A stretch of DNA of 64,000 bases. Source: Promethearchaeati archaeon SRVP18_Atabeyarchaeia-1 (GTDB lineage Archaea > Asgardarchaeota > Atabeyarchaeia > Atabeyarchaeales > Atabeyarchaeaceae). Of this stretch, positions 1 to 64,000 are shown piece after piece (positions within the stretch are counted from its first letter, which is position 1; the number at the start of each line of letters is the position of its first letter). Both the position numbers and the translations under genes were made by a program. The stretch is from assembly GCA_037308085.1 (NCBI GenBank), contig CP147779.1, forward strand, positions 832,001 to 896,000, in the 5' to 3' direction. The notes beneath the pieces were generated by a model, which saw only the letters and a program-made list of their open reading frames with translations, did no database searches and was not told where the DNA came from.

Positions 1-356
1 GGTCACTTCGCAAGTAGTCGCATAGAGGGTACACTCATCTAGCAGGTATCAAGCGGAGCGTGATAGCGTCCTCCTATGCTTTTGAACCCAATACTATGAA
101 CACGCTCTACCCTAGAAATAGTGAAAGAATTGATCCCCTTCACTTCCCGCTCGATCCTTTGCAGGCTTCTTCGCGCTAATTTCTCTGCCAGGAAAGAACT
201 GTAGAAAGAAGCGTGTTAAGACTGTTAACCTTGACACGTTTACTTCGCACAGACTGGCATATTGGAGCGTGTGCCAAGATTTAAGTAGGCTCGGAAGAGG
301 AGAGTCATTGTGTTTAGTCTCTCTGTGGAATCTGCTATTATCGTGTCTGTTGGTGG

Positions 357-935
357 TTGAGGAGCCACCTATTCGGGGGTGACAACATGAATGAAGCAGC
401 AACCAAGTATAACAAGAGAGTAGCAACGATGTCGGCGGCATTCATTATGATATTCAGCGCATTCGCAGTCCTATCGGTTTTCGCCCCTTGGCTCACAGTG
501 TTCATGCGCTATGGAGTCTATCAAGGTATGACCTTTGATTATAGTGGATTGGGGTTTGCAACAGGGTCCTTCACTCTCCTGGGCTATTCGCTTACTGTTG
601 AAGCAGTGCTCCTATTTCGGATGGCAATTGCTTATGTGGTATCCTGTTTTATACTAGGCATAGTGGGAGTAGTCTCTCTCTACCTAGCAGGAGGTAGGGG
701 AAAGCCTATAGCGTTCATAATTGAATTCGTGTTCGCAGCAATTTCCATCATTGGAATATTCCTAGGAAATGCGGAGGGTCTGATTCAGCGTTTGGGGTTC
801 ATTGACTTTGGTGGTTCTAATACTGGATACATGCTTCTTGGGTGGGGATTCTGCGGGGAGATACTGGTGTTGGTGTCGTTGCTTGTAGCTCTTGCTGCGT
901 TCTGGCTTGTACCACGATCAAAAGGAGGAGAGTAG
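357..935 (+). CDS. Hypothetical membrane protein (about 4 TM helices)
   Basis: Long ORF with four hydrophobic segments; start may be the ATG at 387; followed by an inverted repeat (about 959-986). Confidence 0.7.
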   Translation: MRSHLFGGDNMNEAATKYNKRVATMSAAFIMIFSAFAVLSVFAPWLTVFMRYGVYQGMTFDYSGLGFATGSFTLLGYSLTVEAVLLFRMAIAYVVSCFILGIVGVVSLYLAGGRGKPIAFIIEFVFAAISIIGIFLGNAEGLIQRLGFIDFGGSNTGYMLLGWGFCGEILVLVSLLVALAAFWLVPRSKGGE

Positions 936-1217
936 CGTCTGCCTGTCTTTATCACGATCCTACCAGAAACCGTTTTCTCTGGTAGGGGCAGTGCCCACCA
1001 AGCCAAGGCTCCCAAGATATCTTGTGCCGATGCCAAATCTGTCAACCCCCTCCCAAATCATTGCTTAGGACGCTCCCTTTTCTCTTCATGATAAACTAGA
1101 GAATATTGATATGAAGGATTATACTCGTAGGTCGGATGCTGTTAAAGATGCTTTATTGATGGCGAACAAAGCTGGAATAAAGGTATTAAGAAGGCGAGAT
1201 AAAGATGGTTAGAAAAT

Positions 1218-1726
1218 CTAGGATGAGGAAGGGCGAGAGTAAAGCAAATTATGAACTGAGGAAAAGAAGAAGAAAAGGGGTGTGATTGAATGAGGAGAGA
1301 CTTGAAGTATAGTCTTGAAATACCGAAGTAACTTACTTCTCTCCTGTCTAAACTTTTTACCTGATAATTGTTTGGAGAGATAAAGCCTATTCAAACATCT
1401 AAGCTCTAAGATTCTGTCTCTCCTATTCTTAAATCCACCCACCTTAACCGTCCCCTACTTTTTACCTGTTCCGACTTTAACTTGCTTATTCTTCAATTCG
1501 GCTTCTAAACGACCAATTTCACTATCAATTCTCTTAGCTTCCTCCAATCCTCTACACTGGCTTCGCTTCCTACGGAGCATCTTTATTTTAGATTCTGTTT
1601 CATCCACACTCATTTTTTAGATGTCCCTCCATACCTTTAATCCTCTCAAAGCAACTTAAACAATATTGCTCCTCTCCCCCAGAAACTACATCCACAACCT
1701 TGACAAACTAATTTCTGTCTATTCAA
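1218..1726 (-). other. AT-rich patch of tiny packed ORFs, possible virus/plasmid remnant
   Basis: Frameshifted CxxC...CxxC ORF (1726-1600), 52-aa coiled-coil ORF (1613-1455, MSVDETESKIKMLRRKRSQC...) and a basic ORF (1442-1218); GGAGG before the first; visibly more AT-rich than its flanks. Confidence 0.4.
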
Positions 1727-1848
1727 ATCCTCCCCCCCTCCATTCTCCCCAACTCCCTAAGAGAAGTAACTATAACTCTCCCCTGTTCTCATCATTGTAT
1801 TGCCTAAAAGCTCCGTTCTAATTTCCCTGACAATTCATTAGAACCAAC

Positions 1849-2442
1849 TTGATGCCAATCATAGAGAAGCTTGATATTGAAGACTCTAGTATCGCAAATA
1901 TACGTGGCCCGAACAGAGACTACGTTAGATTCAGAGCGAATATTGATGATTCAGCAAACAAGGCTCTGATGGAGTGTTTCGATGACTGGAGAGGCAGACT
2001 CATCAAGGATTACTCGTATGAAGAATGGAATCCTCGAAAAGAGGTAGTCGATTCGCTGCAAGGGTGTAGAAGATTCTTCGAGCAAGTGTTAGGAGAGAAA
2101 ATCGAGTCGGAGGGTTGGAAGGCTGTTTTTGATGTGTCAGGGCTCCTGCACTTGTTGGATCCCTCGAGATTCCAATTCTCACCTCCACTGAAAATCGCAG
2201 AAACTGACTACGAGGTAAAAGTCAAAAGCCTAATGGCAGTGGAAACGTTAGCTGGGAAAGTGGCGGCTGCTTTCATGAAGGAATTTGAAGCGGGACCTGA
2301 CGACGTGTCACTGATCGGCGATTTCATACATGAGATTCTCAATTCCTTGGGTTACAGCCACCCCGAGGAATGGGCGATCAGAGCCATCAGGAGTCAGAAT
2401 GTGCGACTTGCAGGGACTCCAAGTGACCTCAAGGAAGGTTGA
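1849..2442 (+). CDS. Hypothetical protein
   Basis: 197-aa ORF with globular composition; no family recognised. Confidence 0.6.
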   Translation: MMPIIEKLDIEDSSIANIRGPNRDYVRFRANIDDSANKALMECFDDWRGRLIKDYSYEEWNPRKEVVDSLQGCRRFFEQVLGEKIESEGWKAVFDVSGLLHLLDPSRFQFSPPLKIAETDYEVKVKSLMAVETLAGKVAAAFMKEFEAGPDDVSLIGDFIHEILNSLGYSHPEEWAIRAIRSQNVRLAGTPSDLKEG

Positions 2443-3045
2443 ATGAGCTATTCGAGATGGAAGAAAGGTCACTAGGGAGGACGTGATTCGTTTTCACCTT
2501 GCCCCGAGATAGGGCGCCACCTGCTCCAAACTTTGGATAAACAACCGTCTATGTTAATAGACCACAGGTGCAACGTAACTGGGAGAGCTGTTCGCCCATG
2601 AACAAACTGAGATCTAATCGACTTAGAAGCTTTGCAGGACAGGCGGAAGGATTGGTCAGACAAAAGGCCGTTTCCGCGTTGGAGGCGGGTCTCGGTAGAT
2701 CGAGGAGCTATTCAAGACAAGCTACGAGATCAATGGAGCGCGCCGCGACAAGGTTGAAACCAGTCGTAAATCAGAAGACTATATGTACGTGTGTCGGGGT
2801 CGGGGCTCTTGCGGCTCCAAGTAACCCAGCTTTGTGGGGGCAAGTCTGGCATGTACAACCAAATCGGTGTACGACTCAATTATTTCTGCCAGACAAGATA
2901 AGCCAATGCCGAGAAAACGTAGAAGAACGTAGGTTTCCCTACCTAAAAGGCAGTCTCTCTGCACAAATAAACGTGGAAAAGCCAATCGTAACTATACTCC
3001 GTCTCGGTCAACGGGTCGTGCCTGTTCTCCGGCTTGTTCTTCTGA

Positions 3046-3387
3046 TCAGTAGTTACCCAACCACCCTTCATTGGCGCCGTCTTCGGTTATGATGTGTATG
3101 AATGTGATTATTCTTTCTTTGTGCTGTGAACCGCCGTATACGTTCTCGCATCTAATTGTGAAGTTGTAGTCGCAGTTGCCGCAGCTTACGTCATACTCGT
3201 CGACGGTTATAGTTTGAGATGCGGAATCTGAGTTCCTGTGTTCACCTGATCCTTTCCTCTTGCTCACAAGGTTTAGTTTCTCGGTCCTGTTGTTTCCGCA
3301 TCTTGGGCACTCTTTCAATGGCAATGGTTGCACTCCTCTTGTTCCGAGAGGTGCGTATACAACGTCAGGTAGCTCGTCCAAGCTCAA
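3046..3387 (-). CDS. Zinc-ribbon hypothetical protein
   Basis: CPRC...CGNC motif pair. Confidence 0.7.
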   Translation of the reverse strand: MSLDELPDVVYAPLGTRGVQPLPLKECPRCGNNRTEKLNLVSKRKGSGEHRNSDSASQTITVDEYDVSCGNCDYNFTIRCENVYGGSQHKERIITFIHIITEDGANEGWLGNY

Positions 3388-3462
3388 TTCTCAGGCCCTC
3401 CGCAGAGAAGTGATTAGAGAGTTGATGCGCCCCGTCTAACTTCCCTCTCATCCATCCGTTCT

Positions 3463-3569
3463 GCTATACTACGGTGGAATTAGGATTTCTGAAATAAGGT
3501 TTTACCTTTCAACTGGCAGCTGTATACTACTGGCGGGGGTAGCAAGTGTATACTACTGGGAGTAGTAGC
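3463..3569. promoter_or_regulatory. Repeated operator-like sites upstream of a TATA box
   Basis: TGTATACTACTGG-N5-GTAGC at 3521 and 3547 (26-bp period), each containing the dyad CTAC-N8-GTAG; weaker copy at about 3463; TTTTATATA follows at about 3570. Confidence 0.6.
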
Positions 3570-3592
3570 TTTTATATACAAGTGGCTTTCTC

Positions 3593-4657
3593 ATGATCCT
3601 TCACTGGTCGGCAATCATCGATCTAAGATTAGGTGCAACAAGTGGTGAATCTCTCACGTCGATGGAAAACATCGTCGATATGGCCAGTCGGATTTTCTTC
3701 AGTGGAATAAGATGCTCCGTTGTCAAGGCGTTGTATGAGGGAGGGCCACTCAATGTCGATTCGCTGATCCAGGGCGTAGGCTTCAATCCTGCGTACACTT
3801 CAAAGTTCAAGCAACGGTACATACGAACTCTTCTGCATGCCAACTTCATCATGAAGAGTGGCGATGTCTTTCTGCTGACTCCAACAGGACTCTCGATAGT
3901 GGACATGGTAGATGAGGCAGGCTGCGAGTTGGCGCTGTTCGGCAAGGTGCAGTATCTTTACGCACTGAAAGAGCCTAGAACAAATGAGCAACTCATGAAA
4001 GAACTAGATATATCGAGGAGGGCCTGTTGGGAACAGATAGAAAACCTCAAGTCACTCGGGCTTGTTCGAACTCTAAGAACCACTTACAGGGTCAGATCGG
4101 ATCTCAGAACGGAGGAGATTGAGAACCTTCCAGCATACCACAAACGGCTCCTGTGGTTGATGATGAATAACGGACCACTTTCGCCGGAGGAGATCTCTTC
4201 CGCAATGAGTCAAAGGTTGAATAGTGTCTACTCTAGGCTTTCTGAGCTGAAAAGAATGAACTTGGTGGAACACTCAGAGTACCTCCCTGCCTCAACGAAC
4301 TCATTTCACATATACCATGAGTTGACTGAAAAGGGAAGGAGCGTTCTTAGGAAACTTGATCAACTCAACCGCCTCAATCTATACATCAAGTTAACCACGG
4401 AATATTTCAAGGCCCGCCACAATGGTAAAGGTTTCAACGGGAATCGCGCAAACGGATCATTCGTAGCCATCTCCTTTGATGAGAAATCGGTTAACGAGCG
4501 GGAGGTCTGGGATTTCATAGCGGGGAGGCTGAGCAAGAGCGACATAGATACCTTCGAAGTCAGAAAGGCATTCAATCTTCTTAGGCGGAGCGGCGTCTTG
4601 TCTGGCCACAAGTACGATGGCTACACCGCATCAGGTGGCGCCGCGGCTACCGCCTAG
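3593..4657 (+). CDS. Multi-winged-HTH transcriptional regulator (ArsR/MarR/TrmB-like repeats)
   Basis: At least three wHTH-like units (GPLNVDSL...LTPTG; ELDISRRACWEQIENLKSLGLV; GPLSPEEISSAM...VYSRLSELKRMNLVE...LTEKG). Start may be the ATG at 3662. Confidence 0.75.
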   Translation: MILHWSAIIDLRLGATSGESLTSMENIVDMASRIFFSGIRCSVVKALYEGGPLNVDSLIQGVGFNPAYTSKFKQRYIRTLLHANFIMKSGDVFLLTPTGLSIVDMVDEAGCELALFGKVQYLYALKEPRTNEQLMKELDISRRACWEQIENLKSLGLVRTLRTTYRVRSDLRTEEIENLPAYHKRLLWLMMNNGPLSPEEISSAMSQRLNSVYSRLSELKRMNLVEHSEYLPASTNSFHIYHELTEKGRSVLRKLDQLNRLNLYIKLTTEYFKARHNGKGFNGNRANGSFVAISFDEKSVNEREVWDFIAGRLSKSDIDTFEVRKAFNLLRRSGVLSGHKYDGYTASGGAAATA

Positions 4658-4768
4658 CCTGCACGAAAAAAAGTAGGGAACTGCATTGCCGTAGCAGTCC
4701 AAACCGAGAAAGCATGGGTCCCATGTTCTGCCCTGTTCAATCTGTATGCGCAGCGTTGCCTATGTTCC

Positions 4769-5461
4769 TCACTCAATCTTGCCGTCATGCATGTGAATTA
4801 TCCTACTTGCATATTGCCTTAATTCCTCGTTGTGAGTAACCAAGACTATTGTTGTTCCTTGTTCTTCATTAAGAGTCTTCATCAGGTCCAGTATGTCCTT
4901 TCCAGTTTTGCTGTCAAGGTTTCCAGTAGGCTCGTCCGCGAAAATCACCTTGGGCTTGTTTACGAGTGCCCTCGCGATTGCCACTCTCTGCATCTCCCCA
5001 CCAGACAATTCCCTTGCCCTATGGTCCTTCCTCTCGAGAAGGTCAACGGCTCTCAGCATCTCCATAGCCTTTGTCTCTATATCCTTTGTCTTCATGTCTG
5101 TTGGCAAGAGGGGGGCCATAACATTCTCCACGGCAGTCATATCCTGAATCAAATTGAAGTCTTGGAAGACAAAGCCGACCTTTTCCCTTCGCAACTTGGG
5201 GAACAATCTCTCATCAATCACTGTCGTGTCGACGCCATCAAGGATGACCTTGCCACTAGAAGGTGAGTCCAGTCCACTCAGCAGATTGAGTAGTGTCGTC
5301 TTACCACAGCCACTGGGACCAACCACGGCAAGGAATTCTCCCTCCTTAATCTCTAGTGACACATTCTTGACAGCGATAACCACTTCGCGGCCTCGGTGAT
5401 ACTCCTTTGATGCGTCCTTAGTTACGATTAGGCCAAATGTTGATGATTTTTTAGATGACAT
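4769..5461 (-). CDS. ABC transporter ATP-binding protein (LolD/MacB type)
   Basis: GPSGCGKT, LSGGEMQR, DEPTGNLD and VTH motifs. Confidence 0.95.
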   Translation of the reverse strand: MSSKKSSTFGLIVTKDASKEYHRGREVVIAVKNVSLEIKEGEFLAVVGPSGCGKTTLLNLLSGLDSPSSGKVILDGVDTTVIDERLFPKLRREKVGFVFQDFNLIQDMTAVENVMAPLLPTDMKTKDIETKAMEMLRAVDLLERKDHRARELSGGEMQRVAIARALVNKPKVIFADEPTGNLDSKTGKDILDLMKTLNEEQGTTIVLVTHNEELRQYASRIIHMHDGKIE

Positions 5462-5479
5462 GTTTCAGACCTCCTATTC

Positions 5480-6064
5480 CTACTGCATTCGAAGAGCTTC
5501 CATTGGTTTTACAGCTAGAATTCTGTAATTCGCCAGCAGTATTCCTGGTATCTGAGCAAGTACCACTACGAAGAACGTCACCAGCAACTGGTTCCTGGCA
5601 AGAAGAACTTCTTGTAGGGAACCTGGCACAAAGAACAAGGGGCTAAAGGGATTCCCGGATAGATAGAAGGCAAGTCCGGTTACGTGAATTCCGATTTCTA
5701 TGAAGATGAGGAATGCAAGGACTGAGACTAGAAGTATCTCACCGACGATTAAGATCCTTATATTGCTGTTCGACCACCCGATGCACTTGAATGTCGCGAT
5801 CTCAGTCTTCCTAAAAGTCGTCAAGAGAAAGCCATAGAGAGTCGCTACTACCACTCCTCCGAGAACTGCTATGACAATCGAAATCGCCTGTCCAGTCATA
5901 AGAAGGTATGTAACCATGTATATTACAACCAAGTATAAGGTGATGAATGCCAGAAACCTTTTCCACGCGCGCCAAGCCAAACGGAATGATTTGAAAAGTA
6001 TCCTTAAACCTGCTTTTACCATTTTGATCAGGTCCTCCTTGTACTGACCATAATCCACCTTCAC
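5480..6064 (-). CDS. FtsX-like ABC permease (short)
   Basis: RKTEIATFKCIGWS motif and C-terminal VKPMEALR; adjacent to the ATPase. Confidence 0.85.
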   Translation of the reverse strand: MKVDYGQYKEDLIKMVKAGLRILFKSFRLAWRAWKRFLAFITLYLVVIYMVTYLLMTGQAISIVIAVLGGVVVATLYGFLLTTFRKTEIATFKCIGWSNSNIRILIVGEILLVSVLAFLIFIEIGIHVTGLAFYLSGNPFSPLFFVPGSLQEVLLARNQLLVTFFVVVLAQIPGILLANYRILAVKPMEALRMQ

Positions 6065-6161
6065 ACTTAAATCGTCTGCATCACTCTGCTGGTATATAGC
6101 CTTATGTTAATTGCAATATAAAGCCAACTCCATAATTTCGGATCCAAGGTGAGATGTATCA

Positions 6162-7040
6162 ATGGAAAAGAGGATCACTGAACTCACCAGTGTCATTGAA
6201 GAGAATGTGAAGGACGGAGATCTCCTAATCTTCGGAGGCATGAAGGTCAATCGCGTTCCAATTGCATGCGTACACGAAATAATCCGGCAGAAGAAGAAAA
6301 ACCTGAGTGTAATGGGTTTGCCAAACCCCCTCCCCACGGATATGCTATGTGGCGCTGGAAGCCTGAAAAGAGTAGAATTCTGCTACATGGGAATACAAGG
6401 TGACAAGGGCTTCGCTCAGATGCGCAACTTTAGACGTGCTGCTGAGCAAGGCGTCGCCGACGCTATGGAGGAAATTGGTTGGATAACAATCCAGCAGATA
6501 TTGGCTGGCGCCCTCCAAATCCCCTTCATTCCAGTTAGAGGTCTTGCAGGCACTGGAATATTGGAGGTGCGAAAAGACTTCAAGTCAATCGAAAACCCAT
6601 TTGGAGAAGAAAAGCTGATTGCTGTTCCAGCCGCCAACCCCGATGTGGCGATCCTACACGTGCAGCTTGCAGACGAATACGGGAATGCCAGACTCCTCGA
6701 TCCAGGGTTCGCAGAAGCGGAGAAACTCATCGCGCTTGCCGCGAAGAAGGTGATAGTGACAGCTGAAGAAATAGTCCCGCACGAGAAGCTACGCGGAACA
6801 GTCACTCTGCCTTACTTCATGGTTGACGCTCTCGCGCATGTTTCCTATGGTGCTTACCCCTCCGCCTGCTACAAGTACTATGGAGTCGACTGGGAGCATA
6901 TGAACACGTACCTTGAATCAAATGCGTCTCCAGAGAGCTTCGCAAACTATCTTGGCACCTACGTCTATGGGACCAAGGATCATCAAGAATTCATCGAGAG
7001 AGCTGGAGGAAAGAAGGTAATCGGTAAATTGAAGTGGTAG
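6162..7040 (+). CDS. CoA-transferase family I subunit A (GctA/IpdA-like)
   Basis: VKDGDLLIFGG, PFIPVRGLAGT, PDVAILHVQLADEYGNA and GAYPSAC motifs. Confidence 0.9.
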   Translation: MEKRITELTSVIEENVKDGDLLIFGGMKVNRVPIACVHEIIRQKKKNLSVMGLPNPLPTDMLCGAGSLKRVEFCYMGIQGDKGFAQMRNFRRAAEQGVADAMEEIGWITIQQILAGALQIPFIPVRGLAGTGILEVRKDFKSIENPFGEEKLIAVPAANPDVAILHVQLADEYGNARLLDPGFAEAEKLIALAAKKVIVTAEEIVPHEKLRGTVTLPYFMVDALAHVSYGAYPSACYKYYGVDWEHMNTYLESNASPESFANYLGTYVYGTKDHQEFIERAGGKKVIGKLKW

Positions 7041-7867
7041 AGGTTGAGAAGAAAATGAGCCAAAACGCAAAAGACTACTCAATAGATGAACTCATCTGCT
7101 CCGCGATTGCGAGAATGTTGAAGGACAGAGAGATTGTGTTCACTGGCGTTTCTTCTCCAGTGCAGATAGTCTCAATCTACCTTGCGAAAGCCACTCATGC
7201 TCCAAACCTGACTCACCTTACTATCATGGGCGCCATCGACCCAACCCCAAAGTCGCCACCAGTCTCCAGTGCTGATCCTCATTTACTTGAAGGAGCCCTT
7301 GGAGGGATCACCCTGTCAGACGTCTTCTCCCTCGGCTACAAGGGAAGAGTGGACGTTGGTTTGTTCGGGGCAGTTCAGATTGATCAGTTCGGCAACTTGA
7401 ACAATAGCGTGATAGGCCAGTACGACAAGCCCAAAGTTCGGTTACCCGGCGGAGCAGGATCGGGGGTGATGCTCAAGATATTCAAGAGATCAGTAATATT
7501 CAGATCGAGTCATGACAAGCGGGCATTCGTTGAGAAACTGCCATTCGTCACGGCTTGCGGATGGACGGAGGAGAGTGGGCTGAGACCCGGAGAAAAGGAT
7601 GCCTTCGGCTTCGTTCGCGCTGGCGGTCCAGATAAGATCATCACCAACTTGGCAGTGCTCGGCTTCGAGGAGCAGAGTAGAAGGATGAAGATAGAAACTG
7701 TACACCCTGGGGTAGAAGTGGAAACGGTTGTAGAGAACACAGGATTCGAACTAGTCATACCGAAAGTTGTTCCGGAGACGCCGCCACCTACGCAGATCGA
7801 AGTCAAATTGCTTCGGGATAAAATCGATCCGAAGGATATGCGGAAACTCGCCTTTAAGGAAAAATGA
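7034..7867 (+). CDS. CoA-transferase family I subunit B (GctB/IpdB-like)
   Basis: GAVQIDQFGNLN, RLPGGAG, IITNLAV and HPGV...VENTGFEL motifs; start probably the ATG at 7055. Confidence 0.9.
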   Translation: MVEVEKKMSQNAKDYSIDELICSAIARMLKDREIVFTGVSSPVQIVSIYLAKATHAPNLTHLTIMGAIDPTPKSPPVSSADPHLLEGALGGITLSDVFSLGYKGRVDVGLFGAVQIDQFGNLNNSVIGQYDKPKVRLPGGAGSGVMLKIFKRSVIFRSSHDKRAFVEKLPFVTACGWTEESGLRPGEKDAFGFVRAGGPDKIITNLAVLGFEEQSRRMKIETVHPGVEVETVVENTGFELVIPKVVPETPPPTQIEVKLLRDKIDPKDMRKLAFKEK

Positions 7868-7894
7868 GCCAGATAAGAGTAGGTTACCCAGAAA

Positions 7895-8386
7895 ATGTCC
7901 CTGAAGTACCCGGCGACTAGCTTCCGATGCATCAAATGCGGGATGTGTTGTAGAAATGATGGCAGACACCTGAGGAGAATAGTCTTAACCCCACTAGACG
8001 CTGATAGAGTAATACAGGCAACAAGCCTATCTATAGAGGGGTTCTCAAGACCATCCCACAATGCTTCCTTTCCTTTCTTTCGTATCATGAGGAAGGAATC
8101 TGGGGCATGCGTATTCCTTGGCAATGATTCAATGTGCAGAATATATGATTCAAGACCGATTGTATGCCGCTGCTATCCCTTCCCGATTGAATTTGATGAG
8201 CAAGGTGTTACCTTCTGTCCTCCTTCCAAGCACTGCCCTGGCTTAGGTCGTGGAGAAAAGTTGGAAAGAGAATTCTTTGAAAAGCTAGCCCGAGAAGTGA
8301 TCAACAATCACAGATCATGCAGGAAGATGCAAGCCGGCCCGCGTTCTCGGGAGTACCCCTTAAATAAACGTGCTCAATCTCTATAG
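7895..8386 (+). CDS. YkgJ-family cysteine cluster protein
   Basis: CxxCGxCC...CVFL...CRIYDSRPIVCRCYPF...CPG. Confidence 0.9.
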   Translation: MSLKYPATSFRCIKCGMCCRNDGRHLRRIVLTPLDADRVIQATSLSIEGFSRPSHNASFPFFRIMRKESGACVFLGNDSMCRIYDSRPIVCRCYPFPIEFDEQGVTFCPPSKHCPGLGRGEKLEREFFEKLAREVINNHRSCRKMQAGPRSREYPLNKRAQSL

Positions 8387-8437
8387 CCAATATGAAAACA
8401 GATAACACCTTCGATCATACTTTTCCTTGTAGGAGTC

Positions 8438-10390
8438 ATGTCTCCTGAGTCGAGTCAAGATCCCGGAGGGCAAAAAGAATTGTCAGCAGAGTACGCTGAT
8501 ATTGTTGCTGAGTCTCCTGGGAGGAAAGTGTTTCTTCTGGGGAATGAGGCCATAGCCAGAGGCGCCATCGAAGCTGGTGTGCAGGCTGCCGCAGTGTACC
8601 CTGGCACCCCGGCGTCAGAGATAGGTGACACGCTGGCCGCTGTTTCGAAAAAGGCCGGACTGTACTTCGAGTATTCTGTAAATGAGAAAGTAGCTCTTGA
8701 AGTGGTTGCGGGTTCATCCTTTCTTGGTCTGAGAGGAATGACGGCCATGAAACATGTTGGTCTTAACGTTGCTTCAGACCCGTTCATGGCGTTGGCGTAT
8801 AGCGGTATTAGAGGGGGGTTAGTCCTAGTGTCTGCTGACGACCCCGAGTGCTTCTCAAGTCAGAATGAGCAAGACAACCGTTACTATGCTCTCTTCGGAT
8901 ACTGGCCTGCGGTAGAGCCTTCAGATGCTCAGGAATGCAAAGACTTCACGGTAAAAGCTTTTGAGCTCTCAGAGAAGTTTGAACTCCCGATCATGATTCA
9001 TACCGTGACTAGGATAAGTCATTCGCGAGGGGATGTGACGCTAGGGGCGATCAGAAAGAATAGAAACAAGGCCGAATACGTAAAGGACACTTCACGCTTC
9101 GCGCTGCTGCCAGCAAACGCTAGGAAGAGACACACTGTCCTTCTAAAGAAGTTTGATGAAGTAAAGAGGTACTCAGATGAGACTGAATTCACGAAGATGT
9201 TCAATGAAGATGCAGAGGAGAAAACCGGGGTGATTACTTCAGGGGTTTCCTTCGGCTATGTCATGGATTCACTCCGCGCCCTTAACCTAAGACTTCCCGT
9301 CATGAAGATTGGAATGATCAATCCTCTGCCTGAGAAGCGCTTGAAGGATTTCATATCAAAGCTCGAGCGGATAATCGTAGTTGAGGAGCTTGAGCCATTT
9401 ATTGAAACACAGGTTGCGGCGCTCGCTTCCTACGGAGATATGAAGGTCGCCATCTTCGGCAAGCATTCTGGCCACATACCACGGGAGGGCGAGCTCTCAG
9501 TTGGAAAAGTCGCTAGCGCAGTTTCAGAAGTAACAGGCAAACCTTCACCGATTAACCTAGCCAAAACTGCAGCGAAATTGACCGAGGTATCTGGGATGCT
9601 CCCTCCCAGGCCTCCTGTTCTGTGCCCAGGTTGTCCCCACCGCGCATCCTTCTACGCAATAAAGATGGCCACAGGTGGAAAGGCGATCTATGGCAGCGAC
9701 ATAGGCTGCTACAGCCTGGGCATATTGCCACCGCAAGAAGTAGTTGACTATCTCATCTGCATGGGATCTGGGATAAGCCTCAGTAGTGGGATCAGCCACT
9801 TCACGGAGCAGCCATTGGTCGTTACGATCGGCGACTCGACATTCTTCCACGCAGGGATACCTGCACTGATTAACGCCGTATATAACCGCGCTAAATTCGT
9901 TCTGGTGGTCCTAGACAATCTTGTCACAGCCATGACAGGACATCAACCGAACCCAGCAGTGGGTGTTACAGCTGAAGGCGAGAAATCAATAAGAGTCATG
10001 ATCGAGGACGTTGCAAAAGCATGTGGCGCGGGGAAGGTTGTTGTAGTAGACCCCTTCCGTGTCAAAGAGATGCGAAAAGTGATAAGGGAGTGCATAGAAG
10101 GGGGAGAACTCTCAGTGATAGTCGCCAGGCAAGCCTGCACTCTTCAGACCGTAAGAGATAGGAGAAGGATAGGCGAATACGTCCCAACTTACTCCATTGA
10201 CAAAGAAATATGTAAGGACTGCAAGGTCTGCTACAAGGTCTTTGGTTGTCCGGCAATATCTAAACTAGGCGAAAAGGAGAAACCCGAGATAGACGCTCTA
10301 CAGTGCCTGGGTTGCGGCGTCTGCGCAACCCTCTGCCCGTACGGCGCAATAAAGGAAAGCAAGAAGGAGGCCAAAGCTAAGCAAACCTGA
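8438..10390 (+). CDS. iorA: Indolepyruvate:ferredoxin oxidoreductase alpha subunit
   Basis: LLGNEAIARGA, MKHVGLNVASD, RPPVLCPGCPHR, IGDSTFFHAG and a C-terminal 2x[4Fe-4S]. Confidence 0.95.
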   Translation: MSPESSQDPGGQKELSAEYADIVAESPGRKVFLLGNEAIARGAIEAGVQAAAVYPGTPASEIGDTLAAVSKKAGLYFEYSVNEKVALEVVAGSSFLGLRGMTAMKHVGLNVASDPFMALAYSGIRGGLVLVSADDPECFSSQNEQDNRYYALFGYWPAVEPSDAQECKDFTVKAFELSEKFELPIMIHTVTRISHSRGDVTLGAIRKNRNKAEYVKDTSRFALLPANARKRHTVLLKKFDEVKRYSDETEFTKMFNEDAEEKTGVITSGVSFGYVMDSLRALNLRLPVMKIGMINPLPEKRLKDFISKLERIIVVEELEPFIETQVAALASYGDMKVAIFGKHSGHIPREGELSVGKVASAVSEVTGKPSPINLAKTAAKLTEVSGMLPPRPPVLCPGCPHRASFYAIKMATGGKAIYGSDIGCYSLGILPPQEVVDYLICMGSGISLSSGISHFTEQPLVVTIGDSTFFHAGIPALINAVYNRAKFVLVVLDNLVTAMTGHQPNPAVGVTAEGEKSIRVMIEDVAKACGAGKVVVVDPFRVKEMRKVIRECIEGGELSVIVARQACTLQTVRDRRRIGEYVPTYSIDKEICKDCKVCYKVFGCPAISKLGEKEKPEIDALQCLGCGVCATLCPYGAIKESKKEAKAKQT

Positions 10391-10396
10391 CTTCTG

Positions 10397-11077
10397 GTGC
10401 CGGTCATCCAAGCGGGCGGATTTCGAGTAGTTGATACACGAAGGGAATGGAGTCTCGCCGGAGTTGAGTGTGTGAGCAGAGATTGGCAGTATAACGTTCT
10501 AGTATGTGGAATTGGTGGGCAGGGAATTCTGACGACGGCTCAGATTCTGGCTAAGGCAGGCATGTATGAGGGATTCAAGGTGCTTATGGCGGAAATCCAC
10601 GGGATGGCTCAGAGAGGGGGTAGAGTGCCTTGCAGTGTGAGGTTTGGGGACTCGATCAGCTCACCGACTATTCCGGAGGGTGGTGCTAATCTTGTGATCT
10701 CCTTGGAGTTTGCTGAGGCCTTAACAGCACTACCGTTTGCTTCTTCGAAGACCGTGCTTGTTTTGAACAAGCAGATCAGCATTCCACCGATGATTGTGAT
10801 TGGATTAGGTAGGTACCCGACAGCTGATGAGGTTCTGGGTATGGTGAAAAAGACTTCAACGATGGTACTTGTGATTGATGCTCCCAGGATCGCCACGGAG
10901 TTAGGTTCGCAAGTGGCGGCAAACAGCGTCATGCTAGGGGCTGGTGTTGCTGCCGGGAAAGTCCCGGTCAAGAGAGAGTCTGTTGTGGAAGCCATGAAGG
11001 GTGTTTTCTCCGGGAGGAATCTCGAAGTCAATATGAAAGCTTATGAGATGGGTCGGGCCGAAGCCTTGAAAGAATAG
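10397..11077 (+). CDS. iorB: Indolepyruvate:ferredoxin oxidoreductase beta subunit
   Basis: GIGGQG, EIHGMAQRGG and NSVMLG; true start probably near 10472. Confidence 0.92.
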   Translation: MPVIQAGGFRVVDTRREWSLAGVECVSRDWQYNVLVCGIGGQGILTTAQILAKAGMYEGFKVLMAEIHGMAQRGGRVPCSVRFGDSISSPTIPEGGANLVISLEFAEALTALPFASSKTVLVLNKQISIPPMIVIGLGRYPTADEVLGMVKKTSTMVLVIDAPRIATELGSQVAANSVMLGAGVAAGKVPVKRESVVEAMKGVFSGRNLEVNMKAYEMGRAEALKE

Positions 11078-11086
11078 CATCTGCGG

Positions 11087-12331
11087 ATGGGAATCTGTGC
11101 TGGCAAACCTTTTAATTCTACATCCCTCTTCAGTTTCCAGTGCTTCGTTGCTGGTCATGCAGGTCAGTCTGTGAGTGGAGTTGTGCCGAGATTGGGTACA
11201 GATGAAGTCGCGATAATCACGACTAAGGAAGTCTCATTAGAGGACGCTCTTAGGAAGGCAATCGATGCCATAGGTGGCGTCAAACGGTTCATCAGTAGAC
11301 ACGACAGAGTTTTCATCAAACCCAATGCAGTCGTGCCATTGTCAAGTAGCTCCGGGGTCGTGACAAATCCTGCAGTAATCAATGCCCTTGTGAGGATTGT
11401 GCTGGAAGCGGGGGCTGAAAGAGTTATTGTGGGCGATTCGCCTTTCATTCCATACAAGTCGAGAGAAGTTCTTGCAAAAACAGGAATAGAAGAAGCGGCA
11501 AGAGATGCAGGCGCCGAGATCGCCTACTTGGACGAGGAGACATACACTGAGGTCAACGCGCCCGACGCAAAGATAATGAACAAGACCCGACTTCCGAAGT
11601 CTTTCCTTAGTTGCAACGTATTCATCACAGTACCAAAAATGAAGACACACAATCAGACTGTCGTTTCGCTCTCAATCAAGAACCAGCACGGGCTTCTAAG
11701 GTCAGAGGACAAGAGAATAATGCACAGGGATGACATACACCAGAAGATCGTGGACATAACGAGCGTTGCGAAGCCAAACCTGATAGTAATTGATGGAACG
11801 ATAGCCCTTGAAGGACAGGGTCCAACTTACGGGTCACCGGTTGAAGCTAATCTGTTGGTGGCAGGCACCAACGTAGTCTCAACTGATGCTGTCGCATCTT
11901 CCCTCATGGGATTCGATCCAGAAACCATTCCATCTCTCCGACTCGCACAAATTCAAGGACTAGGTACAATGGATCTAAGCAAGATCAACATCAAGGGCGA
12001 AGACCTAAAACGCACAAGGAGACAGTTTGCGAAGCCATCTACAGAGATCGTTGGGATCTTCCCCCACGTGAACGCCTATGTCGGAGGTCCTTGCCAAGGT
12101 GGCTGCTGCGCATGGACACGTGTTGGACTTGATGGAATGAAGAAGTATGGCATATTTGACAAACTTACAGAGAATGTGAACATAATAGTGGGGGTCACGC
12201 CATCAACACCTCAGAGGCTCAGCGGAAAAACATTTGTGATCGGGGACTGCGCTGCTAAGCATAAGGACAAGGGGGTATTTATCGCGGGTTGTCCTCCATT
12301 TGATACTTGGAAGATGCGAAACTACTTCTGA
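11087..12331 (+). CDS. DUF362 Fe-S protein
   Basis: VFIKPN, VTNPAVI, PKMKTH, LSIKN, EGQGP and a C-terminal Cys-rich domain (CQGGCC...GDCA...GCPP); start uncertain. Confidence 0.88.
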   Translation: MGICAGKPFNSTSLFSFQCFVAGHAGQSVSGVVPRLGTDEVAIITTKEVSLEDALRKAIDAIGGVKRFISRHDRVFIKPNAVVPLSSSSGVVTNPAVINALVRIVLEAGAERVIVGDSPFIPYKSREVLAKTGIEEAARDAGAEIAYLDEETYTEVNAPDAKIMNKTRLPKSFLSCNVFITVPKMKTHNQTVVSLSIKNQHGLLRSEDKRIMHRDDIHQKIVDITSVAKPNLIVIDGTIALEGQGPTYGSPVEANLLVAGTNVVSTDAVASSLMGFDPETIPSLRLAQIQGLGTMDLSKINIKGEDLKRTRRQFAKPSTEIVGIFPHVNAYVGGPCQGGCCAWTRVGLDGMKKYGIFDKLTENVNIIVGVTPSTPQRLSGKTFVIGDCAAKHKDKGVFIAGCPPFDTWKMRNYF

Positions 12332-12365
12332 ACGCGAGGTGCGGAACGGGTCGGTTGCTTTTCAG

Positions 12366-13403
12366 TCATTGCAGAATGACCTTATTTGTTTTCCTGCTGG
12401 CGAAGAGCTCGAAAGCCTCGTTTATCTTCTCAAGTGGGAGTCTATGGCTAATAAGAGGTTCAAGCTTGACTCTACTATTTTGAACCAGTTCGATAAACTT
12501 GTCAGCTTCACTGGCTACATGGGCAAAGCTGCCTATGATTGAAATCTCTCTCCACATTATTGCTCTAACTGCGGTTTCGACTGGTTTATCGTGCACAGCT
12601 ACAAGAAGGAATTTGCCTCCTTTTGCAGTTGCATCGAATGCCTGCGCGTAGGTTGCTGGCGCACCAGCTGCGTCGACAGTGAGGTCAACGCCGCGCCCAT
12701 TAGAGTCCTCCTTGATGAATTTGACAGGGTCGTTTTCCTTCGAGTTCACCGTGGTGTCGGCGCCTAGCTCCTTTGCCAGCAACAATCTATCTGGAACAAC
12801 ATCAATAGCAATTACTCTACCTGCACCAGCCACCCTCGCCATCTGCAACAGACACTGCCCTACAGGACCTAGACCCCATATTGCCACGGTGTCTCCAGGC
12901 ATGATATCTGCCCTGCGCAACGCGTGGGCAGCCGTGCTCAGCGTGTCACCCATTAATGACCCGACTTCATAGCTGATTCCTGAAGGTAAGTTGTAGAGAG
13001 AAGAGCTGGGAGCCATGACATATTCAGCAAAGCATCCTTCACGCGGCCCGATGGCTCCAAACACGCCTCTCTGGTCACAGAGGTTCTCTCTTCCGCTTCT
13101 ACAATAGTAGCAGACGCCACACGAGTAATGGGGCGCCGAGAACACGCGATCTCCTTTTCTGAATGACTTAACACTGGTTCCAGTCTCGACCACATCTCCG
13201 CCCCATTCATGGCCCATTATCATTGGAATCCTTGGAGCCTTCATTCCCCCTTCATACAAGTGCAGGTCCGTGCCGCATAGTGCCGCGGCTCTGACTCTCA
13301 CGAGCACTTCATCTTCTTTCGGCTGGGGAAGCTGGGTCTCCCCGATCACGAATTTGGGTTTCTTGTCAGGACCCTGAAATAGTGAAGCCTTCATCCGGAC
13401 CAT
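12366..13403 (-). CDS. Zinc-dependent alcohol dehydrogenase (MDR family)
   Basis: CGTDLH, GHE, CGVCYYC...C and GLGPVG. Confidence 0.93.
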   Translation of the reverse strand: MVRMKASLFQGPDKKPKFVIGETQLPQPKEDEVLVRVRAAALCGTDLHLYEGGMKAPRIPMIMGHEWGGDVVETGTSVKSFRKGDRVFSAPHYSCGVCYYCRSGRENLCDQRGVFGAIGPREGCFAEYVMAPSSSLYNLPSGISYEVGSLMGDTLSTAAHALRRADIMPGDTVAIWGLGPVGQCLLQMARVAGAGRVIAIDVVPDRLLLAKELGADTTVNSKENDPVKFIKEDSNGRGVDLTVDAAGAPATYAQAFDATAKGGKFLLVAVHDKPVETAVRAIMWREISIIGSFAHVASEADKFIELVQNSRVKLEPLISHRLPLEKINEAFELFASRKTNKVILQ

Positions 13404-13440
13404 AGGTTGAAAACACTCCAGATCTAGAAACTGATTGCAA

Positions 13441-13668
13441 CTAAGTGCGAGCTCGTTTCCACTGACTATAGGCCAGTCTTACATCCTTGTCGGTAATAGT
13501 TTTCCTGTTGGCATGCTCCGACAGTTCCCTTGCAATTCTGGAGATCTCAAGCCCGATCTCTTCTAGTGCAACAGCCAGAGCGACTGACGCCTTATCGCCA
13601 ACTCTCTCAGCTCCTGCCTTACGGATGATGCGATCGACAGAGGCCTTGGGTAGAATTGTTTCTGGCAA
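13441..13668 (-). CDS. Archaeal histone
   Basis: LPKASVDRIIRKAGAERV...HANRKTITDKDVRLA histone fold. Confidence 0.93.
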   Translation of the reverse strand: MPETILPKASVDRIIRKAGAERVGDKASVALAVALEEIGLEISRIARELSEHANRKTITDKDVRLAYSQWKRART

Positions 13669-13885
13669 ATCATACGTCCCCCGATTTGAGATTTAGAAGT
13701 ACTGATCGTCCCGATCGGATAATAAAGGTACCTCACTTTCTCTTTTCCTTAAAAATCCTTGTCTTTCTGAACGGCCTGATCACTTGAGTTAAGCTCCTTC
13801 AAGTCGTGATCAAAGCCAGGGGGAAGCGGTGTACCTCAGAATACGGGCTGATGGAGTTCAGGTCAACCCGCCTCCAACGAGAGAT

Positions 13886-14464
13886 TCAGCTTCTCTCATC
13901 CTGCGAGCGAATAGTGAACTCACAGAATCCTTTTTCGCATATCTTTGCCGTGTTCTCGTGCCTGGTGGCCATGCCAAGCTTACTGAACAGCGTATCGGTG
14001 TTGGCAAGGCATCCGTGTCTGCAAGGCAAGAACTTGGACTCCTTATCTCCGAGCTTATCCTTCAATTCGGCAAAAGCAGCACAGTTTGCGACCCTCAAAA
14101 CCAGCGTTTTGGGGTTGCTTTCTGCGACACTTAACTTGTCCAGCGGTCTTGTTGCCATAAACCCAAGTTCAAGGAGACGTTGGGGGACGCTGGGGAACTT
14201 CATACCGGTTTTCTCGGCCACTTGATAGATAATCACGCCAGAGCGATCCAGCGAATCCCTTTCTGACTTGGCGAGGGATACTGACAATTCGTTCACGTAT
14301 CGTCCCAGCGATTTTTGGGCGATGCCGTCAATCTCTTTGGCGTTTTTTCCCTTACATAGGGAAATGAAATCGCTAATCGCCCTGTCCATGTTGAAACTGT
14401 GTGAGAAACGTGACAACAGATCTTCTGGGAAGTAGTAATCGTACAGCTCTTCTTCATTACTCAT
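13886..14464 (-). CDS. Hypothetical protein with V4R/ATC-hydrolase-like Cys pattern
   Basis: ATG at 14464 overlaps the upstream TGA; C-terminal C...PCxxxC...CxxxxCEF pattern. Confidence 0.6.
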   Translation of the reverse strand: MSNEEELYDYYFPEDLLSRFSHSFNMDRAISDFISLCKGKNAKEIDGIAQKSLGRYVNELSVSLAKSERDSLDRSGVIIYQVAEKTGMKFPSVPQRLLELGFMATRPLDKLSVAESNPKTLVLRVANCAAFAELKDKLGDKESKFLPCRHGCLANTDTLFSKLGMATRHENTAKICEKGFCEFTIRSQDERS

Positions 14465-14733
14465 TGTCCCTTCTTCTCCTCTTGGGGTACTAGCCTTATT
14501 GCGCCCTTTGGGCAGACAGAGGTGCAAAGGTTGCAGAGAACGCACGCTGCCTGAAAGGGTGCGAATAGGAAGAACTCTTTGCTCAATGCATACTTCTTCA
14601 CTTTTGTGGGTATTGCCGCAAAAACCGCTTCTGGGCAGACTTGCATACATTTCTTGCACTCCATGGGATTTCTGCACTTCGAGGCGTCCACCTCAATCTT
14701 GACGCTTCCCAGCTTCTTCATTGGCCAGTTCAT
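14461..14733 (-). CDS. 2x[4Fe-4S] ferredoxin
   Basis: CRNPMECKKCMQVCP and CVLCNLCTSVCP. Confidence 0.88.
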   Translation of the reverse strand: MNWPMKKLGSVKIEVDASKCRNPMECKKCMQVCPEAVFAAIPTKVKKYALSKEFFLFAPFQAACVLCNLCTSVCPKGAIRLVPQEEKKGQ

Positions 14734-14748
14734 CCTCCAAGCCTCGAC

Positions 14749-15564
14749 CTACCACGAGTCTGCAAGAATAGGAAACTTTGACTTTGGTTCTAGGTGAATT
14801 GCCTGTCTAGAGCATCCAGTTTGGCATAATCCACAACCAAAACATCTGAACATATCTATTGTTACTTTCTCAGAAGACGGGGAATACTTTAGCGCGCCAA
14901 ATTGGCAGCGCGAAACGCAAGCTCTGCAGCCGTTACACTTGCTAGTATCTACGAGGGCCACGTAGTGCCCCTTGACAAGAGCTTTGACGTCGTAGTCGAG
15001 TCTCCCGCGAAGCCCAATACATGACTCATACTCGCAGTTGCAGATGCCGCCAATGAAGGGCGTGCCGAAGGTCCAAGTTGTGTGGACAACGCCTTTTCTA
15101 TCTAGCTTCTCGATGAACTTTTTGGCCTCGCCTGGAGATATGAAATCGACGCCTCCTCGGTAAGTGTCGGGCCAGCGCTCCCATTTATACATCCCAGCGC
15201 CGATGCCTAGGCAATAGAAGTTCTCCTCATCAGGCATTCCTCTTGCCTGTCTTCTGCAGGCACACGTAATGGTTGCTATCGGCCACGCTATGTCTAAGAT
15301 TCTCTCCATGTCCTGTAAAGGGACTACCTGTCCAAAATGTGTGCGGTGAAGAAAACCTTCAATGTTCTTCTTTACTGATGGCCATTGCTCAGTGTTAATT
15401 TTAGAAACGGCATCCTTTAGCTGTTCAAGGACGACACGTTGGAAATCGACGTCACTCCCGCCCTTTGCTTCTGCCTTTCTCTCTTTGTATATCTTCCTAG
15501 CGTAGTTTTTTGCGTTAAGGTACCATAGCTTTCCGTCCCCGTGTTGGATACACCAGTCACACAT
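14749..15564 (-). CDS. 4Fe-4S binding protein
   Basis: N-terminal CDWC, CACR and ICNC..C motifs plus two C-terminal CxxCxxCxxxC motifs. Confidence 0.85.
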   Translation of the reverse strand: MCDWCIQHGDGKLWYLNAKNYARKIYKERKAEAKGGSDVDFQRVVLEQLKDAVSKINTEQWPSVKKNIEGFLHRTHFGQVVPLQDMERILDIAWPIATITCACRRQARGMPDEENFYCLGIGAGMYKWERWPDTYRGGVDFISPGEAKKFIEKLDRKGVVHTTWTFGTPFIGGICNCEYESCIGLRGRLDYDVKALVKGHYVALVDTSKCNGCRACVSRCQFGALKYSPSSEKVTIDMFRCFGCGLCQTGCSRQAIHLEPKSKFPILADSW

Positions 15565-15758
15565 TGCCTTATGGCAAGCCCCCGAGCTGCGCGTCTACTA
15601 CCTAGTTGGGTAATGATCATAATGCTATTTAGCTATTCTTGTGTTCCGGGTCCGGCGACTGGGAGCCAGAACCCGCTCGATATTGAAGCCATAGCGGCAA
15701 GGTTCGCCGGAAGTATTGATTTCAATTCTCTCTTCCTCGTGCAAGACTATATATCCGG

Positions 15759-17090
15759 GGTTTCAACCTATGTAGGCGTAGGTAGGTATGCGTCAGCGTA
15801 CCTATCGTATGCTACGTAGATCTGGGGCTTCACAGCATCATGTAGGAGCCTCACGAGTTCATCGGTTCCCCTCCGCTCCGCCCCCGTCAGGACGTACCCA
15901 CCCGCAAGGAGCGTAGGCAGGATGGTTTCATCCCACCGCTTCTTCTCATGGGGAACGCCCTCCATCCTCAGGTACAGGTTAATGGCGGCGTTGAGCTGCC
16001 TATCTATCCGCAGCCCACAGCTCCGGCACTCGAAGACTGCTGCTCCTCTTAGGTCTTTGTTTATCCACCCGCATCTGGAGCACCTCTTCGAGGTGAACTG
16101 GGGAGGCACCTCAACTCCTCCTGCAAGCCTCCTTATTTCGCGCCAGTCCGTGCGTGCTATCCGGCGATTCCACTTCCTGGAACGCGTATACAGCCTCTCC
16201 TTTCTTAGAGCTTCGAATCCGTTGGCGTCTGAGAGAGATCGCATCACCCTCGCCACTTCAACCTGGTGCTTCCTCGCACGGTTCCTCTCCCTTCCACGAT
16301 ACTTTGCGAGGACCCTCTTCGCCCTCTTGGACTTCGAGGTCTTCCTCTGCACGCTGCGCCTCTTCTCGAAGCTCGACACGTGGACCGAGGCTAGCCTCCT
16401 CGTGTCAATCTTCACCCACCCTGTCTCAGGGCTATAGCCGTCCATGGATAGCATATTCGAGTCCCACGCTACCACCTCAGCAGTTTTCTCCTTCTCCTCC
16501 TCTTCTGTCACATGGATGGGTAGGTGTATTTTGTCTGGCGTGATGACAGGTTCTCCTATGCCGTTGGAGGATACGTTGTCGGGCAGCTTGAAGTAGCGTC
16601 TTGACAAGTCGATGTAGGCGAAGAGGTGCGGCTTCAGGGTGATCCTGAGCGTGTCACCCTCAAGTTTGAGGAGGGTCTGCTTGATGCGCAGGAAAAGTCT
16701 CTTCGCTCGCGGGCACACCCGCCGCCTCTCACCCTTGTCGTAGTTCCTCTTCCATGAAGACATGATGCTGAAGGCCGTCTTCGTGGCGGAGTCAACCCAG
16801 TGCGCAGCGTAGACCCAGTTCTGCAGGTACCTGTCTCTCAACCCGCGCTTGAAGGCATTGTCCCTCCTGTACTTTGGAGAGTCTGTGCTACTTCTTGCCT
16901 TTCAGTTGGTGCTTTCTCCACTCTACTGTCCGCCAGATGTCTTGTAGCGAGGTGTTGAGAAGGTCATTGCAGGCAGCCATTAGGCCGCTGAGTGCTTCGC
17001 CCCGGTTATGACTGAGCGAATAGGTTCTTAGCGTCCCGGTCCACCTCACCGTATTCAATCCTGGCTTCACATCCACAAGGCTGTGGAACC
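15759..17090 (-). mobile_element. tnpB-only IS200/IS605/IS607-like element
   Basis: tnpB pseudogene; short hairpin TCCACA-GCCT-TGTGGA near the 5' end; long hairpin at 15768-15819 at the 3' end; both putative ends read GGTT(C/T)CA. No transposase gene. Ends approximate. Confidence 0.75.
15768..17070 (-). pseudogene. tnpB: TnpB (Cas12f-like RuvC nuclease), disrupted
   Basis: RuvC-I VVAWDSN, RuvC-II GFEAL, Zn finger CSRCG...CRSCG and DRQLNAAINL; N-terminus broken by TAG at 16888-16890 and a frameshift near 16878. Confidence 0.88.
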
Positions 17091-17272
17091 ATAATAATAT
17101 AAACGACAACATTACTTACACATGCCTGCCCAAGCCTACGAAACTTAACTGCTGAATACGGCAAACCTGAATTCGCATGACGTATACGTTCATAGACCCA
17201 TATAGACTGGAACTGCTTAGAGAGACATTCCAGTTATGGCTTGTGAGCCAATGAGTACACGTCTGTTCTTTA

Positions 17273-18604
17273 TTGGTTCAAACAAGGTTCAGATTTGTGG
17301 GGGCATGCGGTCTCCACCCTAGGACGCTGAGAGAAGGTTGTTCTAAGTTGGTCGGTGAGCTTAGGGTTCCATATGGAAACGGAATGCTGTTCTTTGGTCT
17401 GCCCGAAGAATGGAGCCTAATTTCAAATCTCTCTCCGCAAGATCCAGATCCACTACGTGATCTGAGTGCTACCCTAGCCGGCTCCCTTAGGAACCCCATC
17501 GGTTGCCCCGGAATAGCAGAGCTGGCATCAGGTCGGAAGAGAGTTGCAGTCATAATTGATGACAAGACCCGTCCGACCCCTGCAGATCGACTGATCCCCG
17601 TAGTTCTCAAGGAACTGGAAGCGGCCGGCGTAAAGGATAAGGATGTGACAGTCGTCGTGGGCAGAGGATTACACCCCAAGATGACTGAAAGCGAACTAGC
17701 AGCCAAAATCGGAAAAACTGTCTTGGAATCGGTGAACGTTGCGGATCACAATGCAGACTCCGGCTTCATTCCTCTGGGCAAGACATCGAACAACGTACCC
17801 ATATCTGTAAATAGCCTCGTTGCAGGGTCCGATCTGAAGATCGGCCTGGGTTCGATCTTCCCTCACGAGCTGCTTGGATTTACTGGCGGATCAAGTATTA
17901 TTGTACCAGGAGTGGCCTCTCGGGAAACTATAAACAAGAATCACATGCTCGTCGGCAAGTTCGACGCTGAGTTTGGCAGAATAGAAGGGAACCTGATCAG
18001 AAGCGATTCTGAGGAGGCAGCCAGAAAAACGGGACTCGACATCATCGTAAATGTTGTGCTGAACTCAAAGGATGAAGTGATTAACCTCAGCGTGGGGGAT
18101 GTTGTCAGGGCTCATCGAGAAGGAGTCGCCGTCTCACAGAAGGTTCACGGGGTTAAAATAGAGAAGCTTGCCGACGTTACGATCGTCTCCTCGAGTCCAA
18201 AGGGAACCACGTTTGGGAAGGGGCTCAAAGCCATCTTCGCGGCTGATCTTGCCACTAAGCCTAACGGAACAATAATCTTCGCGTCTCCGTGCAACGAGGG
18301 GATCTCATCAAGCGAAGTATTCCGTGAGATGTTGCTGACTAACCCTGGCCCAAAGTTCCTCTTCAAGCTTCTCAAGGGTGGAGAACTTCCTGGAGAAAGT
18401 TGTGTGCTATACTTGTTCTCACTCGTCAAGAAGAGAAAGAAGATAATTCTCGTCTCAGAAGGCGTGTCGTCTACCGAAGCAGAAAAGATTGGAATCAATA
18501 GTGCCAACAGCATTGAAGAAGCAATCGTGGCATCAGGGAAGAAGAAGGCTGATGTATACGTCATGCCAAGGGGATCCATAACACTGCCAATCTTGCGGCG
18601 ATAG
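17273..18604 (+). CDS. larA: LarA-family nickel-pincer racemase/epimerase
   Basis: DDKTRPTP, GRGLH, DHNA and PHELLGFTGG motifs; start uncertain. Confidence 0.85.
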   Translation: MVQTRFRFVGACGLHPRTLREGCSKLVGELRVPYGNGMLFFGLPEEWSLISNLSPQDPDPLRDLSATLAGSLRNPIGCPGIAELASGRKRVAVIIDDKTRPTPADRLIPVVLKELEAAGVKDKDVTVVVGRGLHPKMTESELAAKIGKTVLESVNVADHNADSGFIPLGKTSNNVPISVNSLVAGSDLKIGLGSIFPHELLGFTGGSSIIVPGVASRETINKNHMLVGKFDAEFGRIEGNLIRSDSEEAARKTGLDIIVNVVLNSKDEVINLSVGDVVRAHREGVAVSQKVHGVKIEKLADVTIVSSSPKGTTFGKGLKAIFAADLATKPNGTIIFASPCNEGISSSEVFREMLLTNPGPKFLFKLLKGGELPGESCVLYLFSLVKKRKKIILVSEGVSSTEAEKIGINSANSIEEAIVASGKKKADVYVMPRGSITLPILRR

Positions 18605-18630
18605 CGGGAAGCCGTTTAGGAGGCCCATCC

Positions 18631-19542
18631 TTGTCGAAATTTAGAGCTGAACAAACGATAATCGACATACACGGTCTCAAGATCGGAGGGCAACCTGGAC
18701 AACTACCCACACTTGTGATTCCTTGCCTATTCAATCCGCGCATGAAGGAGGTCTCCGACCACAAGGCAGGTGTCTTCGACAAGAATCGGGTTAGGGTCTA
18801 CCTCGAACGCGTTAGAAAGATGAGTGAGAGTACAGGCAGCCCCTATGCGATCGATGTCATGGCGACGACTCCAGAGGCGATGACCCGGTACATTGAGTTT
18901 ATTACTGGAGAACCAGATGAACTGCCATTTCTGTTCGATGCAATAGAGCCCAAGACCCGTATCGCAGCGGCACAACTTGCAAAGTCGATCGGCGTTGAAG
19001 ACAGAGCCATCTGGAATTCTCTTTCCACAACATCCACTGAAGAGGAATTCAGCGCGGTTATTCAGAACGGAATTGTGAACGTAATAGCGCAGGCTTTTGA
19101 TAGGAAGGATCCATCGCCGAAAGGCTCCCTTGCGTGCTTAACTAGCAAAGGCCTACTCAGCAGGGTCACGCGCTCTATGCCGAAGGGCATACTCATAGAC
19201 GTGCCCGTATTCGATGTTGCAAGCATGGGCGCCACCTCAGAAGCCCTCTCGCTTGTCAGGAGCGAGCTCGGTCTACCGGCAGGGTGCGCGCCAGCTAACG
19301 CCACATACCAGTGGAGGGAGAAAAGAACCGACCTCCTGAGAAAGAACTTTGGCTCAGTCCACGCAGCTGCTTGTGTCATAATGCAATTCAGCGGAGCAAA
19401 CTACCTGCTGATTGGGCCGATTGGAGGTGCAACGAGAATATTCAAGGCTTGCGCCATGACTGACGCAATGATTGCTTACGCGGCTATGACCAAAGGCGTG
19501 AGGCCTCTGGTCAAAACACATCCTATCTATAGCATCTTCTAG
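18631..19542 (+). CDS. MtrH-family corrinoid:pterin methyltransferase
   Basis: EQTIIDIHGLKIGGQPGQLPT, LIDVPV, GLPAGCAPAN, GANYLLIGPI and the C-terminal HPI. Confidence 0.85.
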   Translation: MSKFRAEQTIIDIHGLKIGGQPGQLPTLVIPCLFNPRMKEVSDHKAGVFDKNRVRVYLERVRKMSESTGSPYAIDVMATTPEAMTRYIEFITGEPDELPFLFDAIEPKTRIAAAQLAKSIGVEDRAIWNSLSTTSTEEEFSAVIQNGIVNVIAQAFDRKDPSPKGSLACLTSKGLLSRVTRSMPKGILIDVPVFDVASMGATSEALSLVRSELGLPAGCAPANATYQWREKRTDLLRKNFGSVHAAACVIMQFSGANYLLIGPIGGATRIFKACAMTDAMIAYAAMTKGVRPLVKTHPIYSIF

Positions 19543-19594
19543 GAGGAAAAAAGGGAGACCAAGTCAGATGCGAGTCAATCTCTTAGATCGAATT

Positions 19595-20563
19595 CTATTC
19601 AAATGACTTCTTCAGCAGTTCAACATCGACTCGGCCAGCATGGTACAGTTTGCCAGTCTTCAAGTCATTGATGGTTATCTCGGCGGGTGCAAAGAGTCCC
19701 GGGTCGATCTTGTAGAAATCATATCCCGCTGCTTTGAATGTCTGATGGAATGGCCTGCCGTAGTCTTTTGAAGACGATGATGGGACTTTGTTTATTATGT
19801 CTGAGAGATCTTCTTCCTCAGCTTCGACGGTCAGGTATACTCTTCCTGCTGCAAGTATCACGTCGTTTGTTCTGCCCATTGCCTTTGCGGAATTTGGATG
19901 GATCGGTGCTATCGGTGCTACTCCACACGCGTGCCTTATCTTCTTGGGATCAAAGCCGACCTCGGACAGCTTGTGTATCCCAGTTTCCACGACTCTGCCG
20001 GAAATCTGAACGGAACCAACAACAGAGCTGGTGGGCGCGACAATCACATAAAGATCCGAGTACGAAACAAGACACTTGCCTGCTATTGTTTCAACTATAT
20101 CGTTGTCGACGGTGTGGTCCGTCTCAATCACTATCACGGCCTGTTTTGCCTTATCTTCATAGGAGATTTTCTCGTAGATCTCCTTGGGTTCCAGAGATAG
20201 AGCTCTCGCAGGGCCCGAACCCATCCCGAAGATCTTCTTTTCCTTGTCCTTTATTCTCCACCCCGCAAACTGGGAACCCAGCGTGGCGATGGCTGGGTAG
20301 CCTGTCTCCACAAAGATTGAGGGCAGAATTAAGCCTCCGCCGTAGTCAATCATCGATAGACTTGCTGTTCCAAGTCCACCTAGACAAACCTCAGTCACAA
20401 ACCTCCCCGCATTGAAGCTTCCCTTCGCTTCTATACCGGCATCAAGCACGGTAGCTCCGTTTTCCGTTCTTGTTACCTTGATCCTTAACTCATCTGCATA
20501 CTCTATCATTTCCTGCACTATCGGTAGAGCGCTAGAGTTGACACTAACATCATTTTCCGCCAT
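19595..20563 (-). CDS. mch: Methenyl-H4MPT cyclohydrolase
   Basis: SVN, CLGGLG, LGSQFAGW, GSGPARAL, AMGRTND and DFYKIDPGLFAPA. Confidence 0.97.
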   Translation of the reverse strand: MAENDVSVNSSALPIVQEMIEYADELRIKVTRTENGATVLDAGIEAKGSFNAGRFVTEVCLGGLGTASLSMIDYGGGLILPSIFVETGYPAIATLGSQFAGWRIKDKEKKIFGMGSGPARALSLEPKEIYEKISYEDKAKQAVIVIETDHTVDNDIVETIAGKCLVSYSDLYVIVAPTSSVVGSVQISGRVVETGIHKLSEVGFDPKKIRHACGVAPIAPIHPNSAKAMGRTNDVILAAGRVYLTVEAEEEDLSDIINKVPSSSSKDYGRPFHQTFKAAGYDFYKIDPGLFAPAEITINDLKTGKLYHAGRVDVELLKKSFE

Positions 20564-20754
20564 AGAATGGTGGTCTCCTCAAGTTAAGCCAGTTCCTAGA
20601 TTCGCTTCAAACACAAGAAATACCTTTCCTTGGTACCATCCTATATGGCTTTGGTATCGCAGGGATGACACCAGAGCGGCGATGTAGCTTATAATCAGTG
20701 CGAGGCCGCGTCTGCCACAGACCAGAAAAAGTAGAGGCAAGCAAATACATGATC

Positions 20755-21555
20755 CTAGGCTTTCAGGTAGAGTTCCCCTTTTCCACCGTCTGCGAGGTCT
20801 CCGACGAACTTATTGAAGGGTCCACTTATCTCTTCGCCGTCTTCCTCGCTAGTCCTTGTGCTCGGGACTTTTCCTTCGCTCTTGAAAGATGGGAGTACTT
20901 CAGCGATTCTGCCTAGGATGATGATCTTTCCTTTGGTCATCTCTCCGCCGGCTCGAGGAGCAGCGTCTTTGTGTACTACTATGACTCCACCTTTCAGGTG
21001 TATGCCTGCCATGGCGCCGACGCTGCCTTTGACGACTATCGTGCCATTGGACATCCATGAACCGATCTCGTTTCCGGCGTTTCCCTCGACGAGTATGGTT
21101 CCTCCTGAGGTTCCTCTCCACTCTCCGCGGTACGAGGCGCCCAGGTAGCTTCCGGCGTTTCCTTTGATTGTAATCTCGCCGCCTTTCATCAACGCCCCAG
21201 CCCAGTCCCCCGCGTTTCCTTCGACGGTTATCTTGCCGCCTCTCATGTTGTTGCCTACGTGCATCCCAGCGCTTCCTTTAATTATGATTTCGCCGGCAGT
21301 CATGCCTTCGCCGACTCTCTTAACGGTAGGGATGTCTCCCTGTATGACTATGCGGATATCTTCTGGCTTGTCGACCTTTATTCCCTTAACGTCGAAAACA
21401 TCCTTGAGTTTGAGCTGCCTGTTTCCTCTGAATATAGTTAGACCTAGTATTTGTTCTACTGTTTTTCCAGCAACTTTGTCTGGGCTTATTACTTCAGCTT
21501 CGATAGGGACTTTGCTATTGATACTCTTGGGGACGAGAATGATTTCTTGGACCAC
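20755..21555 (-). CDS. fwdC: Formylmethanofuran dehydrogenase subunit C
   Basis: PIEAEVISPD, GNR and Gly-rich GxxMxGGxIxVxGNAG repeats, FVGDLA. Confidence 0.95.
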   Translation of the reverse strand: MVQEIILVPKSINSKVPIEAEVISPDKVAGKTVEQILGLTIFRGNRQLKLKDVFDVKGIKVDKPEDIRIVIQGDIPTVKRVGEGMTAGEIIIKGSAGMHVGNNMRGGKITVEGNAGDWAGALMKGGEITIKGNAGSYLGASYRGEWRGTSGGTILVEGNAGNEIGSWMSNGTIVVKGSVGAMAGIHLKGGVIVVHKDAAPRAGGEMTKGKIIILGRIAEVLPSFKSEGKVPSTRTSEEDGEEISGPFNKFVGDLADGGKGELYLKA

Positions 21556-21607
21556 GAGATTTCTTCCTCCATCGAGTAGAATTCGGCGCGATCTACTATA
21601 TTATCCC

Positions 21608-23335
21608 TTACTTCTTTAGTTCCATCTTCACAGGAGCTGGGTTGACTAGGTATTCATCCTGTACAGGGTAGTTCTGGAGGTTTACCGTGTAGTATTTCAT
21701 GAATTTGTCCTTAAGATCTTCGTATACTGCCTTTGTCCAGTCATCAGGAACCTCTATGTCGAGCCAGTGGGTTCTGCCAATTGGCGAAGCTACAACCTCA
21801 CCATCCTTGACTACGATCTGGCCACGAGCAATTGTGTATTTGGCGTTCTTGAAGGCTTTCTCGACGGCTTCAGGGTTCTGGGATGGATTAATCTTGACAG
21901 GATCTAGATCATAAATCGCTACATCAGCGTCGGCACCCACACCTAAGTGCCCCTTATTCTTCATTCCAACGGCCCTGGCGATCCCCGCTCTTGTGATTAT
22001 GGCGATTTCGGAGATGCTGTATTCTCGGTCATAGTTGGGTAGTGTTGTCTTCGATGTCGCCCGCTCGTGTACTTCCTTTAGCATGGCTTCCCTTTTTTTC
22101 TTGCTGACTAACCAAGATATAATGGTTGGATAACTCGTGAAAGGTCCACCATTGGGATGATCAGTCGTCAAGTACATCCTCCAAGGGTCTTTGACTCCTA
22201 GCGCGATTTCGAGTCCCACGGCCCACTGGATTGCGTTGACTCCGGTTCCTTTCTTAATATAGACATATGGGACTATTCCTGCACTTGTTTCGAGTTCAAC
22301 GTCTGCGTTAACCCATTTGAGCCCAGTCAGTTTGTGCAGGTTATACTCCATTGGTCCATCGGCTGTCATAGTTGTTGTGTCGCCGAAGACAACCTGCCCC
22401 ATATCGACTGTGACGTGCTTGTGAGCATTAACATAATTAACTAGTTCATCCGCTGCAGATGAGAAGGTTTTCCAGTCTTCCCCCGCGTAAGCGTGGAACT
22501 GGGCGTGAGTCAGGTGAATGACGGCATCTCTACCGTTCCCTGATGAGTGCGCTATACCCTCCACAGAATTGAGTGTGTCTAGGGTTACTTTGATGTTGCC
22601 AGGGTGACCCAGGTTATTGGGGTGGACATGGATGGTGTGAGGCAGACGTAGTCTCTCATTGACCTTTGCAAGATTTGTTATAACCTCTCTTGGGCTGATG
22701 TCGAAGTAGGGCACCCGATCATCTATTGTATCGCAGTTCTTTCCCCACTTCCAACTCTCAACTCCACCAGGGTTGACCATCTTAATGGCATATCCCTTGG
22801 TAGCTTTGAGCATCCAAGCCACGAAGGCAGTTAGTTTATCAAGATCCTTGTCTTTTATGTAGTCGATTACAAACCAGTTTCCTCCGAAAAGAGGATAGCA
22901 CGCCTTGTCGACAATAGGCATGTCATTAAACTCTTCGTGGACATGTCTTGCTTTTAGCGGTGGCACCGCGGGCTCGATGACAGTCGTCCAACCCATTCTG
23001 GCGTACCTGTAGCCTGTGGTGTAAGTGGAGGGAATTGAATAACCGACACCGGATCTCATGCCTTCTTTCTTGAACTCAAAATCCTTTCTGTGATCCTCAG
23101 GTCTCAGGAGTCTTCCAGCATCAACCTTTGGTCCCGCAATATGAGTGTGAACGTCTACTCCTCCAGGCATTACGATGCATCCACTCGCATCTATGACCTT
23201 AGAATCAGTCGCTTTGACATGAGTCTCATCGACGATCCTGCCATCCTTGATGCAAACAGTGATCTTCTCTCCGTCGGCATTGTTCGCTGGATCGTAAACA
23301 AGACCATTCTTGATTATTATGGCATTGTTCGGCAT
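21608..23335 (-). CDS. fwdA: Formylmethanofuran dehydrogenase subunit A
   Basis: GGVDVHTHIAG, HVHPNNLG, THAQF, TMTADGP and TTDHPNGGPF. Confidence 0.97.
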   Translation of the reverse strand: MPNNAIIIKNGLVYDPANNADGEKITVCIKDGRIVDETHVKATDSKVIDASGCIVMPGGVDVHTHIAGPKVDAGRLLRPEDHRKDFEFKKEGMRSGVGYSIPSTYTTGYRYARMGWTTVIEPAVPPLKARHVHEEFNDMPIVDKACYPLFGGNWFVIDYIKDKDLDKLTAFVAWMLKATKGYAIKMVNPGGVESWKWGKNCDTIDDRVPYFDISPREVITNLAKVNERLRLPHTIHVHPNNLGHPGNIKVTLDTLNSVEGIAHSSGNGRDAVIHLTHAQFHAYAGEDWKTFSSAADELVNYVNAHKHVTVDMGQVVFGDTTTMTADGPMEYNLHKLTGLKWVNADVELETSAGIVPYVYIKKGTGVNAIQWAVGLEIALGVKDPWRMYLTTDHPNGGPFTSYPTIISWLVSKKKREAMLKEVHERATSKTTLPNYDREYSISEIAIITRAGIARAVGMKNKGHLGVGADADVAIYDLDPVKINPSQNPEAVEKAFKNAKYTIARGQIVVKDGEVVASPIGRTHWLDIEVPDDWTKAVYEDLKDKFMKYYTVNLQNYPVQDEYLVNPAPVKMELKK

Positions 23336-23490
23336 GTGTCCAAGACCACCCTATGTACGGTCAGCTTTTCTAGAAGGAATCTTTTCTTAATTGATAAGGG
23401 TTATGCTGCACGCCATAATCATTGTGCGCATTCATCATGACGACTCAGGCGATAATCTGAATTATCAAAGTGATAAACTTTTGTCAACTC

Positions 23491-24699
23491 TTATGTTTTG
23501 CCTAGGATGACCTGACCTGACCTTTGTGAAGGCTGGTGTAGGGCAAGTCCTGGCTTGTACCCCGTGAGCTTGCCGAGTTCAGATGCAAATCCATAAAATA
23601 TCCTCGATAGCTGGATGCCCTTTGGGCAGTTTTCGTCGCACTTTCCACAGTTGACGCACGTATCTCCCATGTGTACTAGTCTTGTTGCATGCAAGAGTAG
23701 TGGGTCAATGGTTTTTATCTTCTTAAGAAGAATACAGTCCTTGCACCAGCAAACTGGGCAGGCACGTACACAGAGTCCGCATTTGGTACAGGGGTCGAGC
23801 ATTGCTTTCAATTGAGCGAACCGCTTGTTTCCTTCAAGTCTGGCAAGTTCCTCATTCTGTTCTTCAAGTCTTTTGTCGGCGCCCTTCTCCATGTCCCTAA
23901 TGACTGAGTCTTTCTGCTCCTTTTCTGAGACATCCGAACTGCTTAGAGAGATTAGCATTCCTTGGCTTTTTGCCAGCTTGATACTCGTAGCCCCCCTCTC
24001 TGTGACGGGTCTAATCAAGATGTTTGGGTTTGCCGAGGGGCTCCTGCGCCAAGCTGAGATGCTGATGTCGCACGTAGGTGGCTCACGATTGCCACATCTT
24101 GTGCAGCATTCCCGCAGTCTCACGTCCTTGCCAAGCTTCAGTGGTGCAATAGTCCCCGAAGTTGCTTTGACCGCTATTTCACTGGGTGTTATCTCACAAG
24201 ACTCGATTTTCGATTGATCTATTCCTTGTTTCTTTATAGCGTTGGCTAAGTCTAGGAAAGACACGCTTCCTGGACATTCCAGGCCGATAATGAATAGGTT
24301 CCCAAACGATACCTGATTTCTCTTCGACAGTTCGACAAGCGCCTCAATCTCGCAAGGACGCGCTACTAAGGCGACCTTTTTGTCGAAGCATCCACCAAGT
24401 TGAGAGTGAATAATCTTGGGAACGCTAAGTAGTCTTGGTAGCCCGACCACCAGATATTGTGAGAGGAGACGGTAGTCGAGGCTCGAGACATCAGAAGAGG
24501 CTTCAACTGAGACAGCCTGCATTCCGCCGCCTGGCTTCTTCTCGGTGAAGGTCAGAAATGCATCCACGATCCCACCATCCAGCAATGCTTTGTAGAGCGA
24601 CTTGATCGTGGTTTCCACTGGACGACCGCGGTTTTCGTCACTGATTCGGCATGTGATGTACGATCTGTCCTCACTCACCTTCACCAACTCCATATTCAA
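23491..24699 (-). CDS. FdhB/FrhB-family (F420-interacting type) Fe-S subunit
   Basis: KVALVARPCEIEALVELSKRNQV...NLFIIGLECPG, LRECCTRC, CTKCGLCVRACPVCWC and HMGDTCVNCGKCDENCP, as in methanogen FdhB. Confidence 0.85.
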   Translation of the reverse strand: MNMELVKVSEDRSYITCRISDENRGRPVETTIKSLYKALLDGGIVDAFLTFTEKKPGGGMQAVSVEASSDVSSLDYRLLSQYLVVGLPRLLSVPKIIHSQLGGCFDKKVALVARPCEIEALVELSKRNQVSFGNLFIIGLECPGSVSFLDLANAIKKQGIDQSKIESCEITPSEIAVKATSGTIAPLKLGKDVRLRECCTRCGNREPPTCDISISAWRRSPSANPNILIRPVTERGATSIKLAKSQGMLISLSSSDVSEKEQKDSVIRDMEKGADKRLEEQNEELARLEGNKRFAQLKAMLDPCTKCGLCVRACPVCWCKDCILLKKIKTIDPLLLHATRLVHMGDTCVNCGKCDENCPKGIQLSRIFYGFASELGKLTGYKPGLALHQPSQRSGQVILGKT

Positions 24700-24735
24700 A
24701 GTTCGTAATCATAATCATCGTAAGGTGTATTTGTC

Positions 24736-24816
24736 CCCGCCATACCCTGGCAAACAGGGTAAGTCCCATTCATGACACATCTCTGTTTACTCATGATGGT
24801 CATCCAGCTTGGCGGG
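24736..24816 (-). promoter_or_regulatory. Eukaryote-like (type II) SECIS element overlapping the mvhD 3' end
   Basis: RNA reads CCCGCCA AGCUGG AUGA C CAUCAUGA GU AA ACA-GAGA-UGU G UCAUG(A)AUG G GA CUU ACCCUG-UUUGC-CAGGGU A UGGCGGG. It shows the AUGA/GA core, 11 nt to AA, an apical mini-helix with a GNRA loop and a closing helix CCCGCCA/UGGCGGG. Confidence 0.75.
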
Positions 24817-25224
24817 TTCTGCCTTGAAGGGGTTCTGGCCCAAAGACCGGATTATCTCGACGGCTGTCTTGACCACTTCAGCGAATTTCTCTCCTTCTGC
24901 TGATGAGCAATTGTAGAACTGAGCTCTGTCTGCGCCGATTCCCATGAACCCGAGGATCTGCTGTACATGCTTGACTTGGTTCTTCGCGATAATGTTTCCC
25001 TTTTCGTATTCGCAGGTTCCTTCGTATCAGCCTACCACTAGAACGCCATCAGCGCCTTTCCTCAGTGCCCTGATAATCAGATCTCCGTCGACACGCCCGG
25101 CGCAGGGCACACGGATAGTTCTCACGTTCGATGGGTACTGTATTCTTCCGATCCCTGCTGTGTCAGCCGCGCCATACCCTCATTTCCAACAGAGGAACAT
25201 TGCTATCTTTGGTTCGAAAGCCAT
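24787..25224 (-). CDS. mvhD: MvhD/VhuD [2Fe-2S] subunit, selenoprotein (U15, U66); absent from the ORF track
   Basis: [48 protein letters not shown]...GADGVLVVG-UGA-YEGTCEYEKGN...CSSAEGEKF...GQNPF; UGA at 25180-25182 and 25027-25029. Confidence 0.95.
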
Positions 25225-25250
25225 TTTCACGCGACACCTCTTTCAGTCGA

Positions 25251-27215
25251 CTACTGATCTGCGAATAATGTGTCTATGTATGCTTCGTATTGCTCGTCCT
25301 TGTAGTGTCTAAGAGTAATTGCTGATGAGGGGCATACCGCTGCGCAGGCGCCGCATCCTCTGCAGTCCATTTCATTGACGACGGCAATCCTGTCTTTCAT
25401 GGTTATGGCTCCGTACGAGCATATCTCTGCGCATAGGCCGCATCCAGAGCATCTCTTGTCATCAGCGATCGCGCGTACCAGGGTGATTTCGACTTGCTTG
25501 TTGATCATGGGTGTTCCAGCAGATGAAGCGGCTCCTTTCGCTGTCCCAACCGCTTCGGGGATTGACTTGGGACCTTGGGCAACGCCTGCGATGTACACGC
25601 CAAGCTTCTTTGTATCGACTGGTGCGAGGCACAAGTGGAACTCCTTGACAAAGCCGTCTTTGGCTCGCTCGATCTTCAAAAGTCCTCTTAGGTCATCCTG
25701 CCTTGCAGGGGGAATCATTGCAGTCGAGAGAACCACCATGTCGGCCTCCGTTTCAGAGACTTCGCTAGTGAGAGTGTCTTCAACGGAGAGCAGAAGATTC
25801 TTCGTCAAGGGATCTTCAACAACTTCAGCTACCTTCCCTCGCACGAACCTCACGCCCGCGTTTCTGGTCTCTCTGTTATACTCCTCGTGGTCTCTGCAGG
25901 GGGTTCTGATGTCGATGTAGTAGATCGTGGGCTCAGTATCTGGGTAGTAGTGTTTGACGTATTTGGCGTTCTTGATGGCAGTCATGCAGCAGACTCCGGC
26001 AGAGCAGTACTGATTAGCATCCATGCTTCGTGATCCTACGCACTGTATCATGGCTATTCTTTTGGGGGTCATCAAATCTGAAGGGCGAACTAGCTTGCCG
26101 CCAGTTGGACCATTTGGCGCGGTTATCCGCTCAAGTTCGAGTTGTGTTATGACGTTCTCGTATTTTCCATAGCCGTACTCGCCAATTGGCTTGTACTCCC
26201 TGAACCCTGTGGCAAGCAGGATAACTCCAACGTCTATCTCAACGGTCTTTGGCGCCTGGTCCAGGTTGATGGCATTAGGCTCGCACTTCTTCATGCAAAG
26301 CCTGCACTTTATGCATCTATCCATGTCGATCGTGTAAGTACTCGGCACTGCTTGCGGGAATGGTAGGTAGATAGCCTTTCTTGTTCCAAGTCCTTCGTCG
26401 AACTCGTTCGGCGCGAAGATTGGGCAGACATCGACGCAAGCCCCGCACCCATTGCATTTCTCCCGTTCTACGTATCTCGGTTTTTGTCTGACTGTGACTT
26501 TGAAATCGCCGACATACCCCTCTACTTTCTCAACTTCGCTGTAACTGAGTAGCTCAATGTTATGGTGATGTGCCAGTTCCACCATCTTTGGACCTAAGAT
26601 TCAGATTGAGCAATCATCCGTCGGGTAAGTCTTATTCAGTTTTGCCATATGCCCACCGATGGAAGGTTCACGCTCAACCAGGCACACTTTCATTCCCTTG
26701 TCAGCCAAGTCTAGTGCGGCTTGAAGCCCAGCGACTCCGCCACCAACAACAAGTGCCTTCTGAAGCACTGGTACAATCTTTGTCGGGATGCTCTCAAGCA
26801 ATTTTGCTCGTTCGACTGCCGCCCTGATTAGCGCCTTGGCTTTGATCATTGCTTCTATGGGCTTGTCAGTGTGAACAAAGGTGCATTGCTCCCTGATGTT
26901 TACGAACTCCAAGTAGCTTGGATCTACGCCAGCTTCCTTGAGAATAGTGCGGAACAGTGGTTCGTGAGTCTTAGGGGTACATGCCGCGACTATAACCCTA
27001 TCCAGCTCGTACTCCTTGATCTTGGCCTTGATTAGGGAGGCGCCAGACTCGGTGCAGAGAGAGATATTCTGTGCCGCGATTTTCACTCCTTCCAGTTCAC
27101 CAGCATACTCAACGAGAGCAGAAGTATCAATGACGCCACCGATATTTACTCCTCAACGGCAGATGAAAACACCAATGCTAAAAGATGATTTAGGCTCTCC
27201 CGTTTGTTGACTCAC
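25251..27215 (-). CDS. hdrA: Heterodisulfide reductase subunit A, selenoprotein (U21, U205), 654 aa
   Basis: One frame from GTG 27215: IGVFICR-UGA-GVNIGG (27153-27155), VAACTPKTHE, NIREQC, VVGGGVAG, TYPTDDCSI-UGA-ILGPKM (26601-26603), IQCVGSR, CSAGVCC and C-terminal ferredoxin motifs. Confidence 0.95.
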
Positions 27216-27277
27216 CCCCTAGGCTCCATTGACGTGCTTCGCAGGTAGGTTCCCGCGGAGCTACTTCCAGATTCCTA

Positions 27278-27952
27278 CTATGAGGTCAATTTCGTCGTAA
27301 GCTTCTTGACGGTCTCATCCCAGAAATCAGTGTGTTCTCCAGACCAGGTGACTTCATCGCGTGTGAGCTCCAGTGCGCCCTCCCCTGGGCAGGCATTAAT
27401 GCATGCGCCGCAGAAAAGGCATTTCTTATCGTCGATTGACACTTTCTCTGTCTTCTCCCATGGCTTTGATGACTTCGGAATAGTGATTGCCTTGGTTGGG
27501 CAAATATCCGCGCAAGTTGAGCATCCGCCAGGGCACTTGTCGACGTGTATAGCGATTCTGCCCTTGAAGAACTTGCGTGCCTTATTCCCTGTTCTTTCAC
27601 AGGTAACCTCTTCGTACTTCAACTCAGGAACTGCCTTGCCGTCAACGATCTGAAGCTTCCTTTCGCCGTTTATCTTAAACTCGATTGCCTGAAATGGGCA
27701 GATATAATCACAGACACCGCAGAAAGAGCACTTCCTCTCGTCAACCAGAACTGGAGGTGACTGAACATCCTTTTTCATTGATGCTCCCACAGGACCTCTA
27801 GCAATGGCTTCCTTTGGGCAGGCGGTGACACAGACGCCACACCCGGTGCACTTCTCTCGATTAACGTTAAGCGAAAGCGTAATGTTTAGCATTCTAAGTG
27901 ATGCAGTAACTTTCGACGGATCAACGGTCCTTGTGTATTGGGGTAATGCCAT
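27278..27952 (-). CDS. fwdF: FwdF-like polyferredoxin (4 clusters)
   Basis: Four CxxCxxCxxxCP-type motifs, including CPGGCSTCADICP; fwd context. Confidence 0.75.
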   Translation of the reverse strand: MALPQYTRTVDPSKVTASLRMLNITLSLNVNREKCTGCGVCVTACPKEAIARGPVGASMKKDVQSPPVLVDERKCSFCGVCDYICPFQAIEFKINGERKLQIVDGKAVPELKYEEVTCERTGNKARKFFKGRIAIHVDKCPGGCSTCADICPTKAITIPKSSKPWEKTEKVSIDDKKCLFCGACINACPGEGALELTRDEVTWSGEHTDFWDETVKKLTTKLTS

Positions 27953-27971
27953 TACTTCACATCCTCCCTAC

Positions 27972-28229
27972 TCACTCTTTGGGCTTTTCGGGTTGTTGAG
28001 AGGGAAACCTGATCTCTAGTGCGTGGCGCGGGCATGCCTCGATGCACATTCCGCAGCCGTCACATAAATCTTGGTTTGTTACTCCGAGTTTGCCGTTCTT
28101 TACTCTCAACACCGCGTTTGATTCCTGTTCTGTAACTATCTTTCCAGTCTTGTTGACTGGGCATGCGATCGTGCAATCGCCGCAGCCGTTGCACTTTCTC
28201 TCAGAGATGGCTATTTGATAGGATGTCAA
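27972..28229 (-). CDS. fwdG: FwdG-like 2x[4Fe-4S] ferredoxin
   Basis: CNGCGDCTIACPVN...LRVKNG...CDGCGMCIEACP. Confidence 0.75.
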   Translation of the reverse strand: MTSYQIAISERKCNGCGDCTIACPVNKTGKIVTEQESNAVLRVKNGKLGVTNQDLCDGCGMCIEACPRHALEIRFPSQQPEKPKE

Positions 28230-28715
28230 TCAGGGGCGCCTCCGAGTTGACGCGATAATTCGCACTATCAATAGTGATTTGCGATTCCATTCATATGACG
28301 CTTCCAATAGGTAAGAAACCCTTCGATTGTTCTGCAAGTCTTGTCAGCGCAAGGTAAGCTATCTTTGTGACTTGATTTGGTTTTCGTCATTTTAAGGTTA
28401 ACTAAGAACTTTTCCATCACTCAATTCGGTTCAAGGGAAGCCATTATTCTTCAGATGTTGGAGGTATCGCATCGGCTTTTATACCTTTTTCAGGGGAATG
28501 AGTGTCATTCGTGCCGAGGTGAGAAGTGCGTCTTCTACTCTTGTCGTTCGCAAGTGGCAAGCTCTCGGGACCCGCCTACAAGCGCGTGATAGGAGACCGT
28601 CCAAGTCCTGCGGTGGCAACTGATGTAACAATCCTATGATACACTTTATTAAATCAATCAGTGGGCGAAAGTCATTTATAACAAGACTTCATCTTTTCGA
28701 TGCTGGTTTTATATT

Positions 28716-28991
28716 ATGTGTGGGGTTCTTGATATGGCTAATGATTCAGGTCCCGCTGTAAATACACAGCGATGTCAGGGATGCTCGAATTGCGTTATGG
28801 CTTGCCCAATCAATCAGAAGCTTGACAAGCGCATAATCGAGGGTGAATCACCCAGGTCTGATGACGTTGTGTTAAGGATCAAGAATGGCTCATGCACAGT
28901 CCTCAACAAGAAGCTCTGCCTTCAGAAGAGCTTTGAATGTAAGAGGTGCGAGCAAATCTGTCCGAGGGGCGCCATTCGGGTAATCGAGTGA
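28716..28991 (+). CDS. fwdG: Second FwdG-like ferredoxin
   Basis: CQGCSNCVMACPIN...LRIKNG...CKRCEQICP; start perhaps the ATG at 28734. Confidence 0.7.
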   Translation: MCGVLDMANDSGPAVNTQRCQGCSNCVMACPINQKLDKRIIEGESPRSDDVVLRIKNGSCTVLNKKLCLQKSFECKRCEQICPRGAIRVIE

Positions 28992-29055
28992 GTTTCTTAA
29001 TATACTAGTATAAGACGCTATAGATGCGAAGAGACGGAAAAGAGGGTTAGTCGGA

Positions 29056-29460
29056 TTGCCTGAGAAGTCGGTTGAGGTTGTCATAATAACTGGCAGAACG
29101 GTGGATCAAGGGGTTGCGATAGAGGGCGGTAAACTCTCGCAGTCCTATGTGAAGGCCGCTGCCATATGCTACATGGATCCAAACGACATGAAGAAGATAG
29201 GGGTCATAACTGGAGACATCATTACAGTCAAGACGAACGCCGGGCAGGTAATACTACGGGCTGTCAAGTCTGAAGATACGCCGCATGTCGGCCTTGTATT
29301 TATTCCCATGGGTCCGTGGGCTAACCAACTTACTAATCCGGAGACCGATAGTATAGGCATGCCATCATTCAAAGGTATGAAAGGCATAATAGAGGCAACC
29401 CAAGGTGGAAAGATACTGGACGCCGCCACACTAGTCAAGACCGCTTTCCACAAGGCGTGA
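29056..29460 (+). CDS. fwdD: Formylmethanofuran dehydrogenase subunit D
   Basis: ITGRTVDQG, VFIPMGPWAN and GMPSFKG. Confidence 0.95.
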   Translation: MPEKSVEVVIITGRTVDQGVAIEGGKLSQSYVKAAAICYMDPNDMKKIGVITGDIITVKTNAGQVILRAVKSEDTPHVGLVFIPMGPWANQLTNPETDSIGMPSFKGMKGIIEATQGGKILDAATLVKTAFHKA

Positions 29461-29489
29461 GTGGCATTAACACGAGGTGTAAGTGAGAT

Positions 29490-30806
29490 TTGTCACAAAA
29501 GGTAATCGACTCAGTCGTATGCCCGTTCTGCGGCTCTCTTTGCGACGATACGGAAGTTGTAGTCAAGGACGGCAGAATAATCGAAACCCGGAACATGTGC
29601 ATCATGGGAACTCAAAAGCTCTTCGCAAGTCAAGCACCCGAAAGAATCAGAAAACCGATGATACGGGAGAACGGTAGCTTCAAGGAGGTCACACTTGACC
29701 AAGCGATCCAGAGGGCTGCGGAGATACTGGTGAAGTCGGAGAGACCACTTCTTTATGGCTGGAGTTCAAGTGAATGTGATACCAGCAGGGTAGGTTTTGA
29801 GCTTGCTGAAGAGGTTGGCGCTATTATTGATTCGACTGCTTCGGTCTGCCATGGACCTTCCGTTCTCGCCATCCAAGATGTTGGTCTGAGCAGTTGTACT
29901 CTGGGCGAGGTGAAGAACCGAGCTGACCTTATAATATACTGGGGTTGCAATCCTCAACATGCTCACCCAAGACACATGAGCAGATACACTTCATTCGTGA
30001 GAGGTTTCTTCAGAGACAAGGGAGTAAAGGAACGGAGCATAGTTGTGGTAGACGTTCGCAGAACTGATACGGCGAAGCTAGCAACCCACTTTATCCAAAC
30101 CGAATATGACAAGGATTATGAATTACTGGGTGCCCTGAGAGCTGTAGTCAACGGCTATGACATTCTCACCGACAAAGTTGCGGGTGTTCCAAAAGAAAAG
30201 ATAATAGAGCTTGCTAGCATGATGAAGAACTGCGGGTTCGGCATAATCTTCTTTGGCATGGGGTTGACTCAGAGCACTGGGAAGCATAGGAACATAGATA
30301 ACGCGATACAGCTTACCACAGACCTCAACAAATACACAAAGTTCCTGATTATGCCGATGCGTGGTCACTACAACGTGACTGGCTTCGGCGTTGTCGCATC
30401 TTGGATCAGCGGGTACCCGTACGCTGTTGACTTCAGCAGGGGGTATCCGCGGTATAATCCAGGAGAGACAACGGCTAACGATGTCCTGCAGAAAGAGGAG
30501 ATTGATGCGGCGCTTGTCGTGGCATCGGACCCAGTTTCTCATTTTCCGAAGAAGTCGATCGAGTTCTTGGCAAAGATACCTTTGATAGTAATCGAACCAC
30601 ACCCGACTCCAACTACTGAACTTGCTGATGTCGTTATCCCTCCGGCGGTATCGGGAGTGGAAGTTGAGGGGACCGCGTACCGGATGGATAATGTTCCAAT
30701 TCGGCTGAGAAAAGTCGTCGACGCGCCAGACGGCCTCCTTCCAGACAGAGAACTAGTTCACAGAATACTCGAGAAGGTTCGGGAACTGAAGAAGAAGAGA
30801 ACCTAG
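29490..30806 (+). CDS. fwdB: Formylmethanofuran dehydrogenase subunit B (Mo/W, Cys ligand)
   Basis: CPFCGSLCDD, ASVCHGPS, HAHPRHMSRY, PMRGHYNV and GTAYRMD. Confidence 0.97.
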   Translation: MSQKVIDSVVCPFCGSLCDDTEVVVKDGRIIETRNMCIMGTQKLFASQAPERIRKPMIRENGSFKEVTLDQAIQRAAEILVKSERPLLYGWSSSECDTSRVGFELAEEVGAIIDSTASVCHGPSVLAIQDVGLSSCTLGEVKNRADLIIYWGCNPQHAHPRHMSRYTSFVRGFFRDKGVKERSIVVVDVRRTDTAKLATHFIQTEYDKDYELLGALRAVVNGYDILTDKVAGVPKEKIIELASMMKNCGFGIIFFGMGLTQSTGKHRNIDNAIQLTTDLNKYTKFLIMPMRGHYNVTGFGVVASWISGYPYAVDFSRGYPRYNPGETTANDVLQKEEIDAALVVASDPVSHFPKKSIEFLAKIPLIVIEPHPTPTTELADVVIPPAVSGVEVEGTAYRMDNVPIRLRKVVDAPDGLLPDRELVHRILEKVRELKKKRT

Positions 30807-31016
30807 TCGGGAAAGAACTAAACTAAACGAAAGCGTCTGGTTCTATCCAGTTCCACACACGAGTTTTTCTTCTTTTTCTTAGCTTAAGGAGACTCCATAT
30901 GACTTTCTCTTTGTGCTCCTCGACTATTCGCGCATTGCGATCAAAATGGTTAATTAGAGGCATGGATAGATTGTAGGGAAGACCTTTAGAACGCTTGGAG
31001 GAGGTTCTAGGGTATT

Positions 31017-31868
31017 ATGACAACGCTTGGCACAGAAAATATCGTGAAAATTGGTGTTTTGAAACTTGGGAACATTGGGATATCACCTCTGCTAGATCTA
31101 ATCTTGGATGAACGAGCAGACAGGGGGGACATTGATATCCGCGTTGTTGGGAGCGGGCCGAAGCTCACTCCAGAGCAAACTCAGGAAGCTGCACAGAAGC
31201 TAATTGAACTCCGCCCTAAGCTTGTCATCGTGTCGAGCCCAAATGCCAGTCTGCCTGGGCCAAGCAGGGCTAGAGAATTGCTGAACGAAGCCAAGATACC
31301 GACAATTTCGCTGAGTGATGCACCCGGGAAAAAGGCCACTAAAGATATCGAAGAGAAGGGTCAAGGCTACATAATACTGTTAGGCGACCCCCTGATTGGC
31401 GCGCGGAGAGAATTCCTGGACTCTACTGAGATGGCCCTATTCAACTCCGATGCCATCAGAGTACTTTCCATAACTGGCGCCATGCGACTAATAATGAGAG
31501 AAGTCGATAGCGTTGTTGAGCAGATCAAGCAGGGCAAGTCGATCCAGCTTCCAAAGGTAGTTGTGGACGGCAAAACAGTCGTCAATTCCGCTGAGTTCAA
31601 GAACCCCTATGCTCGCGCTAGGGCCATAGCGGCCTACGAGATGACTGGCAAAGTTGCGGAGCTGAATACCCAAGCATGCTTCATTCTCAAGGAACCTCAG
31701 GAATATATTCAGATGGCCACCGCGGCTCACGAGATGATGCGACAGGCAGCGATGCTAGCCGAGTCTGCGAGGGAGATGGAGAAATGTGGAGACTCAGTCT
31801 ACAGACAGCCACACAAACGTGACGGAACGCTCGTAAACAAGAAATCATTGATGGAGAAGCCCCAATAG
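31017..31868 (+). CDS. mtd: F420-dependent methylene-H4MPT dehydrogenase
   Basis: KLGNIG...LDERADR, GSGPK, IGARREFLD.EMALFN and AAHEMMR. Confidence 0.96.
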   Translation: MTTLGTENIVKIGVLKLGNIGISPLLDLILDERADRGDIDIRVVGSGPKLTPEQTQEAAQKLIELRPKLVIVSSPNASLPGPSRARELLNEAKIPTISLSDAPGKKATKDIEEKGQGYIILLGDPLIGARREFLDSTEMALFNSDAIRVLSITGAMRLIMREVDSVVEQIKQGKSIQLPKVVVDGKTVVNSAEFKNPYARARAIAAYEMTGKVAELNTQACFILKEPQEYIQMATAAHEMMRQAAMLAESAREMEKCGDSVYRQPHKRDGTLVNKKSLMEKPQ

Positions 31869-32038
31869 AATAGTGTTATATTCTCCGGATTAGTACAACG
31901 ATGTCCCATAGTTTTTTATGACGATGCACGTCTATACCGATGAACGAAATGGTCTGGAACCGGTACTATCGAATCGAAGTTAGAGAATGCGAAAAGGAGG
32001 TTCTGGTCCTTTTCATGTAATTGCTGGAGGAAATTTGT

Positions 32039-32950
32039 ATGTCGTTTCTGAAATTGGGTAAGTGCGAAGTTGAGGATACATATGCTGAAGCATTCGACAT
32101 ATGGGTTAGCCGGATACTTATCACGGCAAAGAATGAGAAGTGGGCTATTGAAGCAGCTAACTCGGCAATAGGTTTCGCGACATCCATAATCTTCTGCCCG
32201 GCAGAAGCTGGGATAGAGAAGATGGTGAGTCCGAAGGAAACGCCGGACAGCCGACCTGGAGTAATTATGCAGATTTGCCACCCCAGCAAGAAGAAGCTGG
32301 AAGAGCAGGTGCTGGAAAGGGTGACGCAGTGTATGCTAACTTGCCCAACGACAGCAGTGTTCAATGCCCTAACTGGAGGGGAACTCACATTCGACACGGG
32401 AAAGAAAACCAAGTTCTTCGGGGATGGCTTTGAGACTAAGGGTGATTTGGTTGGAAGAGCCATTTGGCATGTTCCAGTCATGGAAGGCGATTTTATAATA
32501 GAGGAGAACTTTGGAGCAAAGAAAGGCGTTGGCGGTGGAAACATGCTGATACTCGGGAGGACTCCAGATGCCGCTCTCGAGGCAGCCGAAGCCGCAATAA
32601 AAGCTATACACAAAGTAGAGGGAGTAATAACACCCTTCCCCGGGGGGATCTGCCGATCAGGCTCCAAGGTAGGATCGCTGAAGTACGCCAAGTTCCTCAA
32701 GGCGTCAACCAATCACCCCTTCTGTCCGACGCTTAGAGGCAAGACGCCTGACTTCAAACTTCCTGATGACGTCCAATCTGTTTATGAGATCGTAATGGAT
32801 GGGGTCTCAATAGAAAGCATAAAGAACGCGACAATTGCTGGGGTCAAGGCAGCATCATCTGTGAATAATGTAAAGCGAATAACAGCCGCAAACTACGGGG
32901 GAACATTGGGACCTCACAAGATATACTTGAAGGATGCTTTGAGCCAATAG
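32039..32950 (+). CDS. ftr: Formylmethanofuran:H4MPT formyltransferase
   Basis: EDTYAEAF, GFATSII.CPAEAG, FFGDG, PFPGGICRSGSK, STNHPFCPTL and NYGG.LG. Confidence 0.97.
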   Translation: MSFLKLGKCEVEDTYAEAFDIWVSRILITAKNEKWAIEAANSAIGFATSIIFCPAEAGIEKMVSPKETPDSRPGVIMQICHPSKKKLEEQVLERVTQCMLTCPTTAVFNALTGGELTFDTGKKTKFFGDGFETKGDLVGRAIWHVPVMEGDFIIEENFGAKKGVGGGNMLILGRTPDAALEAAEAAIKAIHKVEGVITPFPGGICRSGSKVGSLKYAKFLKASTNHPFCPTLRGKTPDFKLPDDVQSVYEIVMDGVSIESIKNATIAGVKAASSVNNVKRITAANYGGTLGPHKIYLKDALSQ

Positions 32951-33495
32951 AGGTCCTCCATACCTCGTCTATTTCCATTTTTTTGGTAGTCTTCAGGTAG
33001 TGCCTGCTCTGTGATTACAGACTTTCTCCTCAGCTAGCCTCTTGCATATGGTTCTTATGATTAGCCATGGCATACGTCTTGGCGAATTCCTGCCTCTGGT
33101 AGTCATTTACTGTCAAGGTAATTTGGGCTCAAAACTATCAGTCTGATTCTGTCCTACATGATGTGCCCGAAGGCATGATAGGGTGCATCTAGGGACGCGA
33201 GAGTTCTTCGCCTCATGAGGGTGATGAGAGACTTCGCGTATGGTTTTATCAAACGCGCGCTATGGCATCAAAGTTGCGTATAGCACAGTGTGCTCTGCTC
33301 ATCCCTGATGAAAATAGAAATGCCCAAGCACGTCTTACGTAAGCCACGAATTAGGGAGGAAGGAGGGGTGTCTTGGAATGTTACTTGACATGGTGAAACA
33401 TACTCTATTTCCGATTGTTGTTCCTCGCCTGATAGGCGACCTACCTTAACCAACCATGTCATATCGCTCGATGTTCGAACAGCATTCTTCGCTGG

Positions 33496-33942
33496 CTAGC
33501 CAAGATCTATCTCTAGGTCTTCCTTGACCGTCTTCAGCACGCTGTGCGGGATGACTTTAGCGACACCCCTTACTGACGAGACCCATTTTATGAACTCTGA
33601 TGCGTCTTCCTTATCTCTGCACCTCGCCATTGCGGCAATCTCAAACTCGCCAGTGATGTGGTGCAGATAGCAGAGATTCATGCAATTTGACAAGGTGGCT
33701 GAAACCTCATTTATGGCAGATGGACAATTAAGCTGAATCAAAAAACAGATCCCATAATTCCTGCCAACAGCGTCAGGGTCAACAACCACAGTGAATCTCT
33801 TTATCGTTCCAGTGTTCTTCATCCGCCTCACACGCCTTGTGACCGTCATCACTGTAGTATTGAGCTCATCTCCGATTTCGCGGTAAGACATCCGGCCGTT
33901 TTCCTGTAAGAGCATTAGGATTTGGATATCCAGTTTGTCCAA
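33496..33942 (-). CDS. Lrp/AsnC transcriptional regulator
   Basis: MDKLDIQIL..LQENGRMSYREI HTH and ITGEFE. Confidence 0.9.
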   Translation of the reverse strand: MDKLDIQILMLLQENGRMSYREIGDELNTTVMTVTRRVRRMKNTGTIKRFTVVVDPDAVGRNYGICFLIQLNCPSAINEVSATLSNCMNLCYLHHITGEFEIAAMARCRDKEDASEFIKWVSSVRGVAKVIPHSVLKTVKEDLEIDLG

Positions 33943-33993
33943 CCGGCGATGCGTCTCTCCTGTCTCCCTCTGCCGATATTCATGTATCGCGCA

Positions 33994-34563
33994 CTAAAGT
34001 GTGCCTCTATAGTGAATCGTCGTTGGGCAACCAACACATTTTCGAGTCTTATATCGAGCACAAGGCCTGCAATCAACATCGCAAGGCGCAGTGGTTCTTC
34101 CTTTGTGAGTGAGGTGCTCTCTTACTGGCAGGAACGAGGAAAAGTGGATGTCACCAATCGGGTAGAACTCCGACCTGCGTATTCCTCCTCCACTTCTCAG
34201 AGAACATTTCTCCGTGGATATGCTCTCGAGAGTATCTTGATCTTCAGCAATGACGAGAGCAATGAGGTTATAGCCTCCTATTGCCTTGAAAATGTGGATC
34301 ACCCTGGGGCAATCTTTGAATCGGTTGAGAAGGTTCTGTGTCGCTTCTGCACTCTCCATTTCGAGCATCACGACGGCGGGGGAAAGCCTTAGTGAAGCTG
34401 GATTGAGCAGGGCTGATACATTGATGATGCCTTGCTTCATGAGTCTCTGCATCCTCTTCTTGATTCCCATGCTTGTGAATCCAATGTTCTTGGCAAGCTC
34501 CTCTAGTGTCGTGCGCCCGTTCAGCTGAAGCTGCGAAATTATCTTTCGGTCAACGTCATCCAA
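33994..34563 (-). CDS. Lrp/AsnC regulator with C-terminal Cys cluster
   Basis: N-terminal HTH and tail PCDVDCRPCARYKTRKCVGCP. Confidence 0.88.
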   Translation of the reverse strand: MDDVDRKIISQLQLNGRTTLEELAKNIGFTSMGIKKRMQRLMKQGIINVSALLNPASLRLSPAVVMLEMESAEATQNLLNRFKDCPRVIHIFKAIGGYNLIALVIAEDQDTLESISTEKCSLRSGGGIRRSEFYPIGDIHFSSFLPVREHLTHKGRTTAPCDVDCRPCARYKTRKCVGCPTTIHYRGTL

Positions 34564-34680
34564 GTGCAGAACCTCGTTTGGTTTCTAAACAATATACATA
34601 AATATGGGTTAGATATTAAACACTTTCGGCTATAATGTGATTGGCTGGTCGCGTCTAGCGTAGACAAGGGAAGATAAGCT

Positions 34681-35595
34681 ATGAAGAATGGGTGTGACGG
34701 CAAATGTGATTCCTGCTCGAAGACTGAGGCATGCAACGATCCAAGAAGGCAGAGCTATGAAAGGGAACAGCGTCTCAAACTCAGAATGAGCAGGATTAGG
34801 CACAAGATTGCTGTAATAAGCGGCAAGGGAGGAGTCGGCAAAAGCACTGTCACTGTGAATCTCGCCGTGGCGTTCGCAATGCGTGGCCACGCCAACTCCG
34901 TGGGCATCCTTGACGCAGACATTCATGGTCCCTGTGTGCCTAATATGCTGGGTCTCAAAGGTCAGAGGCTCCTACCTGATCCTGAAGGAATGCTACCTGT
35001 GATAGGTCCTCTGGGGATCAAGGTCGTGTCCATGGCATTTCTGCTTCCAAATGATGAGGCGCCCGTGGTTTGGCGTGGTCCGCTAAAGATGGTAGCCATT
35101 GAACAGTTCCTTTCCGACACGGTGTGGGGAGAACTCGAGTTCCTATTCATAGATCTTCCGCCTGGAACTGGCGACGAACCCTTGAGCATAATGCAGTTAA
35201 TCCCAAGTATGGATGGCGTAGTAATAGTTACAATGCCTAACAAGGTTGCACAAGATGTGGTGAAGAAGGCTGTCACATTCGCCCAACATTTGGGCATTCC
35301 CATAATTGGCGTAATTGAGAATATGAGTGGCTTCGTCTGCCCGAAGTGCGGACATGAAATCGACACCTTCAAGACTGGCGGAGGGCAGAAAATGGCAAGA
35401 GACTTCTCGATTCCTTTCCTAGGGAGTATCCCAATCGACTCGGAGATTTGCCAGGACTCTGATAACGGAACTCCTTTCATAATCGAGCACGCAGACTCCG
35501 CTGCGACAGACGCGTTCAATGAAATCACTAGAGGGATTGAGCACTTCTTGGAGCACAGAAAGCGACTGGAAAGTGCACAAGCCAAGACATCCTAG
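34681..35595 (+). CDS. Mrp/NBP35 Fe-S cluster carrier ATPase
   Basis: N-terminal CDGKCDSC..C, SGKGGVGKS, DLPPGTGD and ENMS..CPKC. Confidence 0.95.
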   Translation: MKNGCDGKCDSCSKTEACNDPRRQSYEREQRLKLRMSRIRHKIAVISGKGGVGKSTVTVNLAVAFAMRGHANSVGILDADIHGPCVPNMLGLKGQRLLPDPEGMLPVIGPLGIKVVSMAFLLPNDEAPVVWRGPLKMVAIEQFLSDTVWGELEFLFIDLPPGTGDEPLSIMQLIPSMDGVVIVTMPNKVAQDVVKKAVTFAQHLGIPIIGVIENMSGFVCPKCGHEIDTFKTGGGQKMARDFSIPFLGSIPIDSEICQDSDNGTPFIIEHADSAATDAFNEITRGIEHFLEHRKRLESAQAKTS

Positions 35596-35655
35596 GGAAT
35601 CAGACAGCTTGACATACCCAGACATGACAATGAGCTGCTAACACAGGGTGATTGA

Positions 35656-36053
35656 ATGAAAATACGCGTATCTGCAGCATCCGACAATCTGGAAGCTCAG
35701 GTGAATCCAGGATTTGGTGGATGCCCATACTTTGTCATCGTGGATACTGAATCCATGAAATTTGAGGCAATTCTGAATCAGGCTTTTGATGCAATAGGTG
35801 ACGCTGGAATCCAGGCAGCTCAAATCACAGCAGGGAAGGGCGCCAGAGTACTCACAGCTGGGAACGTCAGTCCAAATGCCTTTCAAGCGCTCTCAGCAAC
35901 AGGGATAAAAGTGGTCATGTTCGCTTTTTGAACCGTGAAGGAGGTTGTTGAAAGATGCAAGGGAGGGAACTGGTAGAGACAAGTGCACGGACCGTTCGTG
36001 GGCGCTTCGGTATGGGTATAAGAGCAGGACGAAGTCAGGGACGAGTGCAATAA
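35656..36053 (+). pseudogene. NifB/NifX-family protein, degenerate
   Basis: FGGCPYF and GIQAAQ motifs; TGA at 35929 replaces the Gly of ...GTVKEVVE; a later frameshift precedes a Gly/Arg-rich tail. Confidence 0.7.
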
Positions 36054-36154
36054 TGCAGACAAAAAACCGGGAACGATAGAGGATTTGATGAGATTAGGAC
36101 GAGGAAGGACTTGATGAACTGCTTCGACAACTCAAGGAAGAAGGAGGTGATAAA

Positions 36155-36529
36155 GTGGGAGCTAGGATTGTGGTTCCGACTGTAGATGAAAATGGTCTGA
36201 GCGCTCAATTAGCAGACCATTTCGGGAGGGCACCTTATTTTGCAGTGATCGAGTTGGGCGAGAGCAATGAGGTTTCAAACGTAAGAACTGTTAAGAATGT
36301 CGGCGAGCATTTTGGCGGAGGAGGACATGCTCATGAAGCGATTTTGCAGCAGAAACCAAGTGCCGTCATAGTTCGTGGGATGGGTCCAAGAGGTCTAAGC
36401 AGTTTCCAAGACGCAGGAGTGGCAGTTCTGAGGGCTAACGCGAACACGGTCAAAGAAGTGATTGACGCATACAAGGATGATGAGCTTCAGGAACTCACAG
36501 AGGGATGCCATGAGGCGCAGCACAAGTGA
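36155..36529 (+). CDS. NifB/NifX-family metal-cluster binding protein
   Basis: HFGRAPYF, GMGPR and TVKEVI. Confidence 0.88.
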   Translation: MGARIVVPTVDENGLSAQLADHFGRAPYFAVIELGESNEVSNVRTVKNVGEHFGGGGHAHEAILQQKPSAVIVRGMGPRGLSSFQDAGVAVLRANANTVKEVIDAYKDDELQELTEGCHEAQHK

Positions 36530-36839
36530 TTTAGTCTCGGTTTACCATTAGGACTGTCCTAGAAGACATACGCCAATCTCCGCGCCTTTGTTTTCAAATA
36601 GCCGGGTGACATTATGTCAAATCTGCAATCCACCAGAAGAGATTAGACGAATTGGCAAAGCGTTAGAAAATGGAGGAGAACTAGACTCAAATACAGCCAA
36701 GCGCGCGCTGTATTCCCGCCTGATTGTACTCTTGTGAGAGATGTTACTACGAAGGGGAGAGCGAGTGCAATCTCCTCGATGGACCAAAGGCTTTCGTTCT
36801 CTCAGGGTTCCATTGCCTACTCTATCGATTCTCATGTGA

Positions 36840-37096
36840 GGTTCTGTCAAGTCTTCGGTTGAAGGCTTAACTGGCTTGCATCGACTTTCAGGATTGCCTC
36901 CTGCCGCTGTGAGGGTTCCTGCACCATCGCTTCACCTGCAAGTCCCGACGGGCCGAACCGCAGCCCTGCGCTAGCATCCCGCTCTTATCTCCCCCCGCAT
37001 TCAGCTATGGAAAGCCACATGCCGCGAAAATGAGAGAATGCTTAGACGCCCAGAGTTCTTTCCACCATATAAATCAACCGCAGACTTGATAGAAGC
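36840..37096 (-). mobile_element. 257-bp MITE with IS6-like TIRs, 8-bp TSD and a putative TnpB omegaRNA cargo
   Basis: TIRs at 36840-36862 (GGTTCTGTCAAGTCTTCGGTTGA) and 37074-37096, 20/23 identical; direct repeat TCATGTGA at 36832-36839 and 37097-37104; internal TTTATA on the minus strand at about 37068-37073. Confidence 0.85.
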
Positions 37097-37220
37097 TCAT
37101 GTGACAAAGGTTTAAAATAAGGTAGGTTCAAGTGGTCTCTGACTAGAATATGGTTAATCGCTAATTATGAGATATTATGTCACTCTTGATGATAGAATCT
37201 TGAAGGAGGATAATCATCGA

Positions 37221-39569
37221 ATGGCAAATAAACCTGCGAGGCTTAAGGCCAACGAAATACAGTCTAGTTTTGGTGTCATCAAAGGCTTAGATCTGAGCAT
37301 CGGCAAAATAGTGATGGAAGAGGAAGCTGAATGGGAGCCAATGGGTCCTACTCCCTTCCCTGCGGTTGAAACCTTGCGGTCATGGGATCAGAAGTTGCTG
37401 GCGAGGTACAAGCCTTTCTACACACCGATCTGTGATATGTGTTGCCTTTGCACAATGGGCAAATGTGACCTAACAGCGGGCAAGAAAGGAGCGTGCGGTA
37501 TAAACATAGGCACGCAACAAGCGCGTATGTCCCTGATGGCGGGGCTTATGGGCTGTACGGCTCACCTTGCTCATGCCAGACACCTAACGGAGCATCTTAT
37601 CAAGAAATATGGTCCATCTACTCCCATCTCACTCGGGACTGAAATAGATGTCGAAGCTCCCAACATGAGACTGGTTCTGGGGGTAAAACCGAAGACACTT
37701 GAAGATCTAGAGGAGGGTATATCCTACTGTGAGCGCGAGGTGACTCAACTACTGGCTTCCACTCACACTGGACAAGAAGGTAGTAACCTGGACTATGAGT
37801 CGAAACTTCTCCATGCAGGCATGCTAGATATGGTTGGCATGGAAATCGCAGACATCGCTCAGATATCAGCTTATGGTTTCCCCAAGGGCGCATCTGATGC
37901 TCCTTTGGTCGACTGTGGCATGGGCACAATAGATGCAACAAAACCCATGATTCTATGTGTAGGGCACAACGTCGCATCGGGCGTCGAGATAGCAGATTAC
38001 CTGCGCGCGAATAAGTTGGATGAGAAGGTTGAAGTCGGCGCAATTTGCTGCACGGCACTTGATTTGACAAGATATTACACAAGGGCGAAAGTCGTGGGTC
38101 CCCTCTCTCAGCAATTAAGATTCATAAGGTCGGGCATTGCAGACGTAATAATGACTGATGAGCAATGTGTGAGAACTGATATCCCGGAGGAAGCGCAGAC
38201 TGTCAAGGCACCTGTTATTGCCACCAACGCAAAGATATGTTATGGTTTCCCAGATCGCACAAGCGATCCAGTTGATCAGATAGTGAAAGATGTAGTTTCA
38301 GGGGCTCAAAAAGGTGTGCTTATACTCGACCCGTACAAAGCTGCCGAAGTAGCCGTGAAGGTCGTTGTCAGCATTGCACCTAAGAGAGCCAAGTTCAAAG
38401 CTCTTCCTGATACAAGCAAAATCCCAGAGATCGCTAAGAGTTGCACAGGCTGCCAGAGCTGTCGAAGGGCATGTCCAAATGATCTACACACTGACGAGGC
38501 TGTCCAACTGGCCAAGAAAGGAGACCTTTCCAAGCTGGCTGATCTATACGAGTACTGTATTGGATGCGGAAAGTGTGAGCAAGCCTGCAACAAGGACATA
38601 CCGGTGACAAGCTTGATAACAGTTGCCGCGGAACGAAAGGTGAAAGAAGAGAGATTCAAGCTGCGAAGTGGTCGAGGTCCAGTACGCGACACGGAGATTC
38701 GCAATGTGGGCGCACCGATTGTATTGGGTGAAATACCTGGCATAGTTCTGTTCGCTGGTTGCTCTAACTACCCCAATCACTTGGAAGTCGGCGAAATGGC
38801 GGCAGAGTTCTTAAAACGGGGGTTCATAGTAACAGCTACCGGCTGCTCAGCAATGGACATATCGAGATACAAGACAGAAGAAGGCAAATCGCTCTACGAG
38901 GAATATCCAGGTGACTTCGACAGAGGTTGCTTGTCGAATGTTGGTTCATGCGTGTCTAATGCACACGTCGCTGGCGCGGCCATCAAGGTTGCAAGCATTT
39001 TTGCAAGGAGACCACTGAGAGGGAATTATGAGGAGCTAGCTGATTACGTCTTGAATCGCGTAGGGGCAGTTGGAATCGTGTGGGGAACTTACAGTCAGAA
39101 AGCCGTATCGATTGGGACAGGAGCCAATAGACTTGGCGTTCCGGTAATCCTGGGCCCTCACGGCAGCAAATACAGACGCATGATGGTTGGACGCGCTGAC
39201 AAGGATGACGACTGGTATGTCTACGATGCCAGAACAGGCGACCGAACATATGTAGGACCCGTTCCCGAGCACTTGGTGTACGCTGCTGAATCCAAAGAGG
39301 AAGCTATGATCATGGGCGTAAAACTCTGTCTAAGAGCAAACGACACATTCAAGGGACGAAGTGTCAAGTTGTCTCACTACGTCGACCTAACCAGAAAACT
39401 ACTCGGCAAAGATTATCCAGACGACATTCACAAATTCATTCGCATCGAGTCAGACATCCCACTAGTATACAAGGAAGACTTAACGAAGATACTACAAAGC
39501 AAAGGGTGGAAACCAACAACAATACCCGACCCAACACTCCTGAAAAGACTGGTAAGGACAAGCGAATGA
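37221..39569 (+). CDS. cdhA: CO dehydrogenase/acetyl-CoA synthase alpha subunit
   Basis: WEPMGPTP, CCLCTMGKC, HTGQE, GHNV, CCT, DEQC, two extra [4Fe-4S] motifs, GSCVSN and IPDPT. Confidence 0.97.
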   Translation: MANKPARLKANEIQSSFGVIKGLDLSIGKIVMEEEAEWEPMGPTPFPAVETLRSWDQKLLARYKPFYTPICDMCCLCTMGKCDLTAGKKGACGINIGTQQARMSLMAGLMGCTAHLAHARHLTEHLIKKYGPSTPISLGTEIDVEAPNMRLVLGVKPKTLEDLEEGISYCEREVTQLLASTHTGQEGSNLDYESKLLHAGMLDMVGMEIADIAQISAYGFPKGASDAPLVDCGMGTIDATKPMILCVGHNVASGVEIADYLRANKLDEKVEVGAICCTALDLTRYYTRAKVVGPLSQQLRFIRSGIADVIMTDEQCVRTDIPEEAQTVKAPVIATNAKICYGFPDRTSDPVDQIVKDVVSGAQKGVLILDPYKAAEVAVKVVVSIAPKRAKFKALPDTSKIPEIAKSCTGCQSCRRACPNDLHTDEAVQLAKKGDLSKLADLYEYCIGCGKCEQACNKDIPVTSLITVAAERKVKEERFKLRSGRGPVRDTEIRNVGAPIVLGEIPGIVLFAGCSNYPNHLEVGEMAAEFLKRGFIVTATGCSAMDISRYKTEEGKSLYEEYPGDFDRGCLSNVGSCVSNAHVAGAAIKVASIFARRPLRGNYEELADYVLNRVGAVGIVWGTYSQKAVSIGTGANRLGVPVILGPHGSKYRRMMVGRADKDDDWYVYDARTGDRTYVGPVPEHLVYAAESKEEAMIMGVKLCLRANDTFKGRSVKLSHYVDLTRKLLGKDYPDDIHKFIRIESDIPLVYKEDLTKILQSKGWKPTTIPDPTLLKRLVRTSE

Positions 39570-39579
39570 TTAGTAATTA

Positions 39580-40146
39580 GTGAGGTGTAGAATCAAGTTG
39601 TCTAATCGCACAATGCCATGGCAAACCGCAAACGTTCCAGGTCCGAAATTCGCGATGGATCTCAAAGGCGAAGTAGCAGGGAAAATGATCCAGAAAGCAA
39701 AGCGCCCACTCCTAATCGTAGGGATGAATTCTGTCAAGGACGAAGTTGCGGGGCGAAAACTCATAGAGTACGCCATTGAAATGGGAAAGGCGGGAGTCAA
39801 GATAGTAGCTACAGCCCACATGGTGAAGGAGTTCTCTAATCGTGGTTACAAAGTCGATGCAGACATGCCTGTAGTGAACATAACCGACAGATTGAAAGAC
39901 CCAGAATGGAAAGGTATCGATGGGCGTGGCCCCTACGACATAGCAGTCTTCTTGGGCGTCCCTTACTACTTTGAATCACAGATGCTCTCGACATTGAAAA
40001 ACTTCGCCCCGGGTCTTAACACGGTAGCCATCGATGCCCAGTTTCAACCCAATGCCAAGTGGTCATTTCCAAATCTCAAAGGCAAAGACTACGAAGAAGA
40101 GCTAGCAAGCATGATGGCAGCCCTTAGAGAGAAAAAATCCGCATAG
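39580..40146 (+). CDS. cdhB: CODH/ACS epsilon subunit
   Basis: PWQTANVPGP, KAKRPLLIVG, DPEWKGIDG.G.YD and QPNA.WS; start uncertain. Confidence 0.93.
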   Translation: MRCRIKLSNRTMPWQTANVPGPKFAMDLKGEVAGKMIQKAKRPLLIVGMNSVKDEVAGRKLIEYAIEMGKAGVKIVATAHMVKEFSNRGYKVDADMPVVNITDRLKDPEWKGIDGRGPYDIAVFLGVPYYFESQMLSTLKNFAPGLNTVAIDAQFQPNAKWSFPNLKGKDYEEELASMMAALREKKSA

Positions 40147-40164
40147 CCCCAAGGCTGGCAAATT

Positions 40165-40180
40165 CTCCTTTTCTTTTTTT
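40165..40180 (+). terminator. Oligo-T terminator after cdhB
   Basis: CTCCTTTTCTTTTTTT just downstream of the stop codon. Confidence 0.55.
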
Positions 40181-40502
40181 GGGGCATGCATCTGCTACAA
40201 AAAAAAGTAAGTCACAGATCTATTCGCTTCTCTGCAGACGCTGTGAGAATTATGCTGAGATTTGGCTTACGATATGCTTTGAAAGAGTCCTAGACTAGCT
40301 ATTAATTCCGATCGGGGTTAGACGGATCCAGTCTAAGCACAGCTTTGCAGCGAATTGGGCAAGTGATGTAGTTGAGAAGCTAAACTACTGAAAACTTATA
40401 AGTATTGAGCATTTCTCTTTGAAGTGATAATTCCATTCTGCTCATGATAAATATTATATGAATCTATTAAGAACGTAACTAGCTGTCGGAGAGTGATTTA
40501 AG

Positions 40503-41918
40503 TTGAGTTCGAAGGGACTTTTTTCGGATATACCCGTTGACGTTGGAGTCGTTTACGAAGGCGAAAGGATTCGGACACAGCAGATGCAAGTCGAACTTGG
40601 CGGACCGAATGAAGAGCGAAAGTTCGAATTGGTGCAAGCGAGGAAGCCCGAGGAAGTCGAAGACGGCAAGTTTGTCGTAGTAGGGCCCGATCTGAAGGAC
40701 ATGAAAGAAGGCACGCACTACCCGTTGGGAATCTTGGTCGAAGTATCAGGGAAGGAAGTTGAAAAAGATCTAGAATCGGTTATCGAGCGCAGAATACACC
40801 AGTATACCAACTATGTCCAAGGTCTGATGCATCTAAACCAGAGATATGACATCTGGCTTAGGCTGGGCAAAGACTCGTACAAGAAGGGATTCAACTCCTT
40901 CAAGTTCCTTGGGAAGGTTCTCCAGAGACTCTACAAGGCGGAGCTTCCAATAATCGATAAGATCCAGGTCACTTTCATAACGGATCCAGAAAAAATGAAG
41001 GACTGGTATGACAAGGCAATTCAGATCTACGAAGCCCGAGACGCTAGGGCAAGGAAGCTCAAGGAATCTGAGGTGAAGGAATTCTACGGCTGTGTTCTTT
41101 GCCAGTCATTCGCTCCGACTCATGTCTGTGTGATAACCCCTGAGAGAGTTTCACTTTGCGGTTCGATTAACTGGTTCGACGCTAGGGCTGCCGCAAGGGT
41201 TGACCCCAAGGGTCCCAACTTCATGATACCAAAGGGTGAACTACTTGACCCGGAACACGGAGAGTATTCTGGTGCAAATGAAGCAGTTCAGAAGAAGTCT
41301 CTCGGTGGCGTCAAGAAGATCTACCTACACAGTATGTTTGGGCATCCACATACTTCATGTGGATGCTTTGAGTCAATTGCTTTCTACATCCCCGAAGTCG
41401 ATGGAGTGGGAATAGTCGACAGACACTACAAGGGAAACGCGGTCAATGGTTTGCCTTTCTCATCCATGGCCAACGAAACAGGGGGTGGCAAACAAGTAGA
41501 TGGATTCGTCGGCATAGCAATTGAGTACATGCGTTCACCCAGCTTCTTCAAGGCCGACGGTGGTTGGAACAGAGTGGTTTGGCTCCCTTCAGTGGTTAAG
41601 GACCGAGTGAAGGATGCCATACCCGCAGAGCTGAAGGACAGAATCGCGACCGAGAAGGACGCCCAGACGATCCAGGACTTGAAGAGTTTCCTTAAGACAA
41701 AAGGGCACCCAGTGGTTTCCAGATGGCCTGCTGAAGAAGCAGTCGCTGCTGCACCCGCAGTCGCTGGGGCTGCTGCCCCAGAGGCAATGCAGCCTATGAT
41801 GACCGGCTCCACCATAACTCTTCCTATGGGTGGAGGCGGGGCGATGGGTGGCTACAGATTGACACTCAAGAACGTAAAGATAGTGGCGAAGAAACTGATT
41901 CTGAAGAAAGCCAAATAA
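40503..41918 (+). CDS. cdhC: Acetyl-CoA synthase beta subunit
   Basis: YEGERIR, MHLNQR, FYGC.LCQSFAPTHVC and HPHTSCGCFE. Confidence 0.97.
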   Translation: MSSKGLFSDIPVDVGVVYEGERIRTQQMQVELGGPNEERKFELVQARKPEEVEDGKFVVVGPDLKDMKEGTHYPLGILVEVSGKEVEKDLESVIERRIHQYTNYVQGLMHLNQRYDIWLRLGKDSYKKGFNSFKFLGKVLQRLYKAELPIIDKIQVTFITDPEKMKDWYDKAIQIYEARDARARKLKESEVKEFYGCVLCQSFAPTHVCVITPERVSLCGSINWFDARAAARVDPKGPNFMIPKGELLDPEHGEYSGANEAVQKKSLGGVKKIYLHSMFGHPHTSCGCFESIAFYIPEVDGVGIVDRHYKGNAVNGLPFSSMANETGGGKQVDGFVGIAIEYMRSPSFFKADGGWNRVVWLPSVVKDRVKDAIPAELKDRIATEKDAQTIQDLKSFLKTKGHPVVSRWPAEEAVAAAPAVAGAAAPEAMQPMMTGSTITLPMGGGGAMGGYRLTLKNVKIVAKKLILKKAK

Positions 41919-41979
41919 TCTGAACGAGACAGCAACACACCAAAACTGAACAAGATGCATCGATGGAGGAAAAGAGAAT

Positions 41980-43182
41980 TTGCCAAAAGAAGAAATCGAC
42001 AAATTGGGTGAAGCCTTGCTCAAGGCACTGCACGAAGCAAACGAACTGACTCTTGAGGACGCCGAGATTAACGCCGAGGAACTCATAATCGACCTGATTC
42101 CTTTTGTTCAGGCAGCTGTCGGGGTACCCACGCAGCTCCCCCCCTCATTGGGGGTAAGTGTCCCACCGGTTCTCAAATATATTGAATCATCTTTCCAAGC
42201 GCCCAAACTCGAATTGACTGGTAAGATCAATGAAGTACGGTACGGTGGCTCGAAAACCAGGAAGAAGGTAGTGATCGGGGGAGAAACGACACTACCATTT
42301 TACAGGTTCATGGCTGCTGCTCCTCACAGACCAGCGGTCACATTCGACATATTCGATATGCCACAGCATCTGCCTAAACCGATCAAGGTGAACTTTGAGG
42401 AGGTTATGGAGGACGCCGGCGAATGGGCAAAGCGTGCGGTTCAGCGATTCGGAGCGGACGCCGTAACCATCCATCTGGTAAGCACAGATCCCTACATCAA
42501 GGATACCTCTGTGGAACAATCCGCTAAGACTGTTGAGAGGGTGCTCCAAGCAGTAGACGTTCCAGTACTGGTAGGTGGGTCAGGCAACAAGGAAAAGGAT
42601 CCCGCTGTGCTTGAGAAGGCAGCTGAAGTAGCCCATGGCGAAAGGGTTTCACTAAACTCCGCGGCCCTAGACTTAGACTACAAGAGGATTGCGCGCGCTG
42701 CGAAAAAGTATGACCAGATTGTACTTTCCTGGACCCAACTCGACATGAATAACCAGAAGAAACTAAACACGCTGCTACTGGATGAAGGTCTGCCGCAGAA
42801 TCAAATCGTAATGGATCCAACCTGCGCCGCTCTGGGCTATGGACTCGAATACTCATTCAGCATCTATGAACGTTTAAGGATTGCAGCCCTGAAGGGCGAC
42901 ACCGTACTCGCAAACCCCATGAGCGCCGGAGCAACCAACGCTTGGGGAGCCAGAGAAGCTTGGATGAGTGAGAAGAAAGTTCCGGCGTGGGGTCCAAGTG
43001 AGTTGAGGGGAACGCTTTGGGAAGCGCTGACCAGTTTGACATTATGCCTAGCTGGGGGCAACATTTTCATGATGTTGCATCCCAACAGCGTTAGAATGTT
43101 CAAGACGATGATAGACTACTTGACGGCCGAGCCAAAGGCTCTAGCCTCGTCGGTTGAGAACTGGATTGCAATGAAGTCCTAG
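41980..43182 (+). CDS. cdhD: Corrinoid Fe-S protein small (delta) subunit
   Basis: GGSGN.EKDP, MDPT.AALGYGLEY, TNAWGAREAW and MMLHP. Confidence 0.95.
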   Translation: MPKEEIDKLGEALLKALHEANELTLEDAEINAEELIIDLIPFVQAAVGVPTQLPPSLGVSVPPVLKYIESSFQAPKLELTGKINEVRYGGSKTRKKVVIGGETTLPFYRFMAAAPHRPAVTFDIFDMPQHLPKPIKVNFEEVMEDAGEWAKRAVQRFGADAVTIHLVSTDPYIKDTSVEQSAKTVERVLQAVDVPVLVGGSGNKEKDPAVLEKAAEVAHGERVSLNSAALDLDYKRIARAAKKYDQIVLSWTQLDMNNQKKLNTLLLDEGLPQNQIVMDPTCAALGYGLEYSFSIYERLRIAALKGDTVLANPMSAGATNAWGAREAWMSEKKVPAWGPSELRGTLWEALTSLTLCLAGGNIFMMLHPNSVRMFKTMIDYLTAEPKALASSVENWIAMKS

Positions 43183-43206
43183 AATGTTAGGAGGGTTCAA
43201 TTAGAA

Positions 43207-44997
43207 ATGTCAAAAAGACCAAGTCCTTTGGAACTCTACAAGTATCTTCCGCAGACCAACTGCCGTAAGTGTGGCGAAGATAGTTGTATGGCCTTTGCCA
43301 TGAAACTCATTGATCGTTCAGCTGAGATAAACCAATGTACACCACTCTATGCTCCAGAATTCAAGACAAAGCTGGAGACGCTCGAGAAGCTAACTACACC
43401 TCCCGTTCGCGTGGTGAGAATAGGTGAGGGACCCCGCGCCGTCAAGATAGGCGGAAAGGAAGTCGTCCACAGACACGAACTAACGTACATCAATCCCACC
43501 GCTATAGCCATCGATGTCCACGACGAGATGCCCGAGGAATTGATGATTCAGAGAGTCAAGACGTCAACTCAGTTCAGTATTGTAAGGATCGGGAAGGAGT
43601 TGAAACTGGACCTCATCGCGGTAAGGAGCGTCTCAGGTGATCCGAAGAAATTCGCGAAGGCAGTTGAAGTCGTCGGGAAGAACACTACCATGCCGATGAT
43701 ACTCTGCTCGCTGGATCCCACGGTTCTGCGAGCGGGTCTCGAAGTAGCCAAGGGTAAACGGCCACTCATCTATGCTGCCACAAAGGACAATTGGAAAGAC
43801 GTCGTGTCTTTGGCCGTTGAATTCGGTTCTCCGGTCACGGCCTTTGCCCCGGGGGATCTGAGCGTTGCCAAGTCCTTGGCCGTAACTCTTAGCAGAGGTG
43901 GCGCGCCCGGCGTCGTAATAGACCCTGGAACGGTATATGGTGAGGGATCACTAGCTCAGTCACTTGACAGGTTTGTCATGTTAAGAAGGGCAGCAATTGA
44001 AATGGGTGACGGAGATGTCGGCTGGCCGCTGATGGGGGTGCCTGCCGTCGTATGGGCCAGAAAGAACGGAACGCTTACGAACGAAGAAGCCATTGAATTG
44101 GCATCGAGGGAGTCTATACTAGCGGCTGCGCTCGTGCTGAGGTATGCTGACGTAATAGTATGCCACACTCCAGACATGTGGGCCATGCTTCCAGTTGTAG
44201 CTCTCAGACAGAATGTGTACGCCGATCCGAGGATACACCCTGCCGTCGAATCTGGTCTAAAGACCGTTGGTGCGCCAAACGAGTTATCTCCAGTGTTCCT
44301 GACAACCAACTTTGCTTTGACCTACTTCACGGTCAGATCCGACATTGAGCAGGCAAAGATGGATGCTTGGATGTTGGTTCTGGATACTGGAGGAATTGGA
44401 GTCGAGAGCTCATCGGCAGGTGGACAACTCAACGCTGGCGCTGTCGGAGAACTAGTGAAATCATCGGGCATAGAGTCAAAGGTTGGTCATAGAGCACTAA
44501 TAATACCTGGAATGGCAGCACGGTTCCAAGGTGAGATGGAAGACACTACCAAATGGGACATATTTGTTGGACCTAGAGATTCATCAGCCATACCGGATTT
44601 CGTCAGGGAGAAATACATTATCAAGCCTGGTCTCAGATTCACAGGGGAGCCAAAGGGAGATTCGCCTGTACTGCTCACCACGAACGCGATAAAGTCGTAC
44701 TACAGTTTGAAGGTTCCACTGGAAGGAAAGGTGGATGCGTGGATCCTAACCCTAGATACAGGTGGCAAGGATCTGGAACAGGCAATGAGTGAGAAGCTCA
44801 TTACGGCACAAGCAGTGGCATCGCTGATGAAAGAAGCTGAAATAGAAAAACAAGTCAAACAGAAGAGGCTCGTAGTGCCAGCCCAGGCTGAGAGCCTGAA
44901 GAACGACATCAAGAAAGTAACAGGTTGGGATGTGATCGTAGCTCCATCCGACCTAAGCAAACTTGCTGCTTCCTTGAAAAAGCCTGCGGGCAAGTGA
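43207..44997 (+). CDS. cdhE: Corrinoid Fe-S protein large (gamma) subunit with a duplicated C-terminal domain
   Basis: LPQTNCRKCG..CMAFA...C, LRQNVYADPR, TTNFALTYFTV and GPRDSS, followed by an extra repeat of about 120 aa. Confidence 0.95.
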   Translation: MSKRPSPLELYKYLPQTNCRKCGEDSCMAFAMKLIDRSAEINQCTPLYAPEFKTKLETLEKLTTPPVRVVRIGEGPRAVKIGGKEVVHRHELTYINPTAIAIDVHDEMPEELMIQRVKTSTQFSIVRIGKELKLDLIAVRSVSGDPKKFAKAVEVVGKNTTMPMILCSLDPTVLRAGLEVAKGKRPLIYAATKDNWKDVVSLAVEFGSPVTAFAPGDLSVAKSLAVTLSRGGAPGVVIDPGTVYGEGSLAQSLDRFVMLRRAAIEMGDGDVGWPLMGVPAVVWARKNGTLTNEEAIELASRESILAAALVLRYADVIVCHTPDMWAMLPVVALRQNVYADPRIHPAVESGLKTVGAPNELSPVFLTTNFALTYFTVRSDIEQAKMDAWMLVLDTGGIGVESSSAGGQLNAGAVGELVKSSGIESKVGHRALIIPGMAARFQGEMEDTTKWDIFVGPRDSSAIPDFVREKYIIKPGLRFTGEPKGDSPVLLTTNAIKSYYSLKVPLEGKVDAWILTLDTGGKDLEQAMSEKLITAQAVASLMKEAEIEKQVKQKRLVVPAQAESLKNDIKKVTGWDVIVAPSDLSKLAASLKKPAGK

Positions 44998-45211
44998 CCT
45001 ACCGGCTATCAACCTGACAGCCGATCCCCTTTCTTTTTCTTTGCCTCCAACGGACGAGAAGCTGATCCGTGTCCTGCAACGATTTCTATGCGTGTTTTAG
45101 CAAGAAGAGCTTCAAAAAGAGGTAGATGGGACGTAACCTAGCGTACCACATCAATTGCGTGTCCCTAAGAGAGTCCAGATGTTCGTGCGGTTTTCCTGCT
45201 ACCGTTCAATC

Positions 45212-45397
45212 TCAGAGCGTTCTTTGTCTGATACTTCTTCTGCGTTCGCTCACGGTGATAGGTATTTCAATGGGTTCCTGAACCGCTGCCATTTCCTCTA
45301 ACTCCTTTTCTATTAGAGGGACACAAAGGTTGCAGACACCAGATAGACAAATATCGATTTTATAGCTGTCACAAGGTAGTTTCACGATGGATATCAC
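45212..45397 (-). CDS. Possible small Cys-rich protein
   Basis: C-x7-C-x4-C-x2-C in an otherwise empty intergenic region. Confidence 0.35.
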   Translation of the reverse strand: MISIVKLPCDSYKIDICLSGVCNLCVPLIEKELEEMAAVQEPIEIPITVSERRRSIRQRTL

Positions 45398-45703
45398 CCA
45401 CCGGCCACTACTTTACGATCATAAAATAGTGAAACCGCAATATTTAAGTGTTATCACATTTCTCCGAATATGAACTGTTACATCGATAAATGTCGTAGTT
45501 TACCTTTTTTCGGGGTGCAATAGGCTTTTTACCGATTGCGAAGGCTTTTCTATCCCGTTGCAGGTTCCACGACAGGTGACTAGGTTCCTCAAGCCGCACT
45601 TCAAGGCAAGAGCGAAAATTACAATAGAATTGCCAAGTACTATCTTGCCTTGTTGAGTTATCTACGATAGAACGGTTATATTGTATAGTGCACACATAGA
45701 ACT

Positions 45704-47524
45704 ATGCCAATCGTGACTCACCTTCAACTATGGAATAGCGCGAATGGTGAACAAGAAATGCTTGATAGATCATCATCGACGGAGGATTACTGGAAGAGCA
45801 AATTGGAGGAGATTGCCAGGCGTAAGACGCGTTCCACCTCCCTTTATAGCGAGAAGGCTTTGAAAAAGATCAAGGAAAGACAGACTCAATGGGAAGAGAG
45901 CACCCTTAGACAATACGCTTCGAAGAACCCCGAATCGAAGCAGAAGTTTGAGAACCTATCTGGAATAGAGGTCAAAAGGGTATACACTCCGTGCGACGTT
46001 CCATATCTGGACTATGAAGAGAGTATAGGTTACCCTGGGAGTCACCCATTCACGAGAGGCGTCTACCCTACCATGTATCGGGGTAGAATCTGGACGATGA
46101 GAATGTTCTCTGGATACGGAAATGCAGAGGACACGAACAAGCGGTGGAAGTACCTTCTTGAGCAAGGGGAGACTGGACTGAGCACAGCATTTCATATGCC
46201 GACGATCTATGGGTACGATTCGGACAGTGTTCGAGCATATGGAGAGGTTGGCAAATGTGGAGTCGCTATTGACTCACTCAAAGACATGGAGACACTTTTC
46301 GACGGGATCCCATTGGATCAGGTTAGCACTTCAATGACGATCAATGCTCCTGCTGCCGTGCTTACGGCAATGTATGTGGCTGTGGGCGAGAAGCAAGGCG
46401 TCCCTCAGGAGAAGTTGAGGGGGACTATCCAGAACGATCTTCTGAAAGAGTACATTGCACAGAAGTCTTGGATATTCCCGCCTGAGGAATCTCTTAGGAT
46501 CATGAGAGATATACTAGTTTATTGTTCAAGACACATGCCCTTATGGAATTATGTCAGCATAAGTGGGTACCATATTAGGGAGGCGGGCGCGACTGCGGTT
46601 CAGGAATTGGCCTTCACACTGGCAGATGGATTTGCATATGTTGACCTTGGAGTTAGGGCTGGACTTAGTGTCGACGATTTTGCTCCGAGACTCTCGTTCT
46701 TCTTCAATTCCCATAACGACTTCTTCGAGGAGATTGCAAAGTTTCGAGCTGCCAGAAGGATATGGGCGACGGTAATGAAAGACAAGTACCACGTCAAAGA
46801 TCCAAGGTCACAGCTACTTAGGGTCCATACCCAGACGGCAGGCTGTTCCCTTACATGGCAACAACCATTGGTAAACATCGTTAGGGCCGCGTACCAGGCT
46901 CTGGCAGCGGTGCTGGGCGGCACACAGTCACTACACACTGACTCCTACGACGAAGCTTGGGCAGTTCCGTCGGAGCAAGCTGCGCTGATAGCACTCAGAA
47001 CACAGCAGGTGTTAGCCGAGGAGACTGGCGTTGTCAATACAATAGATCCGTTGGCAGGTTCATACTACGTCGAGTGGCTGACAAGTGAGATGGAGGAGCA
47101 GGCATACAAGTACTTCGATAAGATAGACTCTATGGGAGGAGTGCTGGAGGCAATAAAGAACGGGTACCTTCAGCGCGAGATAGCTGACAGCTCGTACAAG
47201 TATCAGAGAAAAGTGGATCACGAGGAGATACCAATTGTCGGCGTCAACAAGTATCGCATGAAAGGTGAAGAGCCGATAAATTATCTCAAAGTGGATCCTG
47301 TAGTTCAAGATAAGCAAATCCAAAGAATCAGGAAACTGCGTGAAGATAGAGACAAATCACGTTGGGAGACATCCATGGATGAACTGAGAAGAGCCATGAG
47401 AGATCAGAGTGCAAACCTTATGTACTCGATTCTGGAAGCCGTAAAATCATATGCTACTATCGGCGAGATCATAGGTCTGGGGAGAGAGGTATTCGGAGAA
47501 TGGAAGGAGCCCACACTCTTCTAA
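45704..47524 (+). CDS. Acyl-CoA mutase large subunit (isobutyryl-CoA mutase-type residues)
   Basis: [45 protein letters not shown] and GGTQSLHT; start may be near 45758. Confidence 0.93.
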
Positions 47525-47581
47525 GTCGCGTGATGCTCGAGTCGTATTGTGGAGGTTAGTCTGACGGAGGGTTTGTAGCCA

Positions 47582-48007
47582 ATGACGAAATCTCACATTA
47601 GGATCAGAGTTCTCGTAGCAAAGCCGGGGTTGGATGGTCACGACCGGGGTGCCTTGGTCCTGTGCAGGGCTTTCAGAGATGCTGGGGCTGAGGTAATTTA
47701 CACGGGTCTGCTTGCGACCCCTGAACAAGTCGCGCAATCAGCCATCGATGAGGACGTCGACGCGGTGATGTTGTCGCTTCTCAACGGTGCCCACATGGTT
47801 GCGTTTCCAAGGGTTGTGAGTTTATTGAAAGAGCGGGGAGCGGAGGACATTCTCGTTTTTGGAGGCGGAATAATACCTGAAGAAGACAAGCCACCACTAG
47901 AGAAACAAGGCGTAATGGGAAACTGGGGTCCTGGCACTCCCCTCGATTTGATCGTAGGTACCGTCTTCAGAAAGGCGGAGGACCGCAGAAAGAAATCTAG
48001 GAATTGA
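47582..48007 (+). CDS. Acyl-CoA mutase B12-binding subunit
   Basis: KPGLDGHDRG, SLLNGAH, GGIIP and GPGT. Confidence 0.95.
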   Translation: MTKSHIRIRVLVAKPGLDGHDRGALVLCRAFRDAGAEVIYTGLLATPEQVAQSAIDEDVDAVMLSLLNGAHMVAFPRVVSLLKERGAEDILVFGGGIIPEEDKPPLEKQGVMGNWGPGTPLDLIVGTVFRKAEDRRKKSRN

Positions 48008-48105
48008 GAGAGCGAGATTCAATTATAACTCACGTCTTACCTATAGCTGTCTTAAATCCTTCTCGACAAGAGGAGATGCCCAATTAGCGAGCTTAGGCAG
48101 GTGCT

Positions 48106-49080
48106 TTGATCATGAGCCCAGATCTCGTGGATCGGTTACTGAACGGAGATCGGAGAGCCCTAGGAAAACTGATGACTCTGGTCGACGACGGGACTCTAGA
48201 AGGCAAGCAAGCAATAGTGAGACTATTCCCGAAGACAGGGCGCGCGCACATAATAGGCATAACTGGATCCCCTGGAGTGGGCAAGAGTTCCCTGATAAAT
48301 GGTTTAGTGAGGAAATTCAGGGAACAGAAGAAGACGGTCGGCATAGTGGCGGTAGATCCGTCAAGTCCATTTAGCGGAGGGGCACTGCTGGGCGACCGAA
48401 TCAGGATGCAGGATCATTTTACAGACGAAGGGGTATTCATACGTAGCTTGGGTTCAAGGGGATCGCTTGGGGGCTTATCCAAGTCGGTCAACAATATAGT
48501 CATGCTGCTCGATGCCTTTGGCAGAGATTTCATAATAGTTGAGACCGTCGGTGCTGGGCAAGTGGAGGTAGACATAGTCAAAGTCGCGCATACGGTCTTG
48601 GTGGTGATGTCCCCAGGGTATGGTGACATTATTCAGATGCTGAAGGCAGGAATAATCGAGATTGGCGACATATTTGTAATCAACAAATCGGATCTCGAAG
48701 GAGCTCACCGAGTTGTTGAAGGATTAATGTCTGTGCTGGAGTACAACCAGGATAAGAAAGGATGGAAACCCCCAATAATAGAGACAGTTGCAATCACCAA
48801 CCAGGGCATAGCTGAGCTAGACGACGCAGTTTTGAGACATATGGAATACCTCCAGCAAAGTGGTCTATTGAAGGAGAGAGAAAGCAGGAGAGTAGAGGAT
48901 GAGATCATAAAGCTGGTTAACGACCAAGTGTATGAGAAGATCGTGGAAGGTGGCTCAGAAGAGGACGACCTGAAGACAATCGTGTCAAAAGTCCTCTCAA
49001 AGCAATTGGATCCCTACTCCGCGGCTGAAAAGCTTGTCACGAAACTTGGGATGCTGCACCGAGAGCGCTCCCACAGATAG
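48106..49080 (+). CDS. meaB: MeaB/ArgK mutase-associated GTPase
   Basis: GSPGVGKS, VDPSSPFSGGALLGDRIRM, ETVGAGQ and NKSD. Confidence 0.96.
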   Translation: MIMSPDLVDRLLNGDRRALGKLMTLVDDGTLEGKQAIVRLFPKTGRAHIIGITGSPGVGKSSLINGLVRKFREQKKTVGIVAVDPSSPFSGGALLGDRIRMQDHFTDEGVFIRSLGSRGSLGGLSKSVNNIVMLLDAFGRDFIIVETVGAGQVEVDIVKVAHTVLVVMSPGYGDIIQMLKAGIIEIGDIFVINKSDLEGAHRVVEGLMSVLEYNQDKKGWKPPIIETVAITNQGIAELDDAVLRHMEYLQQSGLLKERESRRVEDEIIKLVNDQVYEKIVEGGSEEDDLKTIVSKVLSKQLDPYSAAEKLVTKLGMLHRERSHR

Positions 49081-49101
49081 ATAGGGAATTCTTCGGGCAG
49101 C

Positions 49102-49833
49102 CTACTCTTGTCGAAGCGCGTCAGAAATAATAGGCTCTTTGACGTCAATTAGTGTGATTCTGTGGGCGGCCGGAAGCGAAACATTATAGACAGGAACACC
49201 TTTCGCCACAGCGAATGGTATTCCCATGTGGGCGTGCGCGCACACAGCGAAGGTGACCCTGCCTACGGCGAGGATCCTTTCACATTTTTGAGAACCAATG
49301 TAGGGATAGAAGGTTCTTCTCTCTCCCTTTAGGACACGGTAGGTCGGCGGATAGTGTGTTAGAAGTATCCTGACATCGGCCACCAGCCTTCCTAGTATTC
49401 CTGACAACCTGCTGATCCTCTGACTGTATACCTCTTCTATGCCTGGAATGTTTTCGGCTTGCCACGGGGTAGGTAAATCCAACGAGCCTTGAGAGCCAAC
49501 GATTCCGACATTCAAGCTGCCCACCTGGAGTAAAGTGCTGGAGTCATCCAGAAACTTGATCCTGTTCCCCGCAACGATCTTCATCTGATCCCGAATTTCG
49601 GAATACTCCTCGTTGCCAAAGCAGCCTATTATGGGACAACAGATGCCATTATCCTCGAATACGGCCAAGACGCCGGCTAGGTTCTCAATGCCGCCCCTAA
49701 GGATCAGATCACCAGCGAGAAGAAAGAGGTCGATGGTGGAGGATTCAACAGATCTCATGGCTATCCTGAAATCGTCAAGGAACTTCGGCGAGTGTATGTC
49801 TCCAGTTGCCGCAATAGTAGCCAAGGTTTTCAT
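49102..49833 (-). CDS. Metallophosphoesterase
   Basis: GDIH, LAGD, FGNEE, THYPP and HAH. Confidence 0.9.
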   Translation of the reverse strand: MKTLATIAATGDIHSPKFLDDFRIAMRSVESSTIDLFLLAGDLILRGGIENLAGVLAVFEDNGICCPIIGCFGNEEYSEIRDQMKIVAGNRIKFLDDSSTLLQVGSLNVGIVGSQGSLDLPTPWQAENIPGIEEVYSQRISRLSGILGRLVADVRILLTHYPPTYRVLKGERRTFYPYIGSQKCERILAVGRVTFAVCAHAHMGIPFAVAKGVPVYNVSLPAAHRITLIDVKEPIISDALRQE

Positions 49834-50132
49834 TCCTCACGCGGGCAAAGGGCATTGTTGCCCTCGGTTTGAATAGATCAGTTAATAGGGGAAACGCCTT
49901 TCACTTTCTCTGCGAAGAAACCTCATAATCACCTCTTACTGTTGGTGATAGATGGGGCGCATCGCAAGTTGACGCAGAGATTTCTGGCGGCGTTTCGGTA
50001 TGAGATGCCAGATATTGTTCCAGTTTTAGATTCACTAGATGATTCTCACATAGGTATTTGAAGAATGTTAGATGGTGAAATGTTGTCCCGTTCATGCTCA
50101 GAGTCTGAGTGGATCTTTGTGAGGTGCCTTCT

Positions 50133-50687
50133 ATGAAAAACGTGGTAGAATTCATGGAGCTGATTTCCTCGTTGAAGGAGCTTCAGCGCACAGGCTGGAA
50201 ACAGCACGAGGTCACCGGGATCATTGATACGACCGCATCACACACCTTAGGCGTAGTCTTTCTTTGTTGGCTGTTCTCCAAGGTGGAACGGGTAGGCGCG
50301 GAGAAGATGCTGAAGATGGCCTTGGTGCATGACCTGGTGGAGAGTGTGACAGGAGATCTGACCCCGCATGAATCCAAGCGGATCGACAGAGACAAACTTG
50401 AAGAAAGTGGCTTGAACACGGTAGAAAAGAGCCTACCCTCTCAGCTTACAAAAGAGACCCGGAGCTTGATCGAGGAGTTCCGCACGGGGCTAAGCAAGGA
50501 GGCTAAGCTGGTTAGAGCCTGCGACAAGCTTGAGACTCTTTTTCAAGCCCATTTCTACAGAAAAGCGAATCGCCTAAGCGAAGCCAGCTTCAGAGAGTTC
50601 TTGAGATACGCGCAAAAGGCGTGTACGGAAGGGTTGGCTAAGAAACTCCTTGTCCATGTGAGAGACGCGGCAGAAGAGCAGATTTAG
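50133..50687 (+). CDS. HD-domain hydrolase (YfbR/HDDC2-like)
   Basis: LK.LQRTGW, ASHT, LVHDLVES.TGD and CDKLE. Confidence 0.9.
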   Translation: MKNVVEFMELISSLKELQRTGWKQHEVTGIIDTTASHTLGVVFLCWLFSKVERVGAEKMLKMALVHDLVESVTGDLTPHESKRIDRDKLEESGLNTVEKSLPSQLTKETRSLIEEFRTGLSKEAKLVRACDKLETLFQAHFYRKANRLSEASFREFLRYAQKACTEGLAKKLLVHVRDAAEEQI

Positions 50688-50888
50688 CGCGTGCAATGAG
50701 GCTGACTCCTCAAAGGGGGTCGCAGTCCGCCTAGTGCATCGTTGAAAGAGATAGAACTGGAGAACGGTTTTTGATGTTGACCGCTGGAAAGGAATATGGT
50801 GTCTATCCTCAGCTAACAAAAGAAGATAAAAGTTGTTTGACCCCAAGAGATTGGGTTCTATTCAGTGAATAGGAGCGGCTCCTTATCA

Positions 50889-51266
50889 CTAGAAGGCGTC
50901 GCGGATGCTGGCTGCGGCCCTTGCTACGTCTGCGTAGCCAACTTGTGGGTCGCCTTGTGCTGTAACGTAGGCTATGAGGACCCCCTTTTCTCCTACAGTA
51001 GACATGACTATGTGTCCTTTGCCGGCAACGTTCTTAGCTATCAGCCTTTCTTCAGTTGCCTGCAGAGTCGAGTACCTGACGCTTTGAACAGAGACTGATG
51101 GGGCCTTATTGCGCCAGGAATTGATGAGTTCAGCGCCGTCTACCTTCCAGTTCTGCGTAGCGTAAACCACTCTACCATTGGAATCTATAACCGCAATAGC
51201 TCCTATTGTGTTGTTTACTGAAACCAGGTCCTTAACAACATCATCTATTTGTCCGCCCAATGCCAA
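50889..51266 (-). CDS. Asgard-type profilin
   Basis: IAVIDSNG.VVYATQNW, SVQSVRYSTLQATEERLIAKNVAGKGHIV; resembles Loki/Odin profilins. Confidence 0.85.
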   Translation of the reverse strand: MALGGQIDDVVKDLVSVNNTIGAIAVIDSNGRVVYATQNWKVDGAELINSWRNKAPSVSVQSVRYSTLQATEERLIAKNVAGKGHIVMSTVGEKGVLIAYVTAQGDPQVGYADVARAAASIRDAF

Positions 51267-51474
51267 TTACCCCCAAATTGTGACTATCTGTTACAGGGTT
51301 TTTAATCTTTGGAGCTTCAGGCTGTCTCATTATCATGCCATAACAGTTTCTGTCTCTTCCGATGTGTATCTAGCATTACAGTTGGAACTATTAATATTCC
51401 TTTCTAGAACGTTGCGACTCTCCCAAAGAATATACTAGATCGATGCATCTGTCGCTAGCAAAAGCCTCTGAAGC

Positions 51475-53244
51475 TCATTCTTCCTTCACGGTCTTCAGCT
51501 GTTTCCTATACATATCAACGATTTCTTGGGATGTCGTTGCTTCCTCAGGTCCCTTGTCTTCCCGCCATTTCCCCGTGAACCTTGGGAACCTAACAGCGAG
51601 TCCGCTCCCCTTCCTGATCATGTTCATGGCACAGGTGTGAATAGGGCTCAACGTGATCTCGTCCCCAATGATCTCAATAACTCTTCCTGGAGAAAACCAG
51701 ACATCAGCTTCGAGTATCGCATCTACCCTGCCGTGCCTATGGAGTATCTTAAGCTCCTCCATCACCTTAGGTATTCTTGACAGTGCTTCATCCGTAAAAC
51801 CTGTTCCAACCTTGCATACCGTCTTGAAGGAGTCAGCTTCCTCATCATATACTGCAACGAGTATAGCCCCGTAGGTCCCCGCTCTCTTTCCTCTGCCTCG
51901 AAATGCGCCAACGATGACGACTTCAATCGGCTCCACCATTTTAGATTGATAAGAGCGCTTCAGCTTAATCCAGTTCCAGCCACGGGCACCAGCTTGATAG
52001 AAACTGTTCTCAGAAACAGACTTCAGAACCAGCCCTTCACAGCCGGCTTCGATTGCTTCCTCGAAGAAAACCTCGATCTTATTCACATCATCACTTACAA
52101 GCGCCTCAGCCAACTTGACCCTGTCACTCTGGTCTATGATCTTCTCTAGAATCTTCCTTCTTTCAGAGTAGGGTGCCGTAGTTGTGTCTTTTCCATCAAC
52201 ATAGAGAACATCAAAAGAATACAGCCCCACCGGGTACTTGTCAATTGCTTCTTTAACACCGTATTTCCTCCGCCGATGCATCAATTCTTGGAATGGCTTG
52301 AACTCTCCTGCGTCCAAGTCGAGAGCCACACACTCACCTTCAAGAATTGCATCCTTCGCCTTCACATACTTCTTCGCCAGCTCACAGACGTCAGGATACT
52401 GATCTCCAATATCCTCCAACCTCCGCGAGAAGAGTCTGACTTCCTCGCCTTTCTTGTGAACTTGTATTCTTTCCCCGTCGTACTTGTATTCACATGCCGC
52501 TCTGCCGCCAAGTTTCTCAAGTATCTCTTTTGCCGAGGTAAGCCGCTGAGCGAGCATCGGTCTTATCGGACTACCCACCCTTACTCGGAACTTCTTGATC
52601 GCCGCGATCCCCTGAGTCGCAAGGGTCTTCGCAACAAGCCCTATGTCAGAACTGAGGTTATAGGCAGTTTCAATGTAAGTCCTATTAGATTTACTTTCCG
52701 TAAACGCGACAGCAAGCGCGTCCAACAGCGTCATGTCAGCTATACCAAGCCTCAGAGTCCCAGTCGCCATCCTTATTATGTACTTGGCCTCACCAGGGGA
52801 AGCTCCCGTCAGTAGACCTGACAAGAGCTTGTTCTTTATCTCCTGCGACTTGGTGCCCGAAGTCTTTGCAATCTTGTCCAAAGTGTCGTAAACATGGTCG
52901 ACCGTTAGCTCCGTTGCCCTGCCAAGAGGTGCCTGCGTTCTCTGCTTCGCGAGTGCCTCCACAGTCAATCCGAGGTCTCCCGTCTCCTTCAGCTTCTCCT
53001 CAATAAGACTTGCAGATTCCCCAAAAGCGGTTGCGATCGCCTTGATGGCCGTTTTCTCAGCTATCCCAATCTCAATAGGTACGAATAATGGGTACAGGCG
53101 ACCAAGCGTCAGGTAGGCTACTCTATCGATGATGTCCTTTGGAGTCTGTTTTATTAGATGCACCAAATAATCCGTTATCTCGAGCCTCTTCGTTGTACTC
53201 TCAATTCTATTATACGCTTCAACAATCTCAGAGTAAAGCAGCAT
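51475..53244 (-). CDS. lig: ATP-dependent DNA ligase
   Basis: EYKYDGER, EGLVLK, WIKLK, KVGTGFTD and RFPRF. Confidence 0.97.
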   Translation of the reverse strand: MLLYSEIVEAYNRIESTTKRLEITDYLVHLIKQTPKDIIDRVAYLTLGRLYPLFVPIEIGIAEKTAIKAIATAFGESASLIEEKLKETGDLGLTVEALAKQRTQAPLGRATELTVDHVYDTLDKIAKTSGTKSQEIKNKLLSGLLTGASPGEAKYIIRMATGTLRLGIADMTLLDALAVAFTESKSNRTYIETAYNLSSDIGLVAKTLATQGIAAIKKFRVRVGSPIRPMLAQRLTSAKEILEKLGGRAACEYKYDGERIQVHKKGEEVRLFSRRLEDIGDQYPDVCELAKKYVKAKDAILEGECVALDLDAGEFKPFQELMHRRRKYGVKEAIDKYPVGLYSFDVLYVDGKDTTTAPYSERRKILEKIIDQSDRVKLAEALVSDDVNKIEVFFEEAIEAGCEGLVLKSVSENSFYQAGARGWNWIKLKRSYQSKMVEPIEVVIVGAFRGRGKRAGTYGAILVAVYDEEADSFKTVCKVGTGFTDEALSRIPKVMEELKILHRHGRVDAILEADVWFSPGRVIEIIGDEITLSPIHTCAMNMIRKGSGLAVRFPRFTGKWREDKGPEEATTSQEIVDMYRKQLKTVKEE

Positions 53245-53453
53245 GATCCTATCCTCCTAGAAACAGACGGCAGGAACTTGGATTCTAAGGATCGTGATTC
53301 CTTGGGTGAATTCTTCAATTGCCAAGAGGGAATTCTTGGCAGTATCAACTCTCTCCACATTAACATAAAAATGTTGCCGAAAACAACTTTTATATAAACC
53401 ACGTCTCATTACATACCAGAAGAGGACCACAAATCTTACTATACTTTACTCTC

Positions 53454-54077
53454 TTGCCTCTGTTGAATCATGTTTCACTCACGGAGAGTGCGAACCAAGT
53501 AATGACGACAACCATAGGGATCGTTTACGACGGCGGGGTGGCGCTGGGCTCCGAAAGTCGCGCCACAGAAGGCTACTTTATTGCGAGCAAGGAAGCCCCC
53601 AAGATATACAAGATAAACGACAAGATTGGCATGACGATCTCAGGGGGAGTAGCTGACTGCCAGCAGATGGTGAAAAACATTCGGGCACTCACAAATATTA
53701 GAAGAATGGAGACGGGACGAGGTGTCACCGTGAAATCAGTCGCACAGCTCACATCGGTTATACTTTTCCAGAACAGACTCACCCCGTATATTTCTGAGAT
53801 GATTGTAGGCGGAGTTGATGACACTGGTCCCCATCTCTACATACTCGATCCTCTTGGCTCGCTTATCCCGGAAGAACACTACACCGCAACAGGCTCAGGG
53901 TCGGTCGTAGCCCTCGGAGTACTGGAGAGCCAATACAAAGATGGAATGAGCTTGGACTCGGTCATAAAACTCATCACAACGGCAATCACTGCCTCAAGGG
54001 CAAGAGACATCGCGTCAGGCGGTCCATTGCAGATCATAGCGATAACAAAAAGTGACGGCTACAAGAAGATCCAGTGA
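53454..54077 (+). CDS. psmB: 20S proteasome beta subunit
   Basis: TTTIG, E17, K33, ATGSG and RDIASG; ATG at 53502 directly precedes Thr1. Confidence 0.95.
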   Translation: MPLLNHVSLTESANQVMTTTIGIVYDGGVALGSESRATEGYFIASKEAPKIYKINDKIGMTISGGVADCQQMVKNIRALTNIRRMETGRGVTVKSVAQLTSVILFQNRLTPYISEMIVGGVDDTGPHLYILDPLGSLIPEEHYTATGSGSVVALGVLESQYKDGMSLDSVIKLITTAITASRARDIASGGPLQIIAITKSDGYKKIQ

Positions 54078-54143
54078 GACAACATTGCCGCCAGCCCGCT
54101 CTTCATCCGTGAACTATGAGAAATCAGGAAGCATAGTCTAGTC

Positions 54144-54581
54144 ATGCACCTGTTCTCCCGATTAGGAGAGGATATCAAATTGAGCTCCGAAATCATAGGC
54201 AGGGACTCGGCCAAGGGAAGATTGATCCGAGAGTACATCGAAAAGGATCCTCTCAGATACGAGCTCTTCAAGGCCCTGTCAGACGGAAGGTGGCACTCGA
54301 CGCTGGAGTTGTGGAGGACGGTAAGGCGCGTCAAGAAGTTTGGACAACTCGTTGGCCTCGTAAGAGTCGGGAAAATACTAGCGCAATTCCAGAGTGTAGC
54401 AGGAGAGGACATCCTGGAGAGAAGGGAGGGCTTAGACATAAGCGAATGGAGAGTCAGTTCTCTTTTTCAGTCGATAGTGAGTGACATAATCCAGTCCATG
54501 TCACAACTGGACGAGGAGAAGAAAGTCGAGACTACGGACGAACAGCCGGAAGACGAGGAACAGAGGCGAGAGGAAACCTAG
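54144..54581 (+). CDS. Hypothetical wHTH-like protein with acidic tail
   Basis: LFKALSDGRWHSTLEL wHTH-like segment. Confidence 0.6.
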   Translation: MHLFSRLGEDIKLSSEIIGRDSAKGRLIREYIEKDPLRYELFKALSDGRWHSTLELWRTVRRVKKFGQLVGLVRVGKILAQFQSVAGEDILERREGLDISEWRVSSLFQSIVSDIIQSMSQLDEEKKVETTDEQPEDEEQRREET

Positions 54582-54602
54582 TGAGTCACGCGAATAATGA
54601 AC

Positions 54603-55232
54603 TTACCATATTCCGTAGTTCTCAAGCACACCCGTGGGGCGAACTGCAAGCCAAGGTATTGACGCATCCCAGATGCTTTGCTCAGTGTTGATGAGCGCTG
54701 CGGTTATGATTATCGCCGTCCACCCAGTTATGCCGTCAAGGGAAATATAGCTAACACTAGGTGCGAAAATTGTCAGGAAAATAGCTATGTTGAATCCTAT
54801 CATTACGATGTCCCGAACTAGTACGGCAAGAGCCATGGAGACAGCATAAGTCCTTGGTCTGGTAAGTTGGATCGATAACCCTTGCTTTCCGGGTCTTGCT
54901 CCCCGGCGTGAGAACTTAAGGAACAAAGTGGGAATTACTATCATCGGGGCTGTCGCAGCAAACTTCATAAGAGGTCCCCAAGGCGTGAAGGGATCCACTG
55001 GGAGAAGAGCAATTGTACCAACCACTGCAGCTATTAACCCGCTTCGCATTCCAAACATGAGAAAGCAAGTGACCCAGAATATGCTGACAGGGTCTATCAG
55101 AGCTATTCCCCATCCTGGAACCCTGGGCAAATATGGCGCTGAAATCACAGCTATGACCGCCGATGCGGCGCCGAATATGGCGGCCCCAGTCACTTCAATT
55201 GTCCTTGTTCCGAGAGCTCCTTTCCCACTCAA
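54603..55232 (-). CDS. ECF-transporter S-component-like membrane protein
   Basis: Six hydrophobic segments, AIFGA...IDPV and GPLMKF.AT. Confidence 0.7.
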   Translation of the reverse strand: MSGKGALGTRTIEVTGAAIFGAASAVIAVISAPYLPRVPGWGIALIDPVSIFWVTCFLMFGMRSGLIAAVVGTIALLPVDPFTPWGPLMKFAATAPMIVIPTLFLKFSRRGARPGKQGLSIQLTRPRTYAVSMALAVLVRDIVMIGFNIAIFLTIFAPSVSYISLDGITGWTAIIITAALINTEQSIWDASIPWLAVRPTGVLENYGIW

Positions 55233-55411
55233 AGTGAGTACACCTTTGTTTGATTCGTACGCTCTGACGCTTAAGGATTAGGATATGTTGTCAGATAGTA
55301 CATATATAAGATTTTAGTATATACTCGATCATGAGTAACATAATGTTCACAACCATAAACACAGATATATTACCGAGATTGATTGAAACTTACCCAGAAG
55401 TCTGAGGGTGG

Positions 55412-56344
55412 ATGATAACGCTTAGCGATCCATTTGGAAGGGGAATCTCCAACATACGGATCTCTCTAACCGAGCGCTGCAATTTGAATTGTAGCTACTG
55501 CCACAAAGAGGGGCATTCCAGCAAATCTGGTCGCGAGCTCTCCCCAAGCGAAGTCGAGAGACTAATGCGGGTAGCCACTTCACTCGGCATAAACCGCGTC
55601 AAACTTACAGGTGGAGAGCCCACCCTTCGTGGTGATCTTGTCGAGATAATAGGTCGGATCGCTTTGATTCCAGGTATTGGCGAGATCTCCATGACCACCA
55701 ACGGCACCCTTCTCGAGAATCTTGCAACGGAACTAAAGAGAGTTGGCCTGGGAAGGGTGAATGTGACAATAGACTCGCTGAAACCAGAAGTCTACTCGAG
55801 AATAACCGGACATGATTCGCTTGATGATGCCATTCGAGGATTAGAAGCCGCGGTTACGGCAAAGCTGACTCCGGCAAAGATCAATACTGTCGTTCTCAAA
55901 TCCGTTAATGAGTCAGAGGTGCAAGATCTGATCAGCTTCTCGTCGAAGATGGGTGTAATTCTGCAACTAATCGAACTGGTATCTAAGAACGATCATACTG
56001 GCTTCTATCGCAAATATCACTATGACCTAGGTCCCATAGAGGATTCACTAAGAAGAGAATCCGTGAAGGCAATCGACAGGGTGATGAACAAGAGAAGAAA
56101 GTATATTCTTCCCAACGGATCTGAAGTAGAAATTGTGAAACCGATGCATAACACCGAGTTCTGCTCCAATTGCCACCGAATCAGGTTAACGAGTGACGGA
56201 CAGCTGAAGCCATGCCTAATGCGGGATGAAAACCTCGTCGACGTAATATCCCCTCTGCGACGCGGAGCCACAGATTCACAATTGGCTGCGCTTATCAGAG
56301 AAGCAGTTCAAAGACGCGAGCCCTACTACAGAGCCACTCTTTAG
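55412..56344 (+). CDS. moaA: GTP 3',8-cyclase
   Basis: RISLTERCNLNCSYC, TGGEP, MTTNG and FCSNCHRIRLT.DG.LKPCL. Confidence 0.96.
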   Translation: MITLSDPFGRGISNIRISLTERCNLNCSYCHKEGHSSKSGRELSPSEVERLMRVATSLGINRVKLTGGEPTLRGDLVEIIGRIALIPGIGEISMTTNGTLLENLATELKRVGLGRVNVTIDSLKPEVYSRITGHDSLDDAIRGLEAAVTAKLTPAKINTVVLKSVNESEVQDLISFSSKMGVILQLIELVSKNDHTGFYRKYHYDLGPIEDSLRRESVKAIDRVMNKRRKYILPNGSEVEIVKPMHNTEFCSNCHRIRLTSDGQLKPCLMRDENLVDVISPLRRGATDSQLAALIREAVQRREPYYRATL

Positions 56345-56469
56345 CTTTACACTAGTTTCTTGGCTTCAAAGTCTCGACTTCGTAACTCCAAAGTTTTAAA
56401 AGGATACGGCGATACTTCTTCCTACACAAAACTGTCGATGCAGAGCACTGATTCGGAGGAATGATTTCT

Positions 56470-56661
56470 ATGCCACGTAGAGGTGGCGGTGCTTTCAGTA
56501 GCAGGAAGAAGAGTCTCATACTCCTATCACGTGAGGACGTCCTTGGCAAGTATAGGATTATTGTGGCCACTTGCCCCGATAAGCGTGGAGCATCTTGCAT
56601 GATAACTTATGGATCCTGCAAAGCCATCAACTGCCCGAAAGTCTTCAAGGTTCCACCATGA
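56470..56661 (+). CDS. Possible small basic Cys-rich protein
   Basis: GGAGG upstream; CP-x6-C-x6-C-x4-CP; co-oriented between moaA and GGGP synthase. Confidence 0.45.
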   Translation: MPRRGGGAFSSRKKSLILLSREDVLGKYRIIVATCPDKRGASCMITYGSCKAINCPKVFKVPP

Positions 56662-56692
56662 TTAGGACAACTTTTTTTGACTTAAGGTTCTC

Positions 56693-57505
56693 GTGAAACT
56701 AGACAAGAGAGAAACGGCTGGTATTCAAATGCCAGGAGAGCGCATCTGGAAATACATTACCGACGCCTTAAGCAAAGATCACGTGCTGCATCTTTCCCTC
56801 ATAGACCCGGACCCATTAACGGTGACGGCTGAGCAAGCTGGGAAGATGGCAGAGCTCGCTGCAGAAGCTGGCACTGATGGAATAATGGTCGGGGGATCAA
56901 CGGCGTTTGGCATACTTGATGAAACTGTGAAAGAAATTAAGTCAAGGGTGGACGTACCCGTAATACTTTTCCCCGGGAACGTAAACGGGCTGACAAAGTA
57001 CGCTGACGCAGTCTTCTTCATGAACCTTCTCAATTCACGTAACACCTACTGGATGATGGAAGCAGCGATGCTCTCAGCCCCCGCAGTAAGAATGCTGGGG
57101 CTCGAAACTATCTCGATGGCTTACCTTGTCGTTGAACCTGGGGGTACGGCAGGATGGGTTGGAGAGGCCCGTCTTATACCCAGGGACAAACCCAAGATAG
57201 CTGCTGCCTATGCTCTGGAGGCCGAGATGGTAGGATACAAGCTGGTATACCTAGAGGCTGGCAGTGGCGCTAGCGCCTCAGTCCCGCCAGAAATGGTCAA
57301 GCTAGTTTCGGGCATTATAGAGTTGCCTCTCGTTGTCGGTGGAGGCATTGTCACGACCGAGCAGGCAGTGGCATTAGCGAAGGCTGGCGCCAAGATCATA
57401 GTGCAAGGCAACATAATAGAGAAGACCGTGATTAAGGACAAGGGCAACCTGCTCAAGGAGACCATAACGCGGATTAAGGAAGAAGGTAAGAAGAAAGGGC
57501 ACTAG
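56693..57505 (+). CDS. Geranylgeranylglyceryl phosphate synthase
   Basis: LIDPD, MVGGS, LFPGN, LLNS, YLEAGSGA and VGGGI. Confidence 0.95.
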   Translation: MKLDKRETAGIQMPGERIWKYITDALSKDHVLHLSLIDPDPLTVTAEQAGKMAELAAEAGTDGIMVGGSTAFGILDETVKEIKSRVDVPVILFPGNVNGLTKYADAVFFMNLLNSRNTYWMMEAAMLSAPAVRMLGLETISMAYLVVEPGGTAGWVGEARLIPRDKPKIAAAYALEAEMVGYKLVYLEAGSGASASVPPEMVKLVSGIIELPLVVGGGIVTTEQAVALAKAGAKIIVQGNIIEKTVIKDKGNLLKETITRIKEEGKKKGH

Positions 57506-57530
57506 CGGGCAACTTGTTGTGGACCAGATT

Positions 57531-58328
57531 CTAGCTTATGTAGTCGGTCTCCGCACCAGATCTCTTCTGAGCCTTTACGCCGTAGGCTTCCAGCAATTTC
57601 TCAATGGCCGACGACAGCTTTGAAGAATCTACTTCGAGTTTGAAGGATGCATTCAGGAGGTCTATCAGTGCTTTTGATGCGCTTGGGTCGCTGGGTAGCG
57701 CTTGGCAAGCTTCTGCCAGCAATATGCAGCCAGGTGTTTTGCAGAGCCTATCCGTCAAAGATGGTGTAACCCCGTTCATGCCAAATATTGTTCCTTCGGT
57801 TAGTACGTGGGCCCCATGGCTAACAAAGAAATTTAATAGTCGCTTCGTTGTGGCGGCAGCGTAAACCTTTGGATTCACGTTGATCATGGCGACTGGCGAA
57901 GCGGCAAGAGAGACAAGTGCCTTAACGCCAAGATTCTTCAAGCGCTCCACAAGAAAAAGAGAGAACGTGTTTATTCCGTCGCCATTCGTAGGTTGCCCAT
58001 CCCCGGTGACGAAAATGAAGTCTCTTGTTTTTCCATTCCAAATGTAGGCGCAAGTCTTCAGCGCAGTCATGTAGCCGAGCTCATCAACCTTCACATGAGG
58101 AAGAAGATCATAGAAATAGAACTCGTACATCTTCTTCGGCTTCAGTTCCTCCAGTATGTAGTCAAGCGCCGCCTTTCCACACATCGCGACGCCTGGCATA
58201 CCCTGGATGCAGATGGGCTTCCTTAGGTCAGATGAATTGCGGACGGCGCCTTCCCCTTCCACGGTTACGACCTTGAAGCCCGTAGAGTAGTCCTCGGCTT
58301 CCATTACAATTCTAACCTCATCAAACAC
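57531..58328 (-). CDS. PAC2-family proteasome assembly chaperone
   Basis: QGMPGVAMCGK, FVTGDGQP, GTIFGMNG and DPSASKA motifs. Confidence 0.85.
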   Translation of the reverse strand: MFDEVRIVMEAEDYSTGFKVVTVEGEGAVRNSSDLRKPICIQGMPGVAMCGKAALDYILEELKPKKMYEFYFYDLLPHVKVDELGYMTALKTCAYIWNGKTRDFIFVTGDGQPTNGDGINTFSLFLVERLKNLGVKALVSLAASPVAMINVNPKVYAAATTKRLLNFFVSHGAHVLTEGTIFGMNGVTPSLTDRLCKTPGCILLAEACQALPSDPSASKALIDLLNASFKLEVDSSKLSSAIEKLLEAYGVKAQKRSGAETDYIS

Positions 58329-58796
58329 GCATTCAATATGACTAGCACAGTAACGCTTTTCTTATTTTCGATCTCTCTCCCCCCCAATGCTGTCTTAATA
58401 AATGAATTAAATGAGAGAGTCTATTGATTGACTGACGAACCTAGAATCTTCATTGCGATAGGTCGTGTTGATGTCTCTATTAATATGTCACGAAGGACCG
58501 TCGGTCACTCGTACCTAGCAAGCGGGGCACTTTGGTAGGCTGGCAATGTCTTTCTCGTACGGATCCTCTGGCTCCGGATATGTTATTTCCAAGTTAAGTT
58601 GTAGGCTACGTTCCTTGGAAGCTGAAGAGATTCCAGCTAAGGTTTTGTCCTCAACTTCAGCTTGCGTTAACCCGCTTAACAACTGGCATTAATTCCAACC
58701 CCTCCTGTAAAAGAGCGGTCTGAGTGACAGATTAGTCACTTGAACGAAAATAGGTGGTCACATTAGTGGTCTCTTTAAAGGGACTCAAACAACGAT

Positions 58797-58889
58797 AGGG
58801 TGAAGCCCTGCCTTTGACTCGCAGAGCAAGGAATGTGAAGCAATGGTGGATCTGCTCATAGTGGAATCGTGAAGACAAGCCCACGAACC
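58797..58889 (+). ncRNA. Degenerate relative of the omegaRNA-like scaffold at 36840-37096
   Basis: Same order of motifs: GC hairpin, GTGAAGCAATGGTG, AATCGTGAAGAC and terminal GAACC. Confidence 0.35.
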
Positions 58890-59493
58890 CGATAAGATAA
58901 CAATACTGGCGCTAAAGATCCTTGGAGGTCACCGACGAGTTCAGTGACAGAGCGAATCCTCTAGCAAGCTTGGAGCTCATCGGCACTATTGAAATAGAAT
59001 TAGCGAAAAGAGCATCCGCTAACCGCGTCGCACTAGGTCACTCTGTGAAATGAGTGGTACTGACACTGGGGATGAGGTGGGCGAGGTAGAGAGAATGTGC
59101 TCCGGAAGTGGAGAGAGATTGCGCGAGAACACTAAGAACTCAGGGAAGTAGAATAAAGGAGGCAACCACCTGGAATAGCGTTTGAAGGAACACGAAGCGG
59201 CGCTGAGCAAACCAGAAGAGGCCTCTTCGACAAAATCAAGTGAGGAACCCGTAGCTTTCATTGATGGAATCGAATAGCGAAAGCTGACATGGAAAAGGGA
59301 AAGAAGCTGGACGATGAAAAACCTCAACATCTCACGATGGGTGCAGAGCACACAACAGCCTAGGAGGGTCGGAGAGCAACAGACGATCCAACAACATCAA
59401 ACGAATCGGAGACTGAAGTAAAGATGGAAGAGCATAACACGAATACGAGGACCCAGTAAACCAGCCAGGGAATCCAGATTTCTCAATAAGGAG

Positions 59494-61098
59494 ATGAGAG
59501 TTCTGACCGAGAGAAAGGATCATAGGTACGGAAAGCGGAGAGACAGGAAAACTGTGGAGGAACCGCAACAGAGAGCAGAGCAACAGCAAGGCAATTCGAA
59601 TGATAGCAAACGCCCAGAGATTCCAACAACTGAACCGCGGTGCACTAATCAAGACAAAGAAAGCGAGCCAACGACCGAGCATCAAGATGATGAACACAAT
59701 TCTCTCAAATTGACTGATAACCTAAGAGTGTTCATCAAAGCCAACCGTGAGCTCCTGATGAAAGAAGGAATAACTCTTGAGAACGATGAAGCAAGACTGG
59801 ACAACAAGACACTCGTGAAGCTGGGAGAGAGCGAAGGATTCACAATAATCTATGAAAACCAGTACTACAAGATCACAACGGTGGAGAAGGAAAAGATAGG
59901 AAACCTGGAACTTCATAAATACAGAACAAAGCAAGGAGAAGAATTCCTACACGTACCAAAAGAAAACATGATAATTCCGCCCTATGAGACAGAGTGGTAC
60001 GCGTTGCCACGAGCCGCCGACATATATCTCGATAAGGAATACAAGCGTGAGTTACTCGAAGCTGCATTAGATAAAGCGGGAGGGCAAGTAGCGCTCCGAG
60101 AGGAGATGAGGAAGAAACAAACACGAATTGGCGCCAGTTTCTTAAGGGATCATCTGCACGGACGAGTGGATGGTATGACGGTTGAGAAGTTGATGCTAAT
60201 CCTAGCATACTTAGGAAGGGGCATTAGTGAGCCGAATAGACACATCACGGCAATAGGATGCGGGAGAGCGGTTGAGAACCCAAACCTTCCTCTTAATCTA
60301 AATAATATTGATGGAGCTAGGCTCCTCGCGGCAAGATTCTCGGACGGATCACTGTACGTTTCTCAAGGCAAAGGACCGGTATTTGACTATGGCAACAACG
60401 ACGCGAACCAAAGGAAAAGGATCGCAGAATCAATAACAAACGTTTTCGGTGAAGCGAGAATACTCAATAGGGGGAAAGTTAGAGCCCTTTGCGGTAGGGT
60501 GCGCACATCAACATACGTCATTGGACGCACACTACAGAGATCAGGAGCGATTGCTGGCGAAATTGTTAGGCAGAACCCAGAGATACCTGCATTCATACTG
60601 CAAGGATCAAAGGAATTGAAACGAGAGTGGCTAAGGCAAGCCTTCGGGGATGAAGGATCAACGTGGCCTCAACGCGGTCTAGTGAAGTTGTCGAGAGCGG
60701 TGAATGCGACTCATAGACTGTCGGATCAGCAGAGAGATTTGCTAGACGCTAGTAAGGAATGGAAGAGAAAATTGTTCACGGACGCATGCAAGAAACAGAT
60801 CAAGTATTGCAGATTCAGTGACTTGCCTAGGGACATCCAGGAAACGTTGAAGCTTGAATATCCAAGACTCCTAGAGTCAGAAGCGAAAATGCTTCGCGAA
60901 GATTTCGGCATAAACAGCAATAGTTTTCCAAACGAGGTATACGAGGGAGAAGCCGGCTATAGTGTCAACTGGGTGTTGCAGACAACTTCCAGAAGAGATA
61001 GCAGAATCTTCTGCAGTGAAATAGGGTTTCCACAGAATAGGAAGCAGAAAGTACTTGAAGATGTGCTGAAAATGAAGGGGGTCGATCGTCAGCGATGA
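59494..61098 (+). CDS. Free-standing LAGLIDADG endonuclease-like protein with a low-complexity N-terminus
   Basis: LLAARFSDGSL and WLRQAFGDEGST motifs, PEIPAFI and C-terminal FCSEIGF...RK; no intein splicing motifs. Confidence 0.7.
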   Translation: MRVLTERKDHRYGKRRDRKTVEEPQQRAEQQQGNSNDSKRPEIPTTEPRCTNQDKESEPTTEHQDDEHNSLKLTDNLRVFIKANRELLMKEGITLENDEARLDNKTLVKLGESEGFTIIYENQYYKITTVEKEKIGNLELHKYRTKQGEEFLHVPKENMIIPPYETEWYALPRAADIYLDKEYKRELLEAALDKAGGQVALREEMRKKQTRIGASFLRDHLHGRVDGMTVEKLMLILAYLGRGISEPNRHITAIGCGRAVENPNLPLNLNNIDGARLLAARFSDGSLYVSQGKGPVFDYGNNDANQRKRIAESITNVFGEARILNRGKVRALCGRVRTSTYVIGRTLQRSGAIAGEIVRQNPEIPAFILQGSKELKREWLRQAFGDEGSTWPQRGLVKLSRAVNATHRLSDQQRDLLDASKEWKRKLFTDACKKQIKYCRFSDLPRDIQETLKLEYPRLLESEAKMLREDFGINSNSFPNEVYEGEAGYSVNWVLQTTSRRDSRIFCSEIGFPQNRKQKVLEDVLKMKGVDRQR

Positions 61099-61476
61099 GG
61101 GCCAACTTATCTCGAAGACAAGCTAGTATTCGTCAAGAAGGGGAGCAGGTTCTGCAAGGCAGATGAGATGGCATAGCAACCAGTTGAGAAGGATCGAGAC
61201 CAGAGGGAGCAAAACAAGCGATTTCATTCGCAAAAGTGAACATAACAATGCACTTGTCTTACCACCACACAAATGAGATATATGGACATGACCGCTATGA
61301 ACTGCTCACTGAGGAGGACAGCGAAATCGACTAAGCTCTATTAGACAAATTCCTGAATGAACAATGTCCCCAAGAACCTCGATTGGAGAATCGATCACTA
61401 CCCTCTCTAGATAAGGAGCAAGTTTGTTGAGGGCAACGAAGATCGCTGCTGGCGTCCACCTGGTACTGTCGTTCTG

Positions 61477-62160
61477 TTATTCCTGGTGCTCAGTCTGGGA
61501 GGCGCCCTTTTCCTCTAGATGTTGCAGAACTGGATCCACAATGCTCCATATCTCGTCGGCTATCTCTCCTGGAGAACGCTTGTCGTCACCGTTTATTACT
61601 CGGACATTTTGTCGTCCACTAAAATGCCCAAGAAAGATCCGTCTCACTTTCTCCAAGTAGTCTCTTCTCTCAAAATGATTTGGCTCTGAATTTCTACTGT
61701 GTACGATCCTACGTAACGCGACTTCTGGACTTATATCAAGAATAAGCGTGATATCAGCCTCAGGCGCGATATCTCTATTCACTCTCTCGACATAATCTGG
61801 GTCGAGCCCTAGCGCCCCTTGATAAGCAACATTGGAGAAATAGTACCGATCCATAACCACCACTGACTTCTTCTCCAATGCCGGTTTGATGTTGTCTCTT
61901 ACATCCTCTATCCGGTCACGGAGGAAGAAGTCTAACTCTTCCATCGGCTTTATCTTGTCCCGACCTTTCTTTGCCAAGTTTCTTATCTTCTTTCCCCACT
62001 CTCCATCCGTTGGCTCATGAAAGAAACTGCTGAGAAACCCAAGCTCATCAAGTCTGTCTCTGAGTCTTTTGGATTGAGTGGTTTTTCCTGCCCCGTCTAT
62101 CCCCTCTAGAGCAACAAGTACTCCTCTTCTCAAGAGCCTGCGCCCCGGTGCCTCTAACAA
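61477..62160 (-). CDS. tmk: Thymidylate kinase
   Basis: LEGIDGAGKTT, EPT and DRYYFSNVAYQG. Confidence 0.95.
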   Translation of the reverse strand: MLEAPGRRLLRRGVLVALEGIDGAGKTTQSKRLRDRLDELGFLSSFFHEPTDGEWGKKIRNLAKKGRDKIKPMEELDFFLRDRIEDVRDNIKPALEKKSVVVMDRYYFSNVAYQGALGLDPDYVERVNRDIAPEADITLILDISPEVALRRIVHSRNSEPNHFERRDYLEKVRRIFLGHFSGRQNVRVINGDDKRSPGEIADEIWSIVDPVLQHLEEKGASQTEHQE

Positions 62161-62315
62161 AAATAATCCCTCATCACTCTATAGCGTTTGGTATTATATA
62201 GGTGCGAAATAAAAGCTTTTGGATTTCTTTGTTGTCTAATCTTATTCCTTGTTGCCCTATTAAATCCGCACCCAATCATCTATTAGCACACCTGCCATAA
62301 TCAGCGATCTGTCAT

Positions 62316-62519
62316 TTGGGCGTTATAGTCTATTCAAGAATGAACGCTTCATCCCTGAAGAGGTTCCATAGACCCCGTCGAGCGGCTTTGATACTATACC
62401 TTCACCTTAGCAGGGTAAAGAACTGGGGATACCCGATTGTTGACACATCCGGATCCATAGACGAGACGCAGAAGAGAATAAAGGAAATCGTCACACCATT
62501 TCTTTCGAAGTCAAAGTGA
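62316..62519 (+). pseudogene. Probable C-terminal remnant of a nucleotide kinase
   Basis: IVDTSGSIDETQKRI resembles the C-terminus of NMP/dTMP kinases; no P-loop. Confidence 0.35.
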
Positions 62520-62583
62520 GAAAGCACAGTCCTCTGAGATTCCTGACAATATGGTATCGGTCCTTGGGAGAATCTCGCGGGGT

Positions 62584-62973
62584 CTAGCGTATCCTCTTCT
62601 GGGCCAATAAGAGAGAGATTTTCTGTGCCACTCCTTTCATGACGATAAATATCATTCCCAAGTTCGAGTCACTCTTGGCCATCACTGTTAGAAGTGCATC
62701 CTCTCCAGCGTGCTTAAGAATAACGTAGCCTTGATCCCCTTGTATCAGGATCTGCTGAAGTTTCCCTCTGGCGAGTTCACTTGCAGCTCTCTCACTAACC
62801 CCTAATATGGCGGCAGACATCGCTGCTATGATGGAGTCATCCACGTCCTTTGGCATTGCAGAGGCTATGGGGAGTCCCTGAACGCTAACTATGGCGCTCG
62901 CTTCGACACCAGGCGTACCATCACCGAGTGATTTCAAGACTCTTTGTATCTCATCAACTGTGTCACTTGACAA
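62584..62973 (-). CDS. Roadblock/LC7 domain protein
   Basis: GVEASAIVSVQGLPIAS...IAAMSAAIL..SERA..EL..G.LQQILIQG..G. Confidence 0.93.
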   Translation of the reverse strand: MSSDTVDEIQRVLKSLGDGTPGVEASAIVSVQGLPIASAMPKDVDDSIIAAMSAAILGVSERAASELARGKLQQILIQGDQGYVILKHAGEDALLTVMAKSDSNLGMIFIVMKGVAQKISLLLAQKRIR

Positions 62974-63280
62974 ATTCTCAACAGCCCCAGATAATGATCC
63001 TGCTCAGAATAGTGTAGATTGTGCTTGGGCAAGGGGTTTGTATGTCGCTTCCTTACTGGTTCTCCCCGTGTCCCCTTTGTCTTACGCCTCGATACTTTAC
63101 TTGAAGTTAGCCGAGAGCCTGCAACGGTAAGCTTTTTATGCCAAGAGAGTTTCAAGCTCCTTAGCATCCTAGTTAATCTCGCCTCTAATTTATAAATATA
63201 GTTGTCTCCTCAGGCTGCGTGACTAGTTCCAAGCTAATTGTAGCGATAGGCAACGATTATTGATGGAGGTTCGGTAAGAC

Positions 63281-64000
63281 TTGAGTAGCAACGACAAGAA
63301 TTCCAAGCAAGTCGCAAAAGCAAAGGCTACTAAGGAGCCTACTGATGAAAGTCAGAAAAAAGAGGAAATCCTTGGAAAATACAAAAAGGCGGCCGCGATA
63401 GCGAAAGAGGTTCGTGAAGCGGCAAAGCCTATTGTCAAAGTGGCAATCCCCCTGATCGATTTAGCAGAGAAGATTGAGACGCTGATCCTGGAGAAAGGCG
63501 GCAACTGGGCGTTTCCATGTGGTATCTCAATAAACAATCTGGCCGCGCATTACTCTCCACCGCCAGGTGACAAGAGCATGATCGGAGAGAAAGATGTTGT
63601 GAAAGTGGACTTTGGGGTACACATAGATGGCTATATTGCTGACACTGCCTTCACGGTAAGCTTTGACCCCGCCTATCAAAAACTTGTAGAAGCGGCCGAA
63701 AAGGGAGTGAAGGTGGCAATCGAGAACCTAAAAGCAGGAGTTGAAACAAGAAGAGTCGGCGCACTAGTTGAAGTCGCCATAAGGGAAATGGGATACAAGC
63801 CAGTCAAAGAACTTACTGGACATCTTCTTGAGCAGTACGAGGTTCACGGTCCAAAAATCATCCCGAGCGTCGGATCAGCTGGCAGCTCAAAACTTGAAGA
63901 AGGGGAATTCTACGCAGTCGAAACATTTGCCACAAATGGCTCGGGAAGTATTCACGAAACTCCCTACAGCTACATATACAGACTAATGCCAGTGAGAACT
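63281..64000 (+). CDS. map: Type II methionine aminopeptidase (truncated by the window end; not in the ORF track)
   Basis: AFPCGISINNLAAHYSP, KVDFGVHIDGYIADTA, LTGH and YAVETFAT. Confidence 0.95.
   Translation, partial: MSSNDKNSKQVAKAKATKEPTDESQKKEEILGKYKKAAAIAKEVREAAKPIVKVAIPLIDLAEKIETLILEKGGNWAFPCGISINNLAAHYSPPPGDKSMIGEKDVVKVDFGVHIDGYIADTAFTVSFDPAYQKLVEAAEKGVKVAIENLKAGVETRRVGALVEVAIREMGYKPVKELTGHLLEQYEVHGPKIIPSVGSAGSSKLEEGEFYAVETFATNGSGSIHETPYSYIYRLMPVRT

What the first reader, a model, noticed from the sequence alone, without database searches (positions are those of the whole stretch)
19595..30806. HdrA-MvhD-FdhB-like module embedded in the Fwd cluster without HdrBC, MvhAG or FdhA
Seen in the sequence: minus-strand fwdG-fwdF-hdrA-mvhD-FdhB-like-fwdA-fwdC-mch, divergent from fwdG-fwdD-fwdB-mtd-ftr. 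Established: in methanogens, FdhAB or MvhAG feed electrons through MvhD to HdrA, which bifurcates to HdrBC and, via polyferredoxin FwdF, to Fwd. Inference: this (apparently non-methanogenic) Asgard archaeon may build a dedicated Fwd-FwdF-HdrA-MvhD-FdhB-like complex linking CO2/formyl-MFR chemistry to F420, which Mtd also uses. Its high-potential branch would be unknown or supplied in trans, or the complex could run in the oxidative/confurcating direction.
Basis: partly seen in the sequence, partly recalled or inferred. Interest (0 to 1): 0.78.

Follow-up and report, generated by a model that had tools for sequence, protein, structure and literature searches.

The report
Hdr–FdhB module inside Asgard Fwd cluster
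A non-methanogenic Asgard archaeon (Atabeyarchaeia-1) encodes its only CO2-reducing formylmethanofuran dehydrogenase in one cluster with most of the electron-splitting machinery that methanogens bolt onto that enzyme, so a variant of the methanogen Hdr-Fwd supercomplex probably works outside methanogenesis, though its disulfide-reducing partner and its F420 site are unproven.

Summary
The gene order is real and is conserved in five Atabeyarchaeia-like lineages and one other Asgard family.

- The minus-strand "fwdG-fwdF" is a split FmdF-type polyferredoxin. Its best match is M. hungatei FmdF, the subunit that wires HdrA to Fmd.
- hdrA and mvhD each carry two in-frame UGA (selenocysteine) codons.
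- The FdhB-like protein is a full-length FdhB/ElpB homologue (E 1e-74). It keeps all iron-sulfur ligands but lacks the Gly-Gly loop that holds FAD.

**Genome inventory (closed genome)**
- Elsewhere: mvhAGD-hdrABC, two more hdrBC pairs (one orphan), and only a weak FdhA candidate.
- Absent: mcrA, Fno, cofG/cofH.
- Present: F420-dependent Mtd and Mer, CofD, CofE.

**Reading**
The closest known systems are Elp-Hdr-Fmd/Fwd (M. marburgensis, 2025) and Fdh-Hdr-Fmd (M. hungatei). My best reading (about 45%) is an F420-linked, HdrA-based bifurcating or confurcating Fwd complex whose CCG-type disulfide reductase is encoded in trans. The second Asgard family has an HdrD-like gene inside the cluster.

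**Rivals**
- A non-bifurcating Fwd:F420 wire.
- A flavin-less FdhB adaptor.
- Mere co-regulation.

I class it as a new variant of a known kind. The scan has already noted the same module in other Asgard genomes.

The parts
27972..28229 (-). 85-aa 2x[4Fe-4S] ferredoxin, the N-terminal piece of a split FmdF-type polyferredoxin
   Evidence: Best solved match is 7bkb_K (M. hungatei FmdF) residues 70-146, E 8.9e-20. Pfam Fer4 families. It lies 19 nt upstream of the next gene.
27278..27952 (-). 224-aa polyferredoxin with four CxxCxxCxxxCP-type motifs, the C-terminal piece of a split FmdF
   Evidence: 7bkb_K FmdF residues 162-368, E 1.7e-59, against 3.9e-38 for Class I FwdF 5t5i_F. NCBIfam FwdF 2.2e-39, below cut-off.
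25251..27215 (-). HdrA, 654 aa, GTG start, two selenocysteine codons (U21 in CR-U-G; U205 in DCSI-U)
   Evidence: Translation with TGA=U. Full-length alignment to solved HdrA: 9sfi_A 719 bits, 5odc_A 705 bits. U205 aligns with the Sec (X) of 9sfi_A. NCBIfam HdrA2 4e-227.
24787..25224 (-). MvhD/VhuD-type [2Fe-2S] subunit, 145 aa, two selenocysteine codons (U15, U66)
   Evidence: Pfam FlpD 3.9e-45. NCBIfam VhuD 9.8e-44. Both Sec positions are conserved in 7 Asgard families.
24725..24780 (-). Conserved 3'-UTR element with an [A/G]UGA core and a 5-bp hairpin; candidate shared SECIS for hdrA and mvhD
   Evidence: Conserved in 5 Atabeyarchaeia-like loci, with one compensatory pair. The fold alone is not significant, z -0.21. 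A shared SECIS downstream of vhuD is known in Asgard (PMC4989117, PMC11227280).
23491..24699 (-). FdhB/ElpB-like iron-sulfur (flavo?)protein, 402 aa, single copy in the genome
   Evidence: The profile hits solved FdhB 9t1s_M at 1.1e-74, 7bkb_E at 1.2e-73 and ElpB 8rvu_E at 8.4e-67, all full length. AF2 model pLDDT 86; TM 0.79 to 7bkb_E. All Cys/His of four [4Fe-4S] sites are kept, but the FAD GG loop is deleted.
21608..23335 (-). FwdA (amidohydrolase subunit)
   Evidence: TIGR03121 6.6e-253, above cut-off. Single copy.
20755..21555 (-). FwdC
   Evidence: TIGR03122 1.1e-84, above cut-off.
19595..20563 (-). Mch (methenyl-H4MPT cyclohydrolase)
   Evidence: Pfam MCH 1.2e-127.
28716..28991 (+). FwdG-like 2x[4Fe-4S] ferredoxin, 91 aa
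   Evidence: Best solved matches are 9sfi_U at 1.5e-11 and FwdG 5t5i_G at 1.3e-9.
29056..29460 (+). FwdD
   Evidence: NCBIfam FwdD 2.9e-38; Pfam Molydop_binding.
29490..30806 (+). FwdB (Cys type, molybdo/tungstopterin subunit)
   Evidence: TIGR03129 4.3e-191, above cut-off.
31017..31868 (+). Mtd, F420-dependent methylene-H4MPT dehydrogenase
   Evidence: NF002162, 392 bits against a cut-off of 297.
32021..32950 (+). Ftr, formylmethanofuran:H4MPT formyltransferase
   Evidence: TIGR03119, 410 bits against a cut-off of 292.6.

Best explanation
The cluster most likely encodes an Asgard variant of the methanogen Elp/Fdh-Hdr-Fmd(Fwd) supercomplex.

Proposed electron path:
1. The FdhB/ElpB-like subunit is the two-electron entry or exit site. 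It most likely reacts with F420/F420H2, the cofactor of the neighbouring Mtd and of Mer.
2. Its four [4Fe-4S] clusters pass electrons to the [2Fe-2S] cluster of the selenoprotein MvhD, and on to the bifurcating FAD of the selenoprotein HdrA.
3. The low-potential branch leaves HdrA through the split FmdF-type polyferredoxin (85 aa + 224 aa) and reaches FwdBD/FwdAC, which interconvert CO2 + methanofuran and formyl-methanofuran.
4. The high-potential branch needs a CCG-domain disulfide reductase (HdrBC or HdrD type). This is not in the cluster and would have to come from one of the hdrBC or HdrD-like genes elsewhere in the genome. The disulfide itself is unknown.

The complex could run forwards (F420H2 drives CO2 reduction) or backwards (formyl-MFR oxidation plus thiol oxidation reduce F420).

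Shown: gene identities, Sec codons, conserved synteny, and homology of each part to contacting subunits of solved complexes.

Inferred: physical assembly, F420 reactivity, the trans partner, and the direction.
For: - Gene identities.
- Full-length homology of the FdhB-like protein to FdhB/ElpB of solved Hdr complexes; fold TM 0.79 to 7bkb_E and 0.75 to 8rvu_E. All ligands of four FeS clusters are invariant.
- HdrA is a complete canonical four-domain HdrA.
- Both polyferredoxin pieces match best the M. hungatei FmdF that docks on HdrA.
- FwdABCD and the FdhB-like gene are single copy, so this is the cell's only Fwd.
- The order HdrA-MvhD-FdhB-like-FwdA-FwdC-Mch is conserved in 5 Atabeyarchaeia-like lineages with FdhB-like identity down to 57%.
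- A second Asgard family has the same cluster plus an in-cluster HdrD-like protein (Fer4_8 + 2 CCG) and a second HdrA-like gene.
- The genome has three hdrBC pairs, one of them orphan at 137.4-138.8 kb.
- F420-using Mtd and Mer, with CofD and CofE, are present. Fno is absent. No Frh- or Fpo-type F420 module was seen: the only other FrhB-family gene sits in a sugar-oxidoreductase context. That leaves this protein as the only candidate found here for an F420 coupling site.
- The Sec-type HdrA/MvhD pair is a distinct orthologous lineage that always sat beside the FdhB-like gene in the 7 families sampled. The three other HdrA/MvhD pairs of this genome are Cys type.
- Precedent: the Elp-Hdr-Fmd/Fwd complex performs F420H2-driven bifurcating CO2 reduction (PMC12350162).
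Against: - No hdrB/hdrC/hdrD within about 20 kb of the cluster in Atabeyarchaeia.
- No clear ortholog of the f28 HdrD-like protein in this genome; the best is 33% identity, shared by several paralogs.
- The GG dipeptide that wraps the FAD pyrophosphate in FrhB (24-QDGG, PMC3930138) and is present in FdhB/ElpB is a 2-residue deletion here. The second FAD loop is also changed, GSLHC to LSQYL with an insertion. FAD and hence F420 reactivity are therefore uncertain.
- No ElpA/FdhA partner in the cluster.
- FdhB-like presence does not track Mtd across Asgard families. f4, f6, f11, f12, f26 and f27 have Mtd but no FdhB-like. f19 has FdhB-like in 12/14 genomes but Mtd in 0/14.
- In situ transcripts of fwdA and fdhB were about 0-1 in the published metatranscriptomes.
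- The 155-nt and 191-nt gaps before fwdA and mch allow separate transcription units.
Confidence: 0.45

Rival explanations
1. HdrBC-independent, non-bifurcating wire. Fwd, the polyferredoxin, HdrA, MvhD and the FdhB-like protein form a plain electron path between formyl-MFR/CO2 and F420. The result is effectively an F420-reducing formylmethanofuran dehydrogenase working in the oxidative (methyl-oxidising) direction. This is functionally like FwdABCDG-FwdI of Ca. Ethanoperedens, but built from Hdr parts.
For: - No CCG protein in the Atabeyarchaeia cluster, nor next to the HdrA-MvhD-FdhB-like triad in families f13, f15, f16, f17 and f20.
- Downhill thermodynamics from about -530 mV to -340 mV (established values).
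- Precedent of an F420-reducing Fwd (PMC11493965).
- The same triad was proposed as a Fd:F420 oxidoreductase in Korarchaeia (PMC10667645).
- MtrH-family methyltransferase beside mch.
Against: - A complete bifurcating-type HdrA with all clusters is an expensive way to build a wire; Ethanoperedens needs only one FrhB-like subunit.
- Family f28 keeps an HdrD-like CCG protein in the cluster.
- The FAD loop problem applies here too.
Confidence: 0.2
2. The FdhB-like subunit has lost its flavin and does not react with F420. It is a four-cluster iron-sulfur adaptor that docks another donor or acceptor onto MvhD-HdrA. Candidates are the orphan 651-aa molybdopterin protein, a hydrogenase, ferredoxin, or Fwd itself.
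For: - Deletion of the FAD-pyrophosphate GG loop and an altered second FAD loop, while all FeS ligands are invariant.
- f19 genomes keep a related FdhB-like gene without Mtd.
- In f20 the same module sits beside an AOR-family tungsten enzyme instead of Fwd.
- An orphan molybdopterin enzyme with no redox partner lies at 2403.4 kb.
Against: - The N-terminal (flavin) domain is under strong purifying selection and is modelled with pLDDT >88. It carries a clade-specific conserved KKxGGGM loop that might replace the lost glycines.
- Every characterised FdhB/ElpB/FrhB binds FAD.
- f28 and Freyarchaeia homologues keep G-x-G or GGG at the site.
- No other F420-coupling enzyme was found in the genome.
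Confidence: 0.15
3. Co-regulation only. The HdrA-MvhD-FdhB-like(-polyferredoxin) unit is a free-standing oxidoreductase that merely shares an operon or island with Wood-Ljungdahl genes. Fwd uses soluble ferredoxin.
For: - In most Asgard families the triad is not next to fwd.
- The window is a general WLP island: mch, mtd, ftr, cdhA, MtrH-like.
- Intergenic gaps of 155 and 191 nt could hold promoters or terminators.
Against: - The hdr genes are interleaved between the polyferredoxin and fwdA/fwdC, not appended.
- The order is kept over deep divergence in two families.
- The polyferredoxin is of the FmdF type that contacts both HdrA and Fmd in M. hungatei.
Confidence: 0.1

Closest known systems
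Elp-Hdr-Fmd/Fwd supercomplex of Methanothermobacter marburgensis (ElpABC-HdrABC-MvhB-FwdABCDFG; PDB 8RVU; PMC12350162)
   Same: - An FdhB-type subunit without an active FdhA.
- An MvhD homologue, a canonical HdrA, a polyferredoxin link and Fwd.
- Proposed use of F420H2 rather than H2 or formate.
- The FdhB-like model superposes on ElpB, TM 0.75.
   Different: - No ElpA and no HdrBC in the cluster.
- No CoM-S-S-CoB-producing Mcr in the organism.
- HdrA and MvhD are double-Sec proteins.
- The FAD GG loop present in ElpB is deleted.
- The polyferredoxin is a split FmdF of the Class II type, not MvhB + FmdF.
- All genes lie in one cluster.
Fdh-Hdr-Fmd hexameric supercomplex of Methanospirillum hungatei (PDB 7BKB/7BKC)
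   Same: - It gives the best structural and sequence matches for the FdhB-like protein (7bkb_E) and for both polyferredoxin pieces (7bkb_K).
- FmdF docks directly on HdrA, without MvhB.
   Different: - No FdhA, so formate is not the donor.
- FmdF is split and lacks the first about 70 residues.
- HdrBC is not co-encoded.
- The organism is not a methanogen.
F420-reducing formylmethanofuran dehydrogenase FwdABCDG-FwdI of Ca. Ethanoperedens thermophilum (PDB 8RJA; PMC11493965)
   Same: Fwd is physically coupled to an FrhB-family module, linking formyl-MFR oxidation to F420 in a non-methanogenic C1 pathway.
   Different: - There FwdI replaces FwdF and no HdrA or MvhD is involved.
- FwdI is only distantly related to the window protein: E 7.9e-11, TM 0.49.
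HdrA-MvhD-FrhB/FdhB gene triads proposed in Korarchaeia (PMC10667645) and ANME-1 (PMC9012536); HdrABC-MvhD-FdhB-inactive Molybdop clusters (PMC12054007)
   Same: The same three-gene core without hydrogenase or active Fdh, proposed to couple ferredoxin or a disulfide to F420.
   Different: - Those clusters are not interleaved with fwd genes.
- None has been tested biochemically.
- The Asgard version is a Sec-containing lineage with a GG-less FdhB.
Class II benzoyl-CoA reductase BamB-I (tungsten AOR-family enzyme plus HdrA-like, MvhD-like and CCG-type subunits). Recalled from my own knowledge; not tested here.
   Same: A tungsten or molybdenum enzyme working below the ferredoxin potential is coupled to HdrA/MvhD-type bifurcation parts. 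In family f20 the Asgard module sits beside an AOR-family gene.
   Different: - Different catalytic subunit.
- NuoEFG-like input module instead of FdhB-like.
- Bacterial.

Membership tests
Elp/Fdh-Hdr-Fmd(Fwd) electron-bifurcating CO2-reducing supercomplex | Canonical four-domain HdrA with FAD site and all FeS ligands | tested here: met
   End-to-end alignment with solved HdrA: 9sfi_A 719 bits, 5odc_A 705 bits. Cys/Sec are present at the cluster motifs, and the GGGVAG FAD motif is present.
Elp/Fdh-Hdr-Fmd(Fwd) electron-bifurcating CO2-reducing supercomplex | MvhD/ElpC [2Fe-2S] connector encoded next to HdrA | tested here: met
   Pfam FlpD 3.9e-45. It lies 26 nt downstream of hdrA. The conserved Cys positions are occupied by Cys or Sec.
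Elp/Fdh-Hdr-Fmd(Fwd) electron-bifurcating CO2-reducing supercomplex | FdhB/ElpB subunit with four [4Fe-4S] clusters | tested here: met
   E 1e-74 to FdhB. C116, C142, C199, C202 and the 11 Cys + His343 of the C-terminal domain are conserved.
Elp/Fdh-Hdr-Fmd(Fwd) electron-bifurcating CO2-reducing supercomplex | FAD / F420 site in FdhB/ElpB (GG pyrophosphate loop, GS-x-H/Y loop) | tested here: not met
   The GG is a 2-residue deletion relative to ElpB, FdhB and FrhB, and the second loop is altered. Whether FAD still binds was not testable.
Elp/Fdh-Hdr-Fmd(Fwd) electron-bifurcating CO2-reducing supercomplex | HdrBC (CCG non-cubane clusters) as high-potential branch | tested here: inconclusive
   Absent from the cluster. 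Three hdrBC pairs and several HdrD-like genes lie elsewhere. It is present inside the cluster in family f28. Partnership is untested.
Elp/Fdh-Hdr-Fmd(Fwd) electron-bifurcating CO2-reducing supercomplex | FdhA or ElpA partner of the B subunit | tested here: not met
   None in the cluster. The only other molybdopterin protein (651 aa, 2403.4 kb) scores 265 bits against a cut-off of 666 for Fdh-alpha and has no redox neighbours.
Elp/Fdh-Hdr-Fmd(Fwd) electron-bifurcating CO2-reducing supercomplex | FmdF/MvhB polyferredoxin linking HdrA to Fmd/Fwd | tested here: met
   The two adjacent genes match FmdF 7bkb_K residues 70-146 and 162-368. This is homology only; the contact itself is untested.
Elp/Fdh-Hdr-Fmd(Fwd) electron-bifurcating CO2-reducing supercomplex | FwdABCD(G) catalytic core | tested here: met
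   TIGR03121, TIGR03122 and TIGR03129 are above cut-off. FwdD and FwdG-like are present.
Elp/Fdh-Hdr-Fmd(Fwd) electron-bifurcating CO2-reducing supercomplex | Physical supercomplex and coupled activity | not testable with these tools
   No multimer prediction or biochemistry was available.
F420-reducing Fwd (FwdABCDG-FwdI type) | FrhB-type F420 reductase replaces FwdF and binds FwdG/B directly | tested here: not met
   An FmdF-type polyferredoxin is retained, and HdrA-MvhD lie between it and the FdhB-like gene. FwdI (8rja_E) is only a distant relative.
Asgard Sec-type HdrA-VhuD pair with shared SECIS (Mariotti 2016) | Multi-Sec HdrA followed closely by a two-Sec VhuD, with a single SECIS-like element downstream of VhuD | tested here: met
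   Four TGA codons at conserved Cys sites, a 26-nt spacer, and a conserved [A/G]UGA hairpin element after mvhD. The exact SECIS pairing was not resolved.

The most novel reading that the evidence does not exclude
Asgard archaea possess a portable selenoprotein module: polyferredoxin, Sec-HdrA, Sec-MvhD and a GG-less FdhB-like protein. It works without classical HdrBC and plugs onto different very-low-potential tungsten or molybdenum enzymes, Fwd in Atabeyarchaeia and family f28, an AOR-family enzyme in f20. This would be a heterodisulfide-independent or new-acceptor form of HdrA bifurcation or confurcation. It could also be the evolutionary source of the FmdF-HdrA architecture later transferred to Class II methanogens.
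Probability: 0.2. Interest if true: 0.85.

Novelty: new variant of a known kind. Interest (0 to 1): 0.6.

Why it matters
If the complex exists, flavin-based bifurcation wired directly into CO2 fixation is not a methanogen speciality. It would also operate in acetogenic or methylotrophic Asgard archaea, the closest prokaryotic relatives of eukaryotes, with an unknown disulfide instead of CoM-S-S-CoB.

- It would explain how these cells supply or dispose of the roughly -530 mV electrons of the formyl-MFR step.
- It would explain how they connect their F420 pool (Mtd, Mer) to the rest of metabolism without Frh, Fno or Fpo.
- It fits the recent claim that the FmdF of Class II methanogens came from Asgard or Bathyarchaeia by gene transfer (PMC13580544).
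- It gives a concrete cluster for AF3 modelling and for complexome work on enrichment cultures.

The published genome paper lists the genes but does not discuss the cluster.

Tried and rejected
- **The look-up of encoding contigs:** I surveyed synteny with the genome search, the fetch from genomes and tblastn instead.
- **Rfam scan of the window:** no family at gathering score.
- **SECIS structure:** the single-sequence fold of the mvhD 3' UTR is not better than shuffles, z -0.21. RNAalifold gave only 8 pairs with one compensatory change. I report a conserved candidate element, not a solved SECIS.
- **Co-occurrence of FdhB-like with F420-dependent Mtd:** this does not hold across 400 Asgard genomes and I dropped it as support for an F420 role.
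- **Trans partner:** using the f28 HdrD-like protein as query gave several about 33% paralogs and no clear ortholog.
- **FdhA in trans:** the 651-aa molybdopterin protein is only weakly Fdh-like and has no redox neighbours.
- **Second FrhB-family gene:** the 528-aa protein at 170.4 kb sits beside a GFO/IDH/MocA oxidoreductase and a peptidase. I did not pursue it as an F420 hub.
- **F420 contact residues:** the papers held name only the FAD loops in text, so mapping was not possible.
- **Operon boundaries:** no decisive promoter or terminator signal in the 155-nt and 191-nt gaps.
- The search of protein representatives and the second structure job, because neither gives context or multimers.

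Full report
**Where and what**

The window is positions 832,001-896,000 of a closed 2,808,651-bp genome. Its nearest named relative is Ca. Atabeyarchaeum deiterrae Atabeyarchaeia-2. The supplementary gene table of Valentin-Alvarado et al. 2024 identifies the genome as SRVP18 Atabeya_1, with gene 886 = fwdA, 887 = fdhB (K00125), 889 = hdrA2 and 895 = fwdB. That paper discusses HdrABC, hydrogenases and the H4MPT Wood-Ljungdahl pathway. It never mentions FdhB, F420 or this cluster in the main text.

**Checking the observation**

Three corrections matter.

- *Selenocysteine codons.* hdrA and mvhD appear fragmented under table 11. Each has two in-frame TGA codons at positions that are Cys in homologues. 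HdrA (27215-25251, GTG start, 654 aa) has U21 in the N-terminal C-R-U-G motif and U205 in D-C-S-I-U. MvhD (25224-24787, 145 aa) has U15 and U66. U205 aligns with the selenocysteine (X) of the solved HdrA 9sfi_A. Multi-Sec HdrA followed by two-Sec VhuD with one shared SECIS is already known for Asgard archaea (PMC4989117; PMC11227280).
- *Polyferredoxin.* The two ferredoxin genes upstream of hdrA are not fwdG + fwdF. The 85-aa protein matches M. hungatei FmdF (7bkb_K) residues 70-146. The 224-aa protein matches residues 162-368 at E 1.7e-59, far better than Class I FwdF. They are a split FmdF of the type that docks directly on HdrA in the Fdh-Hdr-Fmd complex. The plus-strand 91-aa protein is the FwdG-like one.
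- *Extent.* mtd and ftr lie beyond the stated end coordinate.

**The FdhB-like protein**

A profile of this protein and its close relatives hits the solved F420-dependent FdhB subunits at full length: 9t1s_M 1.1e-74, 7bkb_E 1.2e-73. It also hits ElpB of the Elp-Hdr complex (8rvu_E, 8.4e-67). FrhB, Fsr and FwdI score only about 1e-10. An AlphaFold2 model (pLDDT 86, pTM 0.89) superposes best on 7bkb_E (TM 0.79) and 8rvu_E (TM 0.75).

All ligands for four [4Fe-4S] clusters are invariant or nearly so. However, the Gly-Gly that wraps the FAD pyrophosphate in FrhB (24-QDGG; PMC3930138), and that reads GGAVT in FdhB/ElpB, is a two-residue deletion in the Atabeyarchaeia proteins. The next FAD loop is also altered. 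The N-terminal domain is nevertheless strongly conserved and confidently modelled, with a clade-specific KKxGGGM loop. FAD and F420 binding is therefore uncertain rather than excluded.

**Genome inventory**

| Item | Result |
|---|---|
| FwdABCD, FdhB-like | Single copy |
| HdrA/MvhD pairs or fusions | Four further ones |
| mvhAGD-hdrABC | Canonical cluster at 920.8-927.3 kb |
| Multi-hdrA cluster | At 1815-1825 kb, with hdrCB and a [NiFe] hydrogenase |
| HdrA-MvhD fusion | 809 aa, beside a GltD-like protein and a 2-oxoacid:ferredoxin oxidoreductase |
| Orphan hdrCB pair | At 137.4-138.8 kb among purine genes |
| CCG-domain proteins | About 13 in total |
| Other molybdopterin protein | Weak Fdh-alpha match, 265 vs 666 bits, no redox neighbours |
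| mcrA, Fno, cofG | No match |
| cofH | Only a weak radical-SAM match, 25 bits |
| Mtd, Mer, CofD, three CofE copies | Present above cut-off |
| Other FrhB-family gene | One only, in a sugar-oxidoreductase context |

The cell therefore uses F420, probably from salvaged FO. The FdhB-like protein is the only F420-coupling candidate I found.

**Synteny**

The order HdrA-MvhD-FdhB-like-FwdA-FwdC-Mch recurs in four further places:
- Atabeyarchaeia-2 (61% FdhB-like identity);
- a same-genus MAG (74%);
- two metagenome contigs (57-58%).

Across 400 Asgard genomes, homologues of the FdhB-like protein occur in 181. In a sample of 20 loci the HdrA-MvhD-FdhB-like triad is conserved in seven families. Fwd linkage occurs only in Atabeyarchaeia and in family f28.

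The f28 cluster reads: ferredoxin, polyferredoxin, HdrA(Sec), MvhD(Sec), FdhB-like, HdrD-like (Fer4_8 + two CCG domains), a second HdrA-like gene, FwdA. FwdD-FwdB are divergent. There the FdhB-like protein keeps a G-x-G at the FAD loop.

Other arrangements:
- In f20 the triad is followed by a polyferredoxin and preceded by an AOR-family gene.
- In f31 a canonical GGAVT-type FdhB lies with MvhD and an FdhA-like gene.
- In f19 the FdhB-like gene stands alone.

All four Sec positions, with signature motifs, are conserved in every triad-type pair. The three other HdrA/MvhD pairs of this genome are Cys type. The triad is therefore a distinct, old orthologous module.

**How it most likely works**

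Each part is homologous to a subunit that contacts its neighbour in solved supercomplexes. I therefore favour an Asgard variant of the Elp/Fdh-Hdr-Fmd machine, at about 45%. The path is F420(H2) at the FdhB-like subunit, then MvhD, then the HdrA flavin. The low-potential branch runs through the split FmdF to Fwd. The high-potential branch runs to a CCG-type disulfide reductase encoded elsewhere.

The Elp-Hdr-Fmd/Fwd complex of M. marburgensis shows that F420H2-driven bifurcating CO2 reduction exists (PMC12350162). The f28 cluster shows that a CCG protein belongs to the module in a relative. The direction is open. The cell has no other evident source of F420H2 than Mer and Mtd running oxidatively or this module running backwards. 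A confurcating or oxidative mode is therefore as plausible as the reductive one.

**Rivals**

- *Plain Fwd:F420 wire without bifurcation, about 20%.* Precedent in function: FwdABCDG-FwdI of Ca. Ethanoperedens (PMC11493965). The Korarchaeia triad proposal points the same way (PMC10667645).
- *Flavin-less FdhB-like adaptor for another partner, about 15%.* Supported by the missing GG loop and by the mismatch between FdhB-like and Mtd distributions.
- *Co-regulation without a complex, about 10%.*

None can be excluded without multimer modelling or biochemistry.

**Novelty and prior notes**

All part types and the overall logic are known from:
- Fdh-Hdr-Fmd (2021) and Elp-Hdr-Fmd (2025);
- ANME and Korarchaeia gene-cluster proposals;
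- the Asgard selenoproteome.

What I did not find described is the interleaving of a Sec-type HdrA-MvhD-FdhB-like module with fwd genes in non-methanogenic Asgard archaea, combined with no HdrBC, no ElpA/FdhA and a GG-less FdhB.

A 2026 paper infers that Class II methanogen FmdF came from Asgard or Bathyarchaeia (PMC13580544). That makes this cluster evolutionarily relevant.

Earlier notes of this scan on other genomes describe the same module: an Atabeyarchaeia-like genome, the HdrD-containing version, and a Lokiarchaeon version beside AOR. I read them after reaching the same points independently. They agree with this report and are not independent evidence.

Noticed in passing
whole genome (G000): cofG/cofH searches; CofD at 968,975-969,886; CofE at 534,009, 625,947 and 1,890,831; Mer at 905,347-906,315: The closed genome has F420-dependent Mtd and Mer, CofD and three CofE copies. 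It has no FO synthase: cofG gave no match and cofH only a 25-bit radical-SAM hit. It also has no Fno. The deazaflavin head group may be salvaged from neighbours such as methanogens.
   Followed up: partly
G000:C1:1,213,343-1,220,073 (L082): An 809-aa HdrA-MvhD fusion (Cys type) lies between a GltD/NfnB-like protein (Fer4_8 + Pyr_redox_2) and three 2-oxoacid:ferredoxin oxidoreductase subunits. This is a second unusual HdrA context in the same genome.
   Followed up: partly
G000:C1:137,371-138,829 (L085): Orphan hdrC-hdrB pair (183 aa Fer4_8; 299 aa with two CCG domains) among purL/purQ and a peptidase gene, with no hdrA nearby. It is a candidate trans partner for HdrA proteins that lack their own HdrBC.
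   Followed up: partly
L060 (G307:C6) 5,916-15,390 and L059 (G308:C98): A second Asgard family (f28) has the Fwd-embedded module plus an in-cluster HdrD-like protein (388 aa, Fer4_8 + 2 CCG) and a 517-aa HdrA-like protein that lacks the N-terminal domain.
   Followed up: yes
L065 3,605-11,699 and L067 2,786-11,536 (family f20): AOR-family tungsten enzyme gene, about 2 kb, then HdrA(Sec)-MvhD(Sec)-FdhB-like-polyferredoxin. The same module is paired with a different very-low-potential enzyme.
   Followed up: partly
L068, L070, L071, L072 (family f19, including closed 4.36-Mb and 6.04-Mb genomes): The FdhB-like gene stands alone, without HdrA/MvhD. It has lost the Cys equivalent to C142 of the FrhB-type cluster. 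The family has no Mtd (0/14 genomes), so this paralogue probably has an F420-independent role.
   Followed up: partly
window 24725-24780 (-): Conserved element directly after the mvhD stop codon: GUC-[A/G]UGA, then a 5-bp hairpin with an A-rich loop, then GGCGG-R-R-A. It is shared by five Atabeyarchaeia-like loci. It is the likely shared SECIS for four UGA codons spread over about 2.4 kb.
   Followed up: partly
window 15768-16841 (-): 357-aa ORF with weak TnpB / Cas12f-like matches (NCBIfam guided_TnpB 4.9e-11, below cut-off), a few kb from the C1 cluster.
   Followed up: no
window 17273-19542 (+): A LarA-family nickel-pincer racemase homologue and an MtrH/MtgA-family methyltransferase lie immediately downstream of mch, convergent with it. 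This hints that methyl groups enter the H4MPT pathway here.
   Followed up: no
window 14749-15564 (-): 271-aa protein whose C-terminus resembles the C-terminal ferredoxin domain of HdrA (E about 1e-10). Function unknown.
   Followed up: no
G000:C1:2,403,377-2,405,332 (L079): Stand-alone 651-aa molybdopterin oxidoreductase (Fe4S4 + Molybdopterin + Molydop_binding domains; weak Fdh-alpha match). It is flanked by TPR, DUF1646, radical-SAM, GH3 and MFS genes, with no electron-transfer partner nearby.
   Followed up: partly

Follow-up and report, generated by a model that had tools for sequence, protein, structure and literature searches.

A lokiSECIS-like element at the end of vhuD, probably shared by hdrA and vhuD, in an Atabeyarchaeia genome

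Results

Genes and in-frame UGA codons at the hdrA-vhuD locus

The window, by which we mean the whole 64-kb stretch of DNA analysed here, covers positions 832001-896000 of the single-contig 2.81-Mb genome of an Atabeyarchaeia archaeon, and the genes of interest are encoded on its minus strand. The genes and the in-frame UGA codons, given in window coordinates and in the direction of reading, are the following:

28229-27972, minus strand, small 2x[4Fe-4S] ferredoxin, stop UGA (open reading frame and Pfam)
27952-27278, minus strand, FwdF-like polyferredoxin, stop UAG (open reading frame and Pfam)
25251..27215, minus strand, hdrA, 654 codons, stop UAG (Pfam FAD and 4Fe-4S domains)
27155-27153, minus strand, candidate selenocysteine (Sec) codon U21 of hdrA
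26603-26601, minus strand, candidate Sec codon U205 of hdrA, the canonical HdrA Sec position
24787..25230, minus strand, vhuD (mvhD), 147 codons from the GTG at 25230 (ATG at 25224; Pfam FlpD, E 4e-45)
25182-25180, minus strand, candidate Sec codon U17 of vhuD
25029-25027, minus strand, candidate Sec codon U68 of vhuD
23491..24699, minus strand, FrhB/FdhB-like gene (Pfam FrhB_FdhB_C)

The next genes after the FrhB/FdhB-like gene on this strand are fwdA, fwdC and mch. The gap between hdrA and vhuD, originally put at 26 nt, has that length up to the ATG of vhuD and is 20 nt up to the GTG.

Regarding the four in-frame UGA codons, all of them align with Cys in paralogs from the same genome (two paralogs for hdrA and a Cys-type mvhD for vhuD), and the same four positions are UGA in a second Atabeyarchaeia genome, G002, at 80-83% protein identity. 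In a further Atabeyarchaeia genome, G001, the assembled part of the locus has two TGA codons in vhuD and one in a partial hdrA. The full-length frames stay open in the orthologs once the UGA codons are read through. The hdrA at 25251..27215 is the sole Sec-containing copy of this gene in the genome.

Genes encoding components of the Sec machinery were detected in the genome, including SepSecS, SelB/EFSec, a PSTK-like kinase and a Sec-containing SelD. A tRNA-Sec was not found in the genome by aragorn or with RF01852, while the tRNA-Sec of the source genome is reported in the genome paper (Valentin-Alvarado et al., 2024; PMC11291895).

Anatomy and predicted fold of the element

Inspection of the sequence itself shows that the hairpin at the end of vhuD consists of the following parts:

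24736..24816, minus strand, complete SECIS element
24816-24810, minus strand, 5' strand of helix I, CCCGCCA, forming 7 bp with UGGCGGG at 24742-24736
24803-24800, minus strand, AUGA core
24799-24791, minus strand, 5' strand of helix II, CCAUCAUGA, pairing with 24775-24766
24776..24790, minus strand, apical region, GUAAACAGAGAUGUG, 15 nt, made up of GUAA, a possible mini-stem and a terminal G
24790-24787, minus strand, unpaired GUAA, including the vhuD stop codon UAA at 24789-24787
24786-24784 with 24779-24777, minus strand, possible 3-bp mini-stem ACA/UGU
24783-24780, minus strand, GAGA loop of the mini-stem
24775-24766, minus strand, 3' strand of helix II, UCAUG-A-AUGG, with a single bulged A
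24765-24764, minus strand, GA core
24743..24761, minus strand, 3' side hairpin, UACCCUG paired with CAGGGUA over 7 bp, located after the GA core and before UGGCGGG of helix I, converting the internal loop to a three-way junction

The original prediction of an AUGA...GA core corresponds base for base to the minus strand from 24816 to 24736, and the spacing of 11 nt between AUGA and the unpaired AA is exact. Helix II consists of nine Watson-Crick pairs and one bulged A on its 3' strand. A 3-bp apical helix with a GAGA loop in type II geometry had also been described; the possible helix is present in the sequence and fits the limits of the published type II model of Huang et al. (2024), and the ACA/UGU mini-stem is only weakly supported in G002. 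The 5' arm was correctly placed within the last mvhD codons, as the element overlaps about the last 7-10 codons of vhuD and its stop codon. The UGA codons lie 2352 and 1800 nt (hdrA) and 379 and 226 nt (vhuD) upstream of the AUGA, the first of these agreeing with the figure of about 2.35 kb previously given for U21.

When AUGA was kept unpaired, the minimum free energy fold had exactly the three-helix shape (-32.7 kcal/mol), including the closing helix and the extra side hairpin that had been proposed, each of 7 bp. The unconstrained fold pairs AUGAC with GUCAU instead (-33.7 kcal/mol, z -2.4), and since this alternative is of about equal energy, thermodynamics alone cannot choose the fold and the energy was not used as evidence.

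Conservation across Asgard vhuD 3' ends

The vhuD genes with an in-frame UGA were collected from the genome itself and 14 relatives of several Asgard families, giving 25 genes, and the AUGA...GA hairpin was present at the same place at all 25 of these 3' ends. The closest relatives in the public collection are the Promethearchaeati MAG (LC30) and Candidatus Atabeyarchaeum deiterrae. Fourteen canonical elements align without gaps, with 92.9% of helix II cells paired; double-sided changes occur at all nine helix II pairs, none of 500 shuffles matches the alignment and slid controls reach 36-47%. Covariation across orthologous mvhD 3' ends, which had been suggested as a check, is thus strong in helix II of this 14-element alignment. 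Comparison of the three Atabeyarchaeia genomes (this genome, G001 and G002) reveals two compensatory changes in helix II, U-A to A-U and U-A to C-G, and the side hairpin has one compensatory change in G001, C-G to U-A.

The relationship between the element and the vhuD stop codon differs between these three genomes. The vhuD stop is UAG in G001, 1 nt before the AUGA, and UAA in G002, 4 nt before it, while vhuD of the present genome reads seven extra codons (KLDDHHE) through the AUGA and the 5' strand of helix II and its open reading frame ends 17 nt past the start of the AUGA, the deepest overlap among the loci parsed. The motif GUAAAC is invariant in all three genomes. The element had been described as built on the mvhD stop codon, with the UAA supplying the AA motif; this does not hold, as GUAAAC is kept where vhuD stops before the AUGA. 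On comparison of these sequences, the ancestral vhuD stop has been lost here, with the open reading frame running on to the in-frame UAA of the conserved GUAAA loop. Because the stop codon lies inside the apical loop, a ribosome terminating on vhuD must melt the SECIS element.

Detection by covariance models

Two covariance models were built, R1 from the 14 canonical elements (9-bp stem and 11-nt loop) without this genome and R2 from 25 elements matched by R1, all from other genomes, and both were searched against the two strands of the 64-kb window with filters off. The top match of R1 in the window was the SECIS at the end of vhuD, at 17.1 bits and E 0.22, a modest score for this canonical-only model that is due to the loop of 15 nt instead of 11 and to the bulged helix II; in other genomes R1 recovers elements outside its training set at the expected sites. 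R2 gave 27.8 bits and E 0.002 for the same element, with a runner-up at 10.9 bits, and in the whole genome (2.8 Mb) the element was its sole match (E 0.09). The best window match of both models spans 24809-24761, with AUGA and GA falling on invariant columns. Covariance-model matches at 56913, 48893, 12131 and elsewhere, at no more than 12.4 bits, were discarded as noise. The covariance-model scan of the region thus agrees with the expectation of a single convincing SECIS, the one at the vhuD end.

Searches against Rfam, with either the gathering score or an E of 10 as the cut-off, using the 64-kb window, a 5.1-kb region and a 151-nt segment, returned no SECIS family; the matches to C/D-box and lncRNA families were at chance level. 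A loose three-way-junction descriptor gave 31 matches genome-wide as compared with 21 in the reversed genome and was set aside as too unspecific for discovery.

Absence of a separate hdrA element

No second SECIS-like element was detected on the sense strand of 24803-28400 with R1, R2 or a generalised AUGA/GA descriptor, the last of which recovers all four SECIS elements of the genome as a positive control. This bears out the earlier remark that no other convincing SECIS is found near hdrA, none being present upstream under the two covariance models and the descriptor. Likewise, a descriptor scan of both strands of 23300-28400 revealed no methanogen-type GAA/A loop with G-C clamps; the genome-wide rate of this descriptor is 0.02 per 5.1 kb. 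Downstream of the SECIS the AUGA/GA descriptor gave only two matches, both at chance level. The candidate at 23401-23435 (AUGA...AA, 8 bp with one defect) was rejected, as its AUGA is lost in G001 and 0.7-3 such matches per 5 kb are expected by chance. The weak candidate at 24689-24718 is no better than chance and overlaps the start codon of the next gene.

Elsewhere in the genome the selenoprotein genes selD, vhuU and a SelW/Rdx-like gene each have a 3' SECIS of their own, while hdrA is without one. In genome coordinates these are:

941264-941348, SECIS of selD, its own element at the 3' end
about 920.6 kb, SECIS of vhuU, its own element at the 3' end
454184-454420, SelW/Rdx-like CxxU gene of 78 codons, with its own SECIS at 454440-454478

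Across 41 genomes (this genome and 40 relatives), 30 full-length Sec-hdrA genes were found, and with one exception a Sec-vhuD with at least one UGA lies directly downstream. The exception is on contig C59 of genome G010, where, by comparison with a paralogous full hdrA-vhuD locus on contig C45 (80-86% identical), about 405 nt are missing, namely the stop codon of hdrA, the spacer and the greater part of vhuD. The Sec-hdrA of this deletion locus keeps both Sec positions (the equivalents of U21 and U205) and is fused in frame to the tail of vhuD, with the fused frame terminating at the UGA of the AUGA. The SECIS behind this fused hdrA scores 44.3 bits, the top score of all, and an element that is intact with hdrA alone to serve argues that the SECIS serves hdrA. 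The proposed action on the hdrA UGA codons across the cistron boundary is therefore supported by the sole element, by conservation in orthologs and by the vhuD-deletion locus, and these comparisons support a single SECIS after vhuD that would serve both the two vhuD and the two hdrA UGA codons.

Closing helix and side hairpin

Folding of the 25 vhuD elements with AUGA kept unpaired yields all three helices (helix I, helix II and a hairpin on the 3' side) in about 19 cases. Under a strict layout descriptor, with at least five perfect pairs in helix I and at least four in the side hairpin, the arrangement was present in 21 of 28 Asgard SECIS elements as compared with 12.6% of flank-shuffled controls, and the selD, vhuU and SelW-like SECIS of the present genome have the same three-helix layout. 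The sequences of side hairpin and helix I are wholly different between lineages, and their registers differ among genomes, so that a gapless MAFFT seed would misalign them. These predicted folds suggest that the closing helix and the 3' side hairpin are a feature of the SECIS family. A side hairpin (under the terms "hairpin" or "junction") is not described in the main texts of PMC4989117 and PMC11227280.

Operon context, stop codons and transcription

The distance between the SECIS and the start of the FrhB/FdhB-like gene is 37-43 nt, and there is no T-run of five or more in this gap, so the SECIS is probably intercistronic and not in a 3' UTR. The sole sense-strand T6 between 28500 and 19400 is located about 40 nt after mch. 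Twelve loci of relatives were compared, and 10 of them have an FrhB-like homologue within 50-180 nt downstream of the SECIS, consistent with an element that is probably intercistronic within a conserved hdrA-vhuD-frhB-like unit; other loci, mostly of low GC, have a T5-T6 run immediately after the element. For fwdA, an internal promoter may be provided by a conserved AT-rich motif at 23397-23381.

Regarding transcription, one wetland metatranscriptome run (X1) contained two perfect contigs, both inside hdrA (26476-26713 and 26837-27066), and one of the two spans the U205 codon. No contig of this run covered the hdrA-vhuD junction or the SECIS, and three other runs gave nothing. From the gap of 20-26 nt and the absence of terminator-like signals, we infer that hdrA and vhuD are co-transcribed.

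It had been put forward as support for sharing that fwdF, hdrA, mvhD, the FdhB-like gene, fwdA, fwdC and mch all end in UAG or UAA and only the ferredoxin gene in UGA. The stop codons were identified correctly, and hdrA ends in UAA or UAG in all eight loci parsed; however, as support for sharing the list is weak. UGA accounts for 38% of the stops in long open reading frames genome-wide, so that no UGA stop among seven genes has a P of about 0.03, calculated post hoc, and at most one among eight a P of 0.12. The upstream ferredoxin, about 3.2 kb upstream of the SECIS, ends in UGA both here and in G002. Stop-codon avoidance was therefore rejected as meaningful support.

Discussion

Comparison with known SECIS elements

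The closest parallel is the lokiSECIS, a single element after VhuD for HdrA-VhuD pairs that are most likely polycistronic (Mariotti et al., 2016; PMC4989117), and which may serve up to six UGA codons over about 2 kb, can overlap coding sequence and is accompanied by an hdrA that avoids UGA stops. The element of the present study shares with it the AUGA and 9-bp stem, an apex with an A-rich start and a terminal G, and the GA after the stem, as well as the position at or overlapping the end of vhuD, the presence of a single element for hdrA and vhuD, the very short gap between them, the non-UGA stop of hdrA and HdrA Sec positions that include the canonical one near residue 200. The lokiSECIS loop has 11 nt, of which the first are mostly A and the last is G, whereas the loop has 15 nt here, with AAA and the terminal G present. 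The bulged A in the stem and the possible 3-bp mini-stem also distinguish this element. A few vhuD lokiSECIS have extra pairing in the apical loop (PMC4989117). The hosts differ, being Lokiarchaeia in one case and Atabeyarchaeia in the other, and here the element probably lies between cistrons and not at the end of the transcript.

In a later survey of 227 Asgard genomes with type I and type II models, neighbouring hdrA and frhD (vhuD) use one common element, type I being the major form for hdrA/frhD and type II the minor one (Huang, Xiao and Zhang, 2024; PMC11227280); the text of that paper makes no mention of Atabeyarchaeia. In the type II model the upper stem has 7-15 bp and tolerates up to two mismatches, the mini-stem has 2-8 bp, the bulge 4-12 nt and the apical loop 2-6 nt, and the core is GA_[G/A]A; the corresponding values here, 9 bp, 3 bp, 5 nt (GUAA and G), 4 nt and GA_GA, fall within all of these limits.

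Similarly, the element resembles the eukaryotic type II SECIS (RF00031) in its AUGA...GA sheared-pair core, the AA about 11 nt further on, the mini-stem and the distance to the UGA codons. Unlike in eukaryotes, it probably belongs to a polycistronic prokaryotic mRNA, overlaps coding sequence, has a third helix 3' of the core and occurs in a host with no known SBP2; helix II is about 12-15 bp in eukaryotic SECIS elements but 9 bp here, and there was no match to a SECIS in the Rfam searches. Eukaryotic SECIS tools are reported to fail on Asgard elements (PMC11227280; PMC4989117). Methanogen elements (Methanococcus; PMC11881835) are likewise untranslated RNA next to a selenoprotein gene and serve two distant vhuD UGA codons, and those of Methanococcales vhuD also have an AUGA and a GAC, but their asymmetric GAA/A loop with G-C clamps is absent from 23300-28400 here.

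Main reading and alternative explanations

The element is very likely an Asgard eukaryote-like SECIS of the lokiSECIS kind, in a minor, type II-like form, that is shared by the UGA codons of hdrA and vhuD. It could instead serve vhuD only, the hdrA UGA codons using a separate signal that was missed, such as a coding-region structure or a SECIS type of another kind. In favour of this, action over 1.8 and 2.35 kb, with a stop codon and a restart of translation in between, has no precedent proven by experiment, and the descriptors and models detect only AUGA/GA or GAA/A types. We nevertheless regard it as improbable, because the sense strand of 24803-28400 holds no candidate for a descriptor that recovers the four SECIS elements of the genome, a Sec-vhuD with this SECIS comes immediately after each Sec-hdrA examined, the vhuD-deletion locus retains the SECIS for hdrA alone, and the published surveys (PMC4989117; PMC11227280) contain no separate hdrA element.

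A function other than recoding would make the link to the UGA codons incidental, the hairpin being a K-turn site for L7Ae, a hairpin that acts in mRNA processing or stability, or an operator controlling translation of the FrhB-like gene, and its location between cistrons, 37-43 nt before the next start codon, would suit such a role. L7Ae binds K-turns in many archaeal RNAs. No SBP2 homolog is known in Asgard archaea (PMC4989117). This explanation is very improbable given that the same core (AUGA, A-rich apex, GA and three-way frame) ends selD, vhuU and the CxxU gene, all with an in-frame UGA, that the vhuD-type model finds the core nowhere else in the genome, and that many relatives have a T-run, and no gene, after the element. 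Still less credible is the view that the UGA codons are true stops or recent nonsense mutations in split or decaying hdrA and vhuD genes, with the hairpin there by chance. Under table 11 the genes do appear as fragments, and the intact Cys-type paralogs could substitute for them; however, the UGA positions are kept in G002 and in the assembled part of G001 with open frames and coincide with catalytic or conserved Cys columns, RNA contigs match the U205 codon region perfectly and the Sec machinery is complete. For practical purposes, conservation in the sequenced orthologs refutes it.

Several observations remain against the SECIS reading itself. The ferredoxin gene, apparently in the same operon, ends in UGA, which is awkward if every upstream UGA is recoded efficiently, and the element would be unfolded at every vhuD termination. 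The alternative fold of about equal energy sequesters the AUGA, there is no Rfam match, and in Methanococcus maripaludis a SECIS from a lokiarchaeon did not work (PMC11881835).

Proposed mechanism

In the proposed model of shared recoding, hdrA and vhuD would be read from one mRNA. AUGA and GA would form a sheared G.A/A.G kink-turn core at the foot of the 9-bp helix, with GUAAA presented on top, while the closing helix and the 3' side hairpin would frame this core as a three-way junction. The folded SECIS could then recruit the Sec-specific elongation factor with Sec-tRNA(Sec), possibly via a putative K-turn-binding adaptor, and ribosomes that pause at the four UGA codons, which lie 226 to 2352 nt upstream, would receive this complex and insert Sec instead of stopping. 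Recoding at these four codons and the protein partners named here are inferred. Having no signal of its own, hdrA would rely on the SECIS behind vhuD. A ribosome finishing vhuD would open helix I together with the 5' half of helix II, and the element would refold between passages.

In its predicted secondary structure the element also corresponds to a k-junction (Wang et al., 2014; PMC4005666), with a side hairpin that follows the 3' GA and precedes the second strand of helix I; k-junctions are further defined by K-turn tertiary hydrogen bonds and by the third helix stacking coaxially on the C helix. We put forward tentatively, as slightly more doubtful than probable, that the Asgard SECIS is a k-junction, with a K-turn core, a closing helix and a conserved and covarying 3' side hairpin, acting intercistronically in the hdrA-vhuD-frhB-like unit.

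Significance

A shared hdrA-vhuD SECIS was already published in 2016 and 2024 (PMC4989117; PMC11227280). The source genome paper reports multiple eukaryote-like SECIS elements with HdrA among the selenoproteins (PMC11291895), and its Supplementary Data 11 gives SECIS coordinates for this genome; the finding is thus known in kind and very probably known in this genome too. The eukaryotic SECIS has been proposed to descend from Asgard SECIS elements, a significance that is due to the 2016 and 2024 papers. What is added here is the lineage Atabeyarchaeia, though the genome paper already has the eukaryote-like SECIS and Sec-HdrA, together with some refinements, namely an open reading frame that is secondarily extended into the SECIS, an element that is probably intercistronic in a conserved hdrA-vhuD-frhB-like unit, and the vhuD-deletion locus of a relative, in support of action on hdrA.

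A SECIS that recodes codons of a neighbouring cistron from more than 2 kb away would have no parallel among recoding signals. If the k-junction reading is true, the element would refold after each ribosome and recode UGA codons more than 2 kb upstream in another cistron, and the deletion in G010 would be natural proof that hdrA alone keeps the element under selection. The Asgard SECIS would then not be the simple two-helix eukaryote-like hairpin of the literature.

Reading frame of vhuD and its relation to the SECIS

Comparison of the vhuD (mvhD) gene in the window with its homologs in the two closest relatives, both Atabeyarchaeia, revealed an extension of the frame by seven codons (24787-24807 vs L001:2120-2145 and L002:3425-3440, the corresponding locus stretches). 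The ancestral vhuD stop directly 5' of the AUGA is lost in the window genome, and the frame now terminates within the SECIS, at the UAA of its conserved loop GUAAAC.

A further Asgard relative, G010, has a locus in which vhuD is naturally deleted:

L077 (G010:C59:31500-37500), minus strand, natural vhuD-deletion locus, with the SECIS at L074:933-976

According to the locus comparison, the Sec-containing hdrA on contig C59 is joined in frame to the final vhuD codons, retains the two Sec positions of the window hdrA and, as a fused frame, stops at the UGA within the AUGA core. The SECIS of this fusion locus gave the top score among the set (44.3 bits), and a paralogous locus with an intact hdrA-vhuD pair is present on contig C45 of the same genome.

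Other SECIS elements and RNA genes of the genome

Outside the window, the following features were found on contig C1 of the window's own genome (G000):

G000:C1:454184-454478, including the SECIS, SelW/Rdx-like selenoprotein gene of 78 codons with a CxxU motif (FCGV-U-G)
G000:C1:941264-941348, selD SECIS, type II-like
G000:C1 about 920560-920620, vhuU SECIS, type II-like

The SelW/Rdx-like gene has its own AUGA/GA SECIS, which starts 19 nt past the stop and has a 15-nt loop with GUAAAA as its first bases. The enclosing helix of both the selD and vhuU SECIS begins at or near the stop codon, each has a 3' side hairpin of the same kind as the SECIS in the window, and the stop codon of vhuU is the UGA of the AUGA.

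Aragorn detected nine tRNA genes in the whole genome (2.8 Mb) with default settings and 22 with intron search, while tRNA-Sec was not found with RF01852 in the whole genome; this low yield is consistent with tRNA genes heavily interrupted by introns in this lineage. Inside hdrA (25803-25851, minus strand), the C/D-box sRNA family sR36 matched weakly (18.3 bits vs a gathering score of 55, E 0.28), most likely by chance.

Gene neighbourhood

The following features were located in the window:

19595-28229, minus strand, fwdF, fwdA, fwdC and mch surrounding hdrA-mvhD and an FrhB/FdhB-like gene
29056-30806, plus strand, divergent fwdD-fwdB
23381-23397, minus strand, AT-rich motif TTATCAATTAAGAAAAG, 5' of fwdA (46-62 nt before its start)

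We take the gene set around hdrA-mvhD to be reminiscent of the Methanospirillum Fmd-Hdr-Fdh electron-bifurcating supercomplex; FwdB in the window has Cys in place of Sec. A hairpin with compensatory changes is present at 23401-23435, just upstream of the AT-rich motif. The motif is almost invariant in three genomes while the surrounding 155-nt spacer has diverged, and fwdA-fwdC-mch may be transcribed from it as an internal promoter of archaeal type.

A UGA stop ends the small ferredoxin gene that precedes fwdF, both in G000 (window 27972-27974) and in G002, one of the two closest relatives (L002:~285-290), where ferredoxin stop and fwdF start overlap as ATGA. Provided that the ferredoxin gene shares a transcript with the SECIS, a UGA stop 3.2 kb upstream of this element would be tolerated.

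Follow-up and report, generated by a model that had tools for sequence, protein, structure and literature searches.

We describe a mobile element of 257 bp in the genome of an Atabeyarchaeia archaeon, located at 36840-37096 of the window, i.e. of the whole stretch of 64,000 nucleotides that was analysed (positions 832001-896000 of a single contig of 2.81 Mb with 49.6% G+C). The element is a non-autonomous miniature transposon (MITE), and each of its copies is an internal-deletion derivative of 1.26-kb elements bearing tnpB as their only gene (family A), of which both ends are kept, together with a left-end region containing a TATA-like sequence and the conserved RNA scaffold that overlaps the tnpB 3′ end, in full length. 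The best explanation, to which we give a probability of roughly 60%, is a guide-RNA-only MITE of a tnpB family bounded by IS6-type ends, which would be mobilised in trans by the transposase and used in trans by the nuclease.

The ends are defined by terminal inverted repeats (TIRs) of 23 bp being identical at 20 of 23 positions and by an exact 8-bp duplication (TSD) of sequence TCATGTGA at 36832-36839 and 37097-37104, directly abutting the element on both sides, and we retrieve size, TIRs and TSD exactly as described in the initial annotation of this DNA, which was made from the letters alone. The features of the locus, in window coordinates, are:

36820-36839, minus strand: predicted guide template UCACAUGAGAAUCGAUAGAG, read-through out of the right end, as expected from TnpB omegaRNA geometry
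36832-36839, no strand: right-end copy of the TSD, equal to the first 8 nt of the predicted guide
36840-36862, minus strand: right-end TIR (GGTTCTGTCAAGTCTTCGGTTGA on the plus strand), overlapping in the RNA with the 3′ tail and with the terminal hairpin (its loop and 3′ strand)
36840-36975, minus strand: omegaRNA-like scaffold, about 132-136 nt long, with homology to the final ~132 nt of family-A tnpB
36976-37064, minus strand: left-end interior, a remnant of the family-A tnpB 5′ region with the deletion junction, aligning locally to the left end CTCGGCCGTATGGTGGCTTTATTAGCCGAAG
37065-37073, minus strand: TATA-like box TTTATATGG just inside the left-end TIR, a candidate archaeal promoter kept in 7/7 copies
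37074-37096, minus strand: left-end TIR, inward GCTTCTATCAAGTCTGCGGTTGA, matching the other TIR at 20/23 positions, of a type common to IS6-family transposons
37097-37104, no strand: left-end copy of the TSD, exact direct repeat TCATGTGA, present as a single copy in the empty site of a related genome
37105-37108, minus strand: TAM-like motif TTTG directly 5′ of the left-end TSD copy

The related genome is that of Candidatus Atabeyarchaeum deiterrae Atabeyarchaeia-2 (CP147780.1; G002), which belongs to the same family. Its intergenic region orthologous to this locus is flanked by collinear sequence on either side and contains, in the empty site at 835860-835940 of that genome, one TCATGTGA followed by CAAAAG. 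The single copy in this natural empty site and the TSD flanking the element here therefore identify it as a real insertion with duplication of 8 bp, supplying the empty allele that the initial annotation could only reconstruct. On the RNA strand the empty site reads CTTTTG, then TCACATGA, then GAATCG. The right-end TIR starts with GGTTCTG, carrying the G1, G2 and G7 described for IS6/IS26 ends (PMC6807381), and the tips of the left-end TIRs are variable (GC, GG, CG or AG). The small size, a longest ORF of 58 aa, the 23-bp TIRs, the 8-bp TSD, the occurrence in seven copies and the existence of a related autonomous partner, i.e. IS6-type transposons with matching TIRs, all define the element as a MITE.

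A genome-wide search returned six further full-length copies, to which the copy in the window is 69-75% identical, several copies being flanked by exact or 7/8 8-bp duplications. The window copy forms a singleton subfamily among them. Read along the minus strand, the MITEs consist of the left TIR, the TATA-like box, about 90 nt of left-end remnant, the deletion junction, the last ~132 nt of tnpB and the right TIR, and the deletion junction ends 4-5 nt before the first conserved hairpin. The first 132 nt of the element on the plus strand, corresponding to the minus-strand 3′ half, match tnpB gene 3′ ends, four of which were found in the copy search. The peptide AGLRFGPSGLAGEAMVQEP..ILKVDASQL, attributed to the C-terminal tail of archaeal TnpBs in the initial annotation, aligns with the C-terminus of a family-A TnpB encoded in the same genome (AGLRFSLKGAAGEAVKGNPE..VILGVDATQL); homology to tnpB 3′ ends holds for the peptide as well as for the scaffold, so that the lack of similarity which would have spoken against that reading is not observed. 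At the other end, the alignment shows the TATA-like box TTTATAT being conserved in all MITE copies, and it includes the minus-strand TTTATA noted earlier, which is present at 37073-37068 just inside the TIR. In family A, a TATA-like box precedes the ATG of tnpB by about 27 nt, and this left end could be aligned with about 90 nt of the MITE. The left-end interior contains the counterpart of this family-A box as a degenerate second TATA-like box (GGCTTTCCATAGC, 37016-37004), which is interrupted in the window copy (CTTTCCATAGC compared to CTTTATAGC in the other copies). Mean pairwise identity among the MITEs is highest in the right-end TIR (93%, versus 78% in the left-end TIR), reaches 82% in the scaffold and is lowest in the left-end interior (66%).

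The scaffold starts with hairpin 1 (36966-36950), whose loop GGUUC is invariant; a long interrupted stem follows, then a terminal hairpin (36871-36846), and the free 3′ tail reads AGAACC. We aligned seven MITE right halves with eight tnpB 3′ ends and obtained a consensus structure of 25 pairs, nine of them showing compensatory changes on both sides, which contains all of the hairpins perceived earlier in the window copy (GGGCUG/CGGCCC, CUUGCA/UGCAAG and CAGGA/UCCUG). Within this structure 98.7% of the cells are paired, compared to 87.5% in shuffles and 24-43% with slid partners, and the covariation score was reached by none of 500 shuffles. For the seven non-coding MITE copies alone, 37 pairs are predicted with 98.8% of the cells being paired and five pairs showing double changes; one pair occurs as C-G, U-A, G-C and A-U in different copies, and many are G-U pairs that can form on the minus strand only. 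The pairing of the scaffold is maintained by compensatory changes among the non-coding MITE copies. These copies number only seven and are related, and their compensatory changes could partly reflect gene conversion with tnpB copies. Taken singly, the window copy folds with an energy no better than that of shuffles (z = -0.16), so that the structural support comes from covariation and not from energy.

A covariance model built from the alignment (R1) scores 137 bits at the window copy and matches 25 sites in the genome, all at the right ends of TIR-bounded elements. About 60 related tnpB genes of archaea are also matched at their 3′ ends, which in nearly all cases finish with CAGAACC. A scan of the region against Rfam gave nothing above noise and no matching family. 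Identity between the MITE scaffold and intact family-A scaffolds is no more than about 75%. Two hallmarks of an omegaRNA are present: the scaffold lies across the tnpB 3′ end and directly at the right end of the transposon, and its secondary structure is conserved with covariation. The GAACC of the 3′ tail could probably pair with the loop GGUUC to form a pseudoknot; this stays an inference because both strands are invariant within the family, matching changes being limited to two anecdotal cases in the distant loci L101 and L157.

Using a mismatch-tolerant TIR search we found three classes of elements having like ends and 8-bp duplications, i.e. the MITEs, tnpB-only elements and transposase-bearing transposons. 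The genome contains at least 14 tnpB-only elements of 1.26-1.29 kb with exact or 7/8 TSDs, falling into three TIR and protein families, A (GTTAAC), B (GTTACC) and C (GTCAAG), and the MITE in the window combines a GTCAAG TIR with an A-type scaffold. Three intact family-A tnpB genes are present, and a family-A TnpB is encoded at genome position 1808125-1809288. The tnpB products match PF07282 at 68.8 bits as well as solved TnpB and Cas12f chains, and family-A TnpB retains the RuvC D, E and DRD residues. Two transposase-bearing transposons are found in the same genome (genome coordinates):

549276-555829: transposon of 6.55 kb with TSD TGGAGAAC and an IS6-family transposase of 383 aa encoded at 549899-551047
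614149-618567: transposon of 4.4 kb with perfect 25-bp TIRs and an IS6-family transposase

The two transposases match PF13610 at 65.4 and 63.7 bits (cut-off 27), the longer one having an N-terminal SWIM zinc finger, and both transposons have TIRs identical over 24-25 nt, of the subtypes GTTAAC/G and GTTACC, and their own 8-bp TSDs. For the exact GTCAAG subtype, the only transposase-bearing element seen is one of G002, an IS6 transposon of 6.16 kb with the TIR GGTTCTGTCAAGTCTTCGATTGA, making a total of three transposons, two here and one in G002, in which a DDE transposase of the archaeal branch of the IS6 family is bounded by TIRs of the GGTTCTG type. In Blast comparisons, the similarity of the IS6 transposons to the tnpB elements and MITEs is confined to 24-36 nt at each end, and no hidden scaffold was detected in them, indicating that the scaffold is not needed for transposase binding. 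The arrangement extends beyond this genome. In the two relatives G001 and G002, elements of families A and B are flanked by exact TSDs, and a degenerate copy of the same architecture is present in a genome of another Asgard family (G139). Of 73 related tnpB loci in a species-representative collection comprising Nitrososphaeria, Bathyarchaeia, Thermoproteota and Asgard archaea, 33 have GGTTCTG-type TIRs, 18 of these 33 with a TSD of at least 6/8. Full-length tnpB elements as well as IS6 transposases with the corresponding ends, both anticipated in the initial annotation, thus exist. Its proposal of a TnpB-omegaRNA module captured by a DDE transposon and reduced to a MITE is supported in its structural parts. 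The capture was not a single event at this locus, since a whole archaeal TnpB clade already resides within TIRs of this kind and has given rise to the MITE by deletion.

The insertions carry a one-sided sequence motif. We oriented 27 elements by their tnpB or scaffold and scored the 4 nt located 5′ of the left-end TSD copy. TTR directly precedes the TSD in 18 of the 27 elements compared to a background of 2.8% (P ~5e-22), and position -4 is C or T in 25/27. The mirror motif follows the right-end TSD copy in only two, and beyond the YTTR the flank shows nothing but a weak A at -8. Five of the seven MITEs have the motif (P ~4e-7), among them the window copy with TTTG, a sequence which had been placed before the reconstructed target in the initial annotation and which is indeed present in the natural empty site of G002. 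In the wider collection, the 18 loci whose duplications agree at six or more of the eight positions include 12 with TTA or TTG. The base at -1 differs between families, A-type elements having TTG and TTA in a ratio of 10:1 and B-type elements in a ratio of 0:7 (P = 2.5e-4), and several elements with swapped TIR subtypes show which component it follows: family-A tnpB elements of G001 with GTTACC TIRs (L039, L061) have TTG, a B-like tnpB element with GTCAAG TIRs (element 655232) has TTA, and the MITEs, combining GTCAAG TIRs with an A-type scaffold, have TTG. The choice of G or A at -1 follows the TnpB family and not the TIR subtype. With the guide starting at the first base outside the right end, YTTR lies exactly where a TAM must be. 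The motif fits a TAM, with the TSD as the putative first 8 nt of the guide target.

We propose a model according to which an IS6-type transposase would move the MITE in trans through its 23-bp TIRs, the left-end promoter would drive transcription of the scaffold with read-through across the right end, and the resulting omegaRNA would have as its guide the 8-bp duplication and the next ~8-12 nt of the flank. An intact family-A TnpB encoded elsewhere in the genome would load the MITE RNA, assuming cross-recognition between its own and the MITE scaffold. As the guide is taken from the right flank, an unoccupied allele would present the TAM (YTTR), the duplication sequence and the right flank to the complex, and the occupied allele would be spared because it matches the guide over only the first 8 nt after the TAM. 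Cutting of the empty allele could then lead to recombination copying the element in, acting as a homing or retention drive. The right-end TIR would have a dual use, as DNA being the transposase site and as RNA forming the last hairpin and probably one strand of the pseudoknot. IS6/IS26 elements probably transpose by a copy-in route that involves no excision step, a mechanism that is putative for the archaeal branch (PMC6807381). With such a mechanism the restorative role shown for IS605 TnpB would not be needed here, and the benefit of the nuclease would instead consist in homing into empty alleles.

Whether the scaffold has any RNA function, and which component the motif reflects, are the points at which other explanations compete with the guide-RNA model. 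The element could be an ordinary MITE with a dead relic, in which the ends are kept for transposition and the tnpB 3′ fragment is a passenger without RNA function. MITEs arise by such deletions by definition, other one-off deletion derivatives of 381, 365, 733 and 966 bp are present, and the non-significant folding energy and the disrupted TATA-like box of the window copy agree with decay. We nevertheless consider this unlikely: with transposase-bearing transposons sharing no more than 24-36 nt of end sequence, about 110 nt of scaffold would be unneeded for mobility, yet the scaffold is better conserved than the rest of the MITE (82% versus 66%), double changes and strand-specific G-U pairs keep the pairing among non-coding copies, the deletion stops 4-5 nt before hairpin 1, and the MITE insertions bear the A-type TTG motif. 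The motif itself might be a landing preference of the IS6-type transposase, unrelated to TnpB and inherited by MITEs and tnpB elements alike, a view that we regard as rather doubtful. TnpB-less IS6 transposons with verified TSDs, a sample of six that is too small for deciding between transposase and TnpB as the origin of the motif, have it on 2 of 12 sides, which is less than on the left-end sides of the tnpB and MITE elements (P = 0.006) and slightly above chance when counted by element (TTA or TTG beside the TSD in two of six, on one side each; P ~0.04); in both of these the base is the one found in the tnpB or MITE family of the same TIR subtype, whereas the other four lack the motif on either side. 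A DDE synaptic complex acting on near-symmetric TIRs should moreover prefer a palindrome, yet the mirror motif is found in only 2/27 elements. Also speaking against a landing preference are the position of the motif directly 5′ of the first guide-matching base, the exact place of a TnpB TAM, and its tracking of the nuclease and scaffold family where TIR subtypes are swapped. From its occurrence at two of the six IS6 transposons, the IS6-type transposase may contribute to YTTR, and the two readings are compatible, since target site and TAM coincide in IS605 (PMC10055086).

The identity of the mobilising enzyme leaves less room. An IS200/IS605-type PATE moved by a Y1 TnpA, its inverted repeats being subterminal hairpins, might come to mind as the genome contains three Y1 TnpA genes and TnpB normally travels with a Y1 or serine TnpA. 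Such an origin is highly improbable given exact 8-bp TSDs at most copies with a single copy at the empty site, inverted repeats extending to the very tips, a left end without a hairpin, no Y1 gene adjoining any of these elements and the same ends bounding DDE transposons. On the evidence of TSD and TIRs, Y1 TnpA was rejected as mobiliser.

On a broader scale, we tentatively propose, at somewhat less than even odds, that an archaeal TnpB clade distributed over Asgard archaea, Nitrososphaeria and Bathyarchaeia co-evolved with IS6-type DDE transposons, a 23-bp sequence serving as both TIR and omegaRNA hairpin/pseudoknot strand, the TAM lying outside an 8-bp duplication that constitutes the guide seed, and homing driving the fixation of tnpB elements and of RNA-only MITEs parasitising transposase and nuclease. 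RNA-guided nucleases are also carried by TIR/TSD transposons in archaea, and what looks like inert MITE debris in Asgard genomes may consist of guide-RNA genes. With an IS6-type DDE transposase, tnpB-only elements and an RNA-only MITE, the family provides a compact natural test system for the question of how OMEGA nucleases can help transposons without scarless excision. It makes defined predictions, i.e. YTTG as TAM for family A, YTTA for families B and C, and a guide starting with the 8-bp duplication. The small archaeal TnpBs (~390 aa) with a scaffold of ~130 nt are furthermore candidate editors.

Both DDE-linked TnpBs and omegaRNA-only PATEs are already published. In a full-text literature search we found no paper linking TnpB with IS6-type ends, which may be tabulated in the DDE branch supplement of PMC10691335, and none on a TIR/TSD MITE with a scaffold only or on a guide seeded by the TSD with the TAM lying beyond it; in the paper on Atabeyarchaeia mobile elements, neither TnpB nor IS6 nor MITEs are mentioned. 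DDE-associated prokaryotic TnpBs within inverted terminal repeats and solo tnpB elements sharing such ends were reported by Altae-Tran et al. 2023 (PMC10691335). Their branches DDE-1 to DDE-6 resemble the family described here in that TnpB resides inside TIR transposons with the tnpB 3′ end near the transposon end, and in that solo tnpB elements share their ends with transposase-bearing ones. They differ in their partners, named as IS630, ISL2 and IS1031 and not IS6 in the available parts of PMC10691335 and PMC13565253, IS6 possibly being tabulated in the branch supplement, and the same part of PMC10691335 describes neither a MITE form nor a geometry of TAM, TSD and guide. A 2026 review (PMC13565253) likewise lists ISL2, IS630 and IS1031 as DDE partners and argues that the rarity of prokaryotic DDE partners needs explaining.

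A further parallel is provided by the IS605 PATEs, which often encode omegaRNAs that depend on the trans action of a TnpB produced from another locus (Meers et al. 2023, PMC10055086). Like the MITE described here, IS200/IS605 PATEs are protein-less miniatures keeping both ends and the guide-RNA scaffold and relying on a TnpB and a transposase from elsewhere. PATEs, however, have hairpin ends, no TSD, a Y1 TnpA acting on single-stranded DNA, insertion 3′ of a fixed tetra- or pentanucleotide and a TAM touching the left end (PMC10055086), whereas the present MITE has an 8-bp TSD, no left-end hairpin, TIRs reaching the tips, a DDE partner and a TAM-like motif with the TSD between it and the left end. 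In eukaryotes, Fanzor is similarly a TnpB-family nuclease housed in DDE transposons with TIRs and TSDs, the TSD taking part in the recognition logic (PMC3627910, PMC13565253). The Fanzor TAM includes the 5′ TSD, and the scaffold contains the 3′ TSD (PMC13565253); here the motif lies outside the TSD, the TSD forms the predicted first 8 nt of the guide and the hosts are archaea. Finally, the archaeal branch of IS6/IS26 (Harmer and Hall 2019, PMC6807381) shares G1, G2 and G7 of the TIR, the 8-bp TSD and the DDE_Tnp_IS240 domain with the system reported here. In contrast to classic IS6/IS26 elements, which are insertion sequences of ~0.8-1.5 kb encoding a transposase only (PMC6807381), the transposase is found here in cargo-bearing transposons of 4.4-6.6 kb, and what lies between the ends is in most copies tnpB or solely an RNA scaffold.

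About 70 bp separate the MITE from the downstream gene at 37167-39569 (+), which encodes an 800-aa protein of the Prismane/CO-dehydrogenase family containing a 4Fe-4S dicluster domain, and the TATA-like TTTAAAATAAGG of this gene directly adjoins the element. Further upstream we find, in window coordinates:

36155-36529, + strand, Nitro_FeMo-Co-family protein
34681-35595, + strand, Mrp/NUBPL-type ATPase

Two transposase-bearing IS6-type transposons are located outside the window:

genome 549276-555829 (locus L029:777-7330), 6.55 kb, exact TSD TGGAGAAC
genome 614149-618567 (locus L028:650-5068), 4.4 kb, perfect 25-bp TIRs

The 6.55-kb transposon encodes a 383-aa transposase with SWIM and DDE_Tnp_IS240 domains, carrying as cargo a 995-aa Eco57I/MmeI-like type IIG restriction-modification methylase and a further ORF of 219 aa without family assignment. 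The transposase of the 4.4-kb transposon is shortened to 251 aa, with one in-frame TGA upstream; among the cargo of this transposon are an HxlR-like winged-helix protein and an ORF with weak aspartyl-protease likeness. In each transposase-bearing IS6 transposon, one end is followed 35-80 nt inward by a second TIR-like copy in degenerate form (genome 555729-555751 and 618480-618502; locus L173, about 12260-12290), which may represent a subterminal transposase site.

Four one-off deletion derivatives of tnpB elements keep the right-end scaffold:

genome 763237-763617, 381 bp
genome 2751691-2752055, 365 bp, CTTG also preceding its left-end flank
genome 2135115-2135847, 733 bp
genome 1254037-1255002, 966 bp

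In the protein alignment A3 the RuvC-III motif DRD of family A TnpB is replaced by DRH or NRH in family B/C TnpBs (e.g. genome 54083-55306 and 655242-656465). The nuclease centre of the B/C proteins may have been rearranged or may lack activity; family B/C tnpB nevertheless shows many copies and the TTA flank motif.

The same genome contains three Y1 (IS200/IS605-type) TnpA genes, none of the three adjoining an IS6-type tnpB element of this genome:

genome 478195-478557
genome 1573364-1573714
genome 1955413-1955769

Elements that combine tnpB with GGTTCTG TIRs and have exact 8-bp TSDs occur commonly in Nitrososphaeria (genera Nitrosopumilus, Nitrosotenuis and Nitrososphaera), Bathyarchaeia and Thermoproteota MAGs (GGTTCTG-TIR tnpB loci L114, L163, L138, L140, L141, L160 and others), and the TIR of one Nitrososphaera tnpB element is identical to that of the MITE over 22 nt.
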